A stretch of 64,000 nucleotides of DNA from Acidimicrobiia bacterium (GCA_027494135.1 JAOSJK010000023.1:12558-76557), one strand, 5' to 3'. Positions 1-64,000 are shown, counted from the stretch's first letter. Notes: a model not told the origin generated them from the sequence alone. Program-made: numbers and translations.

Positions 1-443
1 TCGTGCATGCGCCGCACGGCCCACATCGCGAAGAAGCCCGCCGGCAGCAGGAGGCCCTCGATGGAGGGTCGGGAGCCCCGGGAGCGGGCCATGGCCGCCG
101 CGCGCTGGCGCAGCGAGCCGTCCCAGCCCAGTGCCATGGCGACCTCGCAGCGACCTCCGGCGACCGCCAGCACGGCCTCGCGGAACGCGGAGGAACCCGT
201 CGCCGAAGCGTTCTCGACGTGGACGACGGGAACGCCGGTGAGACCGAAGTCCTTCGCGATCGTCACGCCCTCGAGCATCTGTCCGCCCATGTAGCCGTTG
301 TACAGATAGCCGACGTCGCGAAACGGGATTCGCGCGTCTGCGAGGGCGGCCCGGCCAGCGGTGAAAGCCATGTCCCGGTTGCTGGGGCATTCCTTCCGGA
401 AGGGATGCATGCCCACGCCGATCACGTACGCTTCACGATTCAT
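1..443 (-). CDS. thiolase-fold (SCP-x / lipid-transfer-protein type) protein, 5' part only, runs off window
   Basis: Not in the ORF track because there is no stop in the window. Reverse translation from the ATG at 443 gives MNREAYVIGVGMHPFRKECPSNRDMAFTAGRAALADARIPFRDVGYLYNGYMGGQ...VVHVENASATGSSAFREAVLAVAGG. The start overlaps the end of the DUF35 gene by 11 nt. The same thiolase+DUF35 pairing recurs at 38455-40051. Confidence 0.8.
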   Translation of the reverse strand, partial: MNREAYVIGVGMHPFRKECPSNRDMAFTAGRAALADARIPFRDVGYLYNGYMGGQMLEGVTIAKDFGLTGVPVVHVENASATGSSAFREAVLAVAGGRCEVAMALGWDGSLRQRAAAMARSRGSRPSIEGLLLPAGFFAMWAVRRMH

Positions 444-879
444 CGGTCTTCCCCGCAGCGGGCGCGAACGCGACCGTGCACAGCTCGTTGCCGTCTTCGT
501 CCTTCGACACGGTGCGCGGCGCGAAGACCATGCGCATGCCGATCGTCCAGTCCCCCTGCTGACCGTCGATCAGCGCCTGCACCCGCACGCCCTCCGGCAG
601 ATCGATCTGCCCCACGCCGTATCCACCACTCTCTGCCGTCTTCATGCTCCCCATCCAGGGCATCTCGATGAATGTCCAGGAGTAGAGGAGGCCCTCCGGG
701 GAGAGAAGCCGGTCCTCGACCGGCTCCGACGTGATCGGGCACAGCTTGCGCCGCGGCCAGAAGCAGCGATCCGCGGCGGGGCTGTAGGAGCCGAGCAGAC
801 GCGGCGCGTCGTCGGCGGAGTCGGGCATCCGAAAGTAGCCGTCCTCCAACGGGATCCTCTTCTTCCGCATCCGGGTCAT
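433..879 (-). CDS. DUF35-type OB-fold protein (thiolase/aldolase partner)
   Basis: ORF 433..1011 trimmed to the ATG at 879 (MTRMRKKRIPLEDGYF...), which has a GGAGG RBS (cctcc at 881-885 on the + strand). OB-fold-like half: LLYSWTFIE...GYGVGQIDLPEGVRVQALI. It lacks the 4-Cys ribbon present in the paralog at 38455. Confidence 0.75.
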   Translation of the reverse strand: MTRMRKKRIPLEDGYFRMPDSADDAPRLLGSYSPAADRCFWPRRKLCPITSEPVEDRLLSPEGLLYSWTFIEMPWMGSMKTAESGGYGVGQIDLPEGVRVQALIDGQQGDWTIGMRMVFAPRTVSKDEDGNELCTVAFAPAAGKTDES

Positions 880-890
880 CCCTCCTTGCC

Positions 891-904
891 TTTCGGATCG
901 GAAA
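891..904. promoter_or_regulatory. operator candidate TTTCGGATCGGAAA (1 mismatch to palindrome TTTCCGATCGGAAA)
   Basis: Lies in the divergent gap between the DUF35 gene (start 879) and the LLM gene (start 980). TTGCCT (886-891) is -35-like, and TAGCAT (910-915) is -10-like, 5 nt after the palindrome. Confidence 0.6.
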
Positions 905-979
905 CACACTAGCATGATCTGCGACGATCGGATTCGCCCCGGACGCTGGTCCGGCGCCCGGGGTGCGGGGACGCGGCCC

Positions 980-1879
980 ATGAGGATCGGCATCAACGGC
1001 GGAGGCGGCATCCACCGGCTGGAGGAGGCCGTCGAGCAGGCGCGCGGAGCGCAACGCGACGGCTTCGCGAGCTACTGGCTGTCCCAGATCGCGGGAATCG
1101 ATGCCCTGACCGCGCTGGCGGTGATCGGGCGGGAGGTGCCCGAGATCGAGCTGGGGACCGCGGTCGTGCCCACCTACCCGCGACACCCGCTCGTCCTCGC
1201 GATCCAGGCGCTCACCGTGCAGGCGGCGATCGGAGGCCGGCTCGTCCTGGGCATCGGTCCATCTCACAAGCTGCTGGTCGAGGGGATGCTCGGGTATCGC
1301 TTCGATCGTCCCTACAGCCACACGCGCGAGTATCACGCGGCGCTGCGCTCGCTCCTGCGCGGGGAATCGACGGACTTCCAGGGCGACCAGATCACGGCGC
1401 GGGGCAAGGTCGACGTGGTGGCGTCGCCTCCGCCGGTGCTCGTCGCAGGGCTGGGGCCGCGCATGCTGGACCTGGCGGGCAGCGAGGCCGAAGGCACGGT
1501 GACCTGGATGTGCGGCATCAAGACCGTGGCTCAGCACATCGCGCCGCGGATTCGGGCCGCGGCGGATGGCGCCGGACGTCCCGCGCCACGAATCGTGGTG
1601 GGGCTCCCGGTCTGCGTCACGGACGACCCGGCGCGCGCCCGTCAGCTCGCCGCCGGGAAGCTCGCCCTGTACGGGGGGCTTCCCTCCTACCGGGCGATGC
1701 TGGACATCGAGGGCGTCGACGGCCCCGAGGAGATCGCCGTGATCGGGGACGAGGAACAGGTGCGCGACTCCCTCCGCGAGCTCGCTGCCGCCGGCGCCAC
1801 CGACCTCCGCGCCACCGAGCTCTGCCCGACGGACGAAGACGCGGAACGCACGCGCGCTCTGCTGCGGGAGCCCCGGTAG
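980..1879 (+). CDS. luciferase-like (LLM class, F420/flavin-dependent) oxidoreductase
   Basis: ORF 914..1879 trimmed to the ATG at 980 (MRIGINGGGG...), because the ATG at 914 lies inside the predicted -10. LLM-like sequence throughout: ELGTAVVPTYPRHPLVLA, GRLVLGIGPSH. Confidence 0.8.
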   Translation: MRIGINGGGGIHRLEEAVEQARGAQRDGFASYWLSQIAGIDALTALAVIGREVPEIELGTAVVPTYPRHPLVLAIQALTVQAAIGGRLVLGIGPSHKLLVEGMLGYRFDRPYSHTREYHAALRSLLRGESTDFQGDQITARGKVDVVASPPPVLVAGLGPRMLDLAGSEAEGTVTWMCGIKTVAQHIAPRIRAAADGAGRPAPRIVVGLPVCVTDDPARARQLAAGKLALYGGLPSYRAMLDIEGVDGPEEIAVIGDEEQVRDSLRELAAAGATDLRATELCPTDEDAERTRALLREPR

Positions 1880-3165
1880 TGGCGAGCACGAACCGCGACT
1901 ATGCGTGGCTCGTCCAGGAAGACCGGGTCCACGGTGACATCTACCTCGATCCGGAGATCTTCGAGGAGGAGATGGAGCGGATCTTCCAGCGCGGATGGGT
2001 GTACCTCGCCCACGATAGCGAGTTTCCGGACGCCGGCGACTTCCGCACGAGCTGGATTGGTCTGCAACCGGTGATCCTGACCCGGGACGACGACCGGAAG
2101 GTCCATGTCCTCTTGAATCGCTGCACACATCGGGCAGCCACCGTGTGTCACGCCGAGCGGGGAAACGCTCGGGTCTTCCAGTGCGCCTACCACGGCTGGA
2201 GCTTCCGCTACACCGGTGAGCTGGCGGCGGTTCCCTACGCCGACGGCTACGGACCGGACTTCCGGAAGGAGGCCTTCGGGCTGCGACGCCTGCCGCGCGT
2301 CGATTCCTACCGCGGCTTCGTCTTCGGGAGCATCGAGCCGGGCGGCGCCTCCCTGCGGGAGTACCTGGGCGGACCCGTGATGGAGCAGATCGACCTCTTC
2401 TGCGATCTCTCTCCGAGCGGACGCATCGACCTCTCGGCGGGGACCCACCGTTACGGCTACGACGGAAACTGGAAGCTCCAGGTCGAGAACACGATCGACG
2501 GCTACCACCCGAACTTCACCCACCGCGCCTTCTTCCAGGGCATGCAGAAGGCGATGGGCGTGAAGATGGCGCTCTTCGAGGGAAGCTCCGCGGGCCTGAA
2601 TCGCGATCTCGGTGGTGGCCACACGATGCTCGACGGCCGCGAGTTCAGCCGGACGGATGACTTCTCCCTGCGGCGAGTCGAGATGATCAAGCTGATGGCG
2701 AAGCCGTACTACGAGGCCCTGGCGGACCGTCACGGCGAGACGCGTGCCGAGGAGCTGCTGCGGATCGGCGGCACGCACATGAACGTCTTCCCGAACCTGA
2801 TGCTCCTCCAGAACCAGGTCCGCGTCGTGCGCCCGATCCGCGTCGATCGCACGGACATCCACGTCCAGCCTGCCCTGCTCGAAGGCGCCCCAGAAGTGAT
2901 CAACACCATGCGCCTCCGGATGCACGAGCAGTTCTACGGCCCGGCGGGCGGCGGGAACCCGGACGACGGCGAGATGTTCGAGCGGGTCCAGGTGGGCCTC
3001 CGGGCGTCGGTCGACCCCTGGCTCTTCATCGGGCGCGGGCGACACCGCGAGAAGGTCGACGACGACGGCACCCGCTACGGACAGATGACCGACGAGTTAT
3101 CGCAGCGGGGGATCCTCCACGAGTGGCGGCGGCGGATGCTCGCCGAGTACCTGGAGGAGCGATGA
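1879..3165 (+). CDS. Rieske aromatic-ring-hydroxylating oxygenase, alpha subunit (copy 1)
   Basis: GTG at 1879 overlaps the upstream stop (TAGTG) and is in frame with ORF 1510..3165. Rieske motif CTHRAATVCH...CAYHGWSF. Catalytic domain NWKLQVENTIDGYHPNFTH. Confidence 0.9.
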   Translation: MASTNRDYAWLVQEDRVHGDIYLDPEIFEEEMERIFQRGWVYLAHDSEFPDAGDFRTSWIGLQPVILTRDDDRKVHVLLNRCTHRAATVCHAERGNARVFQCAYHGWSFRYTGELAAVPYADGYGPDFRKEAFGLRRLPRVDSYRGFVFGSIEPGGASLREYLGGPVMEQIDLFCDLSPSGRIDLSAGTHRYGYDGNWKLQVENTIDGYHPNFTHRAFFQGMQKAMGVKMALFEGSSAGLNRDLGGGHTMLDGREFSRTDDFSLRRVEMIKLMAKPYYEALADRHGETRAEELLRIGGTHMNVFPNLMLLQNQVRVVRPIRVDRTDIHVQPALLEGAPEVINTMRLRMHEQFYGPAGGGNPDDGEMFERVQVGLRASVDPWLFIGRGRHREKVDDDGTRYGQMTDELSQRGILHEWRRRMLAEYLEER

Positions 3166-3635
3166 GCTTCGATCGAGCCGACGTCGACGAGTTCCTCTAC
3201 CTCGAGGCGCGTCTGCTCGATTCTCGCGCGTACGAGGAGTGGCTGGAACTCTTCGATGAGAAGTCGCTGTATTGGATCCCGTCGAATCGCGACGACGTCG
3301 ATCCGGCGCGCCACGTCTCGATCGTCTACGCCGATCGGAGTCAGCTGGAGCTCCGCATCGAGCAGCTGCTGAGCGGCAGCGCCTGGGTCCAGGATCCCCC
3401 GTCACGGCTCTGTCGCGCGGTCTCGAACATCGAGATCCTGGAGGCGGGGGAGGGCGCACTCGCCGTCGAATCTGTGATCCTGCTCGTCGAGCTTCGACGG
3501 CAGCGCCAGCGGCTCCTCATGGGTCGCGTCCACCACAGGCTGCGTCGGCACGAGGGATCCTTCCGAATCGAGGAGAAGCGCGTCCATCTCATCGATAGCG
3601 ACGAAGTCATCGACAACTTGACATTCCTCGTGTAG
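3162..3635 (+). CDS. ring-hydroxylating oxygenase beta subunit (NTF2/SnoaL-like), copy 1
   Basis: The ATG at 3162 overlaps the alpha stop (ATGA). Sequence MSFDRADVDEFLYLEARLLDSRAYEEWLELFDE...RIEQLL is typical of beta subunits. Confidence 0.85.
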   Translation: MSFDRADVDEFLYLEARLLDSRAYEEWLELFDEKSLYWIPSNRDDVDPARHVSIVYADRSQLELRIEQLLSGSAWVQDPPSRLCRAVSNIEILEAGEGALAVESVILLVELRRQRQRLLMGRVHHRLRRHEGSFRIEEKRVHLIDSDEVIDNLTFLV

Positions 3636-3670
3636 TCACCGCGAGAAGATGGTGGGACGATGGAGTCCGT

Positions 3671-4564
3671 ATGGATGGGATTCGACAACTCGGCTACGCC
3701 GGTCTCGACGTGTCCGATATCGACGCCTGGGAGATCTTCGCGACCGAGGTGCTGGGCATGCAGGCGACGCCCCGCGGCACGGGAGGCGACGCCCCACTTC
3801 ACCTGCGGATGGACGAGTACGAACGGCGGGTCTCGCTGCACCCTGCGCGCCGCGACGACGTGCGGTACCTGGGACTCGAGGTGGCGGGCACAGCCCAGCT
3901 AGCCGCGGTTCGCGCTCGTCTCGAGAGCGCCGGCCGGCCCGCCACGAGCGCGACGGAGAAGGAGGCGGCTGAGCGCTTCGCGGCGGGTCTGGTGAGGACG
4001 GAGGATCCGGATGGACTGCCGATCGAGGTCTATTTCGGCCCCAGGCTTCGGGTCGAAGAGCCCTTTCACTCGCCGAGGCCGATCTCGGGCTTCCGCACCG
4101 GCGACCTGGGGTTGGGGCACGTCGTGCTCTGCGTGGGCGACATCGAACGCAGCGTCGCCTTCTACCGGGATGTGCTCGGGTTCCGGATCAGCGACCTCAT
4201 CAGCTTCGAGCCTGCACCGGGCCTGGAGGTATCGGTCACCTTCCTCCACTGCAATCCCCGCCATCACTCCCTCGCGTTGGTGCAGGCGCCGCTGCCCACC
4301 CGTTTGAACCACTTGATGGTCGAGCTGCACTCACTCGACGACGTGGGCTCGACCTACGACCTGTGCCGGGACCGCGGCATCCCGATCGCGATGGACCTGG
4401 GGCGTCACACGAACGACCGCATGGTGTCCTTCTACGCACAGAGCCCGTCCGGGTTCCAGGTCGAGTACGGATGGGGCGGGCGACTCATCGACGATGCAAA
4501 CTGGCGCGTTCAGACCCACCGCGCCGCCAGCATCTGGGGGCACCGGCTAGGAGGTGAGGCATGA
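3671..4564 (+). CDS. type I extradiol dioxygenase (two-domain VOC; BphC/HsaC-like 2,3-dihydroxybiphenyl-type)
   Basis: 297-aa ORF with LGYAGLDVSD, GLGHVVLCVGDIERSVAFYRDVLGF, FLHCNPRHHSLAL and the overall length of the family. Confidence 0.85.
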   Translation: MDGIRQLGYAGLDVSDIDAWEIFATEVLGMQATPRGTGGDAPLHLRMDEYERRVSLHPARRDDVRYLGLEVAGTAQLAAVRARLESAGRPATSATEKEAAERFAAGLVRTEDPDGLPIEVYFGPRLRVEEPFHSPRPISGFRTGDLGLGHVVLCVGDIERSVAFYRDVLGFRISDLISFEPAPGLEVSVTFLHCNPRHHSLALVQAPLPTRLNHLMVELHSLDDVGSTYDLCRDRGIPIAMDLGRHTNDRMVSFYAQSPSGFQVEYGWGGRLIDDANWRVQTHRAASIWGHRLGGEA

Positions 4565-6381
4565 CCGCGGCAGGCTGGCGCAGGTGTGTCGACGAAGACC
4601 ACCGCGGTGGAACGTTTCGAGTGCACCGACGCACCTTCAGGGACCCGGCCATTCTGGAGCAGGAGCTGCGGGCCATCTTCGATCGATGCTGGATCTACGT
4701 GGGACACGCCTCGGAGGTTCCGGAACCTGGCGACTTCCGGGCACGAGACGTGGCCGGGCGCCCGGTGATCCTCGTGAGAGCCAACGACGGGGAGGTCCGG
4801 GTGCTCCTCAACACCTGCACCCATCGCGGCGCCCTGGTCTGCCGGGAGCGTGCGGGCAACACGCGCAGCTTCCAGTGCCCCTATCACGCCTGGAGCTTCG
4901 ACAACGCGGGTCGGCTGATCGGGACGCCGGGCAAGGAATCCTACAGTGATGCGTTCGAGCGCTCGGACTACGACCTGGGGCAGCCGGCACGCGTCGGGAG
5001 CTACCGGGGCTTCGTGTTCGCGGCCTTCAACCTGGAAGTCCCGACTCTGGAGGAGTACCTCGCCGGCGCCCGAGAGTATCTCGACCTCGTCTGCGATCAG
5101 TCCGGGACAGGCATGGAGATCGTGGGCGGAACGCAGGAGTACTCCATCGAGGCCAACTGGAAGCTCCTCGTCGAGAACAGCGTCGACGGTTACCACGGCG
5201 TCCCGACACACATGCGCTACTTCGGCTATCTGGTGAGCAGCGGTGTGGACCTCACGAAGATGAACCTCGGCGCGGGCGCCGGCTACGACCTCGGCAACGG
5301 TCATGCCGTCATCGAGTACGACGCACCCTGGGGGCGTCCTATCGCCCGATGGGTCGAGGCCTTCGGTGAGGACCTCCGCCCGGCCATCGAAGCGGAAGCC
5401 CGTCGCCTGGAGGAGCGCCACGGCGCGGAACGCGCGACCCGCATGTGCCAGATGAGCCGGAACCTCTTGATCTTTCCGAACCTGATCGTCAACGACATCA
5501 TGGCCATCACGGTTCGCACGTTCCACCCGGTGGAGCCGAGCCGGATGAACGTGTCGGCCTGGACGCTCGCACCCGTGGGCGAGGATCCCGCGCATCGCGC
5601 CATCCGGCTGGAGAACTTCCTCACCTTCCTGGGCCCGGGCGGCTTCGCCACGCCCGACGACGTGGAGATGCTGGAGTCGTGCCAGCGCGGCTTCGCGAAC
5701 GTCGAGGTCCAGTGGTCGGATATCTCGCGTGGCATGAAGAGCGACGTACCGCTGCCCTCGGACGAGGCTCCAGATGCGGGTCTTCTGGCGCCGCTGGCAG
5801 TCCCTGGTGGATTGCGAGGGGGAGTCGCTCCCGGCGGCCGTGCGGGCGGCCGGTTGAGAATGGCTCGCGAGGCCTCGCAACCGGTCAGGGAGCTCACGCC
5901 GGCCACCCCGACGAGATCGGATGTGGAGGAGCTGCTCTACCAGGAGGCGGAGCTGCTCGACGACTGGCAGCTCGAACGATGGCTGGAGCTCCTGACCGAC
6001 GACGTCGTCTACGAGGTGCCGCCCACCGACGCACCAGATGCCGACAGCTCGAGCACGCTCTTCCTCGTGTCGGACGACGCGGCGCGGCTGCGATCGCGCG
6101 TCCAGCAGCTCCTGGCCGGGAACGCCTGGGCCGAAGTGCCGAGATCCCGAACGCGCCGCTTCGTCTCCAACGTGCGCCTGAAGGAGCGTCGCGGCGACGA
6201 GCTGGACGTGACGGCGAACTTCTGCATCCACCGCTTCCGGTCCGGGAAGAGCGACGTCTACGTCGGCCGCTACCAGTACGTGCTCCTGCTCGATCCGCGG
6301 GGAATGCGCATCCGGCGGCGCCGGGCGGTCCTGGATCTCGAGTCGCTGCGTCCTCACGGAAAGGTCAGCATCATCCTCTGA
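4561..6381 (+). CDS. Rieske oxygenase alpha subunit (copy 2, 4561 to about 5857), read through in frame into its beta subunit (5860-6381) as the sequence stands
   Basis: Rieske motif CTHRGALVCR...CPYHAWSF. After ...LPSDE the conserved alpha tail (LQMRVFWRRWQSLV...AAG, stop at 5855-5857) continues in the +1 frame. The ATG at 5860 opens a normal beta subunit (MAREAS...DVEELLYQEAELLDDWQLERWLELL). The start at 4561 overlaps the upstream stop (ATGA). Confidence 0.85.
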   Translation: MTAAGWRRCVDEDHRGGTFRVHRRTFRDPAILEQELRAIFDRCWIYVGHASEVPEPGDFRARDVAGRPVILVRANDGEVRVLLNTCTHRGALVCRERAGNTRSFQCPYHAWSFDNAGRLIGTPGKESYSDAFERSDYDLGQPARVGSYRGFVFAAFNLEVPTLEEYLAGAREYLDLVCDQSGTGMEIVGGTQEYSIEANWKLLVENSVDGYHGVPTHMRYFGYLVSSGVDLTKMNLGAGAGYDLGNGHAVIEYDAPWGRPIARWVEAFGEDLRPAIEAEARRLEERHGAERATRMCQMSRNLLIFPNLIVNDIMAITVRTFHPVEPSRMNVSAWTLAPVGEDPAHRAIRLENFLTFLGPGGFATPDDVEMLESCQRGFANVEVQWSDISRGMKSDVPLPSDEAPDAGLLAPLAVPGGLRGGVAPGGRAGGRLRMAREASQPVRELTPATPTRSDVEELLYQEAELLDDWQLERWLELLTDDVVYEVPPTDAPDADSSSTLFLVSDDAARLRSRVQQLLAGNAWAEVPRSRTRRFVSNVRLKERRGDELDVTANFCIHRFRSGKSDVYVGRYQYVLLLDPRGMRIRRRRAVLDLESLRPHGKVSIIL

Positions 6382-6392
6382 AAGGGGGAACG

Positions 6393-7439
6393 ATGGGTCG
6401 CATCTCCGGAATCGGAACCACGCACGTCCCGTACCTCATGAACGCTCCGGAGAACCTGCTCATTTTCCGGAAGCTCCTCTGCGCGTTCGCGGAGCGCCTG
6501 GAGGGGCGGCCCTTCGTGGAGCCCGCCGAAGCACTCGAGGAGATGGGAGACGATCCGGAGGCCGTGGCTCGCGAACACCATCGGCTCCATTGGGAGGCAT
6601 TCGACGCGCTACGGCGCCACGTCGACGAGGAGAAGCCCGACTGCATCCTCATGATCGGTGACGACCAGGCGCAATGCTTCCAGGAGAACAACCTGCCGCC
6701 GTACGCGATCTACGTGGGTGACGAGGTCGAGGCGACCCCCTTCTACATGTCCCGCTTTCCGGGTGATGCGGAGTACGTGAAGGACACCTGGGGCGTCGCG
6801 GTCGACCACACCTACCATTGGCCCTGCGACGCCGAGCTGGCGATCGCTCTGCGGGACGGGCTCATCGAAGACGGCTTCGACATCGCCTCCTCCAACGACC
6901 TGAACAGCGAGCGCTGGAGCTACGGCCTCGGTCACGCGCACGCCAACACCCAGCTCTTCCTGAGGAACGACGACGGGGGCATCCCCATCGTCCCGCTCTT
7001 CATCAACTGCTACGGATCGGAGCTCGCCATCTTCTCGCAGCTCACGGGCGGAGAGCCTCCGCCCGCTCCGTTCCCGCGCGCGCCGCGCTCCGAACGGCTC
7101 TACGACATGGGGCGCTCGATCCGACGCATCCTGGAGGAGCGGCCGGGGAACGTGATGATCTGTCCGAGCTCGACCTGGTCCCACACCTGGCTCACCAAGC
7201 GGCACGGACGCATGCGCATGGACCTCGAGGGAAACCTCGAGAAGGTGAAGTGGTTCGAGGCCGGAGAGGCGGCGCGGATGCGGGAGTACGACTCGCCGCA
7301 GATCGAGGACAACGGAGATCACGAGCTGCGCAACTGGATCGTCGCTGCGGGCATCATCGGCGATCGTCCCATGGAGCTGGTCTGCCAGCTCGCGTCCTGG
7401 GTCTCGACCGGCTTCCGCGTCTTCGGCATCTGGCGCTGA
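6393..7439 (+). CDS. class III (LigB-family) extradiol ring-cleavage dioxygenase
   Basis: ORF 5445..7439 trimmed to the ATG at 6393, which follows an aaggggga RBS. Motifs: MGRISGIGTTHVPYL, DCILMIGDDQAQCF, GLGHAHANT. Confidence 0.75.
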   Translation: MGRISGIGTTHVPYLMNAPENLLIFRKLLCAFAERLEGRPFVEPAEALEEMGDDPEAVAREHHRLHWEAFDALRRHVDEEKPDCILMIGDDQAQCFQENNLPPYAIYVGDEVEATPFYMSRFPGDAEYVKDTWGVAVDHTYHWPCDAELAIALRDGLIEDGFDIASSNDLNSERWSYGLGHAHANTQLFLRNDDGGIPIVPLFINCYGSELAIFSQLTGGEPPPAPFPRAPRSERLYDMGRSIRRILEERPGNVMICPSSTWSHTWLTKRHGRMRMDLEGNLEKVKWFEAGEAARMREYDSPQIEDNGDHELRNWIVAAGIIGDRPMELVCQLASWVSTGFRVFGIWR

Positions 7440-7447
7440 GTTCTCTC

Positions 7448-8462
7448 GTGTGTGTCATCGACGTGCACAACCACACGGTGACCCCAGCCGTCATCGAGCT
7501 GCTGGAGAAGGATGGCGCCCACTTCGACACCGAACTCGTGGAGCGGAACGGCGCGCGTTTCGCTGTGATCCGGGATTCCGCGATCCGGCCGCTCCACGAT
7601 CGGATGACCCAGGCAGAGCCGAGGGTGGAGGACATGGATCGGCTGGGCGTCGACGTGCAGGCCGTCTCCTGCGTGCCCTTCCTGATGTACCCCGACGTCG
7701 AGGCGGAGTGCGCGGCGGCCATGGCGCGGGTCAACAACGAGTCGCTGGCGGCGTTGAGCGAGACCCACGCCGGGCGCTTCTCGCCGCTCGCCTCGATCCC
7801 GCTCCAGGCACCCGAGGCCGCCGCCCGGGAGCTCGAGCACGCCGCGGGGTTGGGGCTGCGTGGAGTCGAGATCCCCACCGGGGCGCCGGGCCTCGACCTC
7901 GACGACCCCCGCCTGGCGCCGGTCTGGGAGTGTGCGGAGGCGCTCGGCATGACGGTCTGCATCCACCCCCTTCGATGCCACGCCGAACGGTGCCTTCGCG
8001 CGCTTCGCCCTGGGGAGCCTGGCGGGCAACCTCTTCGACACCGGCATGGCGGCGGCCCTCCTCGTGTTCGGCGGGGTCCTGGAGAGGCATCCGAAGCTCC
8101 GGTTCGTCCTCTACCACGGGGGCGGCGCGTTCCCCGCGCTGCTGTCGCGGCTGGACAAGGGACATTCCCTGTTTCCCGCGTGTCGCGAGAAGATCTCGCG
8201 AAGACCATCGGAGTTCGTTCCGCACTTCTCCTTCGACACGGTCGTCTTCGACCGGGAGTGGCTGCGCCACCTGGTGCGCCGCTTCGGGGCCGAACGGGTC
8301 GTCATGGGAAGCGACTACCCCCTTCCGATGGGCGCAGACGACCCGGTGGCCGAGGTCCGGGCGCTCGGGCTTCCCGAGGCGGACGAGCGGGCGATCCTCG
8401 GAGGAAACGCTGCGGCGCTGCTGGGAGTGGACGTCGCGGCCGTGGAGCACACGAACCGATGA
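7448..8462 (+). CDS. amidohydrolase_2 family hydrolase/decarboxylase (LigI/ACMSD-like), frame disrupted at the C5 run 7966-7970
   Basis: The N-terminal part (GTG at 7448, VCVIDVHNHTV...TVCIHP) is in frame 2. The C-terminal part (PFDATPNGAF...GVLERHPKLRFVLYHGGG...GSDYPLP) is in frame 0 (ORF 8046..8462). The switch falls at caccccc. Confidence 0.8.
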
Positions 8463-9265
8463 GGCTCTCCGGCAAGGTTGCGGTCGTCACCGGTACGAGC
8501 CCCAACATCGGCGGTGGTATCGCCGAGGGCCTGGCAGCGGCGGGCGCGAAGGTCGGCTGTCTGGACGTGGACCCGGGCAACGTCGAAGACTGTGCTGCGG
8601 CGATTCGGGAAGCCGGTGGGGAGGCGATCGGCATCCGCTGCGACGTGAGATCCCTCGAGCAGGTGGAGGAGGCGGTCGCCCGGGTGCGACGCGAGCTCGG
8701 GCGCCTCGACGTGCTGGTGAACAACGCGGCGATCTTCAATCAGAAGGGGCTGCTCGACATGAGCCTGGAGGAGTGGGCGAACCAGACCGGGGTGATCCTG
8801 ACGGGAGCCTTCCTGTGCTCGAAGGTCTTCGCGCGGCATCTGGTGGAGCAGGGCGAAGGGGGCGCGATCGTCAACATCGTCTCCACCGCGGGTCACCAGG
8901 GTCAGCCGGGGAACGTGGCCTACTGCACCGCGAAGTCCGGCCTGCTGAACTTCACGCGCTCGGTCGCGATGGAGCTCGCCAGCCATCGCATCCGGGTCAA
9001 CAGCCTGACCCCCACGGCGACCGACCCGCGCGACGCGATGGCGCGCGCGGAGCGCTGGGGACGGCCGGAGACCGATCCCCGGATCCTCGACTTCTTCGAG
9101 GGGTTCCGGCGCGGCGTCCCCATGCAGGAGCTGCCCGATCCGACGGACTACGCGCGGGCGGTCGTCTTCCTGGCTTCCGACGACGCCCGCCACGTCACCG
9201 GCGCCGACCTCTGCGTCGACGCGGGTGCGCTCGCCCGCTACTGGGCGTGGAATCCGTCCGGCTGA
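8459..9265 (+). CDS. short-chain dehydrogenase/reductase
   Basis: The ATG at 8459 overlaps the upstream stop (ATGA). Motifs: GKVAVVTGTSPNIGGG, NNAA, YCTAKSG. Confidence 0.85.
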   Translation: MRLSGKVAVVTGTSPNIGGGIAEGLAAAGAKVGCLDVDPGNVEDCAAAIREAGGEAIGIRCDVRSLEQVEEAVARVRRELGRLDVLVNNAAIFNQKGLLDMSLEEWANQTGVILTGAFLCSKVFARHLVEQGEGGAIVNIVSTAGHQGQPGNVAYCTAKSGLLNFTRSVAMELASHRIRVNSLTPTATDPRDAMARAERWGRPETDPRILDFFEGFRRGVPMQELPDPTDYARAVVFLASDDARHVTGADLCVDAGALARYWAWNPSG

Positions 9266-9303
9266 GTGCCCAGGTCGAAAGCCGTCGGCGCAGTCGCGGG
9301 TGC

Positions 9304-9317
9304 TTTCCGATCCGGTG
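9304..9317. promoter_or_regulatory. degenerate operator copy TTTCCGATCCGGTG (left half perfect)
   Basis: Same geometry as the strong sites: 5 nt downstream is TAGTAT (9323-9328). It lies upstream of the NMO gene start at 9378. A right-half-like GATCGGATA sits at 9329-9337. Confidence 0.35.
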
Positions 9318-9377
9318 TGGAGTAGTATGATCGGATACGATCCGGGATTCCTCACCGGAGCCGTGACGGAGGAGCGC

Positions 9378-10334
9378 ATGCGTACACCGATCTGCGACCT
9401 GCTCGACATCGAGCACCCCATCTTCCTCGCCGGCATGGGAGGCGTGGCGTATGCCGAGGTCTGCGCCGCCGTCTCCGAGGCCGGAGGCTTCGGGACCCTG
9501 GGCATGGCGACCATGGACGTCGAGGGCATTCGCGAGCAGATGCGCCAGGTGCGCAAGCGCACGGACAAGCCCTTCGGCGTGGATCTGCTGGCGGCCCTGC
9601 CCGAGCAGGTGATGGCGGCAATGGACGTCATCATCGAGGAGGGCGCGTCGGCCTTCATCGCCGGGCTCGGCGTGCCCGGTCCCGTCATCGAGAAGTGCCA
9701 CGACGCCGGACTCAAGGTGATGAGCATGTGCGGAAAGGTCGCCCATGCGGTGCGCGCCGAGGAGGCCGGCTGCGATGTCGTCATCGCCCAGGGAACCGAG
9801 GCAGGGGGGCACACCGGCCAGGTCGCCGGCATGGCGCTCATCCCGCAGATCGTGGATGCGGTGGAGATTCCCGTGCTCGCCGCCGGCTCGATCGTCGATG
9901 GCCGCGGACTGGCCGTTGCGCTGGCATTCGGCGCCCAGGGGGTCTGGATGGGGACGCGCTTCATCGCCTCCGAGGAGGCGCATGCCGCGCCGCTCTACAA
10001 GAAGCGCCTGGTCGACGCGGGGAGTGCGGACACGATCGTGAGCCGGTGCTACTCCGGAAAGCCGATGCGGGTGATTCGGAACCCGTACGTGGACGACTGG
10101 GAGCGTCGCAGCGACGAGATCAAGCCGTTTCCCGACCAGATGGCCCACAGCGTGCGCAGCGGCGTGCTTCCCCTGATGTCCGGCCAAGACGAGGACGTGG
10201 ATCTGGAACGCTCCTGCCTGCCGGCGGGGCAGGGCGTGGGGGGGATCGACGAGGTGCTTCCCGTGCAGGAGATCGTGAATCGGGTCCTCCGCGAGGCCCG
10301 GGAGACGATCGAGCGCCTGGGCGGGCTCGTCTAG
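9378..10334 (+). CDS. nitronate monooxygenase / FMN-dependent 2-nitropropane-dioxygenase-like enzyme (copy 1)
   Basis: ORF 9225..10334. I prefer the ATG at 9378 (GGAGGAG RBS); an alternative ATG is at 9327. Motifs: IFLAGMGGVA, AQGTEAGGHTG, AAGSIVDGRG. Confidence 0.85.
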   Translation: MRTPICDLLDIEHPIFLAGMGGVAYAEVCAAVSEAGGFGTLGMATMDVEGIREQMRQVRKRTDKPFGVDLLAALPEQVMAAMDVIIEEGASAFIAGLGVPGPVIEKCHDAGLKVMSMCGKVAHAVRAEEAGCDVVIAQGTEAGGHTGQVAGMALIPQIVDAVEIPVLAAGSIVDGRGLAVALAFGAQGVWMGTRFIASEEAHAAPLYKKRLVDAGSADTIVSRCYSGKPMRVIRNPYVDDWERRSDEIKPFPDQMAHSVRSGVLPLMSGQDEDVDLERSCLPAGQGVGGIDEVLPVQEIVNRVLREARETIERLGGLV

Positions 10335-10360
10335 CTTAGCTAGGGGAGCGGCTCGACCGA

Positions 10361-11446
10361 TCAGTCGAAGACGATCACGCTGCGAGCCGCCTTGCCGGCC
10401 CGCATCTGGTCGAAGGCGGTGTTGATCTCGTCCAGCGGCAGCCGGGCAGAGATCATCTCGTCGAGCTTCAGCTGTCCGTTCAGGTAGAAGTCGACGTAGC
10501 GCGGCATGTCGACCCGGAAGCTGTTCGATCCCATCATCGATGCGATGAGCCTCTTCTCGCCCATCAGGAAGTCGAGCCCAGGGACCGCGATGTTCTGCCC
10601 CATGGGAAGCAGTCCGACGAGGATCGCGGTGCCTCCCTTCTTCAGCATCGCGAGAGACTGCTGCGCGGTGGCGCTCAAGCCGATGCACTCGAAGGCGTAG
10701 TCGACCCCGCCAGCGGTGAGCTCCATCACCTGCGCCGCCGGATCTCCGTCCGACGCGTTCACGCCGTCGGTGGCGCCGAGCCGCTTCGCGAGATCCAGCT
10801 TCCAGGGCTCCGTGTCGATCGCCAGGATGCGCGAGGCGCCCGCGATCCGGCAGCCCTGGAGTGCGGACAGGCCGACGCCCCCACAGCCGATCACGGCGCA
10901 GGTCGAGCCGGGCCGGACCTTCGCCGTGTTCAGCGCTGCGCCCAGGCCGGTGGTGACCCCGCAGCCGATCAGCGCCGCGCGATCGAGCGGCACGTCGTCG
11001 CGGATCTTCACGAGCGCGTTCTCGTGCACCAGCATCCGCTCCGCGAAGGCCGACAAGTGGGCGAACTGCCGGATCTCCACTCCCTCCTTGGAGAGGCGCG
11101 GCGGCTCGTCTGGCCCCCGCATCGTGGCCTCGCCGCCGCAGAGATTGGGGCGGCCCGTGGCACAGAACTCGCAATTGCCGCAGAACGCGGAGAGGCAGCC
11201 GATCACGGGATCTCCCTTGGCGAACGACTTCACCTCGGAGCCCACCTCCTCCACGACGCCCGCGGGCTCGTGGCCGAGGATCAGCGGCGGCGGTACGGGC
11301 AGTCCGCCCTCGATCACGTGGAGGTCGCTGTGACACACGCCGGTGGCTGCCGTGCGGACCAGCACCTCGCGCGGACCCGGCTTGCCGATCTGCACCTCCT
11401 CGATCTCGAGGGGGGCCTTGAACGTTCGCATGACGGCTGCCTTCAT
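10361..11446 (-). CDS. zinc-dependent alcohol dehydrogenase (MDR family)
   Basis: 361-aa ORF with GVCHSDLH, GHEPAGVVEEVG, CGNCEFCATGRPNLC and GCGGVGLS. Paralog of 45465-46547. Confidence 0.9.
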   Translation of the reverse strand: MKAAVMRTFKAPLEIEEVQIGKPGPREVLVRTAATGVCHSDLHVIEGGLPVPPPLILGHEPAGVVEEVGSEVKSFAKGDPVIGCLSAFCGNCEFCATGRPNLCGGEATMRGPDEPPRLSKEGVEIRQFAHLSAFAERMLVHENALVKIRDDVPLDRAALIGCGVTTGLGAALNTAKVRPGSTCAVIGCGGVGLSALQGCRIAGASRILAIDTEPWKLDLAKRLGATDGVNASDGDPAAQVMELTAGGVDYAFECIGLSATAQQSLAMLKKGGTAILVGLLPMGQNIAVPGLDFLMGEKRLIASMMGSNSFRVDMPRYVDFYLNGQLKLDEMISARLPLDEINTAFDQMRAGKAARSVIVFD

Positions 11447-11483
11447 GATCGATCTCCTGGTCCTCCCGGCTCGGCGGGAGTCG

Positions 11484-12299
11484 TCACGTTGCAGGGGGGA
11501 GTCGGATTTCTTCGAAGGTCGTCGGGTAGCCTGCGTCGTTGCGGATCTCGAGACGTTTGGCGCCGTCCCGGTCCACGATGCGCGGCAGAACCGGTGGGAC
11601 CGCGCGCGCGCGGGAGGCCGCGAGTGCCGCGTCGCTGCTGCCGAATCCGCAGAGCGACTCGAGATTGCAGCGTGTGGGAAAGATGATGTTCCGTTCCCCG
11701 CGTCGCGACTGAGCGACGGCCTCTTCCGGGCTCAGCCAGACGTGGCCGGTGGATTCGATCCCGTCGTGGCTTGCCTCCTGACCCGGCGGCGTGCGCGCAG
11801 TGAAGAAGAGCGTGTCGAAGCGACGCGGGACCAGCTCGGGCGTGATCCAGCGCCCGTGCACTGCGAGCTGGTCCGCTGCGAGGACGAGATCTTCGGCCTC
11901 GACGATCTCGCGGAAGGAGCGCTCGTGGTTCTGGACCTCGAGACGGTGCGGCGCGAGCGCTGCGGCGACCTCGGCTCCGACGAGCGCGCTCTCCCCGACG
12001 CGCCGAGCGAGCACGATGCCCGTTTCCTCGTAGGTCTCCCGGATCGCCGCCACGAGGAAGCAGAGGGCGAGCTGCGGGTCGAGGCTCGGTACCCGGCTCG
12101 CGGATTCCGCGTCGACGCCGTCGAGACGGCCGACCAGCTCCCGGTCCTCGTCGTCCACGCGGCCGCCGGGAAAGACGTAGAGCCTGGGCAGGAACTCGCT
12201 CTCCACGCTCCGTTCGACGAGCAGCACCTCCGGCGACGACGGGCCGTCGCGGAGGAGTATGATCGTCGCCGCGGGCACCGGAACGGCGGGCTCGGCCAT
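11484..12299 (-). CDS. NUDIX-family hydrolase
   Basis: 271-aa ORF with FPGGRVDDED...AAIRETYEETGI (Nudix-box-like). Confidence 0.65.
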   Translation of the reverse strand: MAEPAVPVPAATIILLRDGPSSPEVLLVERSVESEFLPRLYVFPGGRVDDEDRELVGRLDGVDAESASRVPSLDPQLALCFLVAAIRETYEETGIVLARRVGESALVGAEVAAALAPHRLEVQNHERSFREIVEAEDLVLAADQLAVHGRWITPELVPRRFDTLFFTARTPPGQEASHDGIESTGHVWLSPEEAVAQSRRGERNIIFPTRCNLESLCGFGSSDAALAASRARAVPPVLPRIVDRDGAKRLEIRNDAGYPTTFEEIRLPPAT

Positions 12300-12306
12300 G
12301 CTCGCT

Positions 12307-12498
12307 TCAGCCCTCGATCCGGAGTGCCTGGCGGGGGCAGAGCCGGACCGCCTCCTCCAGCTTCTGGCGCAGTCTCTTGGGGACCTCGTCCATCAGCAGG
12401 GTCAGCGTGTCGTCCTCTTCGACGCGAAACACCTCCGGGCAGCAGTCCATGCACACGGCGTTGGCCTCGCACAGGTCGTAGTCGACGATGATCTTCAT
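12307..12498 (-). CDS. small single-cluster ferredoxin (P450-type redox partner)
   Basis: 63 aa: MKIIVDYDLCEANAVCMDCCPEVF...RLCPRQAL, a Cys pattern typical of 3Fe-4S/4Fe-4S mini-ferredoxins. Confidence 0.8.
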   Translation of the reverse strand: MKIIVDYDLCEANAVCMDCCPEVFRVEEDDTLTLLMDEVPKRLRQKLEEAVRLCPRQALRIEG

Positions 12499-12543
12499 TG
12501 GGGCTCCTATCGGTCGACGAGTTCTCGACGCTCGATTCGTTCT

Positions 12544-13378
12544 CTATCGGCCCGTGAATACGGGCTTCCGCTTCTCCATGAAGGCGCGCGGTCCCTCCAC
12601 TGCGTCGTGAGACCGCATGACCTCGCGGGCGCAGTCGCTTTCGATCGCGAAGGCCTCGGCGAAGGGCAGGCCGTTCGTGCGCAGCAATGCCTCCTTGATC
12701 TTCTGGACGGCGAGCGGGCCGTTCTCGGCCACGCGCCGCGCCACCGCCTCGGCGCGCTCGAGAAGCTCTTCCTGCGGCACGATCTCGTTCACCAGGCCGA
12801 TGCGATGCGCCTCCTCGGCCGACAGGGGTTCGCCGATGAGGAGGATCTCCATCGCCTTCGCGAAGGGCACCTGCCGCTGCAGCCTCACCAGGGAGCCCCC
12901 AGCCGGGATGATTCCCCGCTTCGCCTCGGAGAGGCCGAAGCGAGCCTCGGGGCATGCGATGCGGATGTCCGTGGCCTGGAGGATCTCCGTGCCCCCAGCC
13001 AGCGCGAATCCGTTGACCGCCGCGATCACGGGCTTGTAGAGCCTCGAAGTCACGCAGCAGTCCGCAGTTGAGGGCATCGCGGTCCGAGAGGAGCGCCTCG
13101 TCCCACTCGTTCTCCGGTTTCCGGGCGCCCGTGAACAGCGGAATCAGGAGCTGGAGGTCGGCACCCGCGCAGAAGGCCTTGTCCCCGGCGCCCGTCAGGA
13201 TCGCGACGCGGGCATCTCCGTCGTCACGAAAGTCTCGCCACGCGTCGCGCAGGCGCACCAGCATCTCGGGGCTGATCGCATTGCGGCGCTCGGGCCGGTT
13301 CATCGTGAGCCAGGCGATTCCCTCGCGCTTCTCGTAGAGCAGGTGCATCAGGGTCTTCGACTCCAGATGGATGGGCAT
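12544..13378 (-). CDS. enoyl-CoA hydratase/isomerase (crotonase), frame disrupted at 13039-13045
   Basis: The N-terminal part (MPIHLES...AWLTMNRPERRNA...ILTGAGDKAFCAGADL...LLRDFE) and the C-terminal part (LYKPVIAAVNGFALAGGTE..., ORF 12544..13077) are in different frames. Removing one base from gaggctc (minus-strand reading) restores DFELYKPVIAAVNG. Confidence 0.85.
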
Positions 13379-13570
13379 CGACGTTCGCCGGGTCCGCCGT
13401 CCCGGCCCGCGTGCCCGGTAGAGCCTATCACGATCGGCAATGGCATGGTAATATCGGAAAGCCTACGGAGCTGGGCCCCTGGGGTGGTGACGGCGCGACG
13501 GCGGATCGATGGATGGCCGCCTGCTATCTGTGCGTTGGGGGACGAGGCTCTTGTGGCAGGAGGGCAGGAC

Positions 13571-14191
13571 GTGGAACAAGAAGCATTGAACGGAATCAGC
13601 AAGCGCGTGCGAGCCTGGCGAGAGGAGCTCGGGCTCTCGCTCCACGAGCTGGCTGCACGCAGCGACGTGGCGGCGAGCACCATCCAGAAGGTCGAGACCG
13701 GCCAGATGGTCCCGTCGATCGCCGTGCTGCTCAAGATCGCGCGCGGGCTCGAGCGTCGCCCCGCCGAGCTCGTCTCGGACCAGTCCGAGGAATCCGACGT
13801 CGTCCTCCTGCGAGCCAAGGAGCATCCGGTGATCAGCGCCTCCTCGCGAATGCGGGTGGAGAGGCTCTCGGGAGACCTCTTCGACCCGGCCATCGAGGTG
13901 TGGCGCGTGCAGCTGCATCCGGGGTACGGGAGCGGAAAGGGGATGTACACGTACGAGGGGGAAGAGGTCGTCCTGTGCGAAGAGGGCGAGGTGACCTTCC
14001 GGATCGGCGATGACGAGTATCGTCTCGGTGCCGGAGACACGCTCCACTTCAAGGCGGGGATCCCCCACCAGTGGTGGAACTCGGGACGCTCGGTCGCCCG
14101 TCTGGTCGTCGCCGGGAACTTCCCGAAGGGTCTTCGTGCGAAGCTCCACGCCCAGGTGCAGCAGAACCGCCGCGTGCGAAAGTCATCGTAG
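13571..14191 (+). CDS. XRE-family HTH regulator with C-terminal cupin domain
   Basis: GTG at 13571 after a ggaggg RBS, in frame with ORF 13343..14191. HTH: LSLHELAARSDVAASTIQKVETG. Cupin: GEEVVLCEEGEVTFRIGDDEYRLGAGDTLHF. Confidence 0.8.
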   Translation: MEQEALNGISKRVRAWREELGLSLHELAARSDVAASTIQKVETGQMVPSIAVLLKIARGLERRPAELVSDQSEESDVVLLRAKEHPVISASSRMRVERLSGDLFDPAIEVWRVQLHPGYGSGKGMYTYEGEEVVLCEEGEVTFRIGDDEYRLGAGDTLHFKAGIPHQWWNSGRSVARLVVAGNFPKGLRAKLHAQVQQNRRVRKSS

Positions 14192-14220
14192 GGAGGCGGC
14201 TTCACGTGTCGGGAGTTCCG

Positions 14221-15311
14221 ATGAGCAGCAAGACACTGGCGATCGTGCAGACCGGTCCGCGGAAGCTCGAAGCCCGCGACCTCCCCCTCCCCGAGATCGG
14301 CGACGAGGATGCGCTGCTGCGGATCGAGGCCTGCGGAATCTGCGGCAGCGACGTCGAGCAGTATCACGGCGCTTTGCCGCTGCCGTTTCCGTTGATCCCC
14401 GGACACGAGCCCCTCGGCATCGTGGAGAAGATCGGCGACCGTGCCGCGGCGCGCTGGGGTGTCGACGTGGGAGATCGCGTCGCCGTCGAGACGATGCTGC
14501 CCTGCAAGTTCTGCAAGGAATGTCTGACCGGGCGCTACCACCTGTGTCGCACGCGTCGGATCTACTCCTACATTCCTCTGGATCAGGCTCCCGGGCTCTG
14601 GGGGCGTACGCGGAGTACATGTACGTCGCTCCCAACTCGGTGGTGCACAAGATGGACCCGGATCTGCCGCCGGAGATCGCGGTCCTGTTCAACCCGCTGG
14701 GAGCGGGATTCCGCTGGGCCGTCGAGATTCCCGACACCCAGCCCGGCCAGAGCGTCGTGATCCTGGGTCCGGGACAGCGGGGGCTCGCGAGCGTGATGGC
14801 CTGCCGGCACGTCGGCGCGGGCACCATCGTCGTCACGGGCCTCGAGGCGGATGCCCCGAAGCTCGCGCTCGCCCGCGATTTCGGCGCGAACGTCACGGTG
14901 GACGTCGAGAACGAGGACGCGCGTGAGCGGATCCTCGAGGCAACCGACGGCGGTGCCGACGTGGTGGTGGACGTCTCCGCCTACGCGACCGAGCCCGTCG
15001 CCGCCGCACTCGACTACGCGAAGCCGGGCGGCACGGTCGTCCTCGCGGGCGTGAAGGGCTACAAGCCGATCCCCGAGTTCGTCTCCGACAAGATCGTGAT
15101 GAAGGAGATCGCGATCCGCGGTGCCATCGGTGTCACGACGACGGGCTACTCCGAGGCGATCCGGCTGATCGAGTCGCGCACGCTGCCGCTCGAGAAGATG
15201 CACACCCACGACTTCGGACTGCGCGATGCGGAGGAGGCGATCCTGACGCTCGCGGGCGAGGGGAAGGGGCCCCGCTCCATCCATTCCTGCCTGCTGCCGG
15301 GGCGCGGCTGA
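14221..15311 (+). CDS. MDR-family zinc dehydrogenase (sorbitol/threonine-DH-like), frame disrupted in the G5 run 14600-14604
   Basis: The N-terminal part (MSSKTLAIV...CGICGSDVEQYHG...GHEPLGIVEKIG...LDQAPGLWG) is in ORF 14071..14760. The C-terminal part (AYAEYMYVAPNSVVHKM...ILGPGQRGL...) is in ORF 14010..15311. Confidence 0.8.
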
Positions 15312-15318
15312 CTCCGCC

Positions 15319-15987
15319 TCAGGGGGCTCGCGTCGGCATGCCCCGACGCGGTACCACGAACACCCCCTCGGCGAGGGCGAGGACGTCGTCCCCCTCGAAG
15401 AGGCGCCCCCGCGTGACCGTCTTGCGTGGGTCGACCCGTCCGCCCTCGACCTCGAACGAGAGCGTTCGCCCGAGCGGGGTGGGCCGCCGGTAGTCGATGC
15501 GGAGCCGCCCCGTCATCCCGCTCGCGTCGACCGCCATGTTGTGCTGACCGAGCACCTGATCGAAGAAGAGAGCCACGAAGCCTCCGTGGACGCAGCCCGG
15601 CGGTCCCTCGAAGGGCAGCGGGAAGGTGACCGTCCCCCGCGTCACGCCCTCGACGTGCTCGCAACGCGGCTCCGGGAAGACGGGATTCTGGGCGCCGACC
15701 ACGGGGCCGAAGCCGTAGCGCGGGCGCCGCTCGGGCTCGCGGGTCGCGTCGGGCCGCGGCAGCAGCCCGCTGGACGAGATCGCTTCGATGGCGCGCCGCA
15801 CGTGGTCGTGGGCGTCGCGTAGCGAGGCCTCTGCGGTCGCGTCCTCCGCCGGCATCTGGAGCATCGCGGAGTGCAGCTCTCTCAGGGATCGGCCGAGCTC
15901 GAGCAGGACGGCGGGGGGTTCGGCGAATCTCGGGCGCTCCATCGACGACCCGGGGGCAGGGGTGCTGGATCTCATGTTCGGTTCCAT
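15319..15987 (-). CDS. hot-dog fold thioesterase (PaaI-like core with helical N-terminal extension)
   Basis: C-terminal core GPPGCVHGGFVALFFDQVLG...GMTGRLRIDYRRPTP. Paralog of 53778-54521. The start is uncertain: ATGs at 15987, 15975 and 15942. Confidence 0.65.
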   Translation of the reverse strand: MEPNMRSSTPAPGSSMERPRFAEPPAVLLELGRSLRELHSAMLQMPAEDATAEASLRDAHDHVRRAIEAISSSGLLPRPDATREPERRPRYGFGPVVGAQNPVFPEPRCEHVEGVTRGTVTFPLPFEGPPGCVHGGFVALFFDQVLGQHNMAVDASGMTGRLRIDYRRPTPLGRTLSFEVEGGRVDPRKTVTRGRLFEGDDVLALAEGVFVVPRRGMPTRAP

Positions 15988-16031
15988 CTGGCTGGCGTGC
16001 TGCCCGCCCGACGGCGAGGGCGGCGCTTGCG

Positions 16032-16045
16032 TTTCTGATTGGAAA
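16032..16045. promoter_or_regulatory. operator candidate TTTCTGATTGGAAA (2 mismatches)
   Basis: Lies in the divergent gap between the thioesterase and the amidohydrolase. TAGCAT (16051-16056) follows 5 nt downstream, the same geometry as at 891 and 21457. Confidence 0.5.
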
Positions 16046-16098
16046 TCATGTAGCATGGTTCGCAACGCGTGTCCTGCGAGCCGCGAAGAGGTGGCGCC

Positions 16099-17248
16099 AT
16101 GATTCCCGCCGGAACGATCTCCGCCGACTCCCACGTCGTCGAGCCGGCGAACTGCTACGTCGACTTCATCGAGCCGCGCTACCGCAAGGACGCCCCGCGA
16201 ATCGTGGAGCAGCCGGACGGCAGCGACGCCTTCTTCATCCAGGGCATGAAGCGGCCCGTCGGGCTCGGCCTGATGGACGGCGCGGGCTACACGCCGAAGG
16301 ACCGGGCCCGACGCCTGCGCAAGCTCAAGGCCGACGACGTGCGTCCGGGCGGGTACGACGGAAGAGCGCGCGCCGAGTACATGGACCGCGACGGCGTCGC
16401 GGCAGAGGTGGTCTACGCCTCCGTCGGGATGGCGCTGTGCCTCCACCGCGACCCGGAGTACAAGAACGCCTGCATGCAGGCCTACAACCGCTGGCTCGCC
16501 GGCTTCTGCGCATCCCTCCCCGATCGGATCTTCGGCCTGGCCCAGACGGCGGTGCTCTCGGTGGACGCGGCGATCGAGGACTTCGAGCGCGCCAAGCAGG
16601 CAGGCTTCGTGGGCATGATGATGCCTGGGCATCCCGTCCACGAGGACTACGACCATGCCGACTATGATGCGCTCTGGGACTGCGCCACGGATCTCGATCT
16701 CCCGATCTGCTTCCACATCCTGACCTCTCGCGAGGGGGAGCCTCTTCGCGCCCACGCGCGGGCACCCGATCAACAACTTCCTGGGCATCATCCGCGCCGT
16801 GCAGGACGTCGTCGGGATGATGACGCTCGGCGGGGTCTTCGAGCGACATCCGAAGCTCAGGCTCGTGTGCGCAGAGGGGGACGCCGGCTGGATGCCCCAC
16901 TACATGTACCGGATGGACCACGCCGCGAAGGTGCACGCCGACGACGGGATCATCCCGGGCCTCTCGAAGCTCCCGAGCGAGTACATCCGCAGCAACGTGC
17001 GCATGACCTTCCAGGACGACTGGACGGCCTTCCAATCGCTGCACATGCTCGACCAGCAGCAGCTGCTCTGGGCGAGCGACTTTCCGCACACCGATTCCAC
17101 CTGGCCGAGGTCGCAGGAGCTGCTGGCGGAGCACACGTCGCATCTCGACGAGGCGCAACGCCAGGCCATCATGCGAGACAACACGGCCAGCTTGTTCGGC
17201 CTGCCCGCGGGCGAGCTCTCCTGGCGCATGGACGCGACGGCGGGCTGA
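16099..17248 (+). CDS. amidohydrolase_2 family protein, frame disrupted at 16738-16744
   Basis: ATG at 16099 (MIPAGTISADSHVVEP...ICFHILTSREGE), then a frame switch to LFAPTRGHPINNFLGIIRAVQDVVGMMTLGGVFERHPKL...ASDFPHTDSTWP (ORF 16799..17248). Removing one C from gagcctc restores the frame. Paralog of 36148-37255. Confidence 0.85.
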
Positions 17249-17263
17249 GTCCGGCACCGGAGC

Positions 17264-18517
17264 TCAGGAGCCGACGTTCCGGGCGACCTCGCGGAAGGGG
17301 CGCCCCGCGTCCGAGGGCTCCTTCGGCAACCCGAGCACGCGCTCGCCAATGATGTTGCGCTGGATCTCATCCGTCCCACCAGCGATGGAGACCGCGGGGA
17401 CCGAGACCAGCACCTCGGCGATCACGCCGTCCATGGGCGAGTCGGGGCCACAGAGCAGCGCGTCGGCACCGGAGATGAGCGCGTGTGCGTCGGCGGCGGC
17501 GCGGGCGACGTGGCTGGCGGCCAGCTTGCCCAGGGAGCCCTCTGGGCCGGGCGGCCGGCCGAGCACGCGCGCGGCCTTGGCCCGCTTCGCCGTCCACTCC
17601 GCGGTTCGCGCCAGGATCAGCACGCGCGCGACGGCCTGGCGCACCGCCGGATCGGCGAGGCGTCCGGTCTCCTGGGCTCGCTTCACCACGAGGTCGGCGC
17701 GTCCGGCGCGCTGCGGGTACCACTTGTACGGCTCCATGACCGATGCGAGCTCGCGGCGGTACTCGTCGAAGATGGGGCCCTCTCCCCGAGCTCCACGCAC
17801 CAGAGAGCGCAGCCCATCCGCCATGCGGCGTTCGTGGGCAAGCGTCGTGAGCGCGACGGTCCAGCCTCGATCCACCTCCCCGATCACGTTCGCCGCTGCG
17901 ACCCGCGCGTCCGTGAAGAACACCTCGTTGAAAGAAGCGTGGCCGTTCATCTGGCGAAGCGGGCGGACCTCGACGCCCGGCTGGTCCATTTCGATCGCGA
18001 AGTAGGTAATCCCCTGATGCTTGGGCACGTCCCAGTTCGTACGGGCGAGGAGCATTCCGTAGCGTGCGTGGTGGGCACTCGTCGTCCACACCTTCTGGCC
18101 GTTCACGACGTACTCGTCGCCATCGCGGTCGGCGCGCGTGGTGAGCCCGGCGAGGTCGGAGCCGCTCCCCGGCTCGCTGAAGAGCTGGCACCAGGTGTGT
18201 TCGCCGGTGAGGATGGGCCGGAGCAGCGCCCGCTTCTGCTCGTCGGATCCGTGCTCGAGGAGCGTCACCGCGGCGAGGGCCGTCCCCCCTCCCTGGGCCA
18301 CACCCACCGCGCCGGCGCGCTCGAACTCCTCGCGTACCGCCTCCGCGAGCGGCTCTGGCAGCCCCCTGCCGCACCATTCGCGGGGCCAGGTCGGGCAGCC
18401 CCAGCCCGAGTCGGCCAGCAAGGTGCGCCATTCGGTGAGCCGGAGCTCGGGATCCCAGTTCTCGGCGAGCCACGCCCGGACTTCCGCTCGTACCGTCTCT
18501 TCCGAATGTTGGCTCAT
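17264..18517 (-). CDS. acyl-CoA dehydrogenase, alpha-type subunit (retains GGTDEIQRN catalytic-Glu region)
   Basis: ORF 17264..19708 trimmed to the ATG at 18517 (MSQHSEETV...), which overlaps the stop of the upstream ACAD (ATGA). Motifs: CQLFSEPGSGSDLAGL, IAGGTDEIQRNIIGERVLGLP. Confidence 0.9.
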   Translation of the reverse strand: MSQHSEETVRAEVRAWLAENWDPELRLTEWRTLLADSGWGCPTWPREWCGRGLPEPLAEAVREEFERAGAVGVAQGGGTALAAVTLLEHGSDEQKRALLRPILTGEHTWCQLFSEPGSGSDLAGLTTRADRDGDEYVVNGQKVWTTSAHHARYGMLLARTNWDVPKHQGITYFAIEMDQPGVEVRPLRQMNGHASFNEVFFTDARVAAANVIGEVDRGWTVALTTLAHERRMADGLRSLVRGARGEGPIFDEYRRELASVMEPYKWYPQRAGRADLVVKRAQETGRLADPAVRQAVARVLILARTAEWTAKRAKAARVLGRPPGPEGSLGKLAASHVARAAADAHALISGADALLCGPDSPMDGVIAEVLVSVPAVSIAGGTDEIQRNIIGERVLGLPKEPSDAGRPFREVARNVGS

Positions 18518-19647
18518 GAGATGCCCCACTTCGCGAGCATGCGCTCCCGCTGGGCGGCCGGATCGCCCAGCAGCAGCTCCGAGCTCCTCGCACGCTTGAA
18601 GTACAGGTGGGTGTCGTTCTCCCATGTGAACCCCACGCCGCCGTGGATCTGGATGCTCTCCGAGGCCACGTTCCGGTAGGCGTCGGAGCAGCACGCATTG
18701 GCGAGCGAGGCCAGGGCCGGCAGCTCGGGGTCGTCCGCGGCGGCCGCCTCCGCCGCGAAGTACGCGGCCGACTTGGCGAGCTCCACCTCCAGGAGGAGCT
18801 CTGCCAGACGGTGCTTGATCGCCTGGAACGAGCCGATCGGCCGCCCGAACTGCACCCGGACCTTCGCGTACTCGGTGGTTTGCTCGAGCACCTTCTGCGC
18901 GCCGCCGACCATCTCGCTCGCCAGCGCGATCGACGCGAGGTCGAGCGTCCGCTCGAGCGCGTCGGCTCCCGTACCCGGCTCCCCCAACGGCTCCGCCGGG
19001 ACGCCCGAGAACACGAGACGCGCGAGCTTGCGCGTGGCGTCCAGCGTCGGGAGCAGGGCGCGGTCGAGACCGGCGGCGTGGCCCGGAACGACGAACAGGC
19101 TGATCCCATCGGTCCCCGTGGTGTCCGGGAGGCGAGCGGCGACCACGATTTGGTCCGCCGTATGGCCGTCGAGCACGAAGCTCTTCGTCCCGTCGAGCCG
19201 CCAGCCGTCGCTCGTGGGGCTGGCCGTAAGTGCGATGGCAGGAACCTCCCAGCGGCCGTCGGGCTCGGTGAGTGCGAGCGTGGCGACGGTTCTGCCCGAG
19301 GCGATCGCTGGCAGGATCTCCTTGCGTCGCGCCTCGGTGGCTCCCAGAAGGACCGCATTCGCCGCGAGCACGGCCGAGGCGAAGAAGGGAGCACACAGCA
19401 GCGCACGTCCGCTCTCCTCGAGGGCGATGCCGAGCTCGACGAAGCCGAATCCCTGGCCGCCGTACTCCTCCGGAAGGTGGATACCCGAGAGCCCGAGGTC
19501 CGAGCAGGCCTGTTTCCAGACCTCGCGGTCGAAGCCATCGGGGGTTTCCATCAGTCGCCGCACCTCGGCGGTCGGCGAGCGCTCCTCGAGGAAGCGTCGC
19601 AACACGCCACGGAACTCCTCCTGCTCTGCGCTGAAGCCGAACTGCAC
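18514..19647 (-). CDS. acyl-CoA dehydrogenase, beta-type subunit (FadE27/29-like)
   Basis: 377-aa ORF with FGRPIGSFQAIKH and IHGGVGFTWENDTHLYFKRA. It has no GT.EI catalytic segment and is translationally coupled to 17264-18517. Confidence 0.85.
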   Translation of the reverse strand: MQFGFSAEQEEFRGVLRRFLEERSPTAEVRRLMETPDGFDREVWKQACSDLGLSGIHLPEEYGGQGFGFVELGIALEESGRALLCAPFFASAVLAANAVLLGATEARRKEILPAIASGRTVATLALTEPDGRWEVPAIALTASPTSDGWRLDGTKSFVLDGHTADQIVVAARLPDTTGTDGISLFVVPGHAAGLDRALLPTLDATRKLARLVFSGVPAEPLGEPGTGADALERTLDLASIALASEMVGGAQKVLEQTTEYAKVRVQFGRPIGSFQAIKHRLAELLLEVELAKSAAYFAAEAAAADDPELPALASLANACCSDAYRNVASESIQIHGGVGFTWENDTHLYFKRARSSELLLGDPAAQRERMLAKWGIS

Positions 19648-19680
19648 GCCGACTGCTCCCGGCCCGCCGCCGGTTAAAGG

Positions 19681-19694
19681 TTTCCGATCGGAAC
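19681..19694. promoter_or_regulatory. operator candidate TTTCCGATCGGAAC (1 mismatch)
   Basis: Lies in the divergent gap between the ACAD pair (start 19647) and the PdxA-like gene. TATCAT (19703-19708) follows 8 nt downstream. Confidence 0.6.
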
Positions 19695-19738
19695 CTGCAA
19701 TGTATCATAGTAGAATCGACCGTGGGGCGGAGGGCGCC

Positions 19739-20772
19739 TTGACCGAGAGACCGTTGATCGCGATCACCCAGGGTGACCCCTGCGGCATCGGCCCCGAGGT
19801 CGTGGCGCGAGCGCTCGGAGGGGGCCGGCCCTACGCGGTGGCGCGCCCGGTCGTGATTGGGTGTGTGGAGTCGATGGAGGCTGGTGTCGCGGTGGCGGGT
19901 GTCGACCTGAAGGTCCGCCGCATCTCGTCGCTCGACGGGGTGGGGATGGATCCGGGCCGTCTGGACGTCCTGGACGAGGGCCGGCTCGATCCGGGTCGTA
20001 TCCAGCCGGGCCGGGCCGTGGCGGAGTGCGGACGGGCGAACGGGGCGTGGCTCGCGACGGCTGCCGAGCTCTGTACGCGGGGAGACGCGGCCGGCACGGT
20101 GATGGCACCGGTCAACGCGGAAGCGCTCGTTCGGGGGGCGCAGCGGGGGAGATCCTCGGCACCGACGAGGCCTCCCGGTATCTGACGCTGCTCTCCGGGC
20201 CGCTCCGTGTCGTGCACGTCTTCGACCACGTTCTCCTGGAGGACGTCTGCCGCCGCCTGTCCCCGGAGCTCGTCCACCGCGCGGTGACGAAGACGCACGA
20301 ATCCCTCTCGCGATGGGGCATCGCGTTGCCGCGCATCGGCGTCTCGGGCCTGAACCCCCATGCGCAGGGTCCCCAGGAGAGCCGCGCGATCGCCCCCGGG
20401 ATCGAGCGGGCGCGCGCGGAGGGGATCGATGCTGCGGGTCCGATCGCGCCCGATACCGTCTTCCGGCACTGCATCGAGGGGCGCTACGACGTCGTGGTAG
20501 CCATGTGCCACGATCAGGGCCACATCGCGGTCAAGACCTGGGGCTTCGCCGGGAACTGCGCGCTCTTCCTGGGCGCACCGTACCTCTTCCTGAGTGTCGG
20601 GCACGGCACGGCCTTCGACATCGTGGGGCGTGGCGTGGCGGACGCGAGCATGATCCTCTCCGCCATCCTGCAGGCCGCGAGCCTGGCCAGCGGCAGCGGC
20701 TTCCTGAGCGATTTCCAGGACGTTGCGTCGGACTCCGGGACAGTCCGCGTCGCCGCGGCCGAGACGCCGTGA
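19739..20772 (+). CDS. PdxA-family NAD-dependent dehydrogenase (4-hydroxythreonine-4-P dehydrogenase / TphB-like), frame disrupted in G runs 20133-20149
   Basis: TTG at 19739 follows GGAGG (19729-19733). The ATG at 19700 overlaps the predicted -10. N-terminal part: LIAITQGDPCGIGPEV...APVNAEAL. C-terminal part in ORF 19861..20772: GLNPHAQG, MCHDQGHIAVK, SVGHGTAFDIVGRGVAD. Confidence 0.75.
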
Positions 20773-21395
20773 TCCTCGACCTCCACAACCACTCGGTCAA
20801 GTCCGACGACGCCCGGGCGCGGGTCGACAACTACTGTCGCTGGATCCGGTCCCGCGAGCTTCCGCTCGACGGGTTCGTGCTCACGGAGCACCGCCAGTTC
20901 GACGCTGAGTCCGACTACCGGTCGCTGGAGGACGACTTCGGCCTTCGGATCCTCAAAGGCGCCGAGGTCGAGACCGACTACGGCCACGTGCTGCTGTTTG
21001 GCGTGAACGAGGACCTGGTCGCGAGTTTCAATTTCGCGCGCGTCGACCTGCCGATCGAGACCGTACTGCGGAGCTCGGAGAGGTGCGGGGCGGTCGCGGT
21101 ACCGTGTCACCCGGGTCGGGCGCGGGTCGGGATGTTCGCGCACGTGAAGAAAGGGGGGCCCGTCGAGGGCGTGAGAATCGTCGAGGTCGAGAACGGAGGG
21201 AGTCGCGGGGACGAGGATGCACGCGCCAAGGAGTTCGCGGCGACCTTCGGTTACGCGGGCATCGGCGGGAGCGACTCGCACATCGTGAGCCACATCGGCC
21301 GTTGCGCGACGCGCTTCCTGCGCGAGATTCGCGATGAGGAGGATCTGGCCGCCGCCCTGCGCGACGGCGGCTTCGAGGCCCTGCGCTGGACCTGA
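20769..21395 (+). CDS. PHP-domain metal-dependent phosphoesterase-like protein
   Basis: GTG at 20769 overlaps the PdxA-like stop (GTGA). Motifs: VILDLHNHSVKSDD, TEH, GGSDSH. Confidence 0.65.
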   Translation: MILDLHNHSVKSDDARARVDNYCRWIRSRELPLDGFVLTEHRQFDAESDYRSLEDDFGLRILKGAEVETDYGHVLLFGVNEDLVASFNFARVDLPIETVLRSSERCGAVAVPCHPGRARVGMFAHVKKGGPVEGVRIVEVENGGSRGDEDARAKEFAATFGYAGIGGSDSHIVSHIGRCATRFLREIRDEEDLAAALRDGGFEALRWT

Positions 21396-21456
21396 CCGGG
21401 GCCGTGAGCCCGGCCTCGCATTCTCGCATCCGGAATCCGGGCCACTGCTCGCTTTG

Positions 21457-21470
21457 TTTCCGATCGGAAA
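21457..21470. promoter_or_regulatory. operator candidate, perfect palindrome TTTCCGATCGGAAA
   Basis: Lies in the intergenic gap 21396-21527, upstream of the SDR gene at 21528. TAAGCT (21476-21481) follows 5 nt downstream. Confidence 0.65.
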
Positions 21471-21527
21471 CACGCTAAGCTGATCGACATTCGAAGGCTC
21501 GAGGGGACTCCCGCACGGAGGTGGGTC

Positions 21528-22439
21528 ATGGCAGGGATCTGCGAGGGACGGGTCGTCATCGTCACGGGTGCGGGTCGCGGCATCGGTCGCGAGCACGCGC
21601 TCGAGTTCGCGCGCCAGGGCGCCCGGGTGGTGGTCAACGATCTGGGCGGCGAGGTCGACGGCAGCGGCGCCTCCGCCACGCCGGCCGAGGAGGTCGCTGC
21701 CGAGATCCGCGAGCTCGGAGGTGAAGCCATCGTGAACGGTGATGACGTCGCCGACTTCGAGGGGGCGGAGCGCATGGTCCGCTCCGCGATCGACGCCTTC
21801 GGTGGCCTCGACGTGCTGGTCTGCAACGCCGGGATCCTCCGCGACCGCATGCTCGTCAACATGACGGAGGCGGAGTGGGACGACGTGATCCGTGTCCACC
21901 TGAAGGGCACGTTCGCGCCCGCCCGCCACGCCGCCGCCTGGTGGCGCGATCGGTCGAAGTCGGGGCAGCCCGTGGACGCGCGCATCATCAACACGAGTTC
22001 CGCGTCGGGGCTGTTCGGAAACGTCGGCCAGACGAACTACGCAGCGGCGAAGGCGGGCATTGCGGCCTTCACGATCGTTCTCGCCAAGGAGCTCGAGCGC
22101 TACGGCGTCGGCGTGAACTGCATCGCTCCCGGGGCGCGGACGCGCATGACGGCCCCGCTCGGCTTCGGAGACGGAGAGCGGGAGCAGGGCGCGTTCGACG
22201 CGAGCGCACCCGACAACATCGCGCCGCTCGTCGTCTGGCTGGGGAGCGAGGAGTCGCGAGGGATCACCGGACGTGTCTTCGAGGTGATGGGCGGGCGGAT
22301 CGGCGTCGCCGATGGCTGGAGTCGGGGACCCGACGCGCGCCGCGACGCGCGCTGGGATCCCGCAGAGCTCGGCTCCGTGCTCCGCGACCTGGTGGCCAAG
22401 GCGGCCGAGCCCGAAGCGATCTTCCCCCCGAGTTCGTAG
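21528..22439 (+). CDS. SDR, MFE-2/Hsd4A-type 3-hydroxyacyl-CoA dehydrogenase-like
   Basis: 303-aa ORF with GRVVIVTGAGRGIGR, VNDLGG, NAGILRD, NYAAAKAG. Confidence 0.8.
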   Translation: MAGICEGRVVIVTGAGRGIGREHALEFARQGARVVVNDLGGEVDGSGASATPAEEVAAEIRELGGEAIVNGDDVADFEGAERMVRSAIDAFGGLDVLVCNAGILRDRMLVNMTEAEWDDVIRVHLKGTFAPARHAAAWWRDRSKSGQPVDARIINTSSASGLFGNVGQTNYAAAKAGIAAFTIVLAKELERYGVGVNCIAPGARTRMTAPLGFGDGEREQGAFDASAPDNIAPLVVWLGSEESRGITGRVFEVMGGRIGVADGWSRGPDARRDARWDPAELGSVLRDLVAKAAEPEAIFPPSS

Positions 22440-22453
22440 GCCAGGTAGAGGGA

Positions 22454-23476
22454 GTGCTTCCGGTCGAACGCTACGGTCGCTACGTGCGAATCCCGACGCC
22501 CACGGGGTTCGCGGTCGGGGACGTCAACACCTACGCCATCCTGCCGAGTAGAGGAGCGCCGGGCCCCGTCCTGGTCGACACCGGGGTGCGCAGCGACGAG
22601 GCCTGGGAGGCACTCCGAGCGGGATTGCGCCGGTACGGGTTCGACGTGGCGGACATCCAGCTCGTTCTCCTGACGCACGCACACCCGGATCACTTCGGGC
22701 AGGCCGCGAGGATCCGTCGCGAGGCGGGCTGCGAGGTGTGGATCCACGAAGCGGGCGAGCGATCGCTGCGCCGCTACACCGAGGAGCTCGCGGGCGAGCC
22801 TCTCGAGGTGGCTCGGCAGCACATGCGTGCCTGGGGCGTGCCCGAGGAGCGGACCTCGGACGTACGGGGACCCGAGCGAGCCAGGGACGTCGTCGAGCCC
22901 CTCGTGCCCGACCGCTGGCTCCGCGACGAGGAGGTCGTCGAGCTGGCGGACGTGCGCCTGCGCGTCATCCACACACCCGGCCACTGCCCGGACCACATCG
23001 TCTACGTCGACGAGCAGCGGCGCGTCGCGCTCTCCGGCGACCACCTGCTGCCGGACATCACCCCGGTATGTCTCCTCCAGCTTCCCACGCGAAGGGACGG
23101 TGAGCGCCCGAGCAGCTTGATGCAGTACTGCAATTCGCTGGAGAAGGCGGAGGCGATGAAGGCCGACCTCGTGCTCCCGAGCCACGGGGACGTCGTCCGG
23201 GATCATTACTCGTTGATCGCGAGCTACCGGACCCGCATGGACGAGCGCAGGGACGCCGTCCTCTCGGCCTTCGCAGGAGGCGAGGCCACCGCCTATGAGC
23301 TGGGTCGCCGTCTCTTCGCCGACGCGATCGACGACCAGCTCTTCCTGGTGCTTTCCGAGATCGTGGGCCACCTCGACGTCTTGGAGGCCGAGGGGATGCT
23401 CGAGACGCGTTCCGTCGCCGGGCGGACGCTGTTCCGCCCCATGAAATCGAGCGAGCTGGCCCTCGCGGGTGCTTGA
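22454..23476 (+). CDS. MBL-fold metallo-hydrolase
   Basis: GTG at 22454 after a gagggag RBS, in frame with ORF 21875..23476. Motifs: LLTHAHPDHFG, HTPGHCPDH. Confidence 0.8.
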   Translation: MLPVERYGRYVRIPTPTGFAVGDVNTYAILPSRGAPGPVLVDTGVRSDEAWEALRAGLRRYGFDVADIQLVLLTHAHPDHFGQAARIRREAGCEVWIHEAGERSLRRYTEELAGEPLEVARQHMRAWGVPEERTSDVRGPERARDVVEPLVPDRWLRDEEVVELADVRLRVIHTPGHCPDHIVYVDEQRRVALSGDHLLPDITPVCLLQLPTRRDGERPSSLMQYCNSLEKAEAMKADLVLPSHGDVVRDHYSLIASYRTRMDERRDAVLSAFAGGEATAYELGRRLFADAIDDQLFLVLSEIVGHLDVLEAEGMLETRSVAGRTLFRPMKSSELALAGA

Positions 23477-23492
23477 CGGACTGGAGGTCCCC

Positions 23493-24968
23493 ATGTCCGA
23501 CTGGAGAGGCGAGTACCAGAAGAGGCTCTCGACGGCCGAGGAGGCCGTCGCGCGGGTACGTCCGGGGGATGTGGTCAACGTCCCCATCTTTCCGCCACGT
23601 GCGCTGTGCGACGCCCTGTGGAGCCGGCGTGGGGAGCTCGACGGCGAGGCCGTCCGCCTCCAGCTCAATGCCTCGACCCACGATCCGGGCTGGCTGAGCG
23701 CCACCCCCAACGCGCTGCCCTTCGAGCTCGACTTCGAGATCTTCGTGGGCGACTTCGCCCGCCCGGCGCACGACGAGCGTCGGGGGCAGTATCTCCCGAA
23801 TCTCTTCTCGACCTGCTTCAAGCCCGGGGACGAGAGGTGCGCGGGGCACCGCTCCCCGAACGTCGCGGTCGTCGTATGCTCGGAGCCGAATGACGAGGGC
23901 TTCGTCCACTTCGGGGCTCACCACTGGACGAAGCGCAGTCTCGTTCGCCGCGCGGACCTCGTCCTGGCCGAGGTGCACCGGGATCTGCTTCCGGTGCGCG
24001 GCGATGTCTTCGCGCATGTGAGCGAGTTCGACGCACTCATCGAGATGGAGCCGGTGAGGATCGGGCCGTCCGAGATCGAGGACCTCCTGGAGAAGCTCCC
24101 GGAGGATCGCAGGGAGAAGATGGCCGACCTGATTCCGCGGATTCCCCGTGACCGACTCGCTGGCGTATTCCCGCTGCTACCGGCGCTCGAACCCGGAACG
24201 GTGGAACGGGCGCTCGGCCTGGGCGAGCCGCCGGAGAGCTATCGCGCGATCGCGGGCTACCTGTCGGAGGTCGTGCAGGACGGGGATTGCATCCAGATCG
24301 GTGTGGGAGAGCCATCGAGCACGATGGTCCGACTCGGCGCCTTCGACGGCAAGCACGACCTGGGGGTGCACACGGAGCTGCTCGCACCGGGAACGGCGCA
24401 ACTGGTCGAGGCGGGCATCGTGACGGGCCGCCGCAAGAACCAGTTCCCGGGCCAGGTCGTGGCGACGGCGTGGACTGGCGGAAGCAACGAGGACTTCGAG
24501 ATCATCGCCGACAATCCCACGTTTCAGCTGTTCGACCCGGAAGTCATCCTCCAGATCGCCTGCATCGCCGCGAACGACAACCAGCTCTCGATCAACAACG
24601 CGCTCTCGATCGACTTGATTGGGCAGATCAACTCCGAGACCGTGCTTGGCTCGAGGCTCATCAACGGCACCGGCGGGCAGCCGGAGAATCACATCGGCGC
24701 CTTCCTCTCGAAAGGCGGCCGCGCCGTGACGCTGCTCCCTTCGACGGCGCTCGACGGTGTCGTTTCGCGCATCGTTCCCGAGCTCGACGCCGGCTCCATC
24801 GTCACGATCCCCCGCTTCTTCGCGGACATCGTCATCACGGAGTTCGGGATCGCCAGGCTGCTCGGCAAGAACCACAAGGAGCGCGCCGCGGAGCTCATCG
24901 CGGTGGCACACCCGGACTTCCGCGGGGATCTGAAGAAGGCAGCGGAGCAGCGCTTCGGATCACTGTGA
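23493..24968 (+). CDS. acetyl-CoA hydrolase/transferase-family CoA-transferase
   Basis: ATG at 23493 after GGAGG, within ORF 23469..24968. The length (about 490 aa), QIGVGEPSS and the C-terminal DIVITEFGIA pattern fit the family. Confidence 0.7.
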   Translation: MSDWRGEYQKRLSTAEEAVARVRPGDVVNVPIFPPRALCDALWSRRGELDGEAVRLQLNASTHDPGWLSATPNALPFELDFEIFVGDFARPAHDERRGQYLPNLFSTCFKPGDERCAGHRSPNVAVVVCSEPNDEGFVHFGAHHWTKRSLVRRADLVLAEVHRDLLPVRGDVFAHVSEFDALIEMEPVRIGPSEIEDLLEKLPEDRREKMADLIPRIPRDRLAGVFPLLPALEPGTVERALGLGEPPESYRAIAGYLSEVVQDGDCIQIGVGEPSSTMVRLGAFDGKHDLGVHTELLAPGTAQLVEAGIVTGRRKNQFPGQVVATAWTGGSNEDFEIIADNPTFQLFDPEVILQIACIAANDNQLSINNALSIDLIGQINSETVLGSRLINGTGGQPENHIGAFLSKGGRAVTLLPSTALDGVVSRIVPELDAGSIVTIPRFFADIVITEFGIARLLGKNHKERAAELIAVAHPDFRGDLKKAAEQRFGSL

Positions 24969-24982
24969 GAAGGAGAAGAGAG

Positions 24983-25462
24983 ATGGGAGGACGCATGACT
25001 GACGGGGTGACGCCGGGCGTGAAGGCTCCGAAATGGCTCGACGCGTACGATTCGGAGGTCGCAGACAGCTTCCTCGCGACGAACGAGAAGATGACGGGGC
25101 TTCCCGCGTTCCTCGGCGTACGCTTCGTGGAGTTCGCCCCGGGTCGGCTGTGTGCGGAGATGCTGGTGAAGCCCGAGCTGTTGACGCCGTTCGGCAACAT
25201 GCACGGCGGCGTGCTGTCGGCCGTCGTCGACCACGTCCTCGGCTGCGTCTGCTATCCGCACATGAAGCGTGGACAATGGGCAGCGACGACCGAGTTCAAG
25301 ATCAACCTGCTCGCCCCGGTCAGCAAGGGCACCGTTCGAGTCGAGGCGGAGATCGTTTCGCTCACGCGTTCGACCGCGGTGGTTCGCATTGGCCTCGAGA
25401 ACGAGGGGCGAGCCGTGGGTGTGGCCCAGGGAACCGTACTGATCCGCGATCCGAGGGGCTGA
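24983..25462 (+). CDS. PaaI-family hot-dog thioesterase
   Basis: ATG at 24983 or 24995, both with an RBS. Motifs: NMHGGVLSAVVDHVLG, TTEFKINLL. Confidence 0.8.
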   Translation: MGGRMTDGVTPGVKAPKWLDAYDSEVADSFLATNEKMTGLPAFLGVRFVEFAPGRLCAEMLVKPELLTPFGNMHGGVLSAVVDHVLGCVCYPHMKRGQWAATTEFKINLLAPVSKGTVRVEAEIVSLTRSTAVVRIGLENEGRAVGVAQGTVLIRDPRG

Positions 25463-25542
25463 AGGGACACCAGCACCCCAGGCGACAGCAGGAAGACGAT
25501 GTCATCGGCGGGCGCGAATCGGCGACGCCAGCGGGAGGAGAC

Positions 25543-25905
25543 ATGACCGACGACGAGCGGCTGCGCTTCGCGCGCGCGATCACCGAGGCGCTTCCCGCGC
25601 CGCAGGAGATTCGTGACGACTGGGGGCTCTTCATCGTGGACACGGTGTTGCCCAACGGCGTCTGGGCGCGACCGGGTCTTCCGGTCCGTGATCGCAGCCT
25701 CATCACGATTGCGGCCCTGGCCGCCCTTCACCGACCCAACGAGCTGCGCATCCACCTGGGTCGAGGTCTGGACAACGGACTCTCGCGGTCAGAGATCAGC
25801 GAGCTGATCATGCACATGGCGATCTACGGAGGATTCCCCGTCGCCGTCGAGGCAATGCGAATCGCGCGAGAGGTCTTCGACGAACGGGACGCCGCCGGCG
25901 GCTGA
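25543..25905 (+). CDS. carboxymuconolactone decarboxylase (AhpD-like) family protein
   Basis: ATG at 25543 after gggaggag. Motifs: RDRSLITIAALAAL, EISELIMHMAIYGGFP. Confidence 0.75.
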   Translation: MTDDERLRFARAITEALPAPQEIRDDWGLFIVDTVLPNGVWARPGLPVRDRSLITIAALAALHRPNELRIHLGRGLDNGLSRSEISELIMHMAIYGGFPVAVEAMRIAREVFDERDAAGG

Positions 25906-25953
25906 GCCTCCCACGGGTCTGCATTCCCACCCGGCGGCTCGATGGAGACTCGA

Positions 25954-27039
25954 TCAAGCCGCGACCCAGCCCTGGATCACGCCAGCGCGCTCGCGGACCT
26001 GCTCGGGGGTTCCGAGCAGGCTCCGCGCGACGCCCACCCGCTTGAAGAACAGCTGGGCGTCGCATTCCTCGGTGAAGCCGATGCCGCCGTGGACCTCGGT
26101 CGCGGTACGGACGACGAAACGTCCGACTTCTGACAGGTGGGCCTTCGCGTGGGCAGCCACGAGCGAGGCCTCCTCGGGAACCGCGTCGAAAGCGTGGGCG
26201 GCGTACCAGAGCAGCGAGCGCGCCGGTTCCAGCTCGGCGGCCATCTCGGCGCAGAGGTGCTTGACGGCCTGGAAGGAGCCGATCACGCGGTCGAACTGCT
26301 TGCGTTCGCCGGCGTAGGCCACGGCGAGGTCGAACGCTCGCTGGGAGGCCCCGAGCATGTCAGCGGCGAGGACGACGCGACCCGCATCGATCAGCAAGTC
26401 GACGAGACCTTCATGGCCCTCGAGCCAGCCATCGACCGGAACGCTCTCGAGCTGGAGCTCGGAGAAGCGTCTGGTTGCGTCGATGGTGTGGAGGGGTTCG
26501 ATCGACAGTCCCGGGGCGTCGCGCGATACCAGGGCGACGCGCGCGTCGTCGGTGGCGACGAGGAATCCCGCGGCGGCCGTGGAGTCGATCGCGAACAGCG
26601 CCTTGCCATGGAGGCGCCGCCGTCTGGCCCGGATGCCCGCGCCTTCCCTCCGCGAGACGTGCCCACCCACCGCGACGCCCAGACCCGCGTCGCCCCGAGC
26701 GATCCGCGGGAGCCAGACCCGCTTCTGCTCCTCGCTGCCGCCGTGCGCGAGCGCGACGCTCGCCATGGAGGCCGAGAGGAAGGGGACGGGCGCGCAGTGG
26801 TAGCCGAAGGCCTCCGCTGCTACGACGGCGTCGAGCATTCCGAGCCCGATTCCGCCGTACTCCTCGGGCACCAGGATGCCCGCCATGCCCAGCTCGGCGG
26901 CGCCCCTCCAGGTCACGGCATCGTGACCCTCGTCCGAGGCCGCGATCTCGCGCACGCGCGCCGGAGATATGGATACCTCCAGATAGCGCCCCAGCGTCTG
27001 TGCCAGCAGGCGTTGCTCTTCGGAGAGTCCGAAGTCCAT
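25954..27039 (-). CDS. acyl-CoA dehydrogenase, beta-type subunit
   Basis: ORF 25954..27870 trimmed to the ATG at 27039 (MDFGLSEEQRLL...). The start overlaps the stop of 27039-28247 by 1 nt. Motif: VHGGIGFTEECDAQLFFKR. Confidence 0.85.
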   Translation of the reverse strand: MDFGLSEEQRLLAQTLGRYLEVSISPARVREIAASDEGHDAVTWRGAAELGMAGILVPEEYGGIGLGMLDAVVAAEAFGYHCAPVPFLSASMASVALAHGGSEEQKRVWLPRIARGDAGLGVAVGGHVSRREGAGIRARRRRLHGKALFAIDSTAAAGFLVATDDARVALVSRDAPGLSIEPLHTIDATRRFSELQLESVPVDGWLEGHEGLVDLLIDAGRVVLAADMLGASQRAFDLAVAYAGERKQFDRVIGSFQAVKHLCAEMAAELEPARSLLWYAAHAFDAVPEEASLVAAHAKAHLSEVGRFVVRTATEVHGGIGFTEECDAQLFFKRVGVARSLLGTPEQVRERAGVIQGWVAA

Positions 27040-28247
27040 CAGCCAAGCTCCGTCTTCGGCTTGGGCTCGCGCGGCATGCCGAGCCCGCGCTCGGAGATGA
27101 TGTTCTTCTGGATCTGGGCCGTGCCGCCGCCGATGATCAGGCCCAACGAGAACATGTGCTGGAACTGCCAGGCGCCGCCGTCGCGCAGGTGCCTGGAGCC
27201 CCGGTAGAGACTCCCGAGCTCGCCCATCACGTCGAGGGCAAGGGCCGCGATCTGGTGGCTCAGCTCGCAGCCGGTGAGCTTGACTACGAGCCCCGCCACG
27301 CCCGCCGAATCCCCGCGGAGGTTGCAGGTCAGAAGCCGCATCGAGTGGTAGCGGGCCGCCAGCACACGGGCCTGGAGTTGGAGCAGGCGATCCCGGTAGA
27401 TCGGGTTGTCGATCGCCCGGACCCCGTCTTCGGTCTCCCGTTCCATCAGTCGGACGAGCCGCTGCAGGGACGCTTCGAGCTGGCCGCTGCTCCCGAGCAT
27501 GTTCCGCTCGTGCTTGAGCGTGGTGTTCGCGATCTTCCAGCCCTCGCCGCGCCGCCCGACGACGTTCGCCTGGGGCACGCGCACCCCACTCAGGAACACC
27601 TGATTGAACTCGGCACCGCCGGTCATGGTGCGAAGGGGGCTCACCTCGATACCCGATGTGTCCATCGGGATGAGCACGTAGCTGATCCCGGCGTGCTTCG
27701 GAGCGTCGGGCTCCGTGCGGACGAGGCAGAACATCATGTCTGCGAAATGGGCCGAGCTGGTCCAGATCTTCTGGCCGTCGATCAGGAAGTCGGCGCCCTC
27801 CTCTCGCGCGCGGGTCTGGAGGCTCGCGAGATCGCTGCCGGATCCGGGCTCCGAGTAGCCCTGGCACCACACCACCTCACCGCGGATGGTGGGGCCGATC
27901 CAGGTGCGCTTCTGCTCCTCGGTGCCGTGCTCGAGCAGCGTCGGCACGAGCATGTCCGGTCCCTGGCCGCGCACGCCCGGAGAGGCGCCGGCGCGGGCGA
28001 ACTCCTCGTCCAGGATCACCCGCTTCAGCAGGTCCGGCTCGCCTCCGTAGCCGCCGTACTCCCTGGGAATCGTGCGCGCGGCGTATCCGCGCTCGATGAG
28101 CAGCTGCTGCCATTCCCGCGCGCGATCGCTGGGGGGGCCCATTCCCATCCCCATGCCGCCGCCGCGGGCCAGCTCCGCGTGCTCCGCGAGGAACTTGCGG
28201 ACCTCCTGGCGGAAGGCCTCGTACTCGGGTCCGTAGGAGAGGTCCAC
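27039..28247 (-). CDS. acyl-CoA dehydrogenase, alpha-type subunit
   Basis: 402-aa ORF with CQGYSEPGSGSDLASL and IGGGTAQIQKNIISERGLGMP. Confidence 0.9.
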   Translation of the reverse strand: MDLSYGPEYEAFRQEVRKFLAEHAELARGGGMGMGMGPPSDRAREWQQLLIERGYAARTIPREYGGYGGEPDLLKRVILDEEFARAGASPGVRGQGPDMLVPTLLEHGTEEQKRTWIGPTIRGEVVWCQGYSEPGSGSDLASLQTRAREEGADFLIDGQKIWTSSAHFADMMFCLVRTEPDAPKHAGISYVLIPMDTSGIEVSPLRTMTGGAEFNQVFLSGVRVPQANVVGRRGEGWKIANTTLKHERNMLGSSGQLEASLQRLVRLMERETEDGVRAIDNPIYRDRLLQLQARVLAARYHSMRLLTCNLRGDSAGVAGLVVKLTGCELSHQIAALALDVMGELGSLYRGSRHLRDGGAWQFQHMFSLGLIIGGGTAQIQKNIISERGLGMPREPKPKTELG

Positions 28248-28262
28248 GATTCACCTCCTCGG

Positions 28263-29510
28263 TCAGCCCTGTGAGCCGGTGGGCACGTCGCGGAAGGCGA
28301 GTTCCTTGTCGACACGCGGCTCCGGGGGCAGGCGGAGTACCCGCTCTGCGATGATGTTGCGCAGGATCTCATCGGTGCCGCCTGCGATCCGCATACCCGG
28401 CGCCCAGAGATAGGCCTCCTGCCAGGCGGCGTCCTGAACGGCGAGACTCGGGTCGAGGGTGCCGCCGGCCAGGCCCTGGAGCTCGAGTGCCAGGCTCGCC
28501 ATGTCCTGGCGCATCTTCGCCGCGACCAGCTTTCCGATCGACCCCTCCGGCCCGGGGGTCTGCCCGCGCGAGAGGGCGGTCAGTGTGCGGTAGGAGGTGA
28601 ACTGGAGGCCCTTCGTGCGGACGTAGTAGTCGGCGATGCGCTCCCGGATCCCTGCGTTCTCGAGCAGCGGTCCCCGCTCGTCCCGGACCTCGCGGGCGAG
28701 CGCGATCAGGTCCTTCACGCCGCCGCCTCCACCGATCCCACCGCTTCCGATGGAGGCGCGCTCGTTCATGAGCGTGGTGATGGCGACGGCCCAGCCGTTG
28801 CCGACCTCGGAGATGCGGTTGGCGTCGGGAATGCGCGCGTCGGTGAAGAAGACCTCGTTGAAGTTCGCTCCGCCGCTGATCTGCCGGATCTGACGCGCCT
28901 CGACGCCGGTGCTCTCCATGTCGACCACGAAGTAGCTGAGCCCCGCATGCTTCGGCACGTTCGGATCGGTGCGCGCAACCAGGATTCCCCACTTGCAGTA
29001 GTGGGCGCCCGAAGTCCAGATCTTCTGCCCGTTGACGACCCAGTCGTCGCCGTCCCGTTCGGCCCGCGTCCGCAGGCCGGCGAGGTCCGAGCCGGCGGCG
29101 GGCTCGCTGAAGAGCTGGCACCAGATCTCCTCTCCGCGCAGCATCTTCGGCAGCCATCGCTGCTGCTGCACGTCGCTGCCGTGCGCCATGAGGGTCGGAC
29201 CCGCCATGCCGAGTCCGATCCCGAAGACGTTCGGGGGAACGCGGAACTTCCCCTCCTCCTGCCCCCAGATCACGCTCTGGATCGGGGATCCACCCCGCCC
29301 GCCGTAGGCCTCGGGCCAGGTGATGCAGGCCCAGCCCGCATCCGCCTTCTTCGCCTGCCAGGCCTGCGCGGCGCGGATCGTGTCCGGGTCGTCGCTCTCG
29401 CCGAGACCGGGGTTCGTCTCGCCGGGCTCCAGGGGCGATGCGTTCGCCTCGAGCCAGCTGCGGGCCTCGGCTCGGAACGCTGCTTCTTCACGCGTGTCGT
29501 CGAAATCCAT
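28263..29510 (-). CDS. acyl-CoA dehydrogenase, alpha-type subunit
   Basis: 415-aa ORF with CQLFSEPAAGSDLAGL and IAGGTDEILRNIIAERVLRLP. Confidence 0.9.
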   Translation of the reverse strand: MDFDDTREEAAFRAEARSWLEANASPLEPGETNPGLGESDDPDTIRAAQAWQAKKADAGWACITWPEAYGGRGGSPIQSVIWGQEEGKFRVPPNVFGIGLGMAGPTLMAHGSDVQQQRWLPKMLRGEEIWCQLFSEPAAGSDLAGLRTRAERDGDDWVVNGQKIWTSGAHYCKWGILVARTDPNVPKHAGLSYFVVDMESTGVEARQIRQISGGANFNEVFFTDARIPDANRISEVGNGWAVAITTLMNERASIGSGGIGGGGGVKDLIALAREVRDERGPLLENAGIRERIADYYVRTKGLQFTSYRTLTALSRGQTPGPEGSIGKLVAAKMRQDMASLALELQGLAGGTLDPSLAVQDAAWQEAYLWAPGMRIAGGTDEILRNIIAERVLRLPPEPRVDKELAFRDVPTGSQG

Positions 29511-29519
29511 GTCTCTTCC

Positions 29520-30623
29520 TCAAGCGGCTTCGTCCAGCAGCGCGACCAGGCGGTCCTTCCAGCGACCCGTGGATCCCAACGCGAGCGAGAGGAGCTTGGA
29601 GCGCCGCAGGAAGAGATGACAGTCATACTCCCAGGTGAAGCCCACTCCGCCGTGCAGGTGCAGGCTCTCCTGGGAGCACGCCTCGAACGCCTCCGTCGCG
29701 CTGATGCGCGCGAGGCAGGCGGCCGCCGGCAGCTCGTCGCTCTGCGCATGCAGCGCCCAGGCGCCGTAATAGCAATTCGAGCGGGCGAGCTCGACGGCCG
29801 TGTAGAGATCTGCGAGCTGGTGCTTGACCGCCTGGAAGGAGGCGATCGGGCGACCGAAGGCGTAGCGGCTCCGCGCGAACGCGATCGCCTCCTCCAGACA
29901 CCGTTGCGCCCCTCCGAGTTGCTCGAACGCGAAGAGGATCGCGGCGCGATCCTCGAGCCGTGCCAGAAGAGCCGCGCCATCGCCCTGGAGACGCTCCGCG
30001 CGCGTTCCCTCGAACACCAGGCGCGCGAGCGGTCGCGAGGGATCCAGCGATTCCAGCGGTTCGTTCTTCGCTCCGTTCGCCTGGAGGTCGGCCAGGACGA
30101 GCACGCGTCCCCCGGAGGGGTCGCGGGCCAAGACCAGCGCGAGGTTCGCCGCGGCCCCGTCGAGCACCGGCTCCTTCGCGCCGTGGAGGGCGCCGTCGCG
30201 CCACTCCACCCCGGGCTCGGCGGCGACGTGGCCACCAGGACCCTCTGCCGCGGCGAAGGCCCCGATGCGTCGCCCCGCGGCCAGCTCCGGCAGCCACCGG
30301 CGCTGCTGCTCGTCGCTGCCCGCCAGGCGCAGTGCCTCGGTGACGAGATACACGCTCGAGCCGAAGGGGATCGGCGCCAGTGCCCGACCGGTCTCTTCCG
30401 CCAGCAACGCCAGCTCGAGGTAGCCGAATCCGGCTCCGCCGTGGCTCTCGGGAATGGCCGCGCCCGTCCAGCCCATCTCGGCGACGCCGGACCACAGGTC
30501 CGCATCGAGCAGCGCGTCGGACTCGAAGATCTCGCGGACCCTCGACAGGGGCGCCCGCTGCTCGAGGAAGTCGCGCGCGGTCTTCTGCAGCAACCGCTGG
30601 TCTTCGTCGAAGTCGAAGTTCAT
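29520..30623 (-). CDS. acyl-CoA dehydrogenase, beta-type subunit
   Basis: 367-aa ORF with FGRPIASFQAVKH and LHGGVGFTWEYDCHLFLRR. Confidence 0.85.
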   Translation of the reverse strand: MNFDFDEDQRLLQKTARDFLEQRAPLSRVREIFESDALLDADLWSGVAEMGWTGAAIPESHGGAGFGYLELALLAEETGRALAPIPFGSSVYLVTEALRLAGSDEQQRRWLPELAAGRRIGAFAAAEGPGGHVAAEPGVEWRDGALHGAKEPVLDGAAANLALVLARDPSGGRVLVLADLQANGAKNEPLESLDPSRPLARLVFEGTRAERLQGDGAALLARLEDRAAILFAFEQLGGAQRCLEEAIAFARSRYAFGRPIASFQAVKHQLADLYTAVELARSNCYYGAWALHAQSDELPAAACLARISATEAFEACSQESLHLHGGVGFTWEYDCHLFLRRSKLLSLALGSTGRWKDRLVALLDEAA

Positions 30624-30707
30624 TTGCGGGTCCTGCTCCGATGAGATGAGAGGTTCGGTCGTGCTCCCCGACCCGCTTGCGCCCGGGCAGCGAGGCGGAG
30701 GCCCTAG

Positions 30708-31964
30708 CTAGACAGAGGCGCGGAGCCGGTAGCGGATCGGCATGTGCTTGATGCCGCCGACCACGCTGGACCTCAGCCGCTCGACCGGGCCTGCGAGCTC
30801 CACGTGCTCGAGCCTCTGCACCAGGTGACGGAAGATGACTTCCAGCTCGAGGCGCGCGACGTGCGCGCCCAGACAGAAGTGCTCTCCGATCCCGAACGCC
30901 AGATGCCGGTTGGGACGCCGGTCGACGCAAAACTCGTCGGGCCTCTCGAAGACGTCCTCGTCCCGGTTCGCCGACGGATAGAAGAGCACCATCCGCTCGC
31001 CCGCCCGGATGCGCTGGCCGCAGATCTCCACGTCGCGGTTCGGGGTGCGGCAGAAGTGCACCACCGGGGAGGTCCAGCGGAGGATCTCCTCGACGAGAGG
31101 CTTCACGAGACCCGGGTCCGAGCGCACCTTCTCGAGCTCTGCGGGATTCTCGATCAGGGCGAGCAGCCCCCGCTCGTAGCATTGCGGGTGGTCTCGTTAC
31201 CTGCGACGACGAGCAACAGGTAGAAGGAGAGGAGCTCGAATGGCGGCAGCGGCTCGCCATCGATCTCCGAGTTCGCGAGGATGCTGACCAGATCGTCCCG
31301 AGGGCTCTTGCGGCGGTCCTCGGTCATGTCGTTGAAGTAGTGGAAGAGAGCGAGCCGGGCCGCGTCGACGGTCTCGCGGGGGGTCTTGCCCTCCTCGCGG
31401 TACTCCGGGTCCGCAGCGCCGATCGTGCGGTTCGTCCAGTGGAAGAGAAGCTCCCAGTCGGAGCGGGGAACGCCCAGCATCTCCGCGATCACCCAGATCG
31501 GCAGCAGCGCCGAGACGGTCGCGACGAAGTCGGTCTCCGCATGTGCGCCGCCTTCCATCACGCCATCCAGGATCTCGTCGGCAATCGAATCCACCTGCTG
31601 CTTGATGCGCTGCAGGGCACGGGGCGTGAACCGCTGGCTGATGAGGCTCCGGTACGAGCGATGCTCCGGCGGGTCCATGTTCAGGAGCATCCGGATCGGG
31701 AAGTCGTCCTCCCCCGATGCCCTGGTCGTAGCTCATCAGCAGCCTCGGAGCGTTCTCGAACACCTCCGGCCGGCGAGAGGCGAAGACGATGTCCTCGTGC
31801 TTGGTGATCGCCCAGAAGGACTCGCCTTCGTCCCGACCGCACCAGTGCACCGGGCTCTCGCGTCGGAGGCGCGCCCAATCGGCGTGGGGATATCCGTCCT
31901 TCGCGTATCTCCTCGGGTCGAGGATCTCCACGCCCGGTAGCGGCGGCGAGGTGGCGAGCGACAT
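30708..31964 (-). CDS. cytochrome P450 (copy 1), two frame disruptions (C5 runs 31167-31171 and 31711-31715)
   Basis: Three ORF pieces: 31197..31979, 31154..31690 and 30708..31127. ATG at 31964 with an AGGAGG RBS. Motifs: MLLNMDPPEH, I-helix VVAGNETTRNA, heme loop FGIGEHFCLGAHVAR. Confidence 0.85.
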
Positions 31965-31988
31965 GGGAGCCTCCTGCAATGGGATTTC

Positions 31989-32002
31989 ATTCCGATCGGA
32001 AA
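31989..32002. promoter_or_regulatory. operator candidate ATTCCGATCGGAAA (1 mismatch)
   Basis: Lies in the 126-nt gap between the thioesterase stop (32091) and the P450 start (31964), which points to an internal regulated promoter for P450 copy 1. Confidence 0.55.
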
Positions 32003-32090
32003 CAGTAGCACCCGATCATACCAGGATTCGACAGGCGGCGAAGCCTCGGCCTGCTTCGGCGTCTGGTGCGTGTCGGGACCTCGCCGGCGC

Positions 32091-32916
32091 TCACTCCTGC
32101 CGGCGCGGGGCGTTCTTCGAGGCGTCAGGCCAGTTGCCGGCCAGCATCGTGGTGCAGGAGATCCCGGTCGCGACCAGGGCGTTTGGCGTCCGGACCTCGA
32201 TCCGCGTCAGGGCCAGGCCCCCTGGACCCGCTCGAGGCGCGCCGCCGCCACCAGGGTTCGGGGCAGCTCTTCGCTCGCGTTGAAGCGCAGCGACAGGTCC
32301 GGGTTGGGGATCGCGATCGGGCGGCCTCCGGTCGCCGCCCCGACCGGGGGCCCACGGAGATATCGGCAGCGATGCAGGCCGCCTCGGCGCAGGTGCCGGG
32401 CTCGTCCCAGAGGACGCGCACGGAGGTCGCGATCCCGCGCTCATCGTTCCCGACGACGTGGGGATCGAAGGTCTCGATCAGGGGCACGCGGATGCCGGAT
32501 CCGGGGCGCGCCCAGGGCTTTCCCTCGGCGTGGGAGCACCAGCCCTTCGGCGAGCCTGCCTGGCCTGGGTCGTCGACGGACGCGAGCGCGGATGGATCCA
32601 CGAAAGAGATGCTCCCACGCGTGCAGAGCTTGTCCCGCTCGTCGAAGAGGTCGACGCTCACGATGGCGAGGGTCCGGCCCTGATGGAGGATCGTCGGCAC
32701 GGCGTGTGCCGTCCCGGCGGTGAGACCGCGCAGGAAGCGCGCGTCGAGCCCCGCCGGCACCCGCCCGGGGACGGCATCGCGAGCCGTGGCCAGACAGGCC
32801 GCCGCGACCACGCCGCCGTTGGCGCCGCCGAACGCGCCGTGGAGCTCGCGCCCGAGGTCGAAGCGCCAGCTGCCGTCGCCCTGCTTCTCGCCGCCGAGGA
32901 ACTCGAGGAGCTTCAC
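32091..32916 (-). CDS. acyl-CoA thioesterase II-like double hot-dog protein, two frame disruptions (32218-32222 and 32346-32350)
   Basis: The N-terminal 190 aa are in ORF 32125..32916. The middle (PVGAATGGRPIAIPNPDLSLRFNASEELPRTLVAAARLERVQ) is in the third frame. The tail (GGLALTRIEVRTPNALVATGISCTTML) is in ORF 32091..32444. Confidence 0.6.
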
Positions 32917-32917
32917 G

Positions 32918-34606
32918 TCAGTCCGCGTGGCCCCGACGCAGCAGGCGGCCGGGCAGGGGATCCCCCGGAGTGAGTACGTCGGCTCCGTTGCGCCGGAGCA
33001 CGGCTCCGTTCACGATCACCGCGTCGATCCCGAAGGCCTCCGACACGAGGCGATCCGCGCCACCCGGCAGGTCGCTCACGCGTTGGAGGGGCCCTGCACC
33101 GACGGTGGCAGGGTCGAAGACGACCACGTCCGCCGGACGGCCCTCGGCCAGCAGGCCCCGGTCACGGATCCCGAATATCTTCGCGGGGCGCGCGGTGAGC
33201 ATGTGGACCGCCCGCTCCAGCGTGAGCGCCTCTCGCTCGCGCACCCAGCGGGAGAGCAGGTGGGTCGAGAAGCATGCGTCGCAGAGCTGACTCGCGTGCG
33301 CGCCCGCGTCCGAGAGACCGAGCACGGTGTCCGGGTGGGTGAGGAGCTCCTCCACCTCGTCCTCGTCCGTGTTGACCACGGCCATGCGGAAACGGGTCTC
33401 GAGGCGGTCCGTCAGCGACAGGTCGCACAGAAGGTCGATGGGATCGATGCCCCGCTCGCGCGCGACCTCGAGGAGCGGCCGCTCCTCGAGGCTGCGATCG
33501 CTCGGACACCAGGCGATCATCGTGTCGGCCCAGCGTCGTCCGAAGTTCCCCTCCGAGCCAGGCCCCGCCTTCTCCCGAAGCTTCGCCCGGAACTCCGCGT
33601 CTCCGTAGATCCGGCACTTGCCGTCGAAGTCGGCGGCAGACACCGGCTGGAAGAGCGACATGCTCTCGAAGATGAAGGGCTCGCGCAGGTTGAACTCGAA
33701 GTTGAGGGGCCGGCAGGCGACCTGCGGGTAGACCGGGATGCCCTCCTTCACGATCTGGGCGGAGCGCCCGAGCAGGCCGCGGTGAGAGCCCGGTCCCATC
33801 ATCCCGGCGAGCAGGGCCGTCCAGCTCACGGGGCAGCCGGTCTCCCGCGCGAGGGTGGCGAACTCGTCGAAGAAGAGGCCGCGCCCGACCGTGGCCTGCA
33901 TCACCCCGTGCTCGAACTCCGCGAGCGGTGCTGCGAGGGCGCGGATCTCGTCGAGCTCCGCGAGCCGGCTCGGAACGGGACGGCCCTCGTAGCCGACATG
34001 GGTGGTCGACTTCGAGGTGGCGAATCCCAGCGCGCCGGCGCCCAGGGCCTCGCGCACGATCTGCCGCATCTGGCCGATCTCTCCCTCGGTCGCGGGTCGC
34101 TCCGTGGACTCCTCGCCCATCACGTACATGCGCACGGGTGTGTGGCCCACGAGGGCCGCGGCGTTGATCGCCGTCCCGGCCGTCTCGATCGCATCCAGGT
34201 ACTCCGGGAAGGTCTCGAAGGGCCACTCCGCCCCCAGGCCGGCCTGAAGGGCCTCGAGGCTCATGCCCTCCACCTTCTCGAGCGTGCGCAGGATGAGGTC
34301 GCGATGGGCCCGCCGCGTGGGCGCCACGCCGAAGCCGCAGTTCCCCATCACGACCGTCGTGACCCCGTGCCACGGCGAGATCGTGAGCATGCGGTCCCAG
34401 AAGATCTGGGCGTCGTAGTGGGTGTGGATGTCGACGAAGCCGGGTGCGACGACGCGCCCTTCGGCTTCGATGGTCTGCTTCGCAGTGCCCGGTGCATCGC
34501 CGAGCGCCACGATTCGCCCGCCGCGGATCCCAACGTCTCCGCGCCGACGCGGTCCGCCAGACCCGTCGATCACGGTCCCCCCGACGATGCGCAGATCGTA
34601 GTCCAT
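32918..34606 (-). CDS. N-acyl-D-amino-acid deacylase (D-aminoacylase)-like amidohydrolase
   Basis: ORF 32918..34789 trimmed to the ATG at 34606 (MDYDLRIVGGTVIDGSG...) with a GGAGG RBS. Motifs: PGFVDIHTHYD, VVMGNCG. Confidence 0.8.
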   Translation of the reverse strand: MDYDLRIVGGTVIDGSGGPRRRGDVGIRGGRIVALGDAPGTAKQTIEAEGRVVAPGFVDIHTHYDAQIFWDRMLTISPWHGVTTVVMGNCGFGVAPTRRAHRDLILRTLEKVEGMSLEALQAGLGAEWPFETFPEYLDAIETAGTAINAAALVGHTPVRMYVMGEESTERPATEGEIGQMRQIVREALGAGALGFATSKSTTHVGYEGRPVPSRLAELDEIRALAAPLAEFEHGVMQATVGRGLFFDEFATLARETGCPVSWTALLAGMMGPGSHRGLLGRSAQIVKEGIPVYPQVACRPLNFEFNLREPFIFESMSLFQPVSAADFDGKCRIYGDAEFRAKLREKAGPGSEGNFGRRWADTMIAWCPSDRSLEERPLLEVARERGIDPIDLLCDLSLTDRLETRFRMAVVNTDEDEVEELLTHPDTVLGLSDAGAHASQLCDACFSTHLLSRWVREREALTLERAVHMLTARPAKIFGIRDRGLLAEGRPADVVVFDPATVGAGPLQRVSDLPGGADRLVSEAFGIDAVIVNGAVLRRNGADVLTPGDPLPGRLLRRGHAD

Positions 34607-34618
34607 CTCGCCTCCTAG

Positions 34619-36147
34619 CCCTGATCCGGCATTGAGGATCGAGGGGAAACGCCCAAATTGAAAGTGGCCCCGTCGGTGGTACGGATGGAAGTGCAAGCCA
34701 CCACCGTCCTCCGAAAGGGCCACATTCGTGCGACTAAGGAAAGGCTTCCTGAGAGCCCGCGTCAAGGGCGATCTGGAGATTGATTTCACCGAGGAGGCGC
34801 TGACGGCCCACGCGGGTCTGGAGCTCTTCGGGCGCTTCCTGCGGCAGTCTGGATTCGTCGATCGGCTTCGTGGGGTCTTCGCCGACCGCCGCTTCGATAC
34901 GGACTACGGCTCCTGGCGAATGGTGCTGCTCGTCATCGGGCTGCTGCTGGTCGGAGGGAGTCGGCTCCGCCACGGTCGCGTCATGGCTCGTGATCCTCTG
35001 TTTCTCCGCTTCGCGCGACTTCGGCGCATGCCCGATGAGCGGACCCTTGCCCGGTGGCTCGCAGGGATCCTGTCGGGTTTCCGCGAGCGGTTGAACGATC
35101 TGCTCCGTGAGATCGCGTTCACGACCTTCGGTGCCTGCCGGCTCGCACGCGCCACGCTCGACTTCGATGGCACCGTGATCCGTGCGGGCGACCAGGTCGA
35201 TGGCGCCGAGCGAGGCTTCAATCCCCATCACCCGAAGGACCGCTCCTACTACCCGCTCACGGGCCATCTCGCGCAGACCGGTCAGATCCTCGGCGTGTGG
35301 AATCGGCCGGGCAACGTGAACGACTCGGTGGATGCCGTCGAGCACTTGGAAGAGGTCATGGCCAGCGCCCGGAAGGCCCTGGGCGCGATCCCCTTTGAGG
35401 TCCGACTGGATGGTGCTTTCTGCCAGAGGGCCGTTTTCGAGTGCCTCACGGCCTCTGGCGCCGAATACGCTGTGCGGGTCCCCAAGTGGCATTGGCTCGG
35501 CATCCGCGAGGTGATGGCGAAGCGCAAGCGCTGGAAGCGCATCGGACGGCGTCTCGAGGCCTTCTCCGTGCAGCACCGGATCGCGAAGTGGAACCGGACG
35601 GAACGGATCGTCGTCTTCCGCAAGCACCTTTCGGGCAAGTCCAAGAAGGGCTTCCAACTCGACCTCTTCCAGCCCGACGACGGCCAGTACGAGTACTCGA
35701 TGGTGGCCACGAACAAGGCGGTGAGCGAGCGCACCGTGTGGGACTTCATGGCGGGCCGCGGGGGCCACGAGAAGACGCTGGCCGAGCTGAAGCAGCACCT
35801 GGCCTTCGGGTCGGTCGTGACCCAGGACTGGGATGCCAACAGCACCTGGCAGCTGCTGTCGGCCATGACCCACAACCTCGTGCGTCAATTCCAGATCGAG
35901 ATGGGAGCGAAGCCGCGGAAGAACGGCCGCAAGCGCACCTACCGCTTCACGCTCCCCTCATTGCGCAGCTTCCGCTTCGAGCTGCTCCATCTCCCGGGCA
36001 AGCTCGCCCGGCCCGCCGGCCGGATGCAGCTCAGGATCGCCGCCGCGCCCGACTCGCAACGCCAGATCCGAGCCATCGAGAGGAAGCTCGCCGCCTGAGC
36101 TCCGACCCGGCTACCCTGAATCCCGTGATTTCAATGCCGGATCAGGG
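34619..36147 (+). mobile_element. IS1380-family insertion sequence (about 1.53 kb) flanked by a CTAG duplication
   Basis: A perfect 22-bp terminal inverted repeat, CCTAGCCCTGATCCGGCATTGA, at 34614-34635 matches the reverse complement of 36131-36152. CTAG occurs at 34615-34618 and 36148-36151. The element carries a single DDE transposase ORF. Confidence 0.85.
34728..36098 (+). CDS. IS1380-family DDE transposase
   Basis: 456-aa ORF (GTG start) with FTEEALTAHAGLELF and GFNPHHPKDRSYYPL, typical of the family as I recall it. Confidence 0.8.
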   Translation: MRLRKGFLRARVKGDLEIDFTEEALTAHAGLELFGRFLRQSGFVDRLRGVFADRRFDTDYGSWRMVLLVIGLLLVGGSRLRHGRVMARDPLFLRFARLRRMPDERTLARWLAGILSGFRERLNDLLREIAFTTFGACRLARATLDFDGTVIRAGDQVDGAERGFNPHHPKDRSYYPLTGHLAQTGQILGVWNRPGNVNDSVDAVEHLEEVMASARKALGAIPFEVRLDGAFCQRAVFECLTASGAEYAVRVPKWHWLGIREVMAKRKRWKRIGRRLEAFSVQHRIAKWNRTERIVVFRKHLSGKSKKGFQLDLFQPDDGQYEYSMVATNKAVSERTVWDFMAGRGGHEKTLAELKQHLAFGSVVTQDWDANSTWQLLSAMTHNLVRQFQIEMGAKPRKNGRKRTYRFTLPSLRSFRFELLHLPGKLARPAGRMQLRIAAAPDSQRQIRAIERKLAA

Positions 36148-37255
36148 CTAGGCCGGCAGACCGTAGAGCCTCCGCCACGTTGTCGTGCAGGATCCAGTCC
36201 TTCTGCTGCTCGGTGAGCTTGCGCGTGTGCTCCTCGAGCACGTCCTGGGACCACGGCCAGGTGGAGTCGCTGTGGGGGAAGTCGTTGGCCCACATGATCC
36301 GACGCGGGTTCGCCATCTCGAGCATCTGGAATGCCACCCAGTCGTCCTGGAAGGTCACGTAGATGTTCTCGCGGAAGTACTCGCTCGGAAGCTTCGAGAG
36401 CGTGCCCGCGGGAAGCCAGTGGCGGTGCCGCTTGTAGGCGTGGTCCATCCGGTACATGTAGTGCGGCACCCAGCCTGCATCCGCCTCGACGCAGACCACC
36501 TTGAGCTTCGGGTGGCGCTCGAAGACCCCGCCGAGGACCAGGGTGCCCATGATGTCCTGGCAGCCGCGGATCACGGAGAGGAAGCCGTTGAGACGCGGCC
36601 CCCGTACCCTCTGGCCGCCGAGGCTGTCGTCGCGTCCCGTGAGGATGTGGAACGAGAGGGGCAGGCCGATGTCGACCGCCGCCTCCCAGAAGGGGTCGTA
36701 GACCGGATCGTCGTAGTCCGCGATCTGCGGATTGCCCGGCATCATGACACCGCGGAGACCGAGCTCCTGGATGCGACGGAGGTCCGCGATGCCCTCCTCC
36801 GGGGAGCGCATCGCGGTCTGCCCCGCCCCGAAGAGCCGATCGGGATGAGCGGCACAGTACTCGGCGATCCAGAGGTTGTAGGCGTCGAAGCACGCCTTCT
36901 TGTAATCGAAATCCGGGTGATTGCAGAGCACCATGCCGACCGTGGGATAGATCACCTCGGCCGCGATGCCGTCGCGGTCCTGGTCGGTGAGCCGTGCATC
37001 CGGATCCCAGCCACCGCGGTGGAGATCGTCGAACAGCACGCCGCTCACCCGGATCTCTTCCGCGGGCTTTCCGGCCGCCGCGACCAGCCCCATGGGCACC
37101 GGGGTCCCCATGCCCTCCACGACGAATACGTCGCCGAGCTTCTCGCTTCGTTCCATGCGCGGGGCGCGATCCCGGAAGCGCTTGTCGATTCTGGCTGTGT
37201 AGGTGTCCGGCGGCTCTGTGATGTGGGAATCGGCGGAGATGATGCGGCGGCTCAT
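36131..37255 (-). CDS. amidohydrolase_2 family protein (native stop TAG at 36148-36150; as read it runs 17 nt into the IS terminal repeat)
   Basis: ATG at 37255 overlaps the LLM stop (ATGA). Motifs: MSRRIISADSHITEP, GGVFERHPKLKVVCVEADAGW, NDFPHSDSTWP. An extra base at 36166-36172 replaces the expected tail ELYGLPA* with EALRSAGLALIRH*. Confidence 0.85.
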   Translation of the reverse strand: MSRRIISADSHITEPPDTYTARIDKRFRDRAPRMERSEKLGDVFVVEGMGTPVPMGLVAAAGKPAEEIRVSGVLFDDLHRGGWDPDARLTDQDRDGIAAEVIYPTVGMVLCNHPDFDYKKACFDAYNLWIAEYCAAHPDRLFGAGQTAMRSPEEGIADLRRIQELGLRGVMMPGNPQIADYDDPVYDPFWEAAVDIGLPLSFHILTGRDDSLGGQRVRGPRLNGFLSVIRGCQDIMGTLVLGGVFERHPKLKVVCVEADAGWVPHYMYRMDHAYKRHRHWLPAGTLSKLPSEYFRENIYVTFQDDWVAFQMLEMANPRRIMWANDFPHSDSTWPWSQDVLEEHTRKLTEQQKDWILHDNVAEALRSAGLALIRH

Positions 37256-38427
37256 GCGGCTCCTGTCTCGCTGACCCCTACGCGGGGCAGTACCTCGGTG
37301 GCGAAACGCTCGATCGAGCGCATCAGCTTTCCGTGAGGGATCAGCCCGTTGTACGTCCAGGCGAAGAGCCAGCGCGCCGGCAGCCGCTCCAGCACCCGCT
37401 CGAGCTGCCGGCAGACCGTGTCCACCGTGCCGACGAGCGCCATGCCCTCCGCGAACAGATCGGGGGCCTCTCCCGTCTCGGGGTCGACCATGCCCTTGCT
37501 GAAGCCGAAGGGCTCGAACCAGGCCGCCCCCACGTAGGCGCCGGAGTCCGCCCAGAGAGCGAGCGCCTCCTCGTCCGAGTCGGCGATGACCACGTCGCGC
37601 AGCAGACCCAGACCGTCTCCCCTCGGTCGACCCGAGACCTCCGCATAGAGGTCGAAGAGCTTCGACTCGAGGGAAGGATGGAGCGGCGGAAGGATCGCCG
37701 TAACACCCTCCTCGGCGCACCACCGGATGCTCCGCTCGGACGACGCGAAGGGCTGGAAGATTGGAGGGTGTGGCTTCTGGAGTGGCTTCGGCACGACGCC
37801 GAGCTGCTCGACGATTCCGTCCCGCACCCCGGCCCCGAGGCGGTTCGTCGTCTCCAGATCCCAAGGCGTCGGCCCGGCGGGGATCCGCCAGTACTTCCCG
37901 TCGTAGTCGAGCAGGTCCTCGGTCCACGCGCGCTTGACGATGCGGTAGCACTCCTCGAAGGCGGCGCGGTTCGCGGCGTCGATCTCGTCGTGCTCGTGGG
38001 GCAGGGCGCCGTGGATGCCGTGGGTCTGCTGGGCCATCGTGTCCACCCAGCGCCGCTGGTAGCCCCGCGCGAAGCCGGCACAGGCGCGTCCGCCGGACAT
38101 GTGGTCGAGCATGGCGATGTCCTCGGCGACGCGGATCGGGTTCTGGGCGGGAAGCACGATCCCGAGCTGCCCGACGCGGATCCGCTTCGTCTGCATGGCC
38201 ACGAAGAGGTCGAGCAGCACCGGGTTGTTCGAGAGCTCGAAGCCCTCGATGTGGAAGTGGTGCTCCGTGAAGCTGATCGAGTCGTAGCCCAGGTCGTCTG
38301 CGAGGCGCGCCTGCTCGCCCAGCTCAGTGAGCATCCTCGTGTAGAGCTCGGGACGCAGACCCGCGAGGCCCTTCTCGATCTCCTCGCGGCTGCCGATCGA
38401 GGGAAGGTAGAAGAGGGACGTCTTCAC
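37252..38427 (-). CDS. luciferase-like (LLM class) flavin-dependent monooxygenase
   Basis: 391-aa ORF with ISFTEHHF and VGQLGIVLPAQNPIRVAEDIAMLDHMSGGR. Confidence 0.85.
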   Translation of the reverse strand: MKTSLFYLPSIGSREEIEKGLAGLRPELYTRMLTELGEQARLADDLGYDSISFTEHHFHIEGFELSNNPVLLDLFVAMQTKRIRVGQLGIVLPAQNPIRVAEDIAMLDHMSGGRACAGFARGYQRRWVDTMAQQTHGIHGALPHEHDEIDAANRAAFEECYRIVKRAWTEDLLDYDGKYWRIPAGPTPWDLETTNRLGAGVRDGIVEQLGVVPKPLQKPHPPIFQPFASSERSIRWCAEEGVTAILPPLHPSLESKLFDLYAEVSGRPRGDGLGLLRDVVIADSDEEALALWADSGAYVGAAWFEPFGFSKGMVDPETGEAPDLFAEGMALVGTVDTVCRQLERVLERLPARWLFAWTYNGLIPHGKLMRSIERFATEVLPRVGVSETGAA

Positions 38428-38454
38428 GCTGGGGCCCTCACGGGAAGTCGGCGA

Positions 38455-38883
38455 TCACGACAGAGACGCGCGGAACATGGGGAGCGCGACGGCGTCGCTC
38501 ACGCGCTCGAATTCGAGGGTGACGGGAAGGTCGATCTCGAGCTTCTCGGGTTCCACACCACGCAGATGGCTGACCATGCGGACGCCTTCGTTCAGCTCGA
38601 TCACGGCGACGATGTAGGGAACGTCGGGAAGGAACTGGGGCAGGCTCGGCTGGTGCGTCACTGTCCAGGAGTAGAGTCGGCCCAGGCCCGACGACTCCTT
38701 CCAGATCCAGTCGCCGGAGCCGCAGTGGGCGCAGAACGAGCGGGGCAGGTGGCGCCATGTCTCACACGATGCGCAGACCTGGAAGCAGAGCCGCTCGTCC
38801 GCGCAGTGGCTCCAGAACTCCTCGTCGAGCCGGTTCTCGGGGCTCGGCGTCGGCTTCGGAGATCGCACGGTCTTCTCGCTCAT
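38455..38883 (-). CDS. DUF35 OB-fold / zinc-ribbon protein
   Basis: 142 aa with the ribbon CASCETWRHLPRSFCAHCGS, followed by the OB fold GRLYSWTVTH...IVAVIELNEGVRM. Confidence 0.85.
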   Translation of the reverse strand: MSEKTVRSPKPTPSPENRLDEEFWSHCADERLCFQVCASCETWRHLPRSFCAHCGSGDWIWKESSGLGRLYSWTVTHQPSLPQFLPDVPYIVAVIELNEGVRMVSHLRGVEPEKLEIDLPVTLEFERVSDAVALPMFRASLS

Positions 38884-38887
38884 ATCC

Positions 38888-40051
38888 TCATCTCCGCAGG
38901 ATCACGAGGCTGCCGTCGCCGAAGTCTCCCCAGCCCGTTACGACCCCGATCTCCGCATCGCGCACCTGACGCTCGCCGGCGTCTCCCCGAAGCTGGCGGG
39001 TGGCCTCGATCACGTGATTGAGGCCCCAGAGGTGAGCCTCCGACAGGAGTCCCCCATGGGTGTTGAGCGGGAACTCGCCACCGAGCTCGATCCGCCCGTC
39101 GCGCACGAAGGCCCCACCCTCGCCGGCCTTGCAGAGACCGAGCGCCTCGATCTGGAGCAGCACGACGTAGGTGAAGCAGTCGTAGATCTGGAGGAAGTCG
39201 ACGTCCGCGGGCTCGATGCCGGCCATCTGGAACGCCTTGGGGGCGGCGTAGGAGAGGCCGACGCGCAACATGTCCGGCCGGCCGGCGATGTCATCGGCAG
39301 GGTAGGGATGTCCTTCGGCGCCGCCCATGATGTAGACGGGCCGGTGCGGACAGTCGCGGGCGCGCTCGGCGCTCGTGAGGACCACCGCGCAGGCGCCGTC
39401 CGTCTCGAGACAGCAGTCATAGAGCCGCAACGGCTCCGAGATCCAGCGGGCGTTCATGTACTGATCGAGGCTGAGCGGCCGCCCCTTCATCAGCGCGCGA
39501 TCGTTCTTCTGTGCGTTCTTGCGGCACGCGATCGCGACGGCGGCCATGTCCTCGTAGCGCGTTCCGTATGTCTTCATGTGGCGCGTCGCGATCCACGAGT
39601 ACATCTGCGCGGGGGCGACGGCGCCGTAGGGTACGTAATAGGACACCATCGCCCGCCTCATGGCGGGAACGTTGATGCTCTCGCGCCGCACACCGGGCTT
39701 CGGACGCATCGCGGAATAGCCGAGCCAGCCGAGCGGGATGAGGATGTTCTGCGCGATTCCGTGGGACAGCGCCGTTGCGGCGCTCTGGAGTGTCGAGGTG
39801 GGGCTGGCTCCGCCCATCTGCACCGTGGCCGCATAGCGCAGATCCTCGATGCCGAAGTTCGCGGCGATTTCCTCCGCGCTGATGTTGACCGGCGGCAGCA
39901 CCAGCCCGTCGATCTCGCTGCTACGCAGTCCGGCGTCGGCGATGGCGGCGCGCGAGGCCTCCAGCATCAGCTCGGCGGAGCTGCGGTCGGCACCCCGCAC
40001 GTAGTCGGTCTCGCCGACGCCGATGATGGCGGCGCGGTCCTTGAAGCTCAT
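38888..40051 (-). CDS. thiolase-fold protein without the nucleophilic Cys (Ltp2-like aldolase candidate)
   Basis: 387-aa ORF with [11 protein letters not shown] and [11 protein letters not shown]. The position where thiolases carry C.SG reads [10 protein letters not shown]. Confidence 0.8.
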
Positions 40052-40175
40052 CGCAGGAGATCCATGTCGGCTCCCTCGGGTTCGTTCCCTCCGGATCGTA
40101 TCGCGGCCATTTCAGATTGACAACGATCCTTTCTTATGCGAAACAAGCAGGCCGGACGCGGAGAAGGATCGACGC

Positions 40176-40940
40176 ATGGCGGGGCGTCTCGACGGCAAGG
40201 TGGTCCTGATCAGCGGGGCCGCGCGCGGGCAGGGTGCCGCGGAGGCCCGGCTCTTCGCCCGCGAGGGCGCACGACTCGCCCTGGGCGACGTGCTCGACGA
40301 GCCGCTCGCGAAGCTCGCGGCAGAACTCGCATCCGGCGGCCACGAGGTCCTGGCTCGGCGCCACGACGTGAGCAGCGAGCTGGAGTGGCAGGAGTTCGTC
40401 GGCGCCGTCGAGTATCGATTCGGGCGGCTCGACGTGCTCGTGAACAACGCGGGCGTCGTGGATCCGGCCGGGGTCGAGGCGACCGGAAGGGAGACCTGGG
40501 ACCGCATCTTGGCCGTGAACCAGACCGGCACCTGGCTGGGCATGAAGGCAGCGGCGCCGCTGCTCAGGCGGTCCGGCGGCGGCTCGATCGTCAACGTGAG
40601 CTCGATCTTCGGGCTGATCGGCAGCGGCGGGTCTGCCGCCTATCATGGCACCAAGGGGGCCGTGCGCCTGCTCACCAAGACCGCGGCGCTCGAGTTCGCG
40701 GGCGACGGCATCCGCGTGAACTCGATCCATCCCGGCTACATCGATACCCCGATGCTTCGCGACGTGGCCGGTGACTTCACCCCGGAGCAGATCGAGGCCG
40801 TCGTCGCCACGAGCGTGCCTCTCGGCCGCCTCGGCCTCCCCGAGGACATCGCCGCGGGCGCCCTCTACCTCGCGAGCGACGAGTCCGCCTATGTGACGGG
40901 AAGCGAGCTGGTGATCGACGGCGGGGTGACCGCGCGCTGA
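40176..40940 (+). CDS. SDR, 3-alpha(or 20-beta)-hydroxysteroid dehydrogenase-like
   Basis: ATG at 40176 after ggagaagg. Motifs: GKVVLISGAARGQGAAEARLFAREGA, VLVNNAG, YHGTKGAVR, IRVNSIHPGYIDTPM, YLASDESAYVTGSELVIDGG. Confidence 0.85.
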   Translation: MAGRLDGKVVLISGAARGQGAAEARLFAREGARLALGDVLDEPLAKLAAELASGGHEVLARRHDVSSELEWQEFVGAVEYRFGRLDVLVNNAGVVDPAGVEATGRETWDRILAVNQTGTWLGMKAAAPLLRRSGGGSIVNVSSIFGLIGSGGSAAYHGTKGAVRLLTKTAALEFAGDGIRVNSIHPGYIDTPMLRDVAGDFTPEQIEAVVATSVPLGRLGLPEDIAAGALYLASDESAYVTGSELVIDGGVTAR

Positions 40941-40958
40941 AGCCGGCCGTGAAGGGTG

Positions 40959-40993
40959 TTTCCGATCCGCCAAGGAGCATTGAGCATCCGAAA
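40959..40993. promoter_or_regulatory. split/degenerate copy of the operator half-sites (TTTCCGATC ... ATCCGAAA)
   Basis: TTTCCGATCCGCCA at 40959-40972 and ATCCGAAA at 40986-40993, upstream of the NMO gene (TTG at 41048). The geometry differs from the strong sites. Confidence 0.25.
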
Positions 40994-41047
40994 TAGGCGT
41001 GCTAGACATCAAGGGTTGCTCGGGCACCCCGACGAAGGAGCCTCCGG

Positions 41048-42184
41048 TTGGCCCTGCACACCCGCATCTGCGAGCTGTTCGAGATCCAGGTTCCGATCGT
41101 CCTCGCCGGCATGGGCGGGGCTTCCACGCCCGACCTCGCCGCCGCCGTGTCGAACGCTGGCGGCCTGGGGATCCTCGGAGCCGCCGCCTGCGGTCCGAAC
41201 CAGCTGCGGGCATGGATCGTGCGAACCCGTGAGCTCACCGACAAGCCGTTCGGCGTCGACACGCTGCTCCCCGCCTCGGTCCGCCGCGGGTCGCTCGAGC
41301 CGCGGAAGGGGCCTTCGCCCCTGGACCAGCTTCCGGCGCACAAGGCCTTCGCGAAGGAATTCATGGAGCGGGAAGGGCTCGCAGACCTTCCTCCCATGGA
41401 TCAAGCCCGGCAGAGCGGCTTCGGGAACGAGCTCGACCGCGGCGGTCCGGCGCCGCTGACGAAGGAGTTCTTCGAGGCGCAGATGGAGGTGGTGATCGAG
41501 GAGCGTGTTCCGGTGTATGCCGCAGGACTCGGCAACCCCGGCCCGTATGTCGATCGTCTGCATGCGAACGGGACGAAGGTGATGGCGGTGGTGGGGCAAA
41601 CCTACCATGCCCGCCAGGTGGCCGAGGCGGGGATCGACGCGATCGTGGCCCAGGGGCACGATGGGGGCGGTCACAACGCGCCGGTGGGGACGATGGCGCT
41701 GATTCCCCAGGTCAAGGATGCCGTCGGCGACCTTCCCGTGCTGGGCGCGGGAGCCATCGCAGACGGACGCTCGGTGGCGGCCGCCCTGATGCTGGGTGCG
41801 GAGGGCGTCTGGGTCGGCACGGCCTTCCTGGCGACGCACGAGGCCGGCATCCTGGACTTCCAGAAGCAGGCCCTCGTCGAAGGCAGCGACGCCTCGACCA
41901 CGATCTCGCGCTCCATCACCGGCAAGCCCGCCCGGGTGATCCGCAGCAAGTGGACCCAGGCCTGGGAGGAGGGCGACCTCGCGCCGCTTCCGATGCCGTA
42001 TCAGTCGATGATCGCCATGCCCGTGCTCGCCGCCGCCATGCGCGCGGCGCGCGGCGACGTGGCCCCCGGGTTCGCGGGTCAGGGGCTGGGCCTGATCCGC
42101 CAGGTCCGCTCCGCGGCCGAAGTGCTCGAGGACCTCGTGAAGGGCGCCGAGCGCGCGCTCTCCACGGGCGCCTCGCTCTGCTGA
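41048..42184 (+). CDS. nitronate monooxygenase-like FMN enzyme (copy 2)
   Basis: 378-aa ORF (TTG start, gaaggag RBS) with IVLAGMGGAS, AQGHDGGGHN and GAGAIADGRS. Confidence 0.85.
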   Translation: MALHTRICELFEIQVPIVLAGMGGASTPDLAAAVSNAGGLGILGAAACGPNQLRAWIVRTRELTDKPFGVDTLLPASVRRGSLEPRKGPSPLDQLPAHKAFAKEFMEREGLADLPPMDQARQSGFGNELDRGGPAPLTKEFFEAQMEVVIEERVPVYAAGLGNPGPYVDRLHANGTKVMAVVGQTYHARQVAEAGIDAIVAQGHDGGGHNAPVGTMALIPQVKDAVGDLPVLGAGAIADGRSVAAALMLGAEGVWVGTAFLATHEAGILDFQKQALVEGSDASTTISRSITGKPARVIRSKWTQAWEEGDLAPLPMPYQSMIAMPVLAAAMRAARGDVAPGFAGQGLGLIRQVRSAAEVLEDLVKGAERALSTGASLC

Positions 42185-42213
42185 AGACCCCATCGGGGGA
42201 GAGGAATGAGAGT

Positions 42214-43686
42214 GTGAATCACGCCGAGCTTGCAAAGGAGGTCGGACTCGGGAGCCCTCGCCGTCTGCTGATCGGCGGCGACCTGGTCGAGCCGCGCGAG
42301 ACCTTCGCGAGCCTCGATCCCACGACGGGCATCGAGCTTTCGCGGGTGCCGGCAGCGGGTGTCGATGACGTGGATGCGGCGGTCGCGGCGGCGCGGGGGG
42401 CGTTCGACGAGGGGGACTGGGCACACGACCCAGGTAGACGCGTTCGGACCCTCACGAAGCTCGCGTCGCTCCTGAAGGCGCATTCGGAGGAGCTGGCCAC
42501 GATCGAGTCGCTCGATGTCGGCATGCTGCGCCCGGCGGCGCAGCGCTTCGGCGCGCGCGCCATGGTGCGGAACCTGGAGTACTACGCAAGCTGGGCGGAC
42601 AAGATCTACGGAGACGTGCTGCCCCAGAGCGCTGGCTCGAGCTTCGCCTACACCCGACGGGAGCCGCTGGGCGTCGTGGCGTCGATCTTCGCCTGGAACT
42701 CCCCGATGCTGTTCCTCGGCAGCAAGGTCGGCCCCGCGCTCGCGTCCGGCAATACCCTCGTCCTCAAGCCCTCCGAGCTCGGCTCGCTCACGGCGCTCCG
42801 CTTCGCCGAGCTCTGCGTCGAGGCAGACGTTCCACCCGGGGTGATCAATGTGGTCACCGGGGCGGGCGAGGTCGGCGAGCGCCTGGTCGGGCATGGCGGG
42901 GTCGACAAGATCAGCTTCACCGGCGGCACCGCTACCGGGAAGAGGATCGCCGCTTCCGCCGCAACCACCCTGAAGAAGGTGCACCTGGAGCTCGGGGGCA
43001 AGTCGCCGAACGTCGTGTTCGCCGACGCTGATCTCGACAGGGCCGCGAGCGGGGCGGCCATGGGCTGCTTCGCGATGACGGGGCAGGCCTGCATCGCCGG
43101 CAGCCGCCTGTTCGTGCACGATGACGTGCACGATGCGTTCGTCGAGCGGATCTCAGCGGCAGCGCGCGCCCTCAAGGTGGGCGATCCTTTCGAGAAGGGC
43201 GTGATGCTCGGCCCCGTGATCTCGGACGCCGCGCGCCAGCGGATCGAGAAGTTCGTGAGCGAGGCCTGCGAGTCGGGCTCGAAGCTCGTGGCGGGGGGCG
43301 GTCGCCCGAAGGACGCTCCGGAAGGCGGCTACTTCGTCGAGCCGGCGGTCTTTACCGACGTAGACCGGGATTCCCGTCTCGCCCGCGAAGAAGTATTCGG
43401 TCCCGTGCTCAGCGTGTTTCGTTTCCGTGAACTGGAAGAGGTCGTCGCCGCGGCCAACGACACCCCGTACGGTCTGGCGGCGGGAGTCTGGACCCGCGAC
43501 GTGGGCAAGGCGCACCGCATCGCCCATGCGCTGCGCGCCGGCATCGTCTGGGTGAACACCTACGGCCAGCTCCCGTACACAGTCCCCTTCGGCGGGTTCA
43601 AGCAGAGCGGCCAAGGCCGGGAGGGCGGGCGCGAGGCGATCGAGGAGTACACGCAGATCAAGAGCATTCAGATGGAGATCGGCTGA
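42214..43686 (+). CDS. NAD(P)-dependent aldehyde dehydrogenase
   Basis: GTG at 42214, in frame with ORF 41950..43686. Motifs: FAWNSPM, LELGGKSPNVVF, GQACIAGSRLFV. Confidence 0.9.
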   Translation: MNHAELAKEVGLGSPRRLLIGGDLVEPRETFASLDPTTGIELSRVPAAGVDDVDAAVAAARGAFDEGDWAHDPGRRVRTLTKLASLLKAHSEELATIESLDVGMLRPAAQRFGARAMVRNLEYYASWADKIYGDVLPQSAGSSFAYTRREPLGVVASIFAWNSPMLFLGSKVGPALASGNTLVLKPSELGSLTALRFAELCVEADVPPGVINVVTGAGEVGERLVGHGGVDKISFTGGTATGKRIAASAATTLKKVHLELGGKSPNVVFADADLDRAASGAAMGCFAMTGQACIAGSRLFVHDDVHDAFVERISAAARALKVGDPFEKGVMLGPVISDAARQRIEKFVSEACESGSKLVAGGGRPKDAPEGGYFVEPAVFTDVDRDSRLAREEVFGPVLSVFRFRELEEVVAAANDTPYGLAAGVWTRDVGKAHRIAHALRAGIVWVNTYGQLPYTVPFGGFKQSGQGREGGREAIEEYTQIKSIQMEIG

Positions 43687-43771
43687 GCAGCAACGGAGCC
43701 AGGCGGATGCGGGCTGCATCCCGCGGTCCGGAAGCTGGTGCCGGTTCCGACACCACGGAGGGAGATCGATC

Positions 43772-44720
43772 ATGAAGCGATTCATCCAGCACGAGGAGCT
43801 GGCGCGCGACTCCCGATTCGTGCGCCAGAGCAACGTGATAACGACCGTTCTCGCGCAGCTGCCCGACGAGGTGGACGCCGTGGTCGAGATTCTCGACCGC
43901 TTCGGCCCGATGATCGAGCGCTCCGTGCAGGAGACGGATGCCCAGCCGCTTTTCGAGGCGTACGGTCCGGCCTTCATGCTCGTCGCCCTGAACGAGCCCC
44001 TCCGCCCGGAGGACCCCGCCGTCGACACGCGCCTCAAGCTCCGCTTCCACGGCATCTTCGTCGGGGAGCTCCAGGCGCTCGAGGGGGCCGGGCGTTCGCT
44101 GTGGGACTTCCCCGACGCACCGTGGGAGTTCAAGATGAACATGGCGCGGCAGTGCTGGGACGAGGCACGCCACGTACAGATCTACGAGAAGCTGCTCGAG
44201 CACGTCGGCGGCCGGATCGGGATGTTCCCCGAGAGCACGTTCCTCTTCGAGTGCGCCTGCAACGACGATCCCGCCATGCGCGTCGCCGGTGTGAACCGGG
44301 GTCTCGAGGGGCTGGCCTGCGACGTTTTCCGCGACATGATCCGCTACGCGGAGAAGACCGGGGACGAGAAGATGCGGCAGGCGATCGACTACGTACTGGC
44401 CGACGAGCCTCACCCATGTGCGGTTCGGCAGCGATTGGGTGCGCGAGTTCACGAAGGACGACCCGAACCATTTCGAGAAGACGCAGGCGTTCCGCCGGGA
44501 GGTCGACAAGCAGTTCAGTCTCGGCGGCGCGCGCTCGGACCGCGAGGACGCCGCGATCCCCATCGCCTGGGAGGACCGGAAGGACGCTGGCTTCACCGAG
44601 GAGGAACTTCGCGAGCTGGCGCAGCTGTCGGGGGACGGCCCGTCGCGGGAGACTCTTCGCCAGGCGGCCAGGATCCTGCGCGAGCGCCACTTCGCGCGAC
44701 GCGCGGAGGCACGCACATGA
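43772..44720 (+). CDS. ferritin-like (DUF455-like) putative diiron protein, frame disrupted at 44405-44411
   Basis: Motifs: GELQALEGAG, QCWDEARHVQIYEKLL, LEGLACDVF. Then ...LADE switches frame to LTHVRFGSDWVRE (ORF 44418..44720). Removing one C from gagcctc restores ADELTHV, a second E-x-x-H. Confidence 0.6.
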
Positions 44721-45406
44721 GCAGCCCCCCTCGCTTGTACCCTGGCACGGGGCCCGACGAGCGGACCAGCTTCGCTCCCTACTCGGCGTTCGACGTGCCC
44801 GCCGATCTGCGCGAGCTGCGCGGTCGCTACGACGTCGAGGCCATGGCACGCCGCGTCCGGAACTTCCGCTACGCGCACGAGTGGACCATGATGATCATGG
44901 GTGGCTGGGTAGCCACCATCCCGGAGCTGCCGGTGAAGACGGGTCTGGGCAAGATCATCTGGGAGGATGCCCAGAGCGCCGATCAGCTCGGTCGGCGGCT
45001 GCCTGAGCTGCGTTGTGGCAGGCGGGCGTTGACCGCCTCCGAGGCTCCCAACGAGGGCTTCGCCTCGTTCGTCCAGGAGATTGCCGCGCCCGATTCACCG
45101 GACCTCACCATCGAGAAGCTCGCCGGCGTCTTCGACGTCCTCAAGCCTCATCTGCTCCGGGTCTACGAGCGCATGCAGCGGGAGACGGATCAGATCGCCG
45201 ACGCTCCGACCATCGAGATCCTCGATGACGTCATGCGCCGTACGCGCAGGCACGTCGCCTGGGGCACCGAGGTACTCGACCGTCTCTGCGACACCGACGG
45301 CAAGAAGGAACGCCGCCGCAGGCACGCGACCGAGCTGCGTGAGCTGCTCGAGAGATCCGGCGGCGTGACCGGCGAGATCCGGGACGAGAGCACGCTGAGC
45401 CACTGA
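44717..45406 (+). CDS. conserved hypothetical, helical, translationally coupled partner of the ferritin-like protein
   Basis: ATG at 44717 overlaps the upstream stop (ATGA). 229 aa: MSSPPRLYPGTG...FRYAHEWTMMIMGGW...IEILDDVMRRTRRHVAWG. I recognise no family with confidence. Confidence 0.55.
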   Translation: MSSPPRLYPGTGPDERTSFAPYSAFDVPADLRELRGRYDVEAMARRVRNFRYAHEWTMMIMGGWVATIPELPVKTGLGKIIWEDAQSADQLGRRLPELRCGRRALTASEAPNEGFASFVQEIAAPDSPDLTIEKLAGVFDVLKPHLLRVYERMQRETDQIADAPTIEILDDVMRRTRRHVAWGTEVLDRLCDTDGKKERRRRHATELRELLERSGGVTGEIRDESTLSH

Positions 45407-45464
45407 GCCTCGCCCCTTCGCAAGGGGATCGAGCGCGATCGCGTCGGTTGCCTTCGCGATCTCG

Positions 45465-46547
45465 TCAATCGAACGTGAAGACCTGGCGTGCGACTTGCCC
45501 CTCGCGGAGGGCAGCCATGGCATCGTTCACGTCGCCGAGCGATACGCGCCGCGAGATCAGCTCGTCCAGGTGCAGGCGGCCCGCGAGGTAGAAGTCGACG
45601 AAGCGCGGCATGTCGAGCCGAAACTGGGTGGAGCCCATCGCCGAGCCCTGCAGCCGCTTCTCGGTCAGGAGATCCATGCCCGGGATCTCGATCTTCGCTC
45701 CGATCGGGAGCATGCCGATGACGGTGGCGACGCCACCGGCCCGGAGCATGGCCCAGGCCTGTTCGGCCGTCTCCTTCCGCCCGATCGCCTCGAACGCGTA
45801 GTCGACGCCGCCGCCCGAGATCTCGTGCACCTGCGCGACTGCGTCGTCTTTGGAAGCGTCCACGGTGTGCGTCGCCCCGAACTTCCGCGCCAGGTCGAGC
45901 TTCGTCCCGATCCGATCGACGGCAATGATCCGGTTCGCACCCGCGAGCGCGGCGCCGTTCACGGCGCTCAGCCCAACGCCACCGCAGCCGACGATGGCCA
46001 CGTCCGAGCCAGCCTCGACGCCGGCGGTGCGGATCACGGCCCCGACGCCCGTGGTGACCCCACACCCGATCAACGCCGCCCGGTCGAGGGGCATGTCCTT
46101 GCGGATCTTCACCACGGCGTTCTCGTGCACCAGCATCTGCTCCGCGAACCCCCCGAGATTCGCAAACTGGGTGACTGGCCTGCCGTCCTTGGAGAGTCTC
46201 GGCGGGGCTCCCTTCGGGCGTCGGGTGCCGCTTCCCCCGCACAGGGAGGGGCGACCGCTCAGGCAGGAGCGACAGCGACCGCAGAAGACGGTGAGGCAGG
46301 TGATCACATGGTCGCCCGGCTCCACGTACCGCACGTCCGCGCCCACCGCCTCCACGACTCCGGCCGACTCGTGACCGAGCACGGCAGGGGGCTTGAACGG
46401 GTAGACCCCGTCGACGAAGTGGAGGTCGCTGTGGCAGAGGCCGGAGGCGGCCGTGCGGATCAGCACCTCGTTGCGATCCGGCTTGCTGATCTGGATCTCC
46501 TCGATCACCAGCGGCTCGTTGGCCTCGTAGAGAAGCGCGGCTCTCAT
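45465..46547 (-). CDS. zinc-dependent alcohol dehydrogenase (MDR), paralog of 10361-11446
   Basis: ORF 45465..46715 trimmed to the ATG at 46547 (MRAALLYEANEPL...). Motifs: GLCHSDLH, GHESAGVVEAVG, CGRCRSCLSGRPSLC. Confidence 0.9.
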   Translation of the reverse strand: MRAALLYEANEPLVIEEIQISKPDRNEVLIRTAASGLCHSDLHFVDGVYPFKPPAVLGHESAGVVEAVGADVRYVEPGDHVITCLTVFCGRCRSCLSGRPSLCGGSGTRRPKGAPPRLSKDGRPVTQFANLGGFAEQMLVHENAVVKIRKDMPLDRAALIGCGVTTGVGAVIRTAGVEAGSDVAIVGCGGVGLSAVNGAALAGANRIIAVDRIGTKLDLARKFGATHTVDASKDDAVAQVHEISGGGVDYAFEAIGRKETAEQAWAMLRAGGVATVIGMLPIGAKIEIPGMDLLTEKRLQGSAMGSTQFRLDMPRFVDFYLAGRLHLDELISRRVSLGDVNDAMAALREGQVARQVFTFD

Positions 46548-46585
46548 CGTTCGTCCTCTCGATCGGCGCCCGGAGGCGCTGGGGG

Positions 46586-46876
46586 TCAGCTCGGCTCGGG
46601 CAGTTCGACGCGATGGAGCGCGGCGGCGTTGTCCGGGAGGATCTTGCGACGCCTCGACTCGCTCCACTCCGCGGTCACCTCGACGAGGTGTTCTCGCACC
46701 GACGGATGGAGACACGTCGGATGCGGGAAGTTCGTCTCGAAGAGCTGCGGGCGCCGATCACGGGAGGAGGCCGGGGCTCGGTAGCTCCAGAGATCCGGAG
46801 GCTCGGTGATGTGGGCGTTCGTGTCGATGACGTGCAGTAGCTCGATCGAGCGGCGCACCGCTGCTCCACCCGCCAT
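46586..46876 (-). pseudogene. amidohydrolase_2 relic: N-terminal and C-terminal ends joined by an internal deletion
   Basis: 96 aa. VIDTNAHITEPPDLW is the family N-terminus. NFPHPTCLHP...SESRRRKILPDNAAALHRVEL is the family C-terminus. About 250 central residues are absent compared with 16099-17248 and 36148-37255. Confidence 0.65.
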
Positions 46877-46905
46877 GCCGGCTCCTCCCGGCGATCGGAG
46901 GACCT

Positions 46906-46919
46906 TTTCCGATCGGAAT
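46906..46919. promoter_or_regulatory. operator candidate TTTCCGATCGGAAT (1 mismatch)
   Basis: Lies in the divergent gap between the relic (start 46876) and the acyl-CoA synthetase gene (start 46966). TATTAT (46928-46933) follows 8 nt downstream. Confidence 0.6.
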
Positions 46920-46965
46920 GAATTTCGTATTATACTACACGATCAGGAAGAGACGGGCGGTCTCG

Positions 46966-48582
46966 ATGGGCACGGACTGGAACTACGCCGACGTCTGGGA
47001 GGCGCTGGCCGAGCGGATTCCCGATGCTCCGGCGCTGATCCACGGCGGGCGGGTCGTCTCGTGGCGACAGCTGGACGCGCGCGCCGACGGGGTGGCCCGC
47101 TTCCTGCTCGACAGGGGCGTGACGCAGCAGGACAAGCTCGCGCTCTACCTCTACAACGCTCCCGAGTACTTGGAGGCGAGCCTTGCTGCGCTGAAGATCG
47201 GCCTGGTTCCCGTCAACACGAACTACCGCTACCGGCAGGACGAGCTGCTCTACCTGTGGGACAATGCGGACGCGGTCGCCGTTGTGTTCCACGGCGCGCT
47301 GGCTCCGACCATCGAGGAGATCCGCGGCCAGCTGCCGAATGTCCGCACCTGGCTGTGGGTGGACGACGGCAGCGGTACCTGCCCCGAGTGGGCCGTCCCG
47401 TACGAGGAGGTCGTCTCGAAGATCGGAGGACGGGCCGAGGCGCCATGGGGCCGGAGCGGCTCCGACCTCGTGATGATCTACACGGGAGGCACGACCGGCC
47501 TGCCGAAAGGCGTGATGTGGCGTCAGCACGATCTGTTCCGGGCGTTCGACACAGCGGGGCTGGTGGCCTGCGGCAGCGCGCAAGGGATCGCGGCGAGGGC
47601 GGGAGAGGGCGTACAGCGGCCTGTGGGGCTCCCCGCCTGTCCACTCATGCACGGCACGGGTTTCCTCTTCGCCATCGCGACGCTCAGCCAGGGAGGCGCG
47701 GTGGTAACGCTCGAGGCGCGTTCGTTCGTTGCCGAGGAGCTCCTCGATACGATCGTTCGATCTCGTGTGACCGGGATCGCGATCGTAGGCGATGCGTTCT
47801 GTCGGCCCATCGTCGATGCGCTCGACGCCGCTCCGGGGCGATGGGATCTCTCCAGTCTCGCGATGGTGGCTTCCGCCGGCGTCATGTGGAGCGCGGAGGT
47901 GAAGGAGCGCCTCCTCGCCCATGCGCCCGGGACCGTGCTGGCCGATCTGCTCGGCAGCACCGAAGCCCACGGCATGGGCCGCTCCGTCTCCCATCGCGGC
48001 CACGAGGCGAAGACCGCGAGGTTCACTCTCGGCGAGAACGCCTTCGTGATCGATGACGATGCCAAGCCCGTCGAGCCGGGGTCCGGGGTGGTGGGGCGCA
48101 TCGCCGTGAAGGGCCTGGTTCCCGTCGGCTACTACAAGGACCCCGAGAAGACCGCTCGAACCTTCATCGAAATCGACGACGTGCGCTGCTCCGTTCCCGG
48201 AGACCATGCGACCGTCGAGGCGGACGGCACGATCACGCTGCTTGGACGCGGCTCCGTCTGCATCAACACAGGAGGCGAGAAGGTGTTCCCCGAGGAGGTC
48301 GAAGAGGCATTGAAGACTCACGCCGCGGTTCAGGACGCAACGGTGGTCGGCGTCCCGGACGAGCGCTTCGGCCAGGCAATCGTCGCCGTTGTCGAGCTCC
48401 GCGCGGGTGCCTCGGTCGAGCCCGTGGAGCTCGTCGACCATGTCGAGGGCCGGCTGGCCGGATACAAGAAGCCACGCCACGTACTGGTTGTCGATTCGGT
48501 GGGTCGGGCGCCGAATGGGAAGGCGGACTACGCCGGCGTGCAGCGGATCGCAGCCGAGTGGCGCGCGAAGCAGTCGCGCTGA
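46966..48582 (+). CDS. AMP-dependent acyl-CoA synthetase/ligase
   Basis: ORF 46918..48582 trimmed to the ATG at 46966, because the upstream part overlaps the predicted promoter. Motifs: MIYTGGTTGLPKGVM, GEKVFPEEVE, GKADY. Confidence 0.9.
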   Translation: MGTDWNYADVWEALAERIPDAPALIHGGRVVSWRQLDARADGVARFLLDRGVTQQDKLALYLYNAPEYLEASLAALKIGLVPVNTNYRYRQDELLYLWDNADAVAVVFHGALAPTIEEIRGQLPNVRTWLWVDDGSGTCPEWAVPYEEVVSKIGGRAEAPWGRSGSDLVMIYTGGTTGLPKGVMWRQHDLFRAFDTAGLVACGSAQGIAARAGEGVQRPVGLPACPLMHGTGFLFAIATLSQGGAVVTLEARSFVAEELLDTIVRSRVTGIAIVGDAFCRPIVDALDAAPGRWDLSSLAMVASAGVMWSAEVKERLLAHAPGTVLADLLGSTEAHGMGRSVSHRGHEAKTARFTLGENAFVIDDDAKPVEPGSGVVGRIAVKGLVPVGYYKDPEKTARTFIEIDDVRCSVPGDHATVEADGTITLLGRGSVCINTGGEKVFPEEVEEALKTHAAVQDATVVGVPDERFGQAIVAVVELRAGASVEPVELVDHVEGRLAGYKKPRHVLVVDSVGRAPNGKADYAGVQRIAAEWRAKQSR

Positions 48583-48640
48583 TCCCTCCGGCACGACGAG
48601 CGAAGCTGACAGGAGCATCCCAGTCGAAGCCTTCGAGCGT

Positions 48641-49425
48641 GGTCGGCGAGGAGGAGCGCACCCTGCCCGAAGTAGTTGAGGATGAGCGCAGGGACCCATG
48701 TCGGCGTAGAGCGCCTCGGTCCCCGTGACCACCAGGAACACGGCCGCGAGTACCAGGGCGCCGTGGAAGCCGTTGTGCGCGAAGAAGAGAGCTGCGTGCA
48801 CGGGGCTCAGCGCGCCGAGCACCGAGGGCTCCGCGAGGATGCCGCGGATCCCGAGCGCGGCCAGCACCACGAACCACACGAAGGTGACGGGTCCGAAGAC
48901 GGCGCCGACCTTGGCCGTGCCCCGGCGCTGGAAGAGGAAGAGCCCCACCAGGATCACGAGCGTCCCCGGGACCACGAAGGGCCGGAAGAGGGGCGTCGCC
49001 ACCTCGAGGCCCTCCATCGCGCTCAGCACGGAGATGGCGGGCGTGATCATGCCGTCGCCGTAGAGGAGCGCCGCACCGAAGAGCCCGAGCACCGCCAATC
49101 GCCACGAGCGCCCCTGGGCGGGCGCATGGCTCGGCACGACGAGGGCCATCAGCGCCAGGATCCCGCCCTCGCCCCGGTTGTCGGCGCGCATCACAAACAC
49201 GAGGTACTCGACGGAGACCACCAGGATCAGCGACCAGACGATCAGCGACAGGACGCCCAGCACGTTGGCCGGGGTCACCGGAACGCCGTACTCGCCGTAG
49301 AAGCACTCGCGGATGGCGTAGAGCGGGCTCGTGCCGATGTTGCCGTACACGACCCCGAGCGCCGCGAGGGAGAGCGTGAACAGGTAGCGGCCGCGCGGCC
49401 GCTCCGGCGTCGGCTCGACGGTCAT
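48641..49425 (-). pseudogene. kup: KUP-family potassium transporter, 5' fragment with an internal lesion near 48691-48700
   Basis: MTVEPTPE...LGVVYGNIGTSPLYA...RADNRGEGGILAL...TGTEALYADMG, then about 15 expected residues are missing with a frame change to VPALILNYFGQGALLLADH. Similarity then stops, so only about 265 of the roughly 620-650 expected codons remain. Confidence 0.8.
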
Positions 49426-49847
49426 GAACAGGAGTCCTCTCGCTTCGATCCGCGGACCTTGGGCTCCGAGGCCAAGAGAGCCAGGCCGCCTCGCCGCAGA
49501 GCGCGGTGGGGCAGACGGCCGAGAGGCCGAGCTCCTGGTACATCGCGGCCCGCTCGGGATCGGAGACCCGGGCCAGAACCTCCTTCGCGCCGAAGAGCCT
49601 CTGCGCCATCAGCGAGGCCATCAGGCTCTCGAGATCCTCGCGGATCGCGACGACGACAGCGGCCTCCGCGATCGCCGCCCGGCGGAGGGTCGGCGGCTCC
49701 GTCGCGTCTCCTTCGAGCACGAGGCCACCGAACCCGCGCTCCTGCAGATGTTCGAGTGCTGCCGCGCTGCGATCCCATGCCGACAGGGAGGTACGCCCCC
49801 TCCCGTCCGCATCCCACGATGACGGCTCGTCGTTCAGACGCGGTCAC
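49422..49847 (-). pseudogene. TrkA-N/RCK-type NAD-binding domain gene with two compensating frame changes
   Basis: The GTG at 49847 gives RRAVIVGCGREGAYL. The middle (DRSAAALEHLQERGFGGLVLEGDATEPPTLRRAAIAEAAVVVAIREDLESLMASLMAQRLFGAKEVLARVSDPERAAMYQELGLSAVCP) is in the ORF 48263..49720 frame. The tail (LALLASEPKV...) returns to the first frame. The stop overlaps the kup start (ATGA). Confidence 0.6.
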
Positions 49848-50068
49848 TCCGGCCAGCTCACTTCCTGGGCCCTCCGGGCTCTTCTGCGGAGAGCGGCTGC
49901 TTCTGCCGGTCGGTGGATCTGCGTCATCGATTCTCATGGGTGCGATGCGGCCAGGGCTTCTCGGAGGCGCCTGGCAGCGCAAAGCGCGGGTGGCCCAGGG
50001 CAAAGCACATCGCGTGCCAGCGCCGGCAGAGGCCCCTGAACTCGCATGGCGAGGCCGCGCGAGCCGCA

Positions 50069-50091
50069 GGACCTGCAAAAATGCAGGGTCC
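50069..50091 (-). terminator. stem-loop downstream of the 50177 gene (possible terminator)
   Basis: GGACCTGCA-AAAA-TGCAGGGTCC, a 9-bp stem with one bulge, 86 nt past the stop. It has no U tract. Confidence 0.25.
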
Positions 50092-50176
50092 AGCCTTGCG
50101 AATCGCAGTGCAGCGGCGGGATGTGGCGCGATCGTTGAGTCGGTGCGCGAGGGCCTCGCTGAGCGCCCGTGTCGAG

Positions 50177-50826
50177 TCAGAACAGGCTGAGCTGGGAGCA
50201 CCGGCGCCGCAGCTCTGCGCCCGTCGTCTTGGCAGCCTCGCGGAGGGCGCGGAGGTGGCAGCGACCCGCGAGGAGGTGGCACCACTTTGCCGGGAGCGTG
50301 GCGTCGGCAGGGTCCGACGAGAGGCGCCCGTGCCGCTCGCGCAGGACCTGCTTGAGCGCCGCCCGCAGCGATGCCTCCTCCTGGTCGATCGACTCGCGGA
50401 GCCACGCGAGGCGCGCCTCGGGGTCCTGCTTGGCGCGAACGGGAAGGCGCTCCTCGATCAGCTCGCGATGGGAGACACGGCGCATCCGGAGCGCGAAGCC
50501 GGCGGACGAGTAGCCTCGATCTGGTCGACGCGCGGCCAGGGACCGTCGCGTCGATCATCTGCGTAGGAGAATGGATCGGGATCCCAGCACTGCGCGCGGC
50601 GGCGCTCGTCGCGCGCGCGGGCCTTCGCGAGGTAGGCCTCCGTGTACTCGTGCTCCGGAGGGTCGAGGTCCGCGCGGCGGAGCTGATGCTCCCAGGTGAG
50701 CGCCCCGTGCCAGGCCTCCCACTCGTCTCGGGTGGCAAAGCGAGGGCAGGGCGGCGGCAGCGGTCCGTCCGCTCCGTCGCTACCGGAGAGGGTCTGGCGC
50801 CCCGGGTCGACCTGCTGGCTGTCCAT
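50177..50826 (-). CDS. hypothetical protein(s): two overlapping ORFs (50458..50826 and 50177..50485), or one gene with a 1-nt gap near 50500
   Basis: Both pieces look coding (EYTEAYLAKARARDERRRAQ; RELIEERLPVRAKQDPEARLAWLRESIDQEEASLRAALKQVL). The upstream in-frame extension of the second ORF reads GYSSAGFALRM. I recognise no family. Confidence 0.4.
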
Positions 50827-50827
50827 G

Positions 50828-51100
50828 TCAGTACTCCTCCGGGAGGAGCACCGTCGTCAGGGAGCGATCGGCCTCGGTGATGATCCAGAAGCGGATCCCT
50901 TCATGCGTGGTGTACGACGAGAGGAGCCGCGCGCGCTCGCCGACCGCGGCTTCATTGGCCTCGGCGTCTTCGGGGCAGACGTTGCCCCAGTCTCCCGAGG
51001 CGTGGCGCCCGAGCGCCCGCAGCATCTCGCCGTTCGGGACGCGCTCCAGCGCCCCCAGCGTGCTCACCAACCTGCCGAGTCGAAACCTCGCCTTCGCCAT
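50828..51100 (-). CDS. small conserved protein of conjugative-element/plasmid accessory regions (CDWG...TT.L.P.EY type)
   Basis: ORF 50828..51469 trimmed to the ATG at 51100 with a GAGGAGGTG RBS. Sequence: MAKARFRLGRLVSTLGALE...HASGDWGNVCPEDAEANEAAV...RFWIITEADRSLTTVLLPEEY. It matches my memory of a roughly 90-100 aa family often mislabelled as a restriction subunit. Confidence 0.6.
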   Translation of the reverse strand: MAKARFRLGRLVSTLGALERVPNGEMLRALGRHASGDWGNVCPEDAEANEAAVGERARLLSSYTTHEGIRFWIITEADRSLTTVLLPEEY

Positions 51101-51200
51101 CGTCTCACCTCCTCGCCTCGGGGATCCGTGCTGGCCGGCCGCTCCGCGGCCAGGGCCCCCGGCCTCTGGCCGCTCACAGCGATCCGCCGCGTCCGAAGGA

Positions 51201-51250
51201 GGCGGGGTCAAGGACGCCGAAGGCGAGCGCAGCGGTGCCTTGACGCCGCC
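51201..51250. repeat. imperfect inverted repeat containing a 25-nt element (51224-51248) shared with 53507-53531
   Basis: The arms GGCGGGGTCAAGGACGCC and GGTGCCTTGACGCCGCC can pair. The 25-mer CGAGCGCAGCGGTGCCTTGACGCCG is identical at both loci. Confidence 0.6.
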
Positions 51251-51469
51251 GGCGGACGCGGCATCTCCGAACGCGGCGCAGGTGCCCGGGATCGGCTCGA
51301 TGGAGGCGATGGAGGTCAGCGGAACACGGGCGCTATTCGCGCCGCTCGAGGGAGGCCATCCGAGCTGCAGGAGCGACCTGGAGGGACTCGGTTCGCTTCC
51401 AGTGGTCTGCTTCGCGACTCTTCTCTGCGGGAGCAAGCACCGGCCAGTTGCTGGCCTGCGGAGGAGCAC

Positions 51470-52006
51470 GTGCAGCGAGCCACAATGACGATCGTTCTAG
51501 CCTTCTTGGCGCTTGCTTGCGGGGAAGGCCGGGAGCGCCATCCGACAAGCGAGGCCATGCCGACCATTCAAGATGCGGCAAAGGACCGAAGCGTGAGGCT
51601 CCTCTACGTTCCAGCCTATGCGTACGCGGTCGATCAGAGTGGCCGGACCACGCTGGCGACGACGCTCACCGTCCACAACACGACGTTCGAGAACGTGACG
51701 GTCCATTCCGTGGACTACTACGACTCCGCAGGCATCCTGGTGCAGAAGCAGCTCGATGCACCCCGCGAGCTCGGCCCGCTGGAGGCGATCGAGTTCCACC
51801 AGGAGGCGAAGGGACCGAGCGAGGGAGCGGGGGCCAACTTCCTCGTCGGGTGGACGGGCCCCACCGGCTCGTCGCCGCCCCTGGCCGAGGCGCTGATGGT
51901 CGGACACCAGGGAGCCGGCCGGCTGACCTTCACCTCCCGGGGCGTGGAGGTCGGGATGCGCTCAGCGGGCAAACCTGCCTCTGCGGTCGTCGAAGAGGAG
52001 CCGTAG
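51470..52006 (+). CDS. DUF3124-like lipoprotein
   Basis: The GTG at 51470 (or ATG at 51485) gives a lipobox LALAC. Motifs: LLYVPAYAYAV, LTVHNTTFENVTVHSVDYYDSAGILV, GAGANFLVGW. Confidence 0.6.
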   Translation: MQRATMTIVLAFLALACGEGRERHPTSEAMPTIQDAAKDRSVRLLYVPAYAYAVDQSGRTTLATTLTVHNTTFENVTVHSVDYYDSAGILVQKQLDAPRELGPLEAIEFHQEAKGPSEGAGANFLVGWTGPTGSSPPLAEALMVGHQGAGRLTFTSRGVEVGMRSAGKPASAVVEEEP

Positions 52007-52055
52007 GCGCAGACGCTGCTCGGCGCGCTGAGCTACGAACGGCGGGCCGCCCCGC

Positions 52056-52520
52056 CTACACGGAAAGGCGATCGGGGCGCGACTCCCGGATCGAGTGGAA
52101 CGCGCCGCTGCGCGCCCAGACGACGTGGTCGAGGAGCGTCACGCCGAGGATGCGGCCGGCCTCGGCCAGGCGCTTCGTCACCTCGAGGTCTTCGGCGCTC
52201 GGCGTGGGATCGCCGCTCGGGTGGTTGTGGCCGATGAGGAGAGCGCAGGCCCCGAGCGCGATGGCCGGCTGGAAGACCTCGCGCGGGTGGACGAGTGAGG
52301 CGGTGGCCGTGCCGATGGAGACGATGGAGTCGGCGATCGGGCGGTGGCGGCCGTCGAGGTAGATGGCCACGAAGTGCTCGCGCGCGTCGTCGCGGATCCG
52401 GCGCCGCAGGTAGTCCGCGACCTGGTCCGGGCTCGTGATCTTCGCGGGAGCGCGCCGCCGTGCGCCGACGTAGCGGATCGCGACCTCCCGAATCATGTGG
52501 ATCTTGTCCGTGCTCGACAT
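52056..52520 (-). CDS. radC: RadC-like JAB-domain protein
   Basis: ORF 52056..52712 trimmed to the ATG at 52520. Motifs: HFVAIYLDGRHRPI, GHNHPSGDPTPSAEDLEVTKRL, LLDHVV. Confidence 0.8.
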   Translation of the reverse strand: MSSTDKIHMIREVAIRYVGARRRAPAKITSPDQVADYLRRRIRDDAREHFVAIYLDGRHRPIADSIVSIGTATASLVHPREVFQPAIALGACALLIGHNHPSGDPTPSAEDLEVTKRLAEAGRILGVTLLDHVVWARSGAFHSIRESRPDRLSV

Positions 52521-52553
52521 CGTTGCCCTGCCTCCGTCTTGGGGCCCGTTCCG

Positions 52554-52587
52554 GGCCGGCTCTCTCACCGGCGCTGGAGAGCCGGCC
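52554..52587 (-). other. perfect 11-bp-stem hairpin in the radC leader
   Basis: GGCCGGCTCTC (52554-52564) pairs with GAGAGCCGGCC (52577-52587) across a 12-nt loop, 34 nt upstream of the radC ATG. Confidence 0.5.
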
Positions 52588-53011
52588 GGACGGGCCGGAG
52601 GCCGCACCCGTCTGGAGCAAGGCGACGAGGCAGAGCCCGTGAACGGAGGCTCGGCGGAGGGCGCGGGATTTGCCGATGGCGCTGCAGCGCAGGACGAGTG
52701 TGCGGACGACACGACGGGGCAGGGGATGGAGCGAGCGCGGAGAGGTCGTCGATGGGGGAGCTACGCGGTGCAGGAGGGCGGCGAACGCCGCGACTTGCCG
52801 CGCCACGACACAGATCGGAGTAGGGGCGCTTCGGGGGGTACTACGGGTCGGCCCGACACGAGATCGTCGATCCTGGGGCAACCTGCGCAGCCCATCTTCT
52901 GGGCATGGACGGCGAAACGCACGGAGAGGCGCTTTCGGCGCGAAGAGGGTCCGCGCGGCCCGCCCCGCGCGCGAGGGGGGCGAGCGTCAGCGAGGCGCGC
53001 GGGCGCCGCTC

Positions 53012-53434
53012 TCAGGCGAGCGGCTCGCGCACGGCCTCCTTGCCGAAGAAGCCCTGCGCTCGCAAGTTGCGGAACCACATGCGGGCGAAGCTGCGGAGCT
53101 CGCTCTTCAGGCTCGGCACGAGGTGGGTGCGGTGGCCCTGCGGCGAGTAGCGGTAGACCTCCTGGTTGGTGCCGGTGAAGTCGTTGCGGAACGAGAGGGG
53201 CTCGGCCGTGCGGACGCCGGTGGCCGTGCGGATCTCGAAGACGATCTCGGGATCGCGCATGAGGTCGCCGTTCTGGATGGCGGTGTGCGAGAGCGCGATC
53301 AGCGTGCCGCCGTCGGCACTTCGTCCGATGGCCTCGATCGAGAGCGGCATGTAGCCGGAGACGGTGATGCGGACCGCCTGCTCGCCGCCGAGCAGCCGAT
53401 CGAGGTCGCGTGCGAAGGTCTCGTAGGTCTTCAT
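53012..53434 (-). CDS. conserved hypothetical, DUF6908-like (mobile-element accessory protein)
   Basis: 140-aa ORF with YMPLSIEAIG, ALSHTAIQNGDLMRDPEIVFEI and LKSELRSFARMWFRNLRAQGF. The family name is from memory only. Confidence 0.5.
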   Translation of the reverse strand: MKTYETFARDLDRLLGGEQAVRITVSGYMPLSIEAIGRSADGGTLIALSHTAIQNGDLMRDPEIVFEIRTATGVRTAEPLSFRNDFTGTNQEVYRYSPQGHRTHLVPSLKSELRSFARMWFRNLRAQGFFGKEAVREPLA

Positions 53435-53482
53435 CGGTCTCTCCCTCCGTGGGTGTTTCGAGGGCGAGAAGCGCCGGCGCCG

Positions 53483-53532
53483 CCGGTGTCCAGGCCGGCC
53501 GCAGGCCGAGCGCAGCGGTGCCTTGACGCCGG
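53483..53532. repeat. second copy of the 25-nt element (53507-53531) with an upstream complementary arm
   Basis: The identical 25-mer CGAGCGCAGCGGTGCCTTGACGCCG. CCGGTGTCCAGGC (53483-53495) is imperfectly complementary to GTGCCTTGACGCCGG. Confidence 0.55.
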
Positions 53533-53777
53533 AAGAGCGGCGCCGGCGATATGGAAGAGCCCGGGCACCCAGAGAGGGAGAGACGAGGGCCGCAGAACGA
53601 GCGACGGACCGAGTGAGCTCGAGGCGAGCGAACGCCGGCCGGCTACTCCAGGAACCCGCGCTGCATCACCTCGGCTACAGCGGGTGCAACCAGAGGCCGG
53701 TTCGCGGTACCGAAGACGCGCCGTCCGTTCGGGCGCCGGATGCGCTCGCCGCGGACGTTTGCACCGCGCAACAGGGT

Positions 53778-54521
53778 CTACCGATCCGCCGGATCCCTTA
53801 CCCGTGATTCGGCATCCGAGACGCGCGAGGCTCGCGCCCGGTCCAGCTCCTCGAACTTCTCGCGCGTAATCGAGATGAAGACGCCGGTCGACTCGGCGGT
53901 GAGCGTGTCGTCACCGACGTAGATCTCGCCGCTCGTGAAGATTCGCCGGCCCTCGACCCGGGTGAGACGGCCCTCGAAGCGGAGCTCCGTGGCGACCGGC
54001 GTCGGGCGGCGATAGCGGATGGTGATCTCGCCCGTCATGCCCGGGCTTCCCGAGAAGATGCAGGCCATTCCGAGGAGCTCGTCGAACGCGGCCGCGAGGA
54101 ACCCGCCGTGGACGCAGCCGGGCGCCCCCTCGTAGGCTCTTCCAAATCGGCCGGTGCCGTGGACGATCCCATTCCCGGGATCGGGCACCAGGTCCAGCGG
54201 TGGAGCGACCGGGTTCGAGAGGCCCACCACGGGACTGCGATCGTGGAACGTCTCCATGCCTGCCAAGGCCATCTCGGCGACGCCGGGCGCCGCGGCCATC
54301 CGCGGCTGCGAAGCGAAGCGTGCCGCCATCGTGCGAATCTCGTCCGCAGCGTCGAGGAGATCGGCCTGCGAGGCATCGGTGGTGCAGACACCGTCGAGCA
54401 ATTCGCGCAGCGCCGCGGCCAGGCGACGTTTTGCCGGCCAGGTCCCGCTGGCAGCAAGCGTGTCCTCACGAAAGCGCGCGATGCGCTCCAGGATCGATCG
54501 ATCGAAGGTCTCGGTCGCCAA
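53778..54521 (-). CDS. hot-dog fold thioesterase (PaaI-like core), paralog of 15319-15987
   Basis: ORF 53778..54722 trimmed to the TTG at 54521, 4 nt after GGAGG. Motif: GAPGCVHGGFLAAAFDELLG...GMTGEITIRYRRPTP. Confidence 0.65.
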   Translation of the reverse strand: MATETFDRSILERIARFREDTLAASGTWPAKRRLAAALRELLDGVCTTDASQADLLDAADEIRTMAARFASQPRMAAAPGVAEMALAGMETFHDRSPVVGLSNPVAPPLDLVPDPGNGIVHGTGRFGRAYEGAPGCVHGGFLAAAFDELLGMACIFSGSPGMTGEITIRYRRPTPVATELRFEGRLTRVEGRRIFTSGEIYVGDDTLTAESTGVFISITREKFEELDRARASRVSDAESRVRDPADR

Positions 54522-54564
54522 GCTTCCTCCAGGACGGCGTGACAAGAGCAGCTCCGAGGGAGCC

Positions 54565-55290
54565 TCAACGGATGCCGCGTTCGAGCGCGACCTCGCGGTC
54601 GAAGTCCCCGTCCTCGAAGGGTGTGGACACTCGACCAAGGGCTCCCTCGGACATGGCTCTCGGATAGTGCCGACGCCATGTCGCCTCCATCGCCGCGACG
54701 GGAACGGCGTCGTGGATCCCATGGTCCCGGATGTACTCCATGTGCCGTCTGCCCTCGCGATCGAACGGGTGGTAGATGGAATCGCTCCGTCCGTCGAACT
54801 CGAGCGGCTGGAGGTTCATCTTCTCGCAGAGCTCGACGTTGAACGCGGGCGTCGCCTTCACCCAATTTCCCTCGATCCGAAGGTGGGCGTAGCCGTGGTA
54901 GTAGAAGACATCGGTTCCCATGAAGTCCCGCATGCGCGCGGTAGAGAGGTGATTGCGGACGTCGGCGAAGCCCAGGCGGGCGGCGATGCCCAGCGCGCGG
55001 CAGCAGGCTGCCAGGACCACCGCCTTGCCCACGCACCAGCCGCGGCCGGCGCGCAGGGTGGCGGATGCCCGCAGCGCATCGGGGGACGAGCCCGCCGTGT
55101 AGGGGTCGTAGCGGATGCCGTCGCGCACCGCGTAGTAGAGGCGCACGGCGCTCTCGCGTTCACCGGCCGCGGACCTCGCGTGGTCCCGTGCGAAGGCGAC
55201 CACCTCGGGGTGGTCGGAGTCGACGTGCTCGTTCGGGGCCAGGAAGGCCGCGGTGGCGGCCGGTAGGGCACGCTGGGAGCGGTGGCTCAT
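54565..55290 (-). CDS. transglutaminase-like cysteine peptidase-fold protein
   Basis: ATG at 55290 (GGAGG RBS) overlaps the P450 stop (ATGA). Motif: GRGWCVGKAVVLAACCRALGIAARLGFADVRNH...YYHGYAHL. Confidence 0.7.
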   Translation of the reverse strand: MSHRSQRALPAATAAFLAPNEHVDSDHPEVVAFARDHARSAAGERESAVRLYYAVRDGIRYDPYTAGSSPDALRASATLRAGRGWCVGKAVVLAACCRALGIAARLGFADVRNHLSTARMRDFMGTDVFYYHGYAHLRIEGNWVKATPAFNVELCEKMNLQPLEFDGRSDSIYHPFDREGRRHMEYIRDHGIHDAVPVAAMEATWRRHYPRAMSEGALGRVSTPFEDGDFDREVALERGIR

Positions 55291-56548
55291 CTCGCCTCCA
55301 CGCGCAGGGGCAGAGACTTCGGGCCCCTGAGGACGAGGGAATCGAGCATCGGAACGGAACCGGCAGCGAGCTCGAGGCTCCGGCAGCGCGAGAAGAGGCT
55401 CCTCGAACGCCACCCGCGCCTCGAGCCGGGCCAGCGAGGCCCCCAGGCAGAAGTGGATGCCGTGTCCGAAGGCCACGTGTCCGGACACCTCGCGGTCGAT
55501 GTCGAAGCTCTCGGCGTCGCGGAACTGCTCCTCGTCGTGGTTCGCCGAGGCGAAGAAGACGAGCAGCATGCTGTTCGCGGGGACATTTCCGCTCGGGAGC
55601 TCGACGGCGCTCTGCGTCGAACGCGGGAGCGCCTGGACCGGCGAGTCGTAGCGCAGCGCCTCGTCGACGAGCGCGGGGACGAGGCTGCGGTCGGTCAGCA
55701 CGCGCGCGAGCTGTTCCGGGTGGGCGAGCAGCGCCTTCACTCCGTTCCCGATCAGGTTCGTCGTAGTCTCGTTGCCGGCGATGAGCAGCAGCACGACGAA
55801 GGACATGACCTCCCCCGTCGTCAGTGTGTCGCCCTCCTCGGCGCGGACGAGGACGCTGATGAGATCGTCCTTCGGCGAGGCGCGCCGCTCGGCGGCAATG
55901 CGCTCGATGTAGTCGGCCATCTCGTCGGCCGCGCGCCGCACGTCGTCCTTCGAGTACTGGCCGGCCGCCCCGGACAGGCCGATCACGAAGGCATCCGACC
56001 ACGCCTTGAACTGGTCGCGCCGCTCGGGCTCGACGCCCAGCATCTCGGCGATCACCGTCACGGGCAGCGGGACGGAGAGCCCGCTCACGAGCTCCAGATC
56101 CCCGTGCCGGATCGCCGCGTCCAGGCAGCCGCTCGCGAGCTCGCGAATCCGCGGCTCGAGCGCAGCGATGCGGCGTGGCGTGAAGCCGCGGTTCACCAGC
56201 CGGCGCAGGCGCGCATGGTCGGGGGTCGGTCGCAATCATCATGTTCGAAGCCAGCAGCCGGTGGCCCGCCAGCGCGCCGCTGTTCGGTCCGATACCGATG
56301 CCCCCTCCCTGGAGGGCCACCTGGAGTGCGGTCGACGAGAACAGCTCCGGGTGGTGGAGCGCGTGCAGCACGTCCGCGTAGCGGGTGATCGCGTACAGGG
56401 GCATCCCCTCCGCGAGCTGGTGAATCGGCGACTCGCGCCTCAAGGCGGCGTAGTAGGGGTAGGGGTTCTCACGGACTTCGGGGGCCAGCAGGCTGAAGTC
56501 ACGTGCGCCCGGCTCTCCCATCGTCGACTGCGGTGTCGTTGCCGTCAT
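55287..56548 (-). CDS. cytochrome P450 (copy 2), two frame disruptions (55395-55401 and G5 run 56221-56225)
   Basis: ATG at 56548 with a GGAGGAG RBS. N-terminal part ...NMMIATDP, then PDHARLRRLVNRGFTP..., I-helix LLIAGNETTTN, heme loop FGHGIHFCLGASLAR, then a switch to LFSRCRSLELAAGSVPMLDSLVLRGPKSLPLRVEAR*. Confidence 0.85.
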
Positions 56549-56566
56549 GACACTCCTCCTTGCGGG

Positions 56567-57910
56567 TTAGATGCGACCGCGGCTGCGGAACTCGAGATGT
56601 CCGAAGCCCGCTCGAGCCTGCTCGAGAGCTGCCTCGATGAGAGAGAAGAAGGCTCGGCCACCCGTCGCCACGTATCGCTCCGGCTCGACCTCGCGAAGGT
56701 CGCCTGCCTCCACCAGGTCCTGGATCCAGGCGGTGGCCTCGTCGTGGGCCACGACGAGCCGGAGGACGCTTCCCTCGACCTTCCAGATCGGCAGCCGCTC
56801 CCGCCCGCCCCAGGCCAGATCGAGGACGCGCATCGGCTGCGACGCGTGCTGCTCGAGGACCGCCTCCACCAGCGGAATCCGCTCGGCGAGGATCTCGAGG
56901 TCCCGGACCGCCATCCGCTTCGGATTCCGGTAGACGATCTCGTGGCTCGGGTAGGCAATGTCCTCGTCGACGTCGAGACCCAGGAGCCGCTGGCTCGATT
57001 CGAGGTAGCGCTGCACACCGCAGCGCTCCGCCGCGATTCCTGCCTCCCGGGCGGTCGTACCAGGCGTGACGAGGGAGGTCGTCGCGGGGAGCCACATGTC
57101 GCCGGTCACGAAGTGCCGACGGTCGACGCGGACGCACAGGTGTCCGGGGATGTGCCCCTCGAACTGGAGCACCTCCACGCGCCCGTCCGCGAGGGAGACC
57201 TTGCCGGCGCCGGGCTCGATCGGGTGGTCGATCCGCAGCGGCCCATCCTCCACGCTGCCCCAGGGCGCCCGATTCAGGTCGACGCCCGCCTTCTCCGCCA
57301 GGGCGAGGAAGTCGGCGCGGATCCCGTCGGCCAGCTCGTCGAGCTCCGCCCGGATGCCGCAGTCGCGGAGGAAGAGCGCGCGCGTGCGGAGGAACGATTC
57401 CCGCCGGCTCACGAGAGGGGCGAGCGCAGCGGTCGCGGGGTGCGCGAGGATCTCCACCGCGTCGCCCAGCGCCTCCACCGCCGCATGGCCTCCTGCATGA
57501 TCGAAGTGCGCGTGCGTGTAGAGGACCTGGATCGGTCGCTCGTCGATGGAACGCTCCTCGTCCTTCGCGATCTGCTCGAGCACGTGCGGAAAGACCTCGC
57601 CGGCCGTCGTGCGATAGGTCGAGTCCACGACGAGAACGGCGTCCGGAAGCGAGACGACGTGGCAGGCTACCGAGAACGAGCTGGCCCCGACGGCGGCCCC
57701 CGCGCCCGTGAAGTCGTCGCGCAGTGCGCGCGTGGTCGGGGTGTCGAAACGGGCGAGGATCAGCTCCAGCGGGTTCGGCACCCGGCGCTCTCCGGGACCC
57801 GATCCCGGGATCCCGCTCGACCGGGCGTCGATCCGGTAGATCCGGAGCCCCCGCGATCGCTCGCCACCGGGGTCCACTCGATCACCGCGGGTCCTCTCGT
57901 AGGCTCGCAC
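56567..57910 (-). CDS. MBL-fold metallo-hydrolase with long N- and C-terminal extensions
   Basis: 447-aa ORF with VLYTHAHFDHAGGH and GHIPGH. The start is uncertain: 57910 overlaps the RND gene by 29 nt, and there is an alternative GTG at 57781. Confidence 0.65.
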   Translation of the reverse strand: MRAYERTRGDRVDPGGERSRGLRIYRIDARSSGIPGSGPGERRVPNPLELILARFDTPTTRALRDDFTGAGAAVGASSFSVACHVVSLPDAVLVVDSTYRTTAGEVFPHVLEQIAKDEERSIDERPIQVLYTHAHFDHAGGHAAVEALGDAVEILAHPATAALAPLVSRRESFLRTRALFLRDCGIRAELDELADGIRADFLALAEKAGVDLNRAPWGSVEDGPLRIDHPIEPGAGKVSLADGRVEVLQFEGHIPGHLCVRVDRRHFVTGDMWLPATTSLVTPGTTAREAGIAAERCGVQRYLESSQRLLGLDVDEDIAYPSHEIVYRNPKRMAVRDLEILAERIPLVEAVLEQHASQPMRVLDLAWGGRERLPIWKVEGSVLRLVVAHDEATAWIQDLVEAGDLREVEPERYVATGGRAFFSLIEAALEQARAGFGHLEFRSRGRI

Positions 57911-60900
57911 CCGGCTCGAGAGCGGTATCGCTCGGGGCCGGGGACCCGGCGGGCCGCCGCCTGGTGCGCCAGAGCTCGAGGGAGCGGGTCCCGATTCGGG
58001 CAGGAAGGGGTCGCAGGTCGTCGACCAGCGTGTACACGACGGGAACGATGAGAAGCGTGAGGAAGGTCGAGGAGAGCATTCCGCCCACCGCGAGGATGCC
58101 CATGGGGTTGCGCCACTCGGCGCCGTCCGCCCGCGAGAGCGCCACCGGAAGCATTCCGAAGACGGTCGAGAGGGCGGTCATCAGCACTGGGCGCAGCCGC
58201 ACGGGCCCGGCCTGCAGCATTGCCTCCTTCGACGGCTGACCGAGCGACCGCAGCTGGTTCGCGTAGTCCACGAGGAGGATCCCGTTCTTCATGACGAGTC
58301 CCATGAGGGCGAGGAACGCGATCTGGGCGAAGAGGCTCATGTGGGCGCCCGTGGCGGCGAGCGCGGCGAAGGCCCCTGCGAAGGAGAGCGGTGCGGTCAG
58401 CATGATCACCGCCGGCTGGGTGAAGCTGTTGAACTGGCTCGCGAGGATCATGTAGATCGAGAGCAGGGCCAGCCCGAAGGCGAACTTCACGGACTCGAAG
58501 GAGTCCTGCATGCGCTCGCCCCAGCCTCGGTGCCGCCCGACGTAGCCCGGCGGCAGCGCGATCTGCGCGACGAGCGAATCGATGGTCTTCACCGCGTCTC
58601 CCAGCGCGACGCCCGGCCGGGTGTTCGCGAAGACGTCGACCTTGCGGTTGCGGTCCTCGCGGTCGATCTGGACCGGCCCCGACGCCACGCCGAGCGACGC
58701 CACGTTCTCGAGGTCCGTCAGGCGCCCGTCCCGGGCGCGCACCTGGATGAGCCCCAGCTCCGCGAGGTCGTCGCGCTGCTCCTCCTCCAGGCGGACGCGC
58801 ACGTCGTAGCGATCGCCGCCCTCTTCGTAGGTCGCGACATCGACTCCGCCCACCGTCGCGCGCAGCGTCTGCGCCAGCGTCCGGAGGGAGACGCCCTGGT
58901 CGGCTGCGCGGCGCCGGTCCACCGAGGCCTGCACCTCGGGGCGCCCAGTCTCGTAGCTGATCATCGTGTCGACGAAGGTGCCGCTGGCCCGCATGGCGTC
59001 CGCCAGCGCGTGGCTCAGCGCCTCGAGCCGATCGAGCTCCGGCCCCTGGAGTGTGTACTGGACGTTGAAGGCCGAGAAGCCTCCGCTGGCGATCCACGGG
59101 ATCTCGTTCACGCCGACGCGCTTGGCGTCCGGCGCAGCCCCGCGCAGCACGCCGCGCAGCTCTTCCATCACCTCCTGCATGCCCACGTCCCGCTCCTGCT
59201 TCGGGGTCAGACGCACGTAGAAGGAGGCCTCGTCGATGCGACCCTGGCTGCCGCCCCCCACGGTGGCGAAGACCGAGGTCACTTGCTCGACGCTGCGGAG
59301 GGCCTGCTGCACCTCGTGGACCACCGCCTTCGTGCGCTCGATCCCGGTGCCGAGGGGAAGCTCGATGATTGCCTCGACCTCGCTCCGGTCGGAGTGGGTG
59401 TCGAAGGCGAGCGGAACGGCCCGAGCCAGGAGTACGCCGGCGACGATCGTCGCGATGCCCAGGGCGACGACCGCAGCGCGATGCACCAGAGCGAGGCGGA
59501 GCATGCGTGCGTAGATCTCCTCGAGTCTCGTGTAGGCCTGCTCCAGAAGCTCGAAGGTCCTGCCGTGGTGCTCCTCGCGGCGGAGCAGGCGCGAGGAGAG
59601 CATCGGCGTCAGCGTGAAGGCCACCAGCAGGGAGACCGCCACGGCGAAGGTCACCGTGAGGCCGTACTCGTAGAAGAAGCGTCCGATCATGCCCCGCATG
59701 AAGGCGATCGGGACGAAGACGGCGGCGATCGCGGCGGTCGCTGCGATCACGGCGAGGCCCACCTCCTGGGTGCCCCGCGCAGCCGCCTCGAGCGGCCTCT
59801 CGCCCGCCTCGATCCGGCGGTGGATCGCCTCGAGCACGACGATCGCATCGTCGATCAGGAGGCCGATCGAGATCGAAACCGCCATGAGACTGATGATGTT
59901 GATCGTGAAGCCGGCCGTGTAGAAGAGGAAGAAGGTGGCGACGATCGAGGTCGGGATCGCGGTCGCGACGATCAACGTCGAGCGCAGGTTGCGCAGGAAG
60001 GCCAACGTCACGAGCATGGCGAGAAAGGCGCCGAGCACGATGTCGACGTACACGTCGCGGACGGAGGACTCGATGAAGCGGGACACGTCCCGCGCGAAGC
60101 CCATGCGGATGCCCGGGGGCAGGGACCCGGCGAGCCCCTCGACCTCGGCCTTGACCGCTCGCGCGACCTCGACCGTGTTCTCGCCGGACTGGCGCCGCAC
60201 CTCGAGCGATACACCGGGCACGCCGTCGAGCTCGGCGTAGGTGCGCTCGTCCTCGAGGCCGTCCTCCACGCGCGCCACGTCCCGGATGCGGATGGGCCCC
60301 CCCTGCCGCTGCGCGACGATGATCTCTCCGAACTCCTCGGGGCTCTCCACCTCTCCGAGGGTGCGGAACGAGAACTCCGCGGTGCGGTCCGCGGCCTCGA
60401 GGCGCCCGCCCGGGAGCTCGGCGTGCTCGGTCTGGACGGCTCGGATCACGTCCTCGGCGCTCAAGGCGTAGGAGCGCAGCCGGTAGGCGTCGAGCCAGAT
60501 CCGGATCTCCCGGTCGCGCCCTCCGACGAGCTTCACCGACCCGACTCCCTGCACGCGTTGCAGCCGGTCCTTGACGACGTCCTCGGCGAAGTGGGTCAGC
60601 TCGCGCACGGACCGGTCGCCGGCGATCATGACGGAGAGGATCGGCGCCGCGTCGGGGTCGATGCGGTCCACGATGGGAGGCTCGATCTCCGGCGGCAGGT
60701 GCCTGCGCGCGAGGGCCACCTTGTCCCGCACGTTCTGCACCGCCGCCTCGGCATCCACCTCGAGCTCGAACCAGACGAAGATCGTCGACAGGCCCTCCGA
60801 GCTCTGGGAGAGCAGATGGTCGAGTCCGGCCAGATTGCTGATCTCCTCCTCGAGAACCTCCGTGACCTCGGTCTCGACGGTCTGCGGCGTGGCTCCCTCG

Positions 60901-61061
60901 AGAACCGTCGTCACGGTCACCACCGGGAACTCGATCCTCGGGAAGAGGTCGAGCGGGACGCGGTCGAGGGCGACCCATCCGAGCGTCACGAGGGCCCCGA
61001 TCAACATCACGGCGAAGACCGGGCGCCGGATCGAGACGTCAGCCAGCCACATCGGCCACAT
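57882..61061 (-). CDS. RND (AcrB/HAE-type) inner-membrane efflux transporter
   Basis: Uninterrupted 1059-aa ORF with SIRRPVFAVMLI..., LLIDDAIVVLE and LLVDYANQL. The start is 61061 or 61052. Confidence 0.95.
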   Translation of the reverse strand: MWPMWLADVSIRRPVFAVMLIGALVTLGWVALDRVPLDLFPRIEFPVVTVTTVLEGATPQTVETEVTEVLEEEISNLAGLDHLLSQSSEGLSTIFVWFELEVDAEAAVQNVRDKVALARRHLPPEIEPPIVDRIDPDAAPILSVMIAGDRSVRELTHFAEDVVKDRLQRVQGVGSVKLVGGRDREIRIWLDAYRLRSYALSAEDVIRAVQTEHAELPGGRLEAADRTAEFSFRTLGEVESPEEFGEIIVAQRQGGPIRIRDVARVEDGLEDERTYAELDGVPGVSLEVRRQSGENTVEVARAVKAEVEGLAGSLPPGIRMGFARDVSRFIESSVRDVYVDIVLGAFLAMLVTLAFLRNLRSTLIVATAIPTSIVATFFLFYTAGFTINIISLMAVSISIGLLIDDAIVVLEAIHRRIEAGERPLEAAARGTQEVGLAVIAATAAIAAVFVPIAFMRGMIGRFFYEYGLTVTFAVAVSLLVAFTLTPMLSSRLLRREEHHGRTFELLEQAYTRLEEIYARMLRLALVHRAAVVALGIATIVAGVLLARAVPLAFDTHSDRSEVEAIIELPLGTGIERTKAVVHEVQQALRSVEQVTSVFATVGGGSQGRIDEASFYVRLTPKQERDVGMQEVMEELRGVLRGAAPDAKRVGVNEIPWIASGGFSAFNVQYTLQGPELDRLEALSHALADAMRASGTFVDTMISYETGRPEVQASVDRRRAADQGVSLRTLAQTLRATVGGVDVATYEEGGDRYDVRVRLEEEQRDDLAELGLIQVRARDGRLTDLENVASLGVASGPVQIDREDRNRKVDVFANTRPGVALGDAVKTIDSLVAQIALPPGYVGRHRGWGERMQDSFESVKFAFGLALLSIYMILASQFNSFTQPAVIMLTAPLSFAGAFAALAATGAHMSLFAQIAFLALMGLVMKNGILLVDYANQLRSLGQPSKEAMLQAGPVRLRPVLMTALSTVFGMLPVALSRADGAEWRNPMGILAVGGMLSSTFLTLLIVPVVYTLVDDLRPLPARIGTRSLELWRTRRRPAGSPAPSDTALEPGASLREDPR

Positions 61062-62133
61062 CCACGCGCACGGGCGCGCCCTCCTCGATGATCTTCCCGG
61101 GCGGCGGAACGAGCACCGACTCCCCCGCCTCGAGACCCTCGAGCACCTCGAGGCGCAGCGCGTCGAGATCGCGCACGCGGACCGGGCGCCGGACGGCGCG
61201 GCCGTTCTCGGGGACGAACACGTAGCGGTCGGAGCTCGAACCGAGGACCCCCCGCCGATCGATGACCGTCGCCGGCCTCGAGTCCGGGAAGAGCTCGGCT
61301 CTCGCGAAGAGCCCGGGCTTGATGGCGAGATCGGGGTTGTGGATCGGAAGGCGCACCTCGATCGAACGCGACGCCATCTCGACGCGATCGTTCACGATGA
61401 AGACCTCGCTCTCGAACTCCGCTCCGAGGCCGTCGACCCGGACCTTCGCCGGGGTGCCGATCCGGATGCGCCGGAGATGGATCTCCGGGATCAGGACGAT
61501 GGCCGCGACGAGATCCGTCTTCATGAGCTGCACCACCTGGGAGCTGGCGCTCAGCATGGTGCGCATCATCGTCCCCTCGTCGACGTACCGCTGCGTGACT
61601 ACGCCGGCGTAGGGTGCGCGAACCGTCGTGTCCGCGAGATCCTGCTTCGCCTTCTCGAGGGCCGTCCTCGCCACCTCGAGGCGTGCCTTCGCGATCCTGG
61701 CCGCCGTGCGCACCTCGTCGAGCTGTTCGTCCGAGGCAACGGCCTGCTGGTGGAGGCTCTCGACGCGGGTCAGGTGGCGGCGAGCCTTCTCGGATTCGGC
61801 ACGGGCGAGCTGGAGCGCGTGCTCGGCTTCGCGCACGCGAAGCTCGTAGTCGATCGGCCGGGTGCGGAAGAGGGGATCGCCCGCGTCCACCCGGTCGCCG
61901 ACCCGGACGAAGATCTCCTCGACGATGCCGTCGACGCGCGGCCCGATGTCCGTGGTCTTGTCGGCTGCGATCGTGCCCGTGCCCACGACGGGCTCGAGGA
62001 TCTCCTCCCGGGTGACCGGGAGCGTTTCGATGACCAGGGGAGGGCGCCCGGCGGCCGGCGCGGGCTGGGGAGCTCCGTCCCCGCAGCCCGCCGTCATCAT
62101 CAGCAGCAGCGCTGCCGATCCAACGCGCTTCAC
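61039..62133 (-). CDS. RND periplasmic adaptor (membrane-fusion) lipoprotein
   Basis: GTG at 62133 overlaps the TetR stop (GTGA). Lipobox LLLMMTAGC, coiled-coil hairpin region, VRAPYAGVV. Confidence 0.9.
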   Translation of the reverse strand: MKRVGSAALLLMMTAGCGDGAPQPAPAAGRPPLVIETLPVTREEILEPVVGTGTIAADKTTDIGPRVDGIVEEIFVRVGDRVDAGDPLFRTRPIDYELRVREAEHALQLARAESEKARRHLTRVESLHQQAVASDEQLDEVRTAARIAKARLEVARTALEKAKQDLADTTVRAPYAGVVTQRYVDEGTMMRTMLSASSQVVQLMKTDLVAAIVLIPEIHLRRIRIGTPAKVRVDGLGAEFESEVFIVNDRVEMASRSIEVRLPIHNPDLAIKPGLFARAELFPDSRPATVIDRRGVLGSSSDRYVFVPENGRAVRRPVRVRDLDALRLEVLEGLEAGESVLVPPPGKIIEEGAPVRVDVADVAG

Positions 62134-62762
62134 CCGGCCGCCTCCCCGAGGAGCAGCCGCTTGCAGATCGCCCGGGCGGCAGGGGCCGCGCGGGAGAGGG
62201 GCTCCTCCGGTGCCCGCTCGATGGCGAAGGCGGCCGTGGTGGTGACCGATCCGATCAATGTCAGGGAGAAGACCTCGGCATCGAGACCCTGCAGGTAGCC
62301 GGCGGTCTGCGCCTGCCGGGAGAGCGCCACGACCCAGCCGGTGAAGCGCTGGAAGATGGCGACCGAGGAGTCGCCCATGGTGTGCCGCAGGCGCCAGGGA
62401 AGCCCGCCGGTGCTGCGCGTGTAGATGCGCAAGAGGTCGCGGTTCTGCTCGAAGCAGTCGAAGAGGGAGTCGACGAGGGTCAGGAGCCGCTCTGCGGGGT
62501 CGTCGAGGGGCTCGACCTTGTCGCGCGCGGCCTCCTCGATCGACTCCGCCGCCGACTCGATGGCGGCCTGGTAGATCTCCTCCTTCCCCTCGAAGAGGGA
62601 GTAGAGCGAAGCCAGGGACACCTCGGCCGCGGTGGCGATCTCGGCGATCTGGGTGCCGTCGTAGCCCTTCTCGCCGAACAGGCGCGAGGCCGCCGACACG
62701 ATGTCGGCGCGTCGCTGGTCCCGCTCCAGCTGCCGGCGCTGCTCTCGGAGCGACTCGGACAT
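62130..62762 (-). CDS. TetR/AcrR-family regulator co-transcribed with the efflux genes
   Basis: 210-aa ORF with the HTH RLFGEKGYDGTQIAEIATAAEVSLASLYSLF. Confidence 0.9.
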   Translation of the reverse strand: MSESLREQRRQLERDQRRADIVSAASRLFGEKGYDGTQIAEIATAAEVSLASLYSLFEGKEEIYQAAIESAAESIEEAARDKVEPLDDPAERLLTLVDSLFDCFEQNRDLLRIYTRSTGGLPWRLRHTMGDSSVAIFQRFTGWVVALSRQAQTAGYLQGLDAEVFSLTLIGSVTTTAAFAIERAPEEPLSRAAPAARAICKRLLLGEAAG

Positions 62763-62787
62763 CCGCCTCTTCCAGAATATTGATTCT

Positions 62788-62798
62788 GTCTGTCAGAC
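62788..62798. promoter_or_regulatory. palindromic box GTCTGTCAGAC next to the TetR gene at 62762
   Basis: Lies 26 nt upstream of the start at 62762. A related box in the opposite orientation sits at 62963-62978. Confidence 0.4.
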
Positions 62799-62828
62799 TA
62801 ACTAATTCGATTCCTGTTTCATCAGTCA

Positions 62829-62850
62829 GCCAGATGGCAGCCAGATGGCG
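62829..62850. repeat. tandem 11-bp direct repeat GCCAGATGGCA GCCAGATGGCG
   Basis: Read directly from the sequence. A third CCAGATG occurs at 62953-62959. Confidence 0.5.
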
Positions 62851-62962
62851 AGGCACATTGAAAAGGCAACAAGATCATATAAATAACTGGATCTACACGG
62901 ATATAGCTCGATCCAACCCATGTCCTGTCGCTTCGTATCACCGTTCAAGTGACCAGATGATT

Positions 62963-62978
62963 GACTGACAAGACAGTC
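62963..62978. promoter_or_regulatory. inverted-repeat box GACTGACAAGACAGTC next to the TetR gene at 62999
   Basis: Lies 21 nt upstream of the ATG at 62999. Its minus-strand reading, ACTGTCTTGTCAGTC, resembles CTGTCTGTCAGAC at 62786-62798. Confidence 0.4.
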
Positions 62979-62998
62979 GATGCTATCGCACCTTCGGC

Positions 62999-63682
62999 AT
63001 GGCAGCACAGCAGAGGCGACAACGGAAGGCCGAGGAGACGCGGGGGAGCATCCTGGAGGCTGCGGCGCAGCACTTCGCGGACCGCGGCTTCAACGAGACC
63101 CGTCTCGAAGACGTCGGCGAACACGTCGGGATCGGCCGCTCGGCCGTGCTCTACCACTTCAAGGACAAGCGGCTGCTCTACCGCGCAGTGCTCGAGGATC
63201 TGTTCGGCGGCCTGCTCGCGGAGCTTCGTTCCGCCCTGACCGCGGCGGGAACGCTCGCCGAGCGCATCGAGGCCGCGGTCTGCGCCTTCGCCGACTACAT
63301 GGGGCGCCACCCGACCGCCGCACGGCTCGCGGTGCGGGAGTCCGTGAATACGGACCCGAAGATCCGACAGGTGATCCAGACACAGGCGCGACCCTTCCTG
63401 ATCCTGCTGGAGATGATCTTCGAGGAAGGCGAGCGCAGCGGCGTCTTCCGACCGCTGCGCTCGGATCCCCTCCACTTCGTGAGCACGATCGCCGGAGCCA
63501 CGCTCTTCTACGTGGCGGCGTTGCCGACCTTCGTGGGCGAGCTGCCCTACGACCCGCTCGCCGAGGAGCCGCTCGCGGCGCACAAACGCGACCTTCTCGA
63601 CATCACCCGCCGCCTGCTCGGGATCCGCGGCCCGCGCGCCGTGGGTGATCCGGGTGAGTCGACCGATCGGAGGAAGGCATGA
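62999..63682 (+). CDS. TetR-family regulator translationally coupled to a P450
   Basis: 227-aa ORF with the HTH HFADRGFNETRLEDVGEHVGIGRSAVLYHF. The stop overlaps the next ATG (ATGA). Confidence 0.9.
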   Translation: MAAQQRRQRKAEETRGSILEAAAQHFADRGFNETRLEDVGEHVGIGRSAVLYHFKDKRLLYRAVLEDLFGGLLAELRSALTAAGTLAERIEAAVCAFADYMGRHPTAARLAVRESVNTDPKIRQVIQTQARPFLILLEMIFEEGERSGVFRPLRSDPLHFVSTIAGATLFYVAALPTFVGELPYDPLAEEPLAAHKRDLLDITRRLLGIRGPRAVGDPGESTDRRKA

Positions 63683-64000
63683 CGGTGAGCTACGACCCGT
63701 TCTCCACCGAGACCCGTGCCAATCCGTACCCGCACTATGCCGAGCTCCGGCAGAGTGCACCCGTGCACCGGCTCGAGGGGGCTGGGTTCCATCTGGTGTC
63801 GCGCTACGAGGACGTGCTCTTCGTCCTCAAGCACCCCGAGCTCTTCTCGTCCAAGGCCATGCAGCGGATGATCATGTCCGGGATGGGTGTCGGCATCCAG
63901 AACATGGACCCCAGCCAGGACTTCGATCCGAAGGCCGTCCAGGTGCTTACCGAGCTCTCGAAGAGCCTCGGCTTCAATCCGGTCGAGCTGATGATGACGC
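63679..64000 (+). CDS. cytochrome P450 (copy 3), 5' part only, runs off window
   Basis: Not in the ORF track. The ATG at 63679 gives MTVSYDPFSTETRANPYPHYAELRQSAPVHRLEGAGFHLVSRYEDVLFVLKHPELFSSKAM..., which parallels the N-terminus of P450 copy 2. Confidence 0.75.
   Translation, partial: MTVSYDPFSTETRANPYPHYAELRQSAPVHRLEGAGFHLVSRYEDVLFVLKHPELFSSKAMQRMIMSGMGVGIQNMDPSQDFDPKAVQVLTELSKSLGFNPVELMMT

Follow-up and report, generated by a model that had tools for sequence, protein, structure and literature searches.

A 14-bp palindrome as the likely operator of an XRE-cupin repressor across a large catabolic gene cluster of uncultured Myxococcota-like bacteria

Introduction

What protein, if any, reads a 14-bp palindrome, TTTCCGATCGGAAA, that recurs in front of the operons of a large catabolic gene cluster? 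The stretch of DNA analysed here, 64,000 nucleotides and referred to as the window, raises this question. A preliminary description had proposed that the palindrome is the operator of a single repressor, seated in the spacer between −35 and −10, and had put forward three candidate regulators encoded in the window, an XRE-cupin protein and two TetR proteins:

13571–14191, plus strand: XRE-cupin transcription factor (HTH_3 plus Cupin_2), start set by homologue alignment
62130–63682, no strand assigned: two divergent TetR genes beside an RND efflux pump

We followed up this proposal by computation, in the window and in related loci (given L numbers below), and asked where the copies lie, how they are placed relative to promoters, whether they are conserved and which regulator accompanies them.

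Results

The catabolic cluster and its surroundings

The cluster extends over ~48 kb, with roughly 45 genes from 0.4 to 48.6 kb. Among their products are two Rieske oxygenase alpha/beta pairs that resemble phenylpropionate, naphthalene and biphenyl dioxygenases, an extradiol dioxygenase of BphC type, a dioxygenase of LigB type, several Amidohydro_2 enzymes, luciferase-like oxidoreductases of F420 type and NMO-family reductases. These are accompanied by two thiolase plus OB-fold pairs like the steroid side-chain aldolase Ltp2–ChsH2 (PDB 6OK1), six acyl-CoA dehydrogenases, a P450, thioesterases, a CoA transferase and a CoA ligase. From the enzyme mix, the putative substrate would be aromatic or alicyclic and carry an acyl side chain.

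Past 48.6 kb the window holds mobile-element-like genes, followed by the RND efflux pump and the two TetR genes. The region 48700–57000 is unlike the cluster: it contains RadC, DUF6908, DUF3124, several ORFs without family matches and an ORF fusing a P450 fragment to a transglutaminase-like domain, carries no operator copies, and is possibly what an integrated mobile element has left behind. The gap between the two TetR genes (62763–62998) is markedly A+T-rich and contains the inverted repeats GTCTGTCAGAC and GACTGACAAGACAGTC; it probably holds a separate TetR operator for the pump/P450 module. Within the cluster, a DDE transposase gene (DDE_Tnp_1_4; 34728–36098) lies between an Amidohydro_3 gene and the thiolase/LLM/Amidohydro_2 operon, and is probably an insertion sequence.

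When the genes were compared with intact orthologues (L017, L014), frame changes were seen in six of them, at ~7970, 13042, 14602, 16745, 20135, 31167 and 31700. The genes concerned are two Amidohydro_2 genes and those for enoyl-CoA hydratase, Zn-ADH, the PdxA-like protein and P450 (twice), and one Rieske alpha and beta pair was merged as a single ORF (5766–5860). Most of the frame junctions fall in runs of 5–6 G or C, which points to long-read homopolymer errors and not to gene decay. An ORF at 46586–46858 (minus strand, 90 codons) was considered as a small regulator and rejected, as it is really an Amidohydro_2 gene with ~300 codons deleted internally, the N-terminal 40 residues being fused to the C-terminal 50. 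Its full-length orthologues in L014 (1430–2629) and L001 (~4503–5672) have the same operator in front.

Copies of the palindrome occupy the intergenic gaps of the cluster

A mismatch search of the 64 kb returned six copies of the palindrome with at most two mismatches, the same six that the preliminary description had located. The copy at 21457 is perfect, those at 891, 19681, 31989 and 46906 carry one mismatch each and that at 16032 carries two. Only 0.14 copies were expected by chance in the whole window, and none of 100 dinucleotide shuffles reached six. Because an A+T-rich word is likelier in the non-coding DNA of a 69% G+C sequence, the null was repeated on the intergenic DNA of the cluster, using a Markov null built from the cluster's own gaps (25 gaps, 2,055 nt, 65% GC); 0.009 copies were expected there, and the maximum in 3,000 runs was one. 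When three mismatches were allowed, two further copies appeared, one intergenic (40959) and one coding (55586). A weight matrix trained on 26 copies from close relatives gave nine matches of at least 9 bits in the window, namely the six copies and sites at 9304, 40130 and 40959, and all nine fell inside the 4.5% of the cluster that is non-coding. With a degenerate site at 13427 added to these nine, ten gaps bear a site, including the eight longest of the 25.

Gene starts were corrected against intact orthologues before the copies were placed. Once this had been done, all six copies were found in gaps of 91–179 nt in front of operons, bearing out the intergenic placement described earlier; four of the gaps are divergent (891, 16032, 19681 and 46906), as had also been claimed, and two are co-directional (21457 and 31989). 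The sites in the window are as follows:

891–904, no strand assigned: operator TTTCGGATCGGAAA, one mismatch, 26.1 bits, in a divergent gap between a ChsH2-like OB-fold/thiolase operon (minus strand, start ~876) and an F420-type LLM oxidoreductase/Rieske operon (plus strand, start ~980)
910–915, plus strand: −10-like TAGCAT, followed by the GATC of a second box (916–919), centred 20 bp from the palindrome centre
9304–9338, plus strand: weak bipartite site, TTTCCGATCCGGTG, 5 nt, TAGTAT, GATCGGATAC, 10.3 bits
13427–13460, plus strand: degenerate operator ATCACGATCGGCAA (four mismatches), 8 nt, TAATAT, with the half-site TCGGAAA (13454) 20 bp on, between the divergently transcribed enoyl-CoA hydratase operon and XRE-cupin gene
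16032–16056, plus strand: operator TTTCTGATTGGAAA, two mismatches, 5 nt, TAGCAT, where a minus-strand 4HBT-type thioesterase gene diverges from a plus-strand Amidohydro_2 gene (start 16099)
19681–19708, plus strand: operator TTTCCGATCGGAAC, 8 nt, TATCAT, within the 91 nt that separate a minus-strand acyl-CoA dehydrogenase pair (start 19647) from the divergent plus-strand PdxA-like/PHP genes (start ~19739)
21457–21485, plus strand: perfect operator, 5 nt, TAAGCT, then the second-box GATC, in front of an SDR, MBL, CoA-transferase, thioesterase and CMD operon (start 21528)
31989–32017, minus strand: operator ATTCCGATCGGAAA and, 20 bp off, a GATC overlapping minus-strand TATGAT, in front of the P450 and four acyl-CoA dehydrogenase genes (minus strand, start ~31945)
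40130–40143, no strand assigned: weaker copy TTTCTTATGCGAAA, 15.3 bits, between a minus-strand thiolase/OB-fold/LLM/Amidohydro_2 operon and a divergent plus-strand SDR gene
40959–40972, plus strand: weak copy TTTCCGATCCGCCA, with CATCCGAAATA 21 bp on, 12.8 bits
46906–46933, plus strand: operator TTTCCGATCGGAAT, 8 nt, TATTAT, flanked by divergent genes, an Amidohydro_2 remnant and Zn-ADH on the minus strand and acyl-CoA ligase on the plus strand (start ~46966)

The weaker sites resemble the stronger ones in layout. The site at 9304 also reads TTTCCGATC...TAGTAT GATCGGATAC, bipartite like the stronger sites, and lies upstream of an NMO-family gene whose orthologue alignment begins at 9378; its layout is repeated in L020 at 18147 and in L023 at 6965. 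The copy at 40959 is likewise upstream of an NMO-family gene (41048), and a promoter-like site is present on the minus strand near 40130, at 40123–40095. No GTDB species representative matched the 38-mer surrounding the perfect copy exactly. In the literature the core 12-mer of the palindrome was met only in unrelated primer sequences, the palindrome word is absent from a survey of XRE motifs (PMC12565409), and a search on XRE-cupin catabolic repressors and operators found nothing. We consider it very likely that the palindrome is a transcription-factor operator.

The palindrome stands in a fixed register with promoter elements and a second box

The preliminary description had reported a fixed register, with 5 nt between the palindrome and TAGCAT (910, 16051) or TAAGCT (21476), and 8 nt between it and TATCAT (19703) or TATTAT (46928). 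This register was recovered, and we found it in nine related gene clusters as well. Across a set of 42 non-redundant copies, drawn from the window and from related loci, TAnnnT lies exactly 5 nt past the palindrome in 15 and 8 nt past it in 4, every other spacing being found at most three times. Of the 15 copies with the 5-nt spacing, eight also have a TTG that stands 2 nt upstream of the palindrome. The −35-like TTGcgT runs into the left end of the palindrome, and a spacer of 18 nt, 13 of them palindromic, separates it from TAGCAT. The promoter at 31989 (minus strand) is arranged otherwise, its palindrome lying 12 nt 3′ of the −10 (TATGAT). A strict sigma-70 consensus scan (at least 9 of 12 positions) flagged none of the six promoters, our own count being 7–8 of 12. 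With a consensus of this weakness, the −10 assignment rests on the conserved fixed spacing, and the promoters that we infer at the six copies are backed by conservation.

The same 42 copies revealed a second box. In 10 of them the centre of a GATC stands exactly 20 bp from that of the palindrome, with at most three copies at any other offset, and the mean weight-matrix score is −13.6 at offset 20 versus about −25 at other offsets. This box is weak and GATC-centred, and abuts or overlaps the −10. Five genomes retain a block reading (G)GTTCGCAAC just 3′ of the Amidohydro_2 −10 (window 16057–16075). A degenerate second box, with TCGCAAC as its right half, and a 5′-UTR feature are both possible readings of this block.

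The palindrome is conserved at orthologous promoters

The palindrome recurs at orthologous promoters in L001, L002, L011, L014, L017, L027, L028, L088 and L090, and was absent from eight distant loci that have only the CoA transferase in common. Orthologues were located for the copies at 891 (L011 at 7615, L088 at 805), 19681 (L017 at 16159), 31989 (L027 at 13918) and 46906 (L014 at 2697, L001 at 5729). At the Amidohydro_2 promoter (16032, compared with L011, L017, L028 and L002) and the SDR promoter (21457, compared with L017, L002 and L090), TTGcg–palindrome–N5–TAGCAT forms a conserved island in 4–5 genomes, with diverged flanks. All 11 copies in loci with gene calls are intergenic (5/5 in L011, 3/3 in L014 and 3/3 in L017, the last taking in one copy inside an over-long start call). 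Furthermore, in distant homologues the outer TTTCC and GGAAA persist and the central four bases (GATC) vary, constant half-sites with a variable centre being the pattern expected of a dimeric XRE-type HTH site.

A search for palindrome–N5–TAGCAT gave six matches. Two of them are in the closest relative, MAG OFTM107, whose proteins are 72–91% identical to those of the window (full-length matches), and the remaining four fall in unrelated taxa and have the look of chance matches. Among public data the nearest relatives are metagenome-assembled genomes, most of which carry the label Myxococcota or 'Deltaproteobacteria'. Several close-relative contigs are labelled Phycisphaerae, Spirochaetales or Phycisphaerales (L001, L002/L028, L026 and L070), and these discordant labels suggest mis-binning or mislabelling in some of the assemblies.

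The XRE-cupin protein as the best candidate for the cognate regulator

The XRE-cupin protein contains HTH_3 (Pfam, E 3.4e-13, residues 8–62) and Cupin_2 (Pfam, E 3.6e-13, residues 107–175). Its AlphaFold model (pLDDT 87) has five helices in residues 2–63, and the best solved-fold match of the model is 1Y9Q, an HTH_3-plus-cupin regulator, with cupins next. Against the nearest named family, the putrescine-utilisation repressor PuuR (NF007408), the protein scored 56.8 bits at a cut-off of 211; the architecture is the same and the score is below the equivalog cut-off, and assignment as a PuuR orthologue was rejected.

The cluster and the XRE-cupin gene are syntenic in L001, L011, L014, L017, L020, L023, L024 and L028, and this gene encodes the sole regulator that recurs inside related clusters. 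Weak copies had been noted upstream of this gene, and they are indeed present, ATCACGATCGGCAA at 13427 and TCGGAAA at 13454, the site being kept at the orthologous position in L011, L017 and L026. The promoter reads ATCACGATCGGCAA...TAATA TCGGAAAG, and its second box accounts for the half-site at 13454–13460. The site at 13427 is a probable autoregulatory site of the XRE-cupin gene.

We then looked at homologues of the regulator. A copy with at most two mismatches was present within 250 nt upstream of the regulator gene in 10 of 60 homologue loci, against 0.7% of control windows. The ten loci amount to about five independent lineages, including homologues of 33–43% identity (Binatia and others). 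An ORF check on seven of the ten put the copy in the gap just before the regulator in six; in L043 the neighbour boundary is uncertain. Members of the family share a conserved recognition helix, (A/P)STIQK(V/I)E; one homologue set was retrieved via the recognition-helix peptide and cannot show covariation of helix and motif. In a large homologue clade of 44–59% identity with the same recognition helix, no copy was detected within 20 kb; the regulator gene there lies directly behind another gene, without a gap, and a de novo inverted-repeat search in this clade gave codon-bias noise only. The word 'TACCGGATCGTGAC' in front of regulators of 47–59% identity was considered as a variant operator and discarded, being the 3′ end of a conserved upstream gene (...YRIVT and stop). 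In another clade (L068–L072, 38–43% identity) a palindrome with a variable centre fronts the regulator gene, 10 nt upstream of a good TTGACA −35 (L068 at 5521, L069 at 9895, L070 at 8299, L072 at 81). This geometry is unlike the spacer placement in the window, and such a position alone does not imply repression.

A regulator-blind scan for the exact 14-mer in GTDB genomes (596 Gb) gave at least 120 loci, of random taxonomy as expected of chance. Among the matches listed, an XRE-cupin protein (31% identity, Pfam-confirmed) is encoded at only two of these loci. In L119 ('Mycobacterium sp. KBS0706') the palindrome lies 38 nt upstream of the XRE-cupin start codon, which in L180 (Pikeienuella sp.) is preceded by two copies, at 33 and 60 nt; the probability of such placement at random within 8 kb is ~0.015 each. 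Two other loci deserve mention in their own right. Paraburkholderia tropica (L161) has four copies, two of them exact, in 2.4 kb (439, 1849, 1940 and 2847), beside a TetR_C_13-type gene next to an OsmC gene, with no XRE-cupin gene in 8 kb. This may be an unrelated regulon using the same word, and the presence of copies beside an unrelated TetR means that the word is not exclusive to XRE-cupin proteins. In L101, a 47% G+C uncultured bacterium, the 14-mer belongs to hairpins at 1733 and 3334 (aattcttccaactt...aagttggaagaatt), an element that looks like a dispersed repeat or terminator and not an operator.

The proposal of a single repressor operator in the −35/−10 spacer thus gains support at the sequence level from intergenic placement, fixed register and conservation at orthologous promoters. 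Of its three candidate regulators, the XRE-cupin protein was singled out by synteny and upstream copies, and the two TetR proteins, with no copy in front of either gene, fell away. We regard it as likely that the palindrome is the operator of an XRE-cupin repressor encoded at 13571–14191, with most of the cluster as its regulon.

Comparison with known repressors

Phage 434/lambda-type repressors have the classical XRE/Cro-C1 HTH and operators of 14–17 bp. The operator in the window is similar, being 14 bp long and two-fold symmetric, with the outer 4–5 bp specific and the centre tolerant. Neighbouring sites are filled cooperatively in the phage systems, a behaviour that we only infer for the window. 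Unlike the phage repressors, the XRE-cupin protein has a ligand-sensing cupin as partner domain, and its targets are catabolic promoters.

The operator of KstR2 reads AnCAAGnnCTTGnT. That of KstR reads TnnAACnnGTTnnA (PMC1995591). Neither pattern has a match anywhere in the window, in agreement with the earlier view that the palindrome is distinct from both. The proposed logic is nevertheless that of KstR and KstR2, in which one repressor reads a short palindrome repeated between genes, often in divergent gaps (Kendall et al. 2007, PMC1995591), and their clusters are large, of lipid or steroid type and inclusive of the repressor's own gene, as in the window (PMC1995591). Enzyme families are also held in common with the KstR regulon: acyl-CoA dehydrogenase pairs, Ltp2/ChsH2-type thiolases, an extradiol dioxygenase and a P450. 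The fold differs, being XRE-cupin in the window and TetR in KstR and KstR2. The TetR at 62130 scored 34.7 bits against the KstR equivalog, whose cut-off is 280, and no KstR match was listed for the TetR at 62999. KstR is an analogue and the system in the window is not a member of its group, as motif and protein family both fail.

The Pseudomonas factors PauR, PsdR and ErfA, and their relatives, have the same N-terminal XRE HTH and C-terminal cupin sensor (Trouillon et al. 2021, PMC7901475). These factors are local repressors on palindromes in core promoters. They are encoded beside the metabolic genes they control and act by occlusion at core promoters, a pattern that the XRE-cupin protein in the window would follow. 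PauR also acts at many promoters, controls 29 genes and is probably autoregulated, as is proposed for the protein in the window. The latter differs from them in having no close sequence kinship, a different operator word and a different host group, and in its targets, an aromatic/acyl-CoA cluster as opposed to polyamine or peptide metabolism (PMC7901475). A second box 20 bp off, as seen in the window, finds no mention for the Pseudomonas factors in the portion of that paper drawn on here.

Alternative explanations

Could another regulator read the palindrome? One of the edge TetR proteins (62130–62762 or 62999–63682) might do so in a KstR-like manner, as TetR repressors commonly bind short palindromes and govern lipid or steroid catabolic clusters (PMC1995591), and TetR homologues are found close to some related clusters (L014, L024, L027 and L032). 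Yet both genes adjoin the RND pump, 15 kb past the last operator, and the 236-nt gap between them (62763–62998) has no motif match and contains other inverted repeats. TetR homologues were undetected in the fetched DNA of most motif-bearing loci (among them L001, L002, L011, L017, L028, L030, L043, L068–L072 and L080–L084), the TetR orthologue in L014 has ACTGAACGTTCAGT in front (16427–16563), and the lack of a KstR or KstR2 motif in the window weighs against a TetR operator. In Paraburkholderia tropica the identical 14-mer does lie 53 nt upstream of a TetR gene, but that protein has only a generic HTH in common with those of the window, and we judge a TetR operator to be very unlikely. Somewhat less improbable, though still unlikely, is a regulator encoded elsewhere in the genome, global or pathway-specific, of which the XRE-cupin gene would merely be one target: the view is limited to 64 kb of the genome, and a copy before the XRE-cupin gene is equally expected of a regulon member. 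An unlinked regulator does not easily explain, however, why palindrome and XRE-cupin gene are paired in unrelated organisms, amid differing neighbours in Binatia, an alphaproteobacterium and an isolate named Mycobacterium sp., and, the pump-linked TetRs aside, no further DNA-binding protein recurs in related clusters.

The XRE-cupin protein might also bind the palindrome and yet activate transcription or act dually, by remodelling an over-long spacer or from upstream of the −35. The spacer of 18 bp is longer than optimal, the hexamers are weak, and the palindrome stands upstream of a good TTGACA in L068–L072. Against this, the XRE-cupin factors characterised to date are all transcription inhibitors (PMC7901475), spacer occupancy and a box over the −10 are positions of steric exclusion, and the site downstream of the −10 at the P450 promoter weighs against activation. 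We give activation or dual action as little credence as a TetR operator. Least probable of all, to the point of being barely credible, is that no protein binds and that the palindrome is a dispersed repeat or hairpin, a GATC methylation or restriction word, or an RNA element. The palindrome does include GATC, and in L101 the 14-mer is the centre of a ~40-bp hairpin with two occurrences. In this lineage, however, the 14 bp and the promoter hexamers are conserved and the flanks are not; a perfect 14-nt palindrome without a loop can form no stable hairpin; the palindrome is 5′ of the −10 in most promoters and would go untranscribed; and the central GATC varies in distant homologues while TTTCC and GGAAA stay. 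Repression by the XRE-cupin protein remains our preferred reading.

Discussion

In the mechanism that we propose for the XRE-cupin repressor, a dimer would place its two HTH domains on the outer TTTCC and GGAAA half-sites. At most promoters the operator would fill the spacer from the −35-like TTGcgT to the −10-like TAnnnT, and at the P450 promoter it would lie just downstream of the −10; with the operator in the spacer or past the −10, the bound protein would keep RNA polymerase off. The second box, 20 bp off and over or beside the −10, would probably take a second dimer cooperatively, as 20 bp corresponds to two helical turns and the same face of the DNA, which suits a second dimer. The C-terminal cupin would sense a small molecule, presumably a pathway substrate or intermediate, and the protein would then release the DNA. 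The regulon would comprise about ten promoters and most of the ~45 genes, plus the regulator's own gene.

This is very probably an ordinary kind of switch, judged from the DNA, and a new and unusually large example of it in uncultured Myxococcota-like bacteria. Its notable features are regulon size, a bipartite site, the retention of operator and regulator across phyla and an uncultured host. XRE-cupin repressors have so far been described mainly in Pseudomonas, mostly with one or two targets, and the window would extend them to a large catabolic regulon. A bolder reading, which we offer tentatively and think possible but on balance doubtful, is that of a cross-phylum master switch. An XRE-cupin subfamily (STIQK(V/I)E helix; TTTCC-N4-GGAAA operator) would preside over an uncharacterised degradation supercluster for aromatic or alicyclic acyl-CoA compounds (steroid- or terpenoid-like) in uncultured Myxococcota and Binatia, as a non-homologous counterpart of KstR, with a dimer of dimers bracketing the −10. 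If this were true, the cupin ligand would name the pathway substrate.

The analysis provides a candidate regulator, an operator and a regulon of about ten promoters and 45 genes for bacteria known only from metagenomes. The operator could serve to trace the limits of this regulon in further metagenome-assembled genomes, and the repressor–promoter pair would be a possible biosensor part, given the effector. Identification of the releasing ligand would reveal which compound the pathway breaks down.
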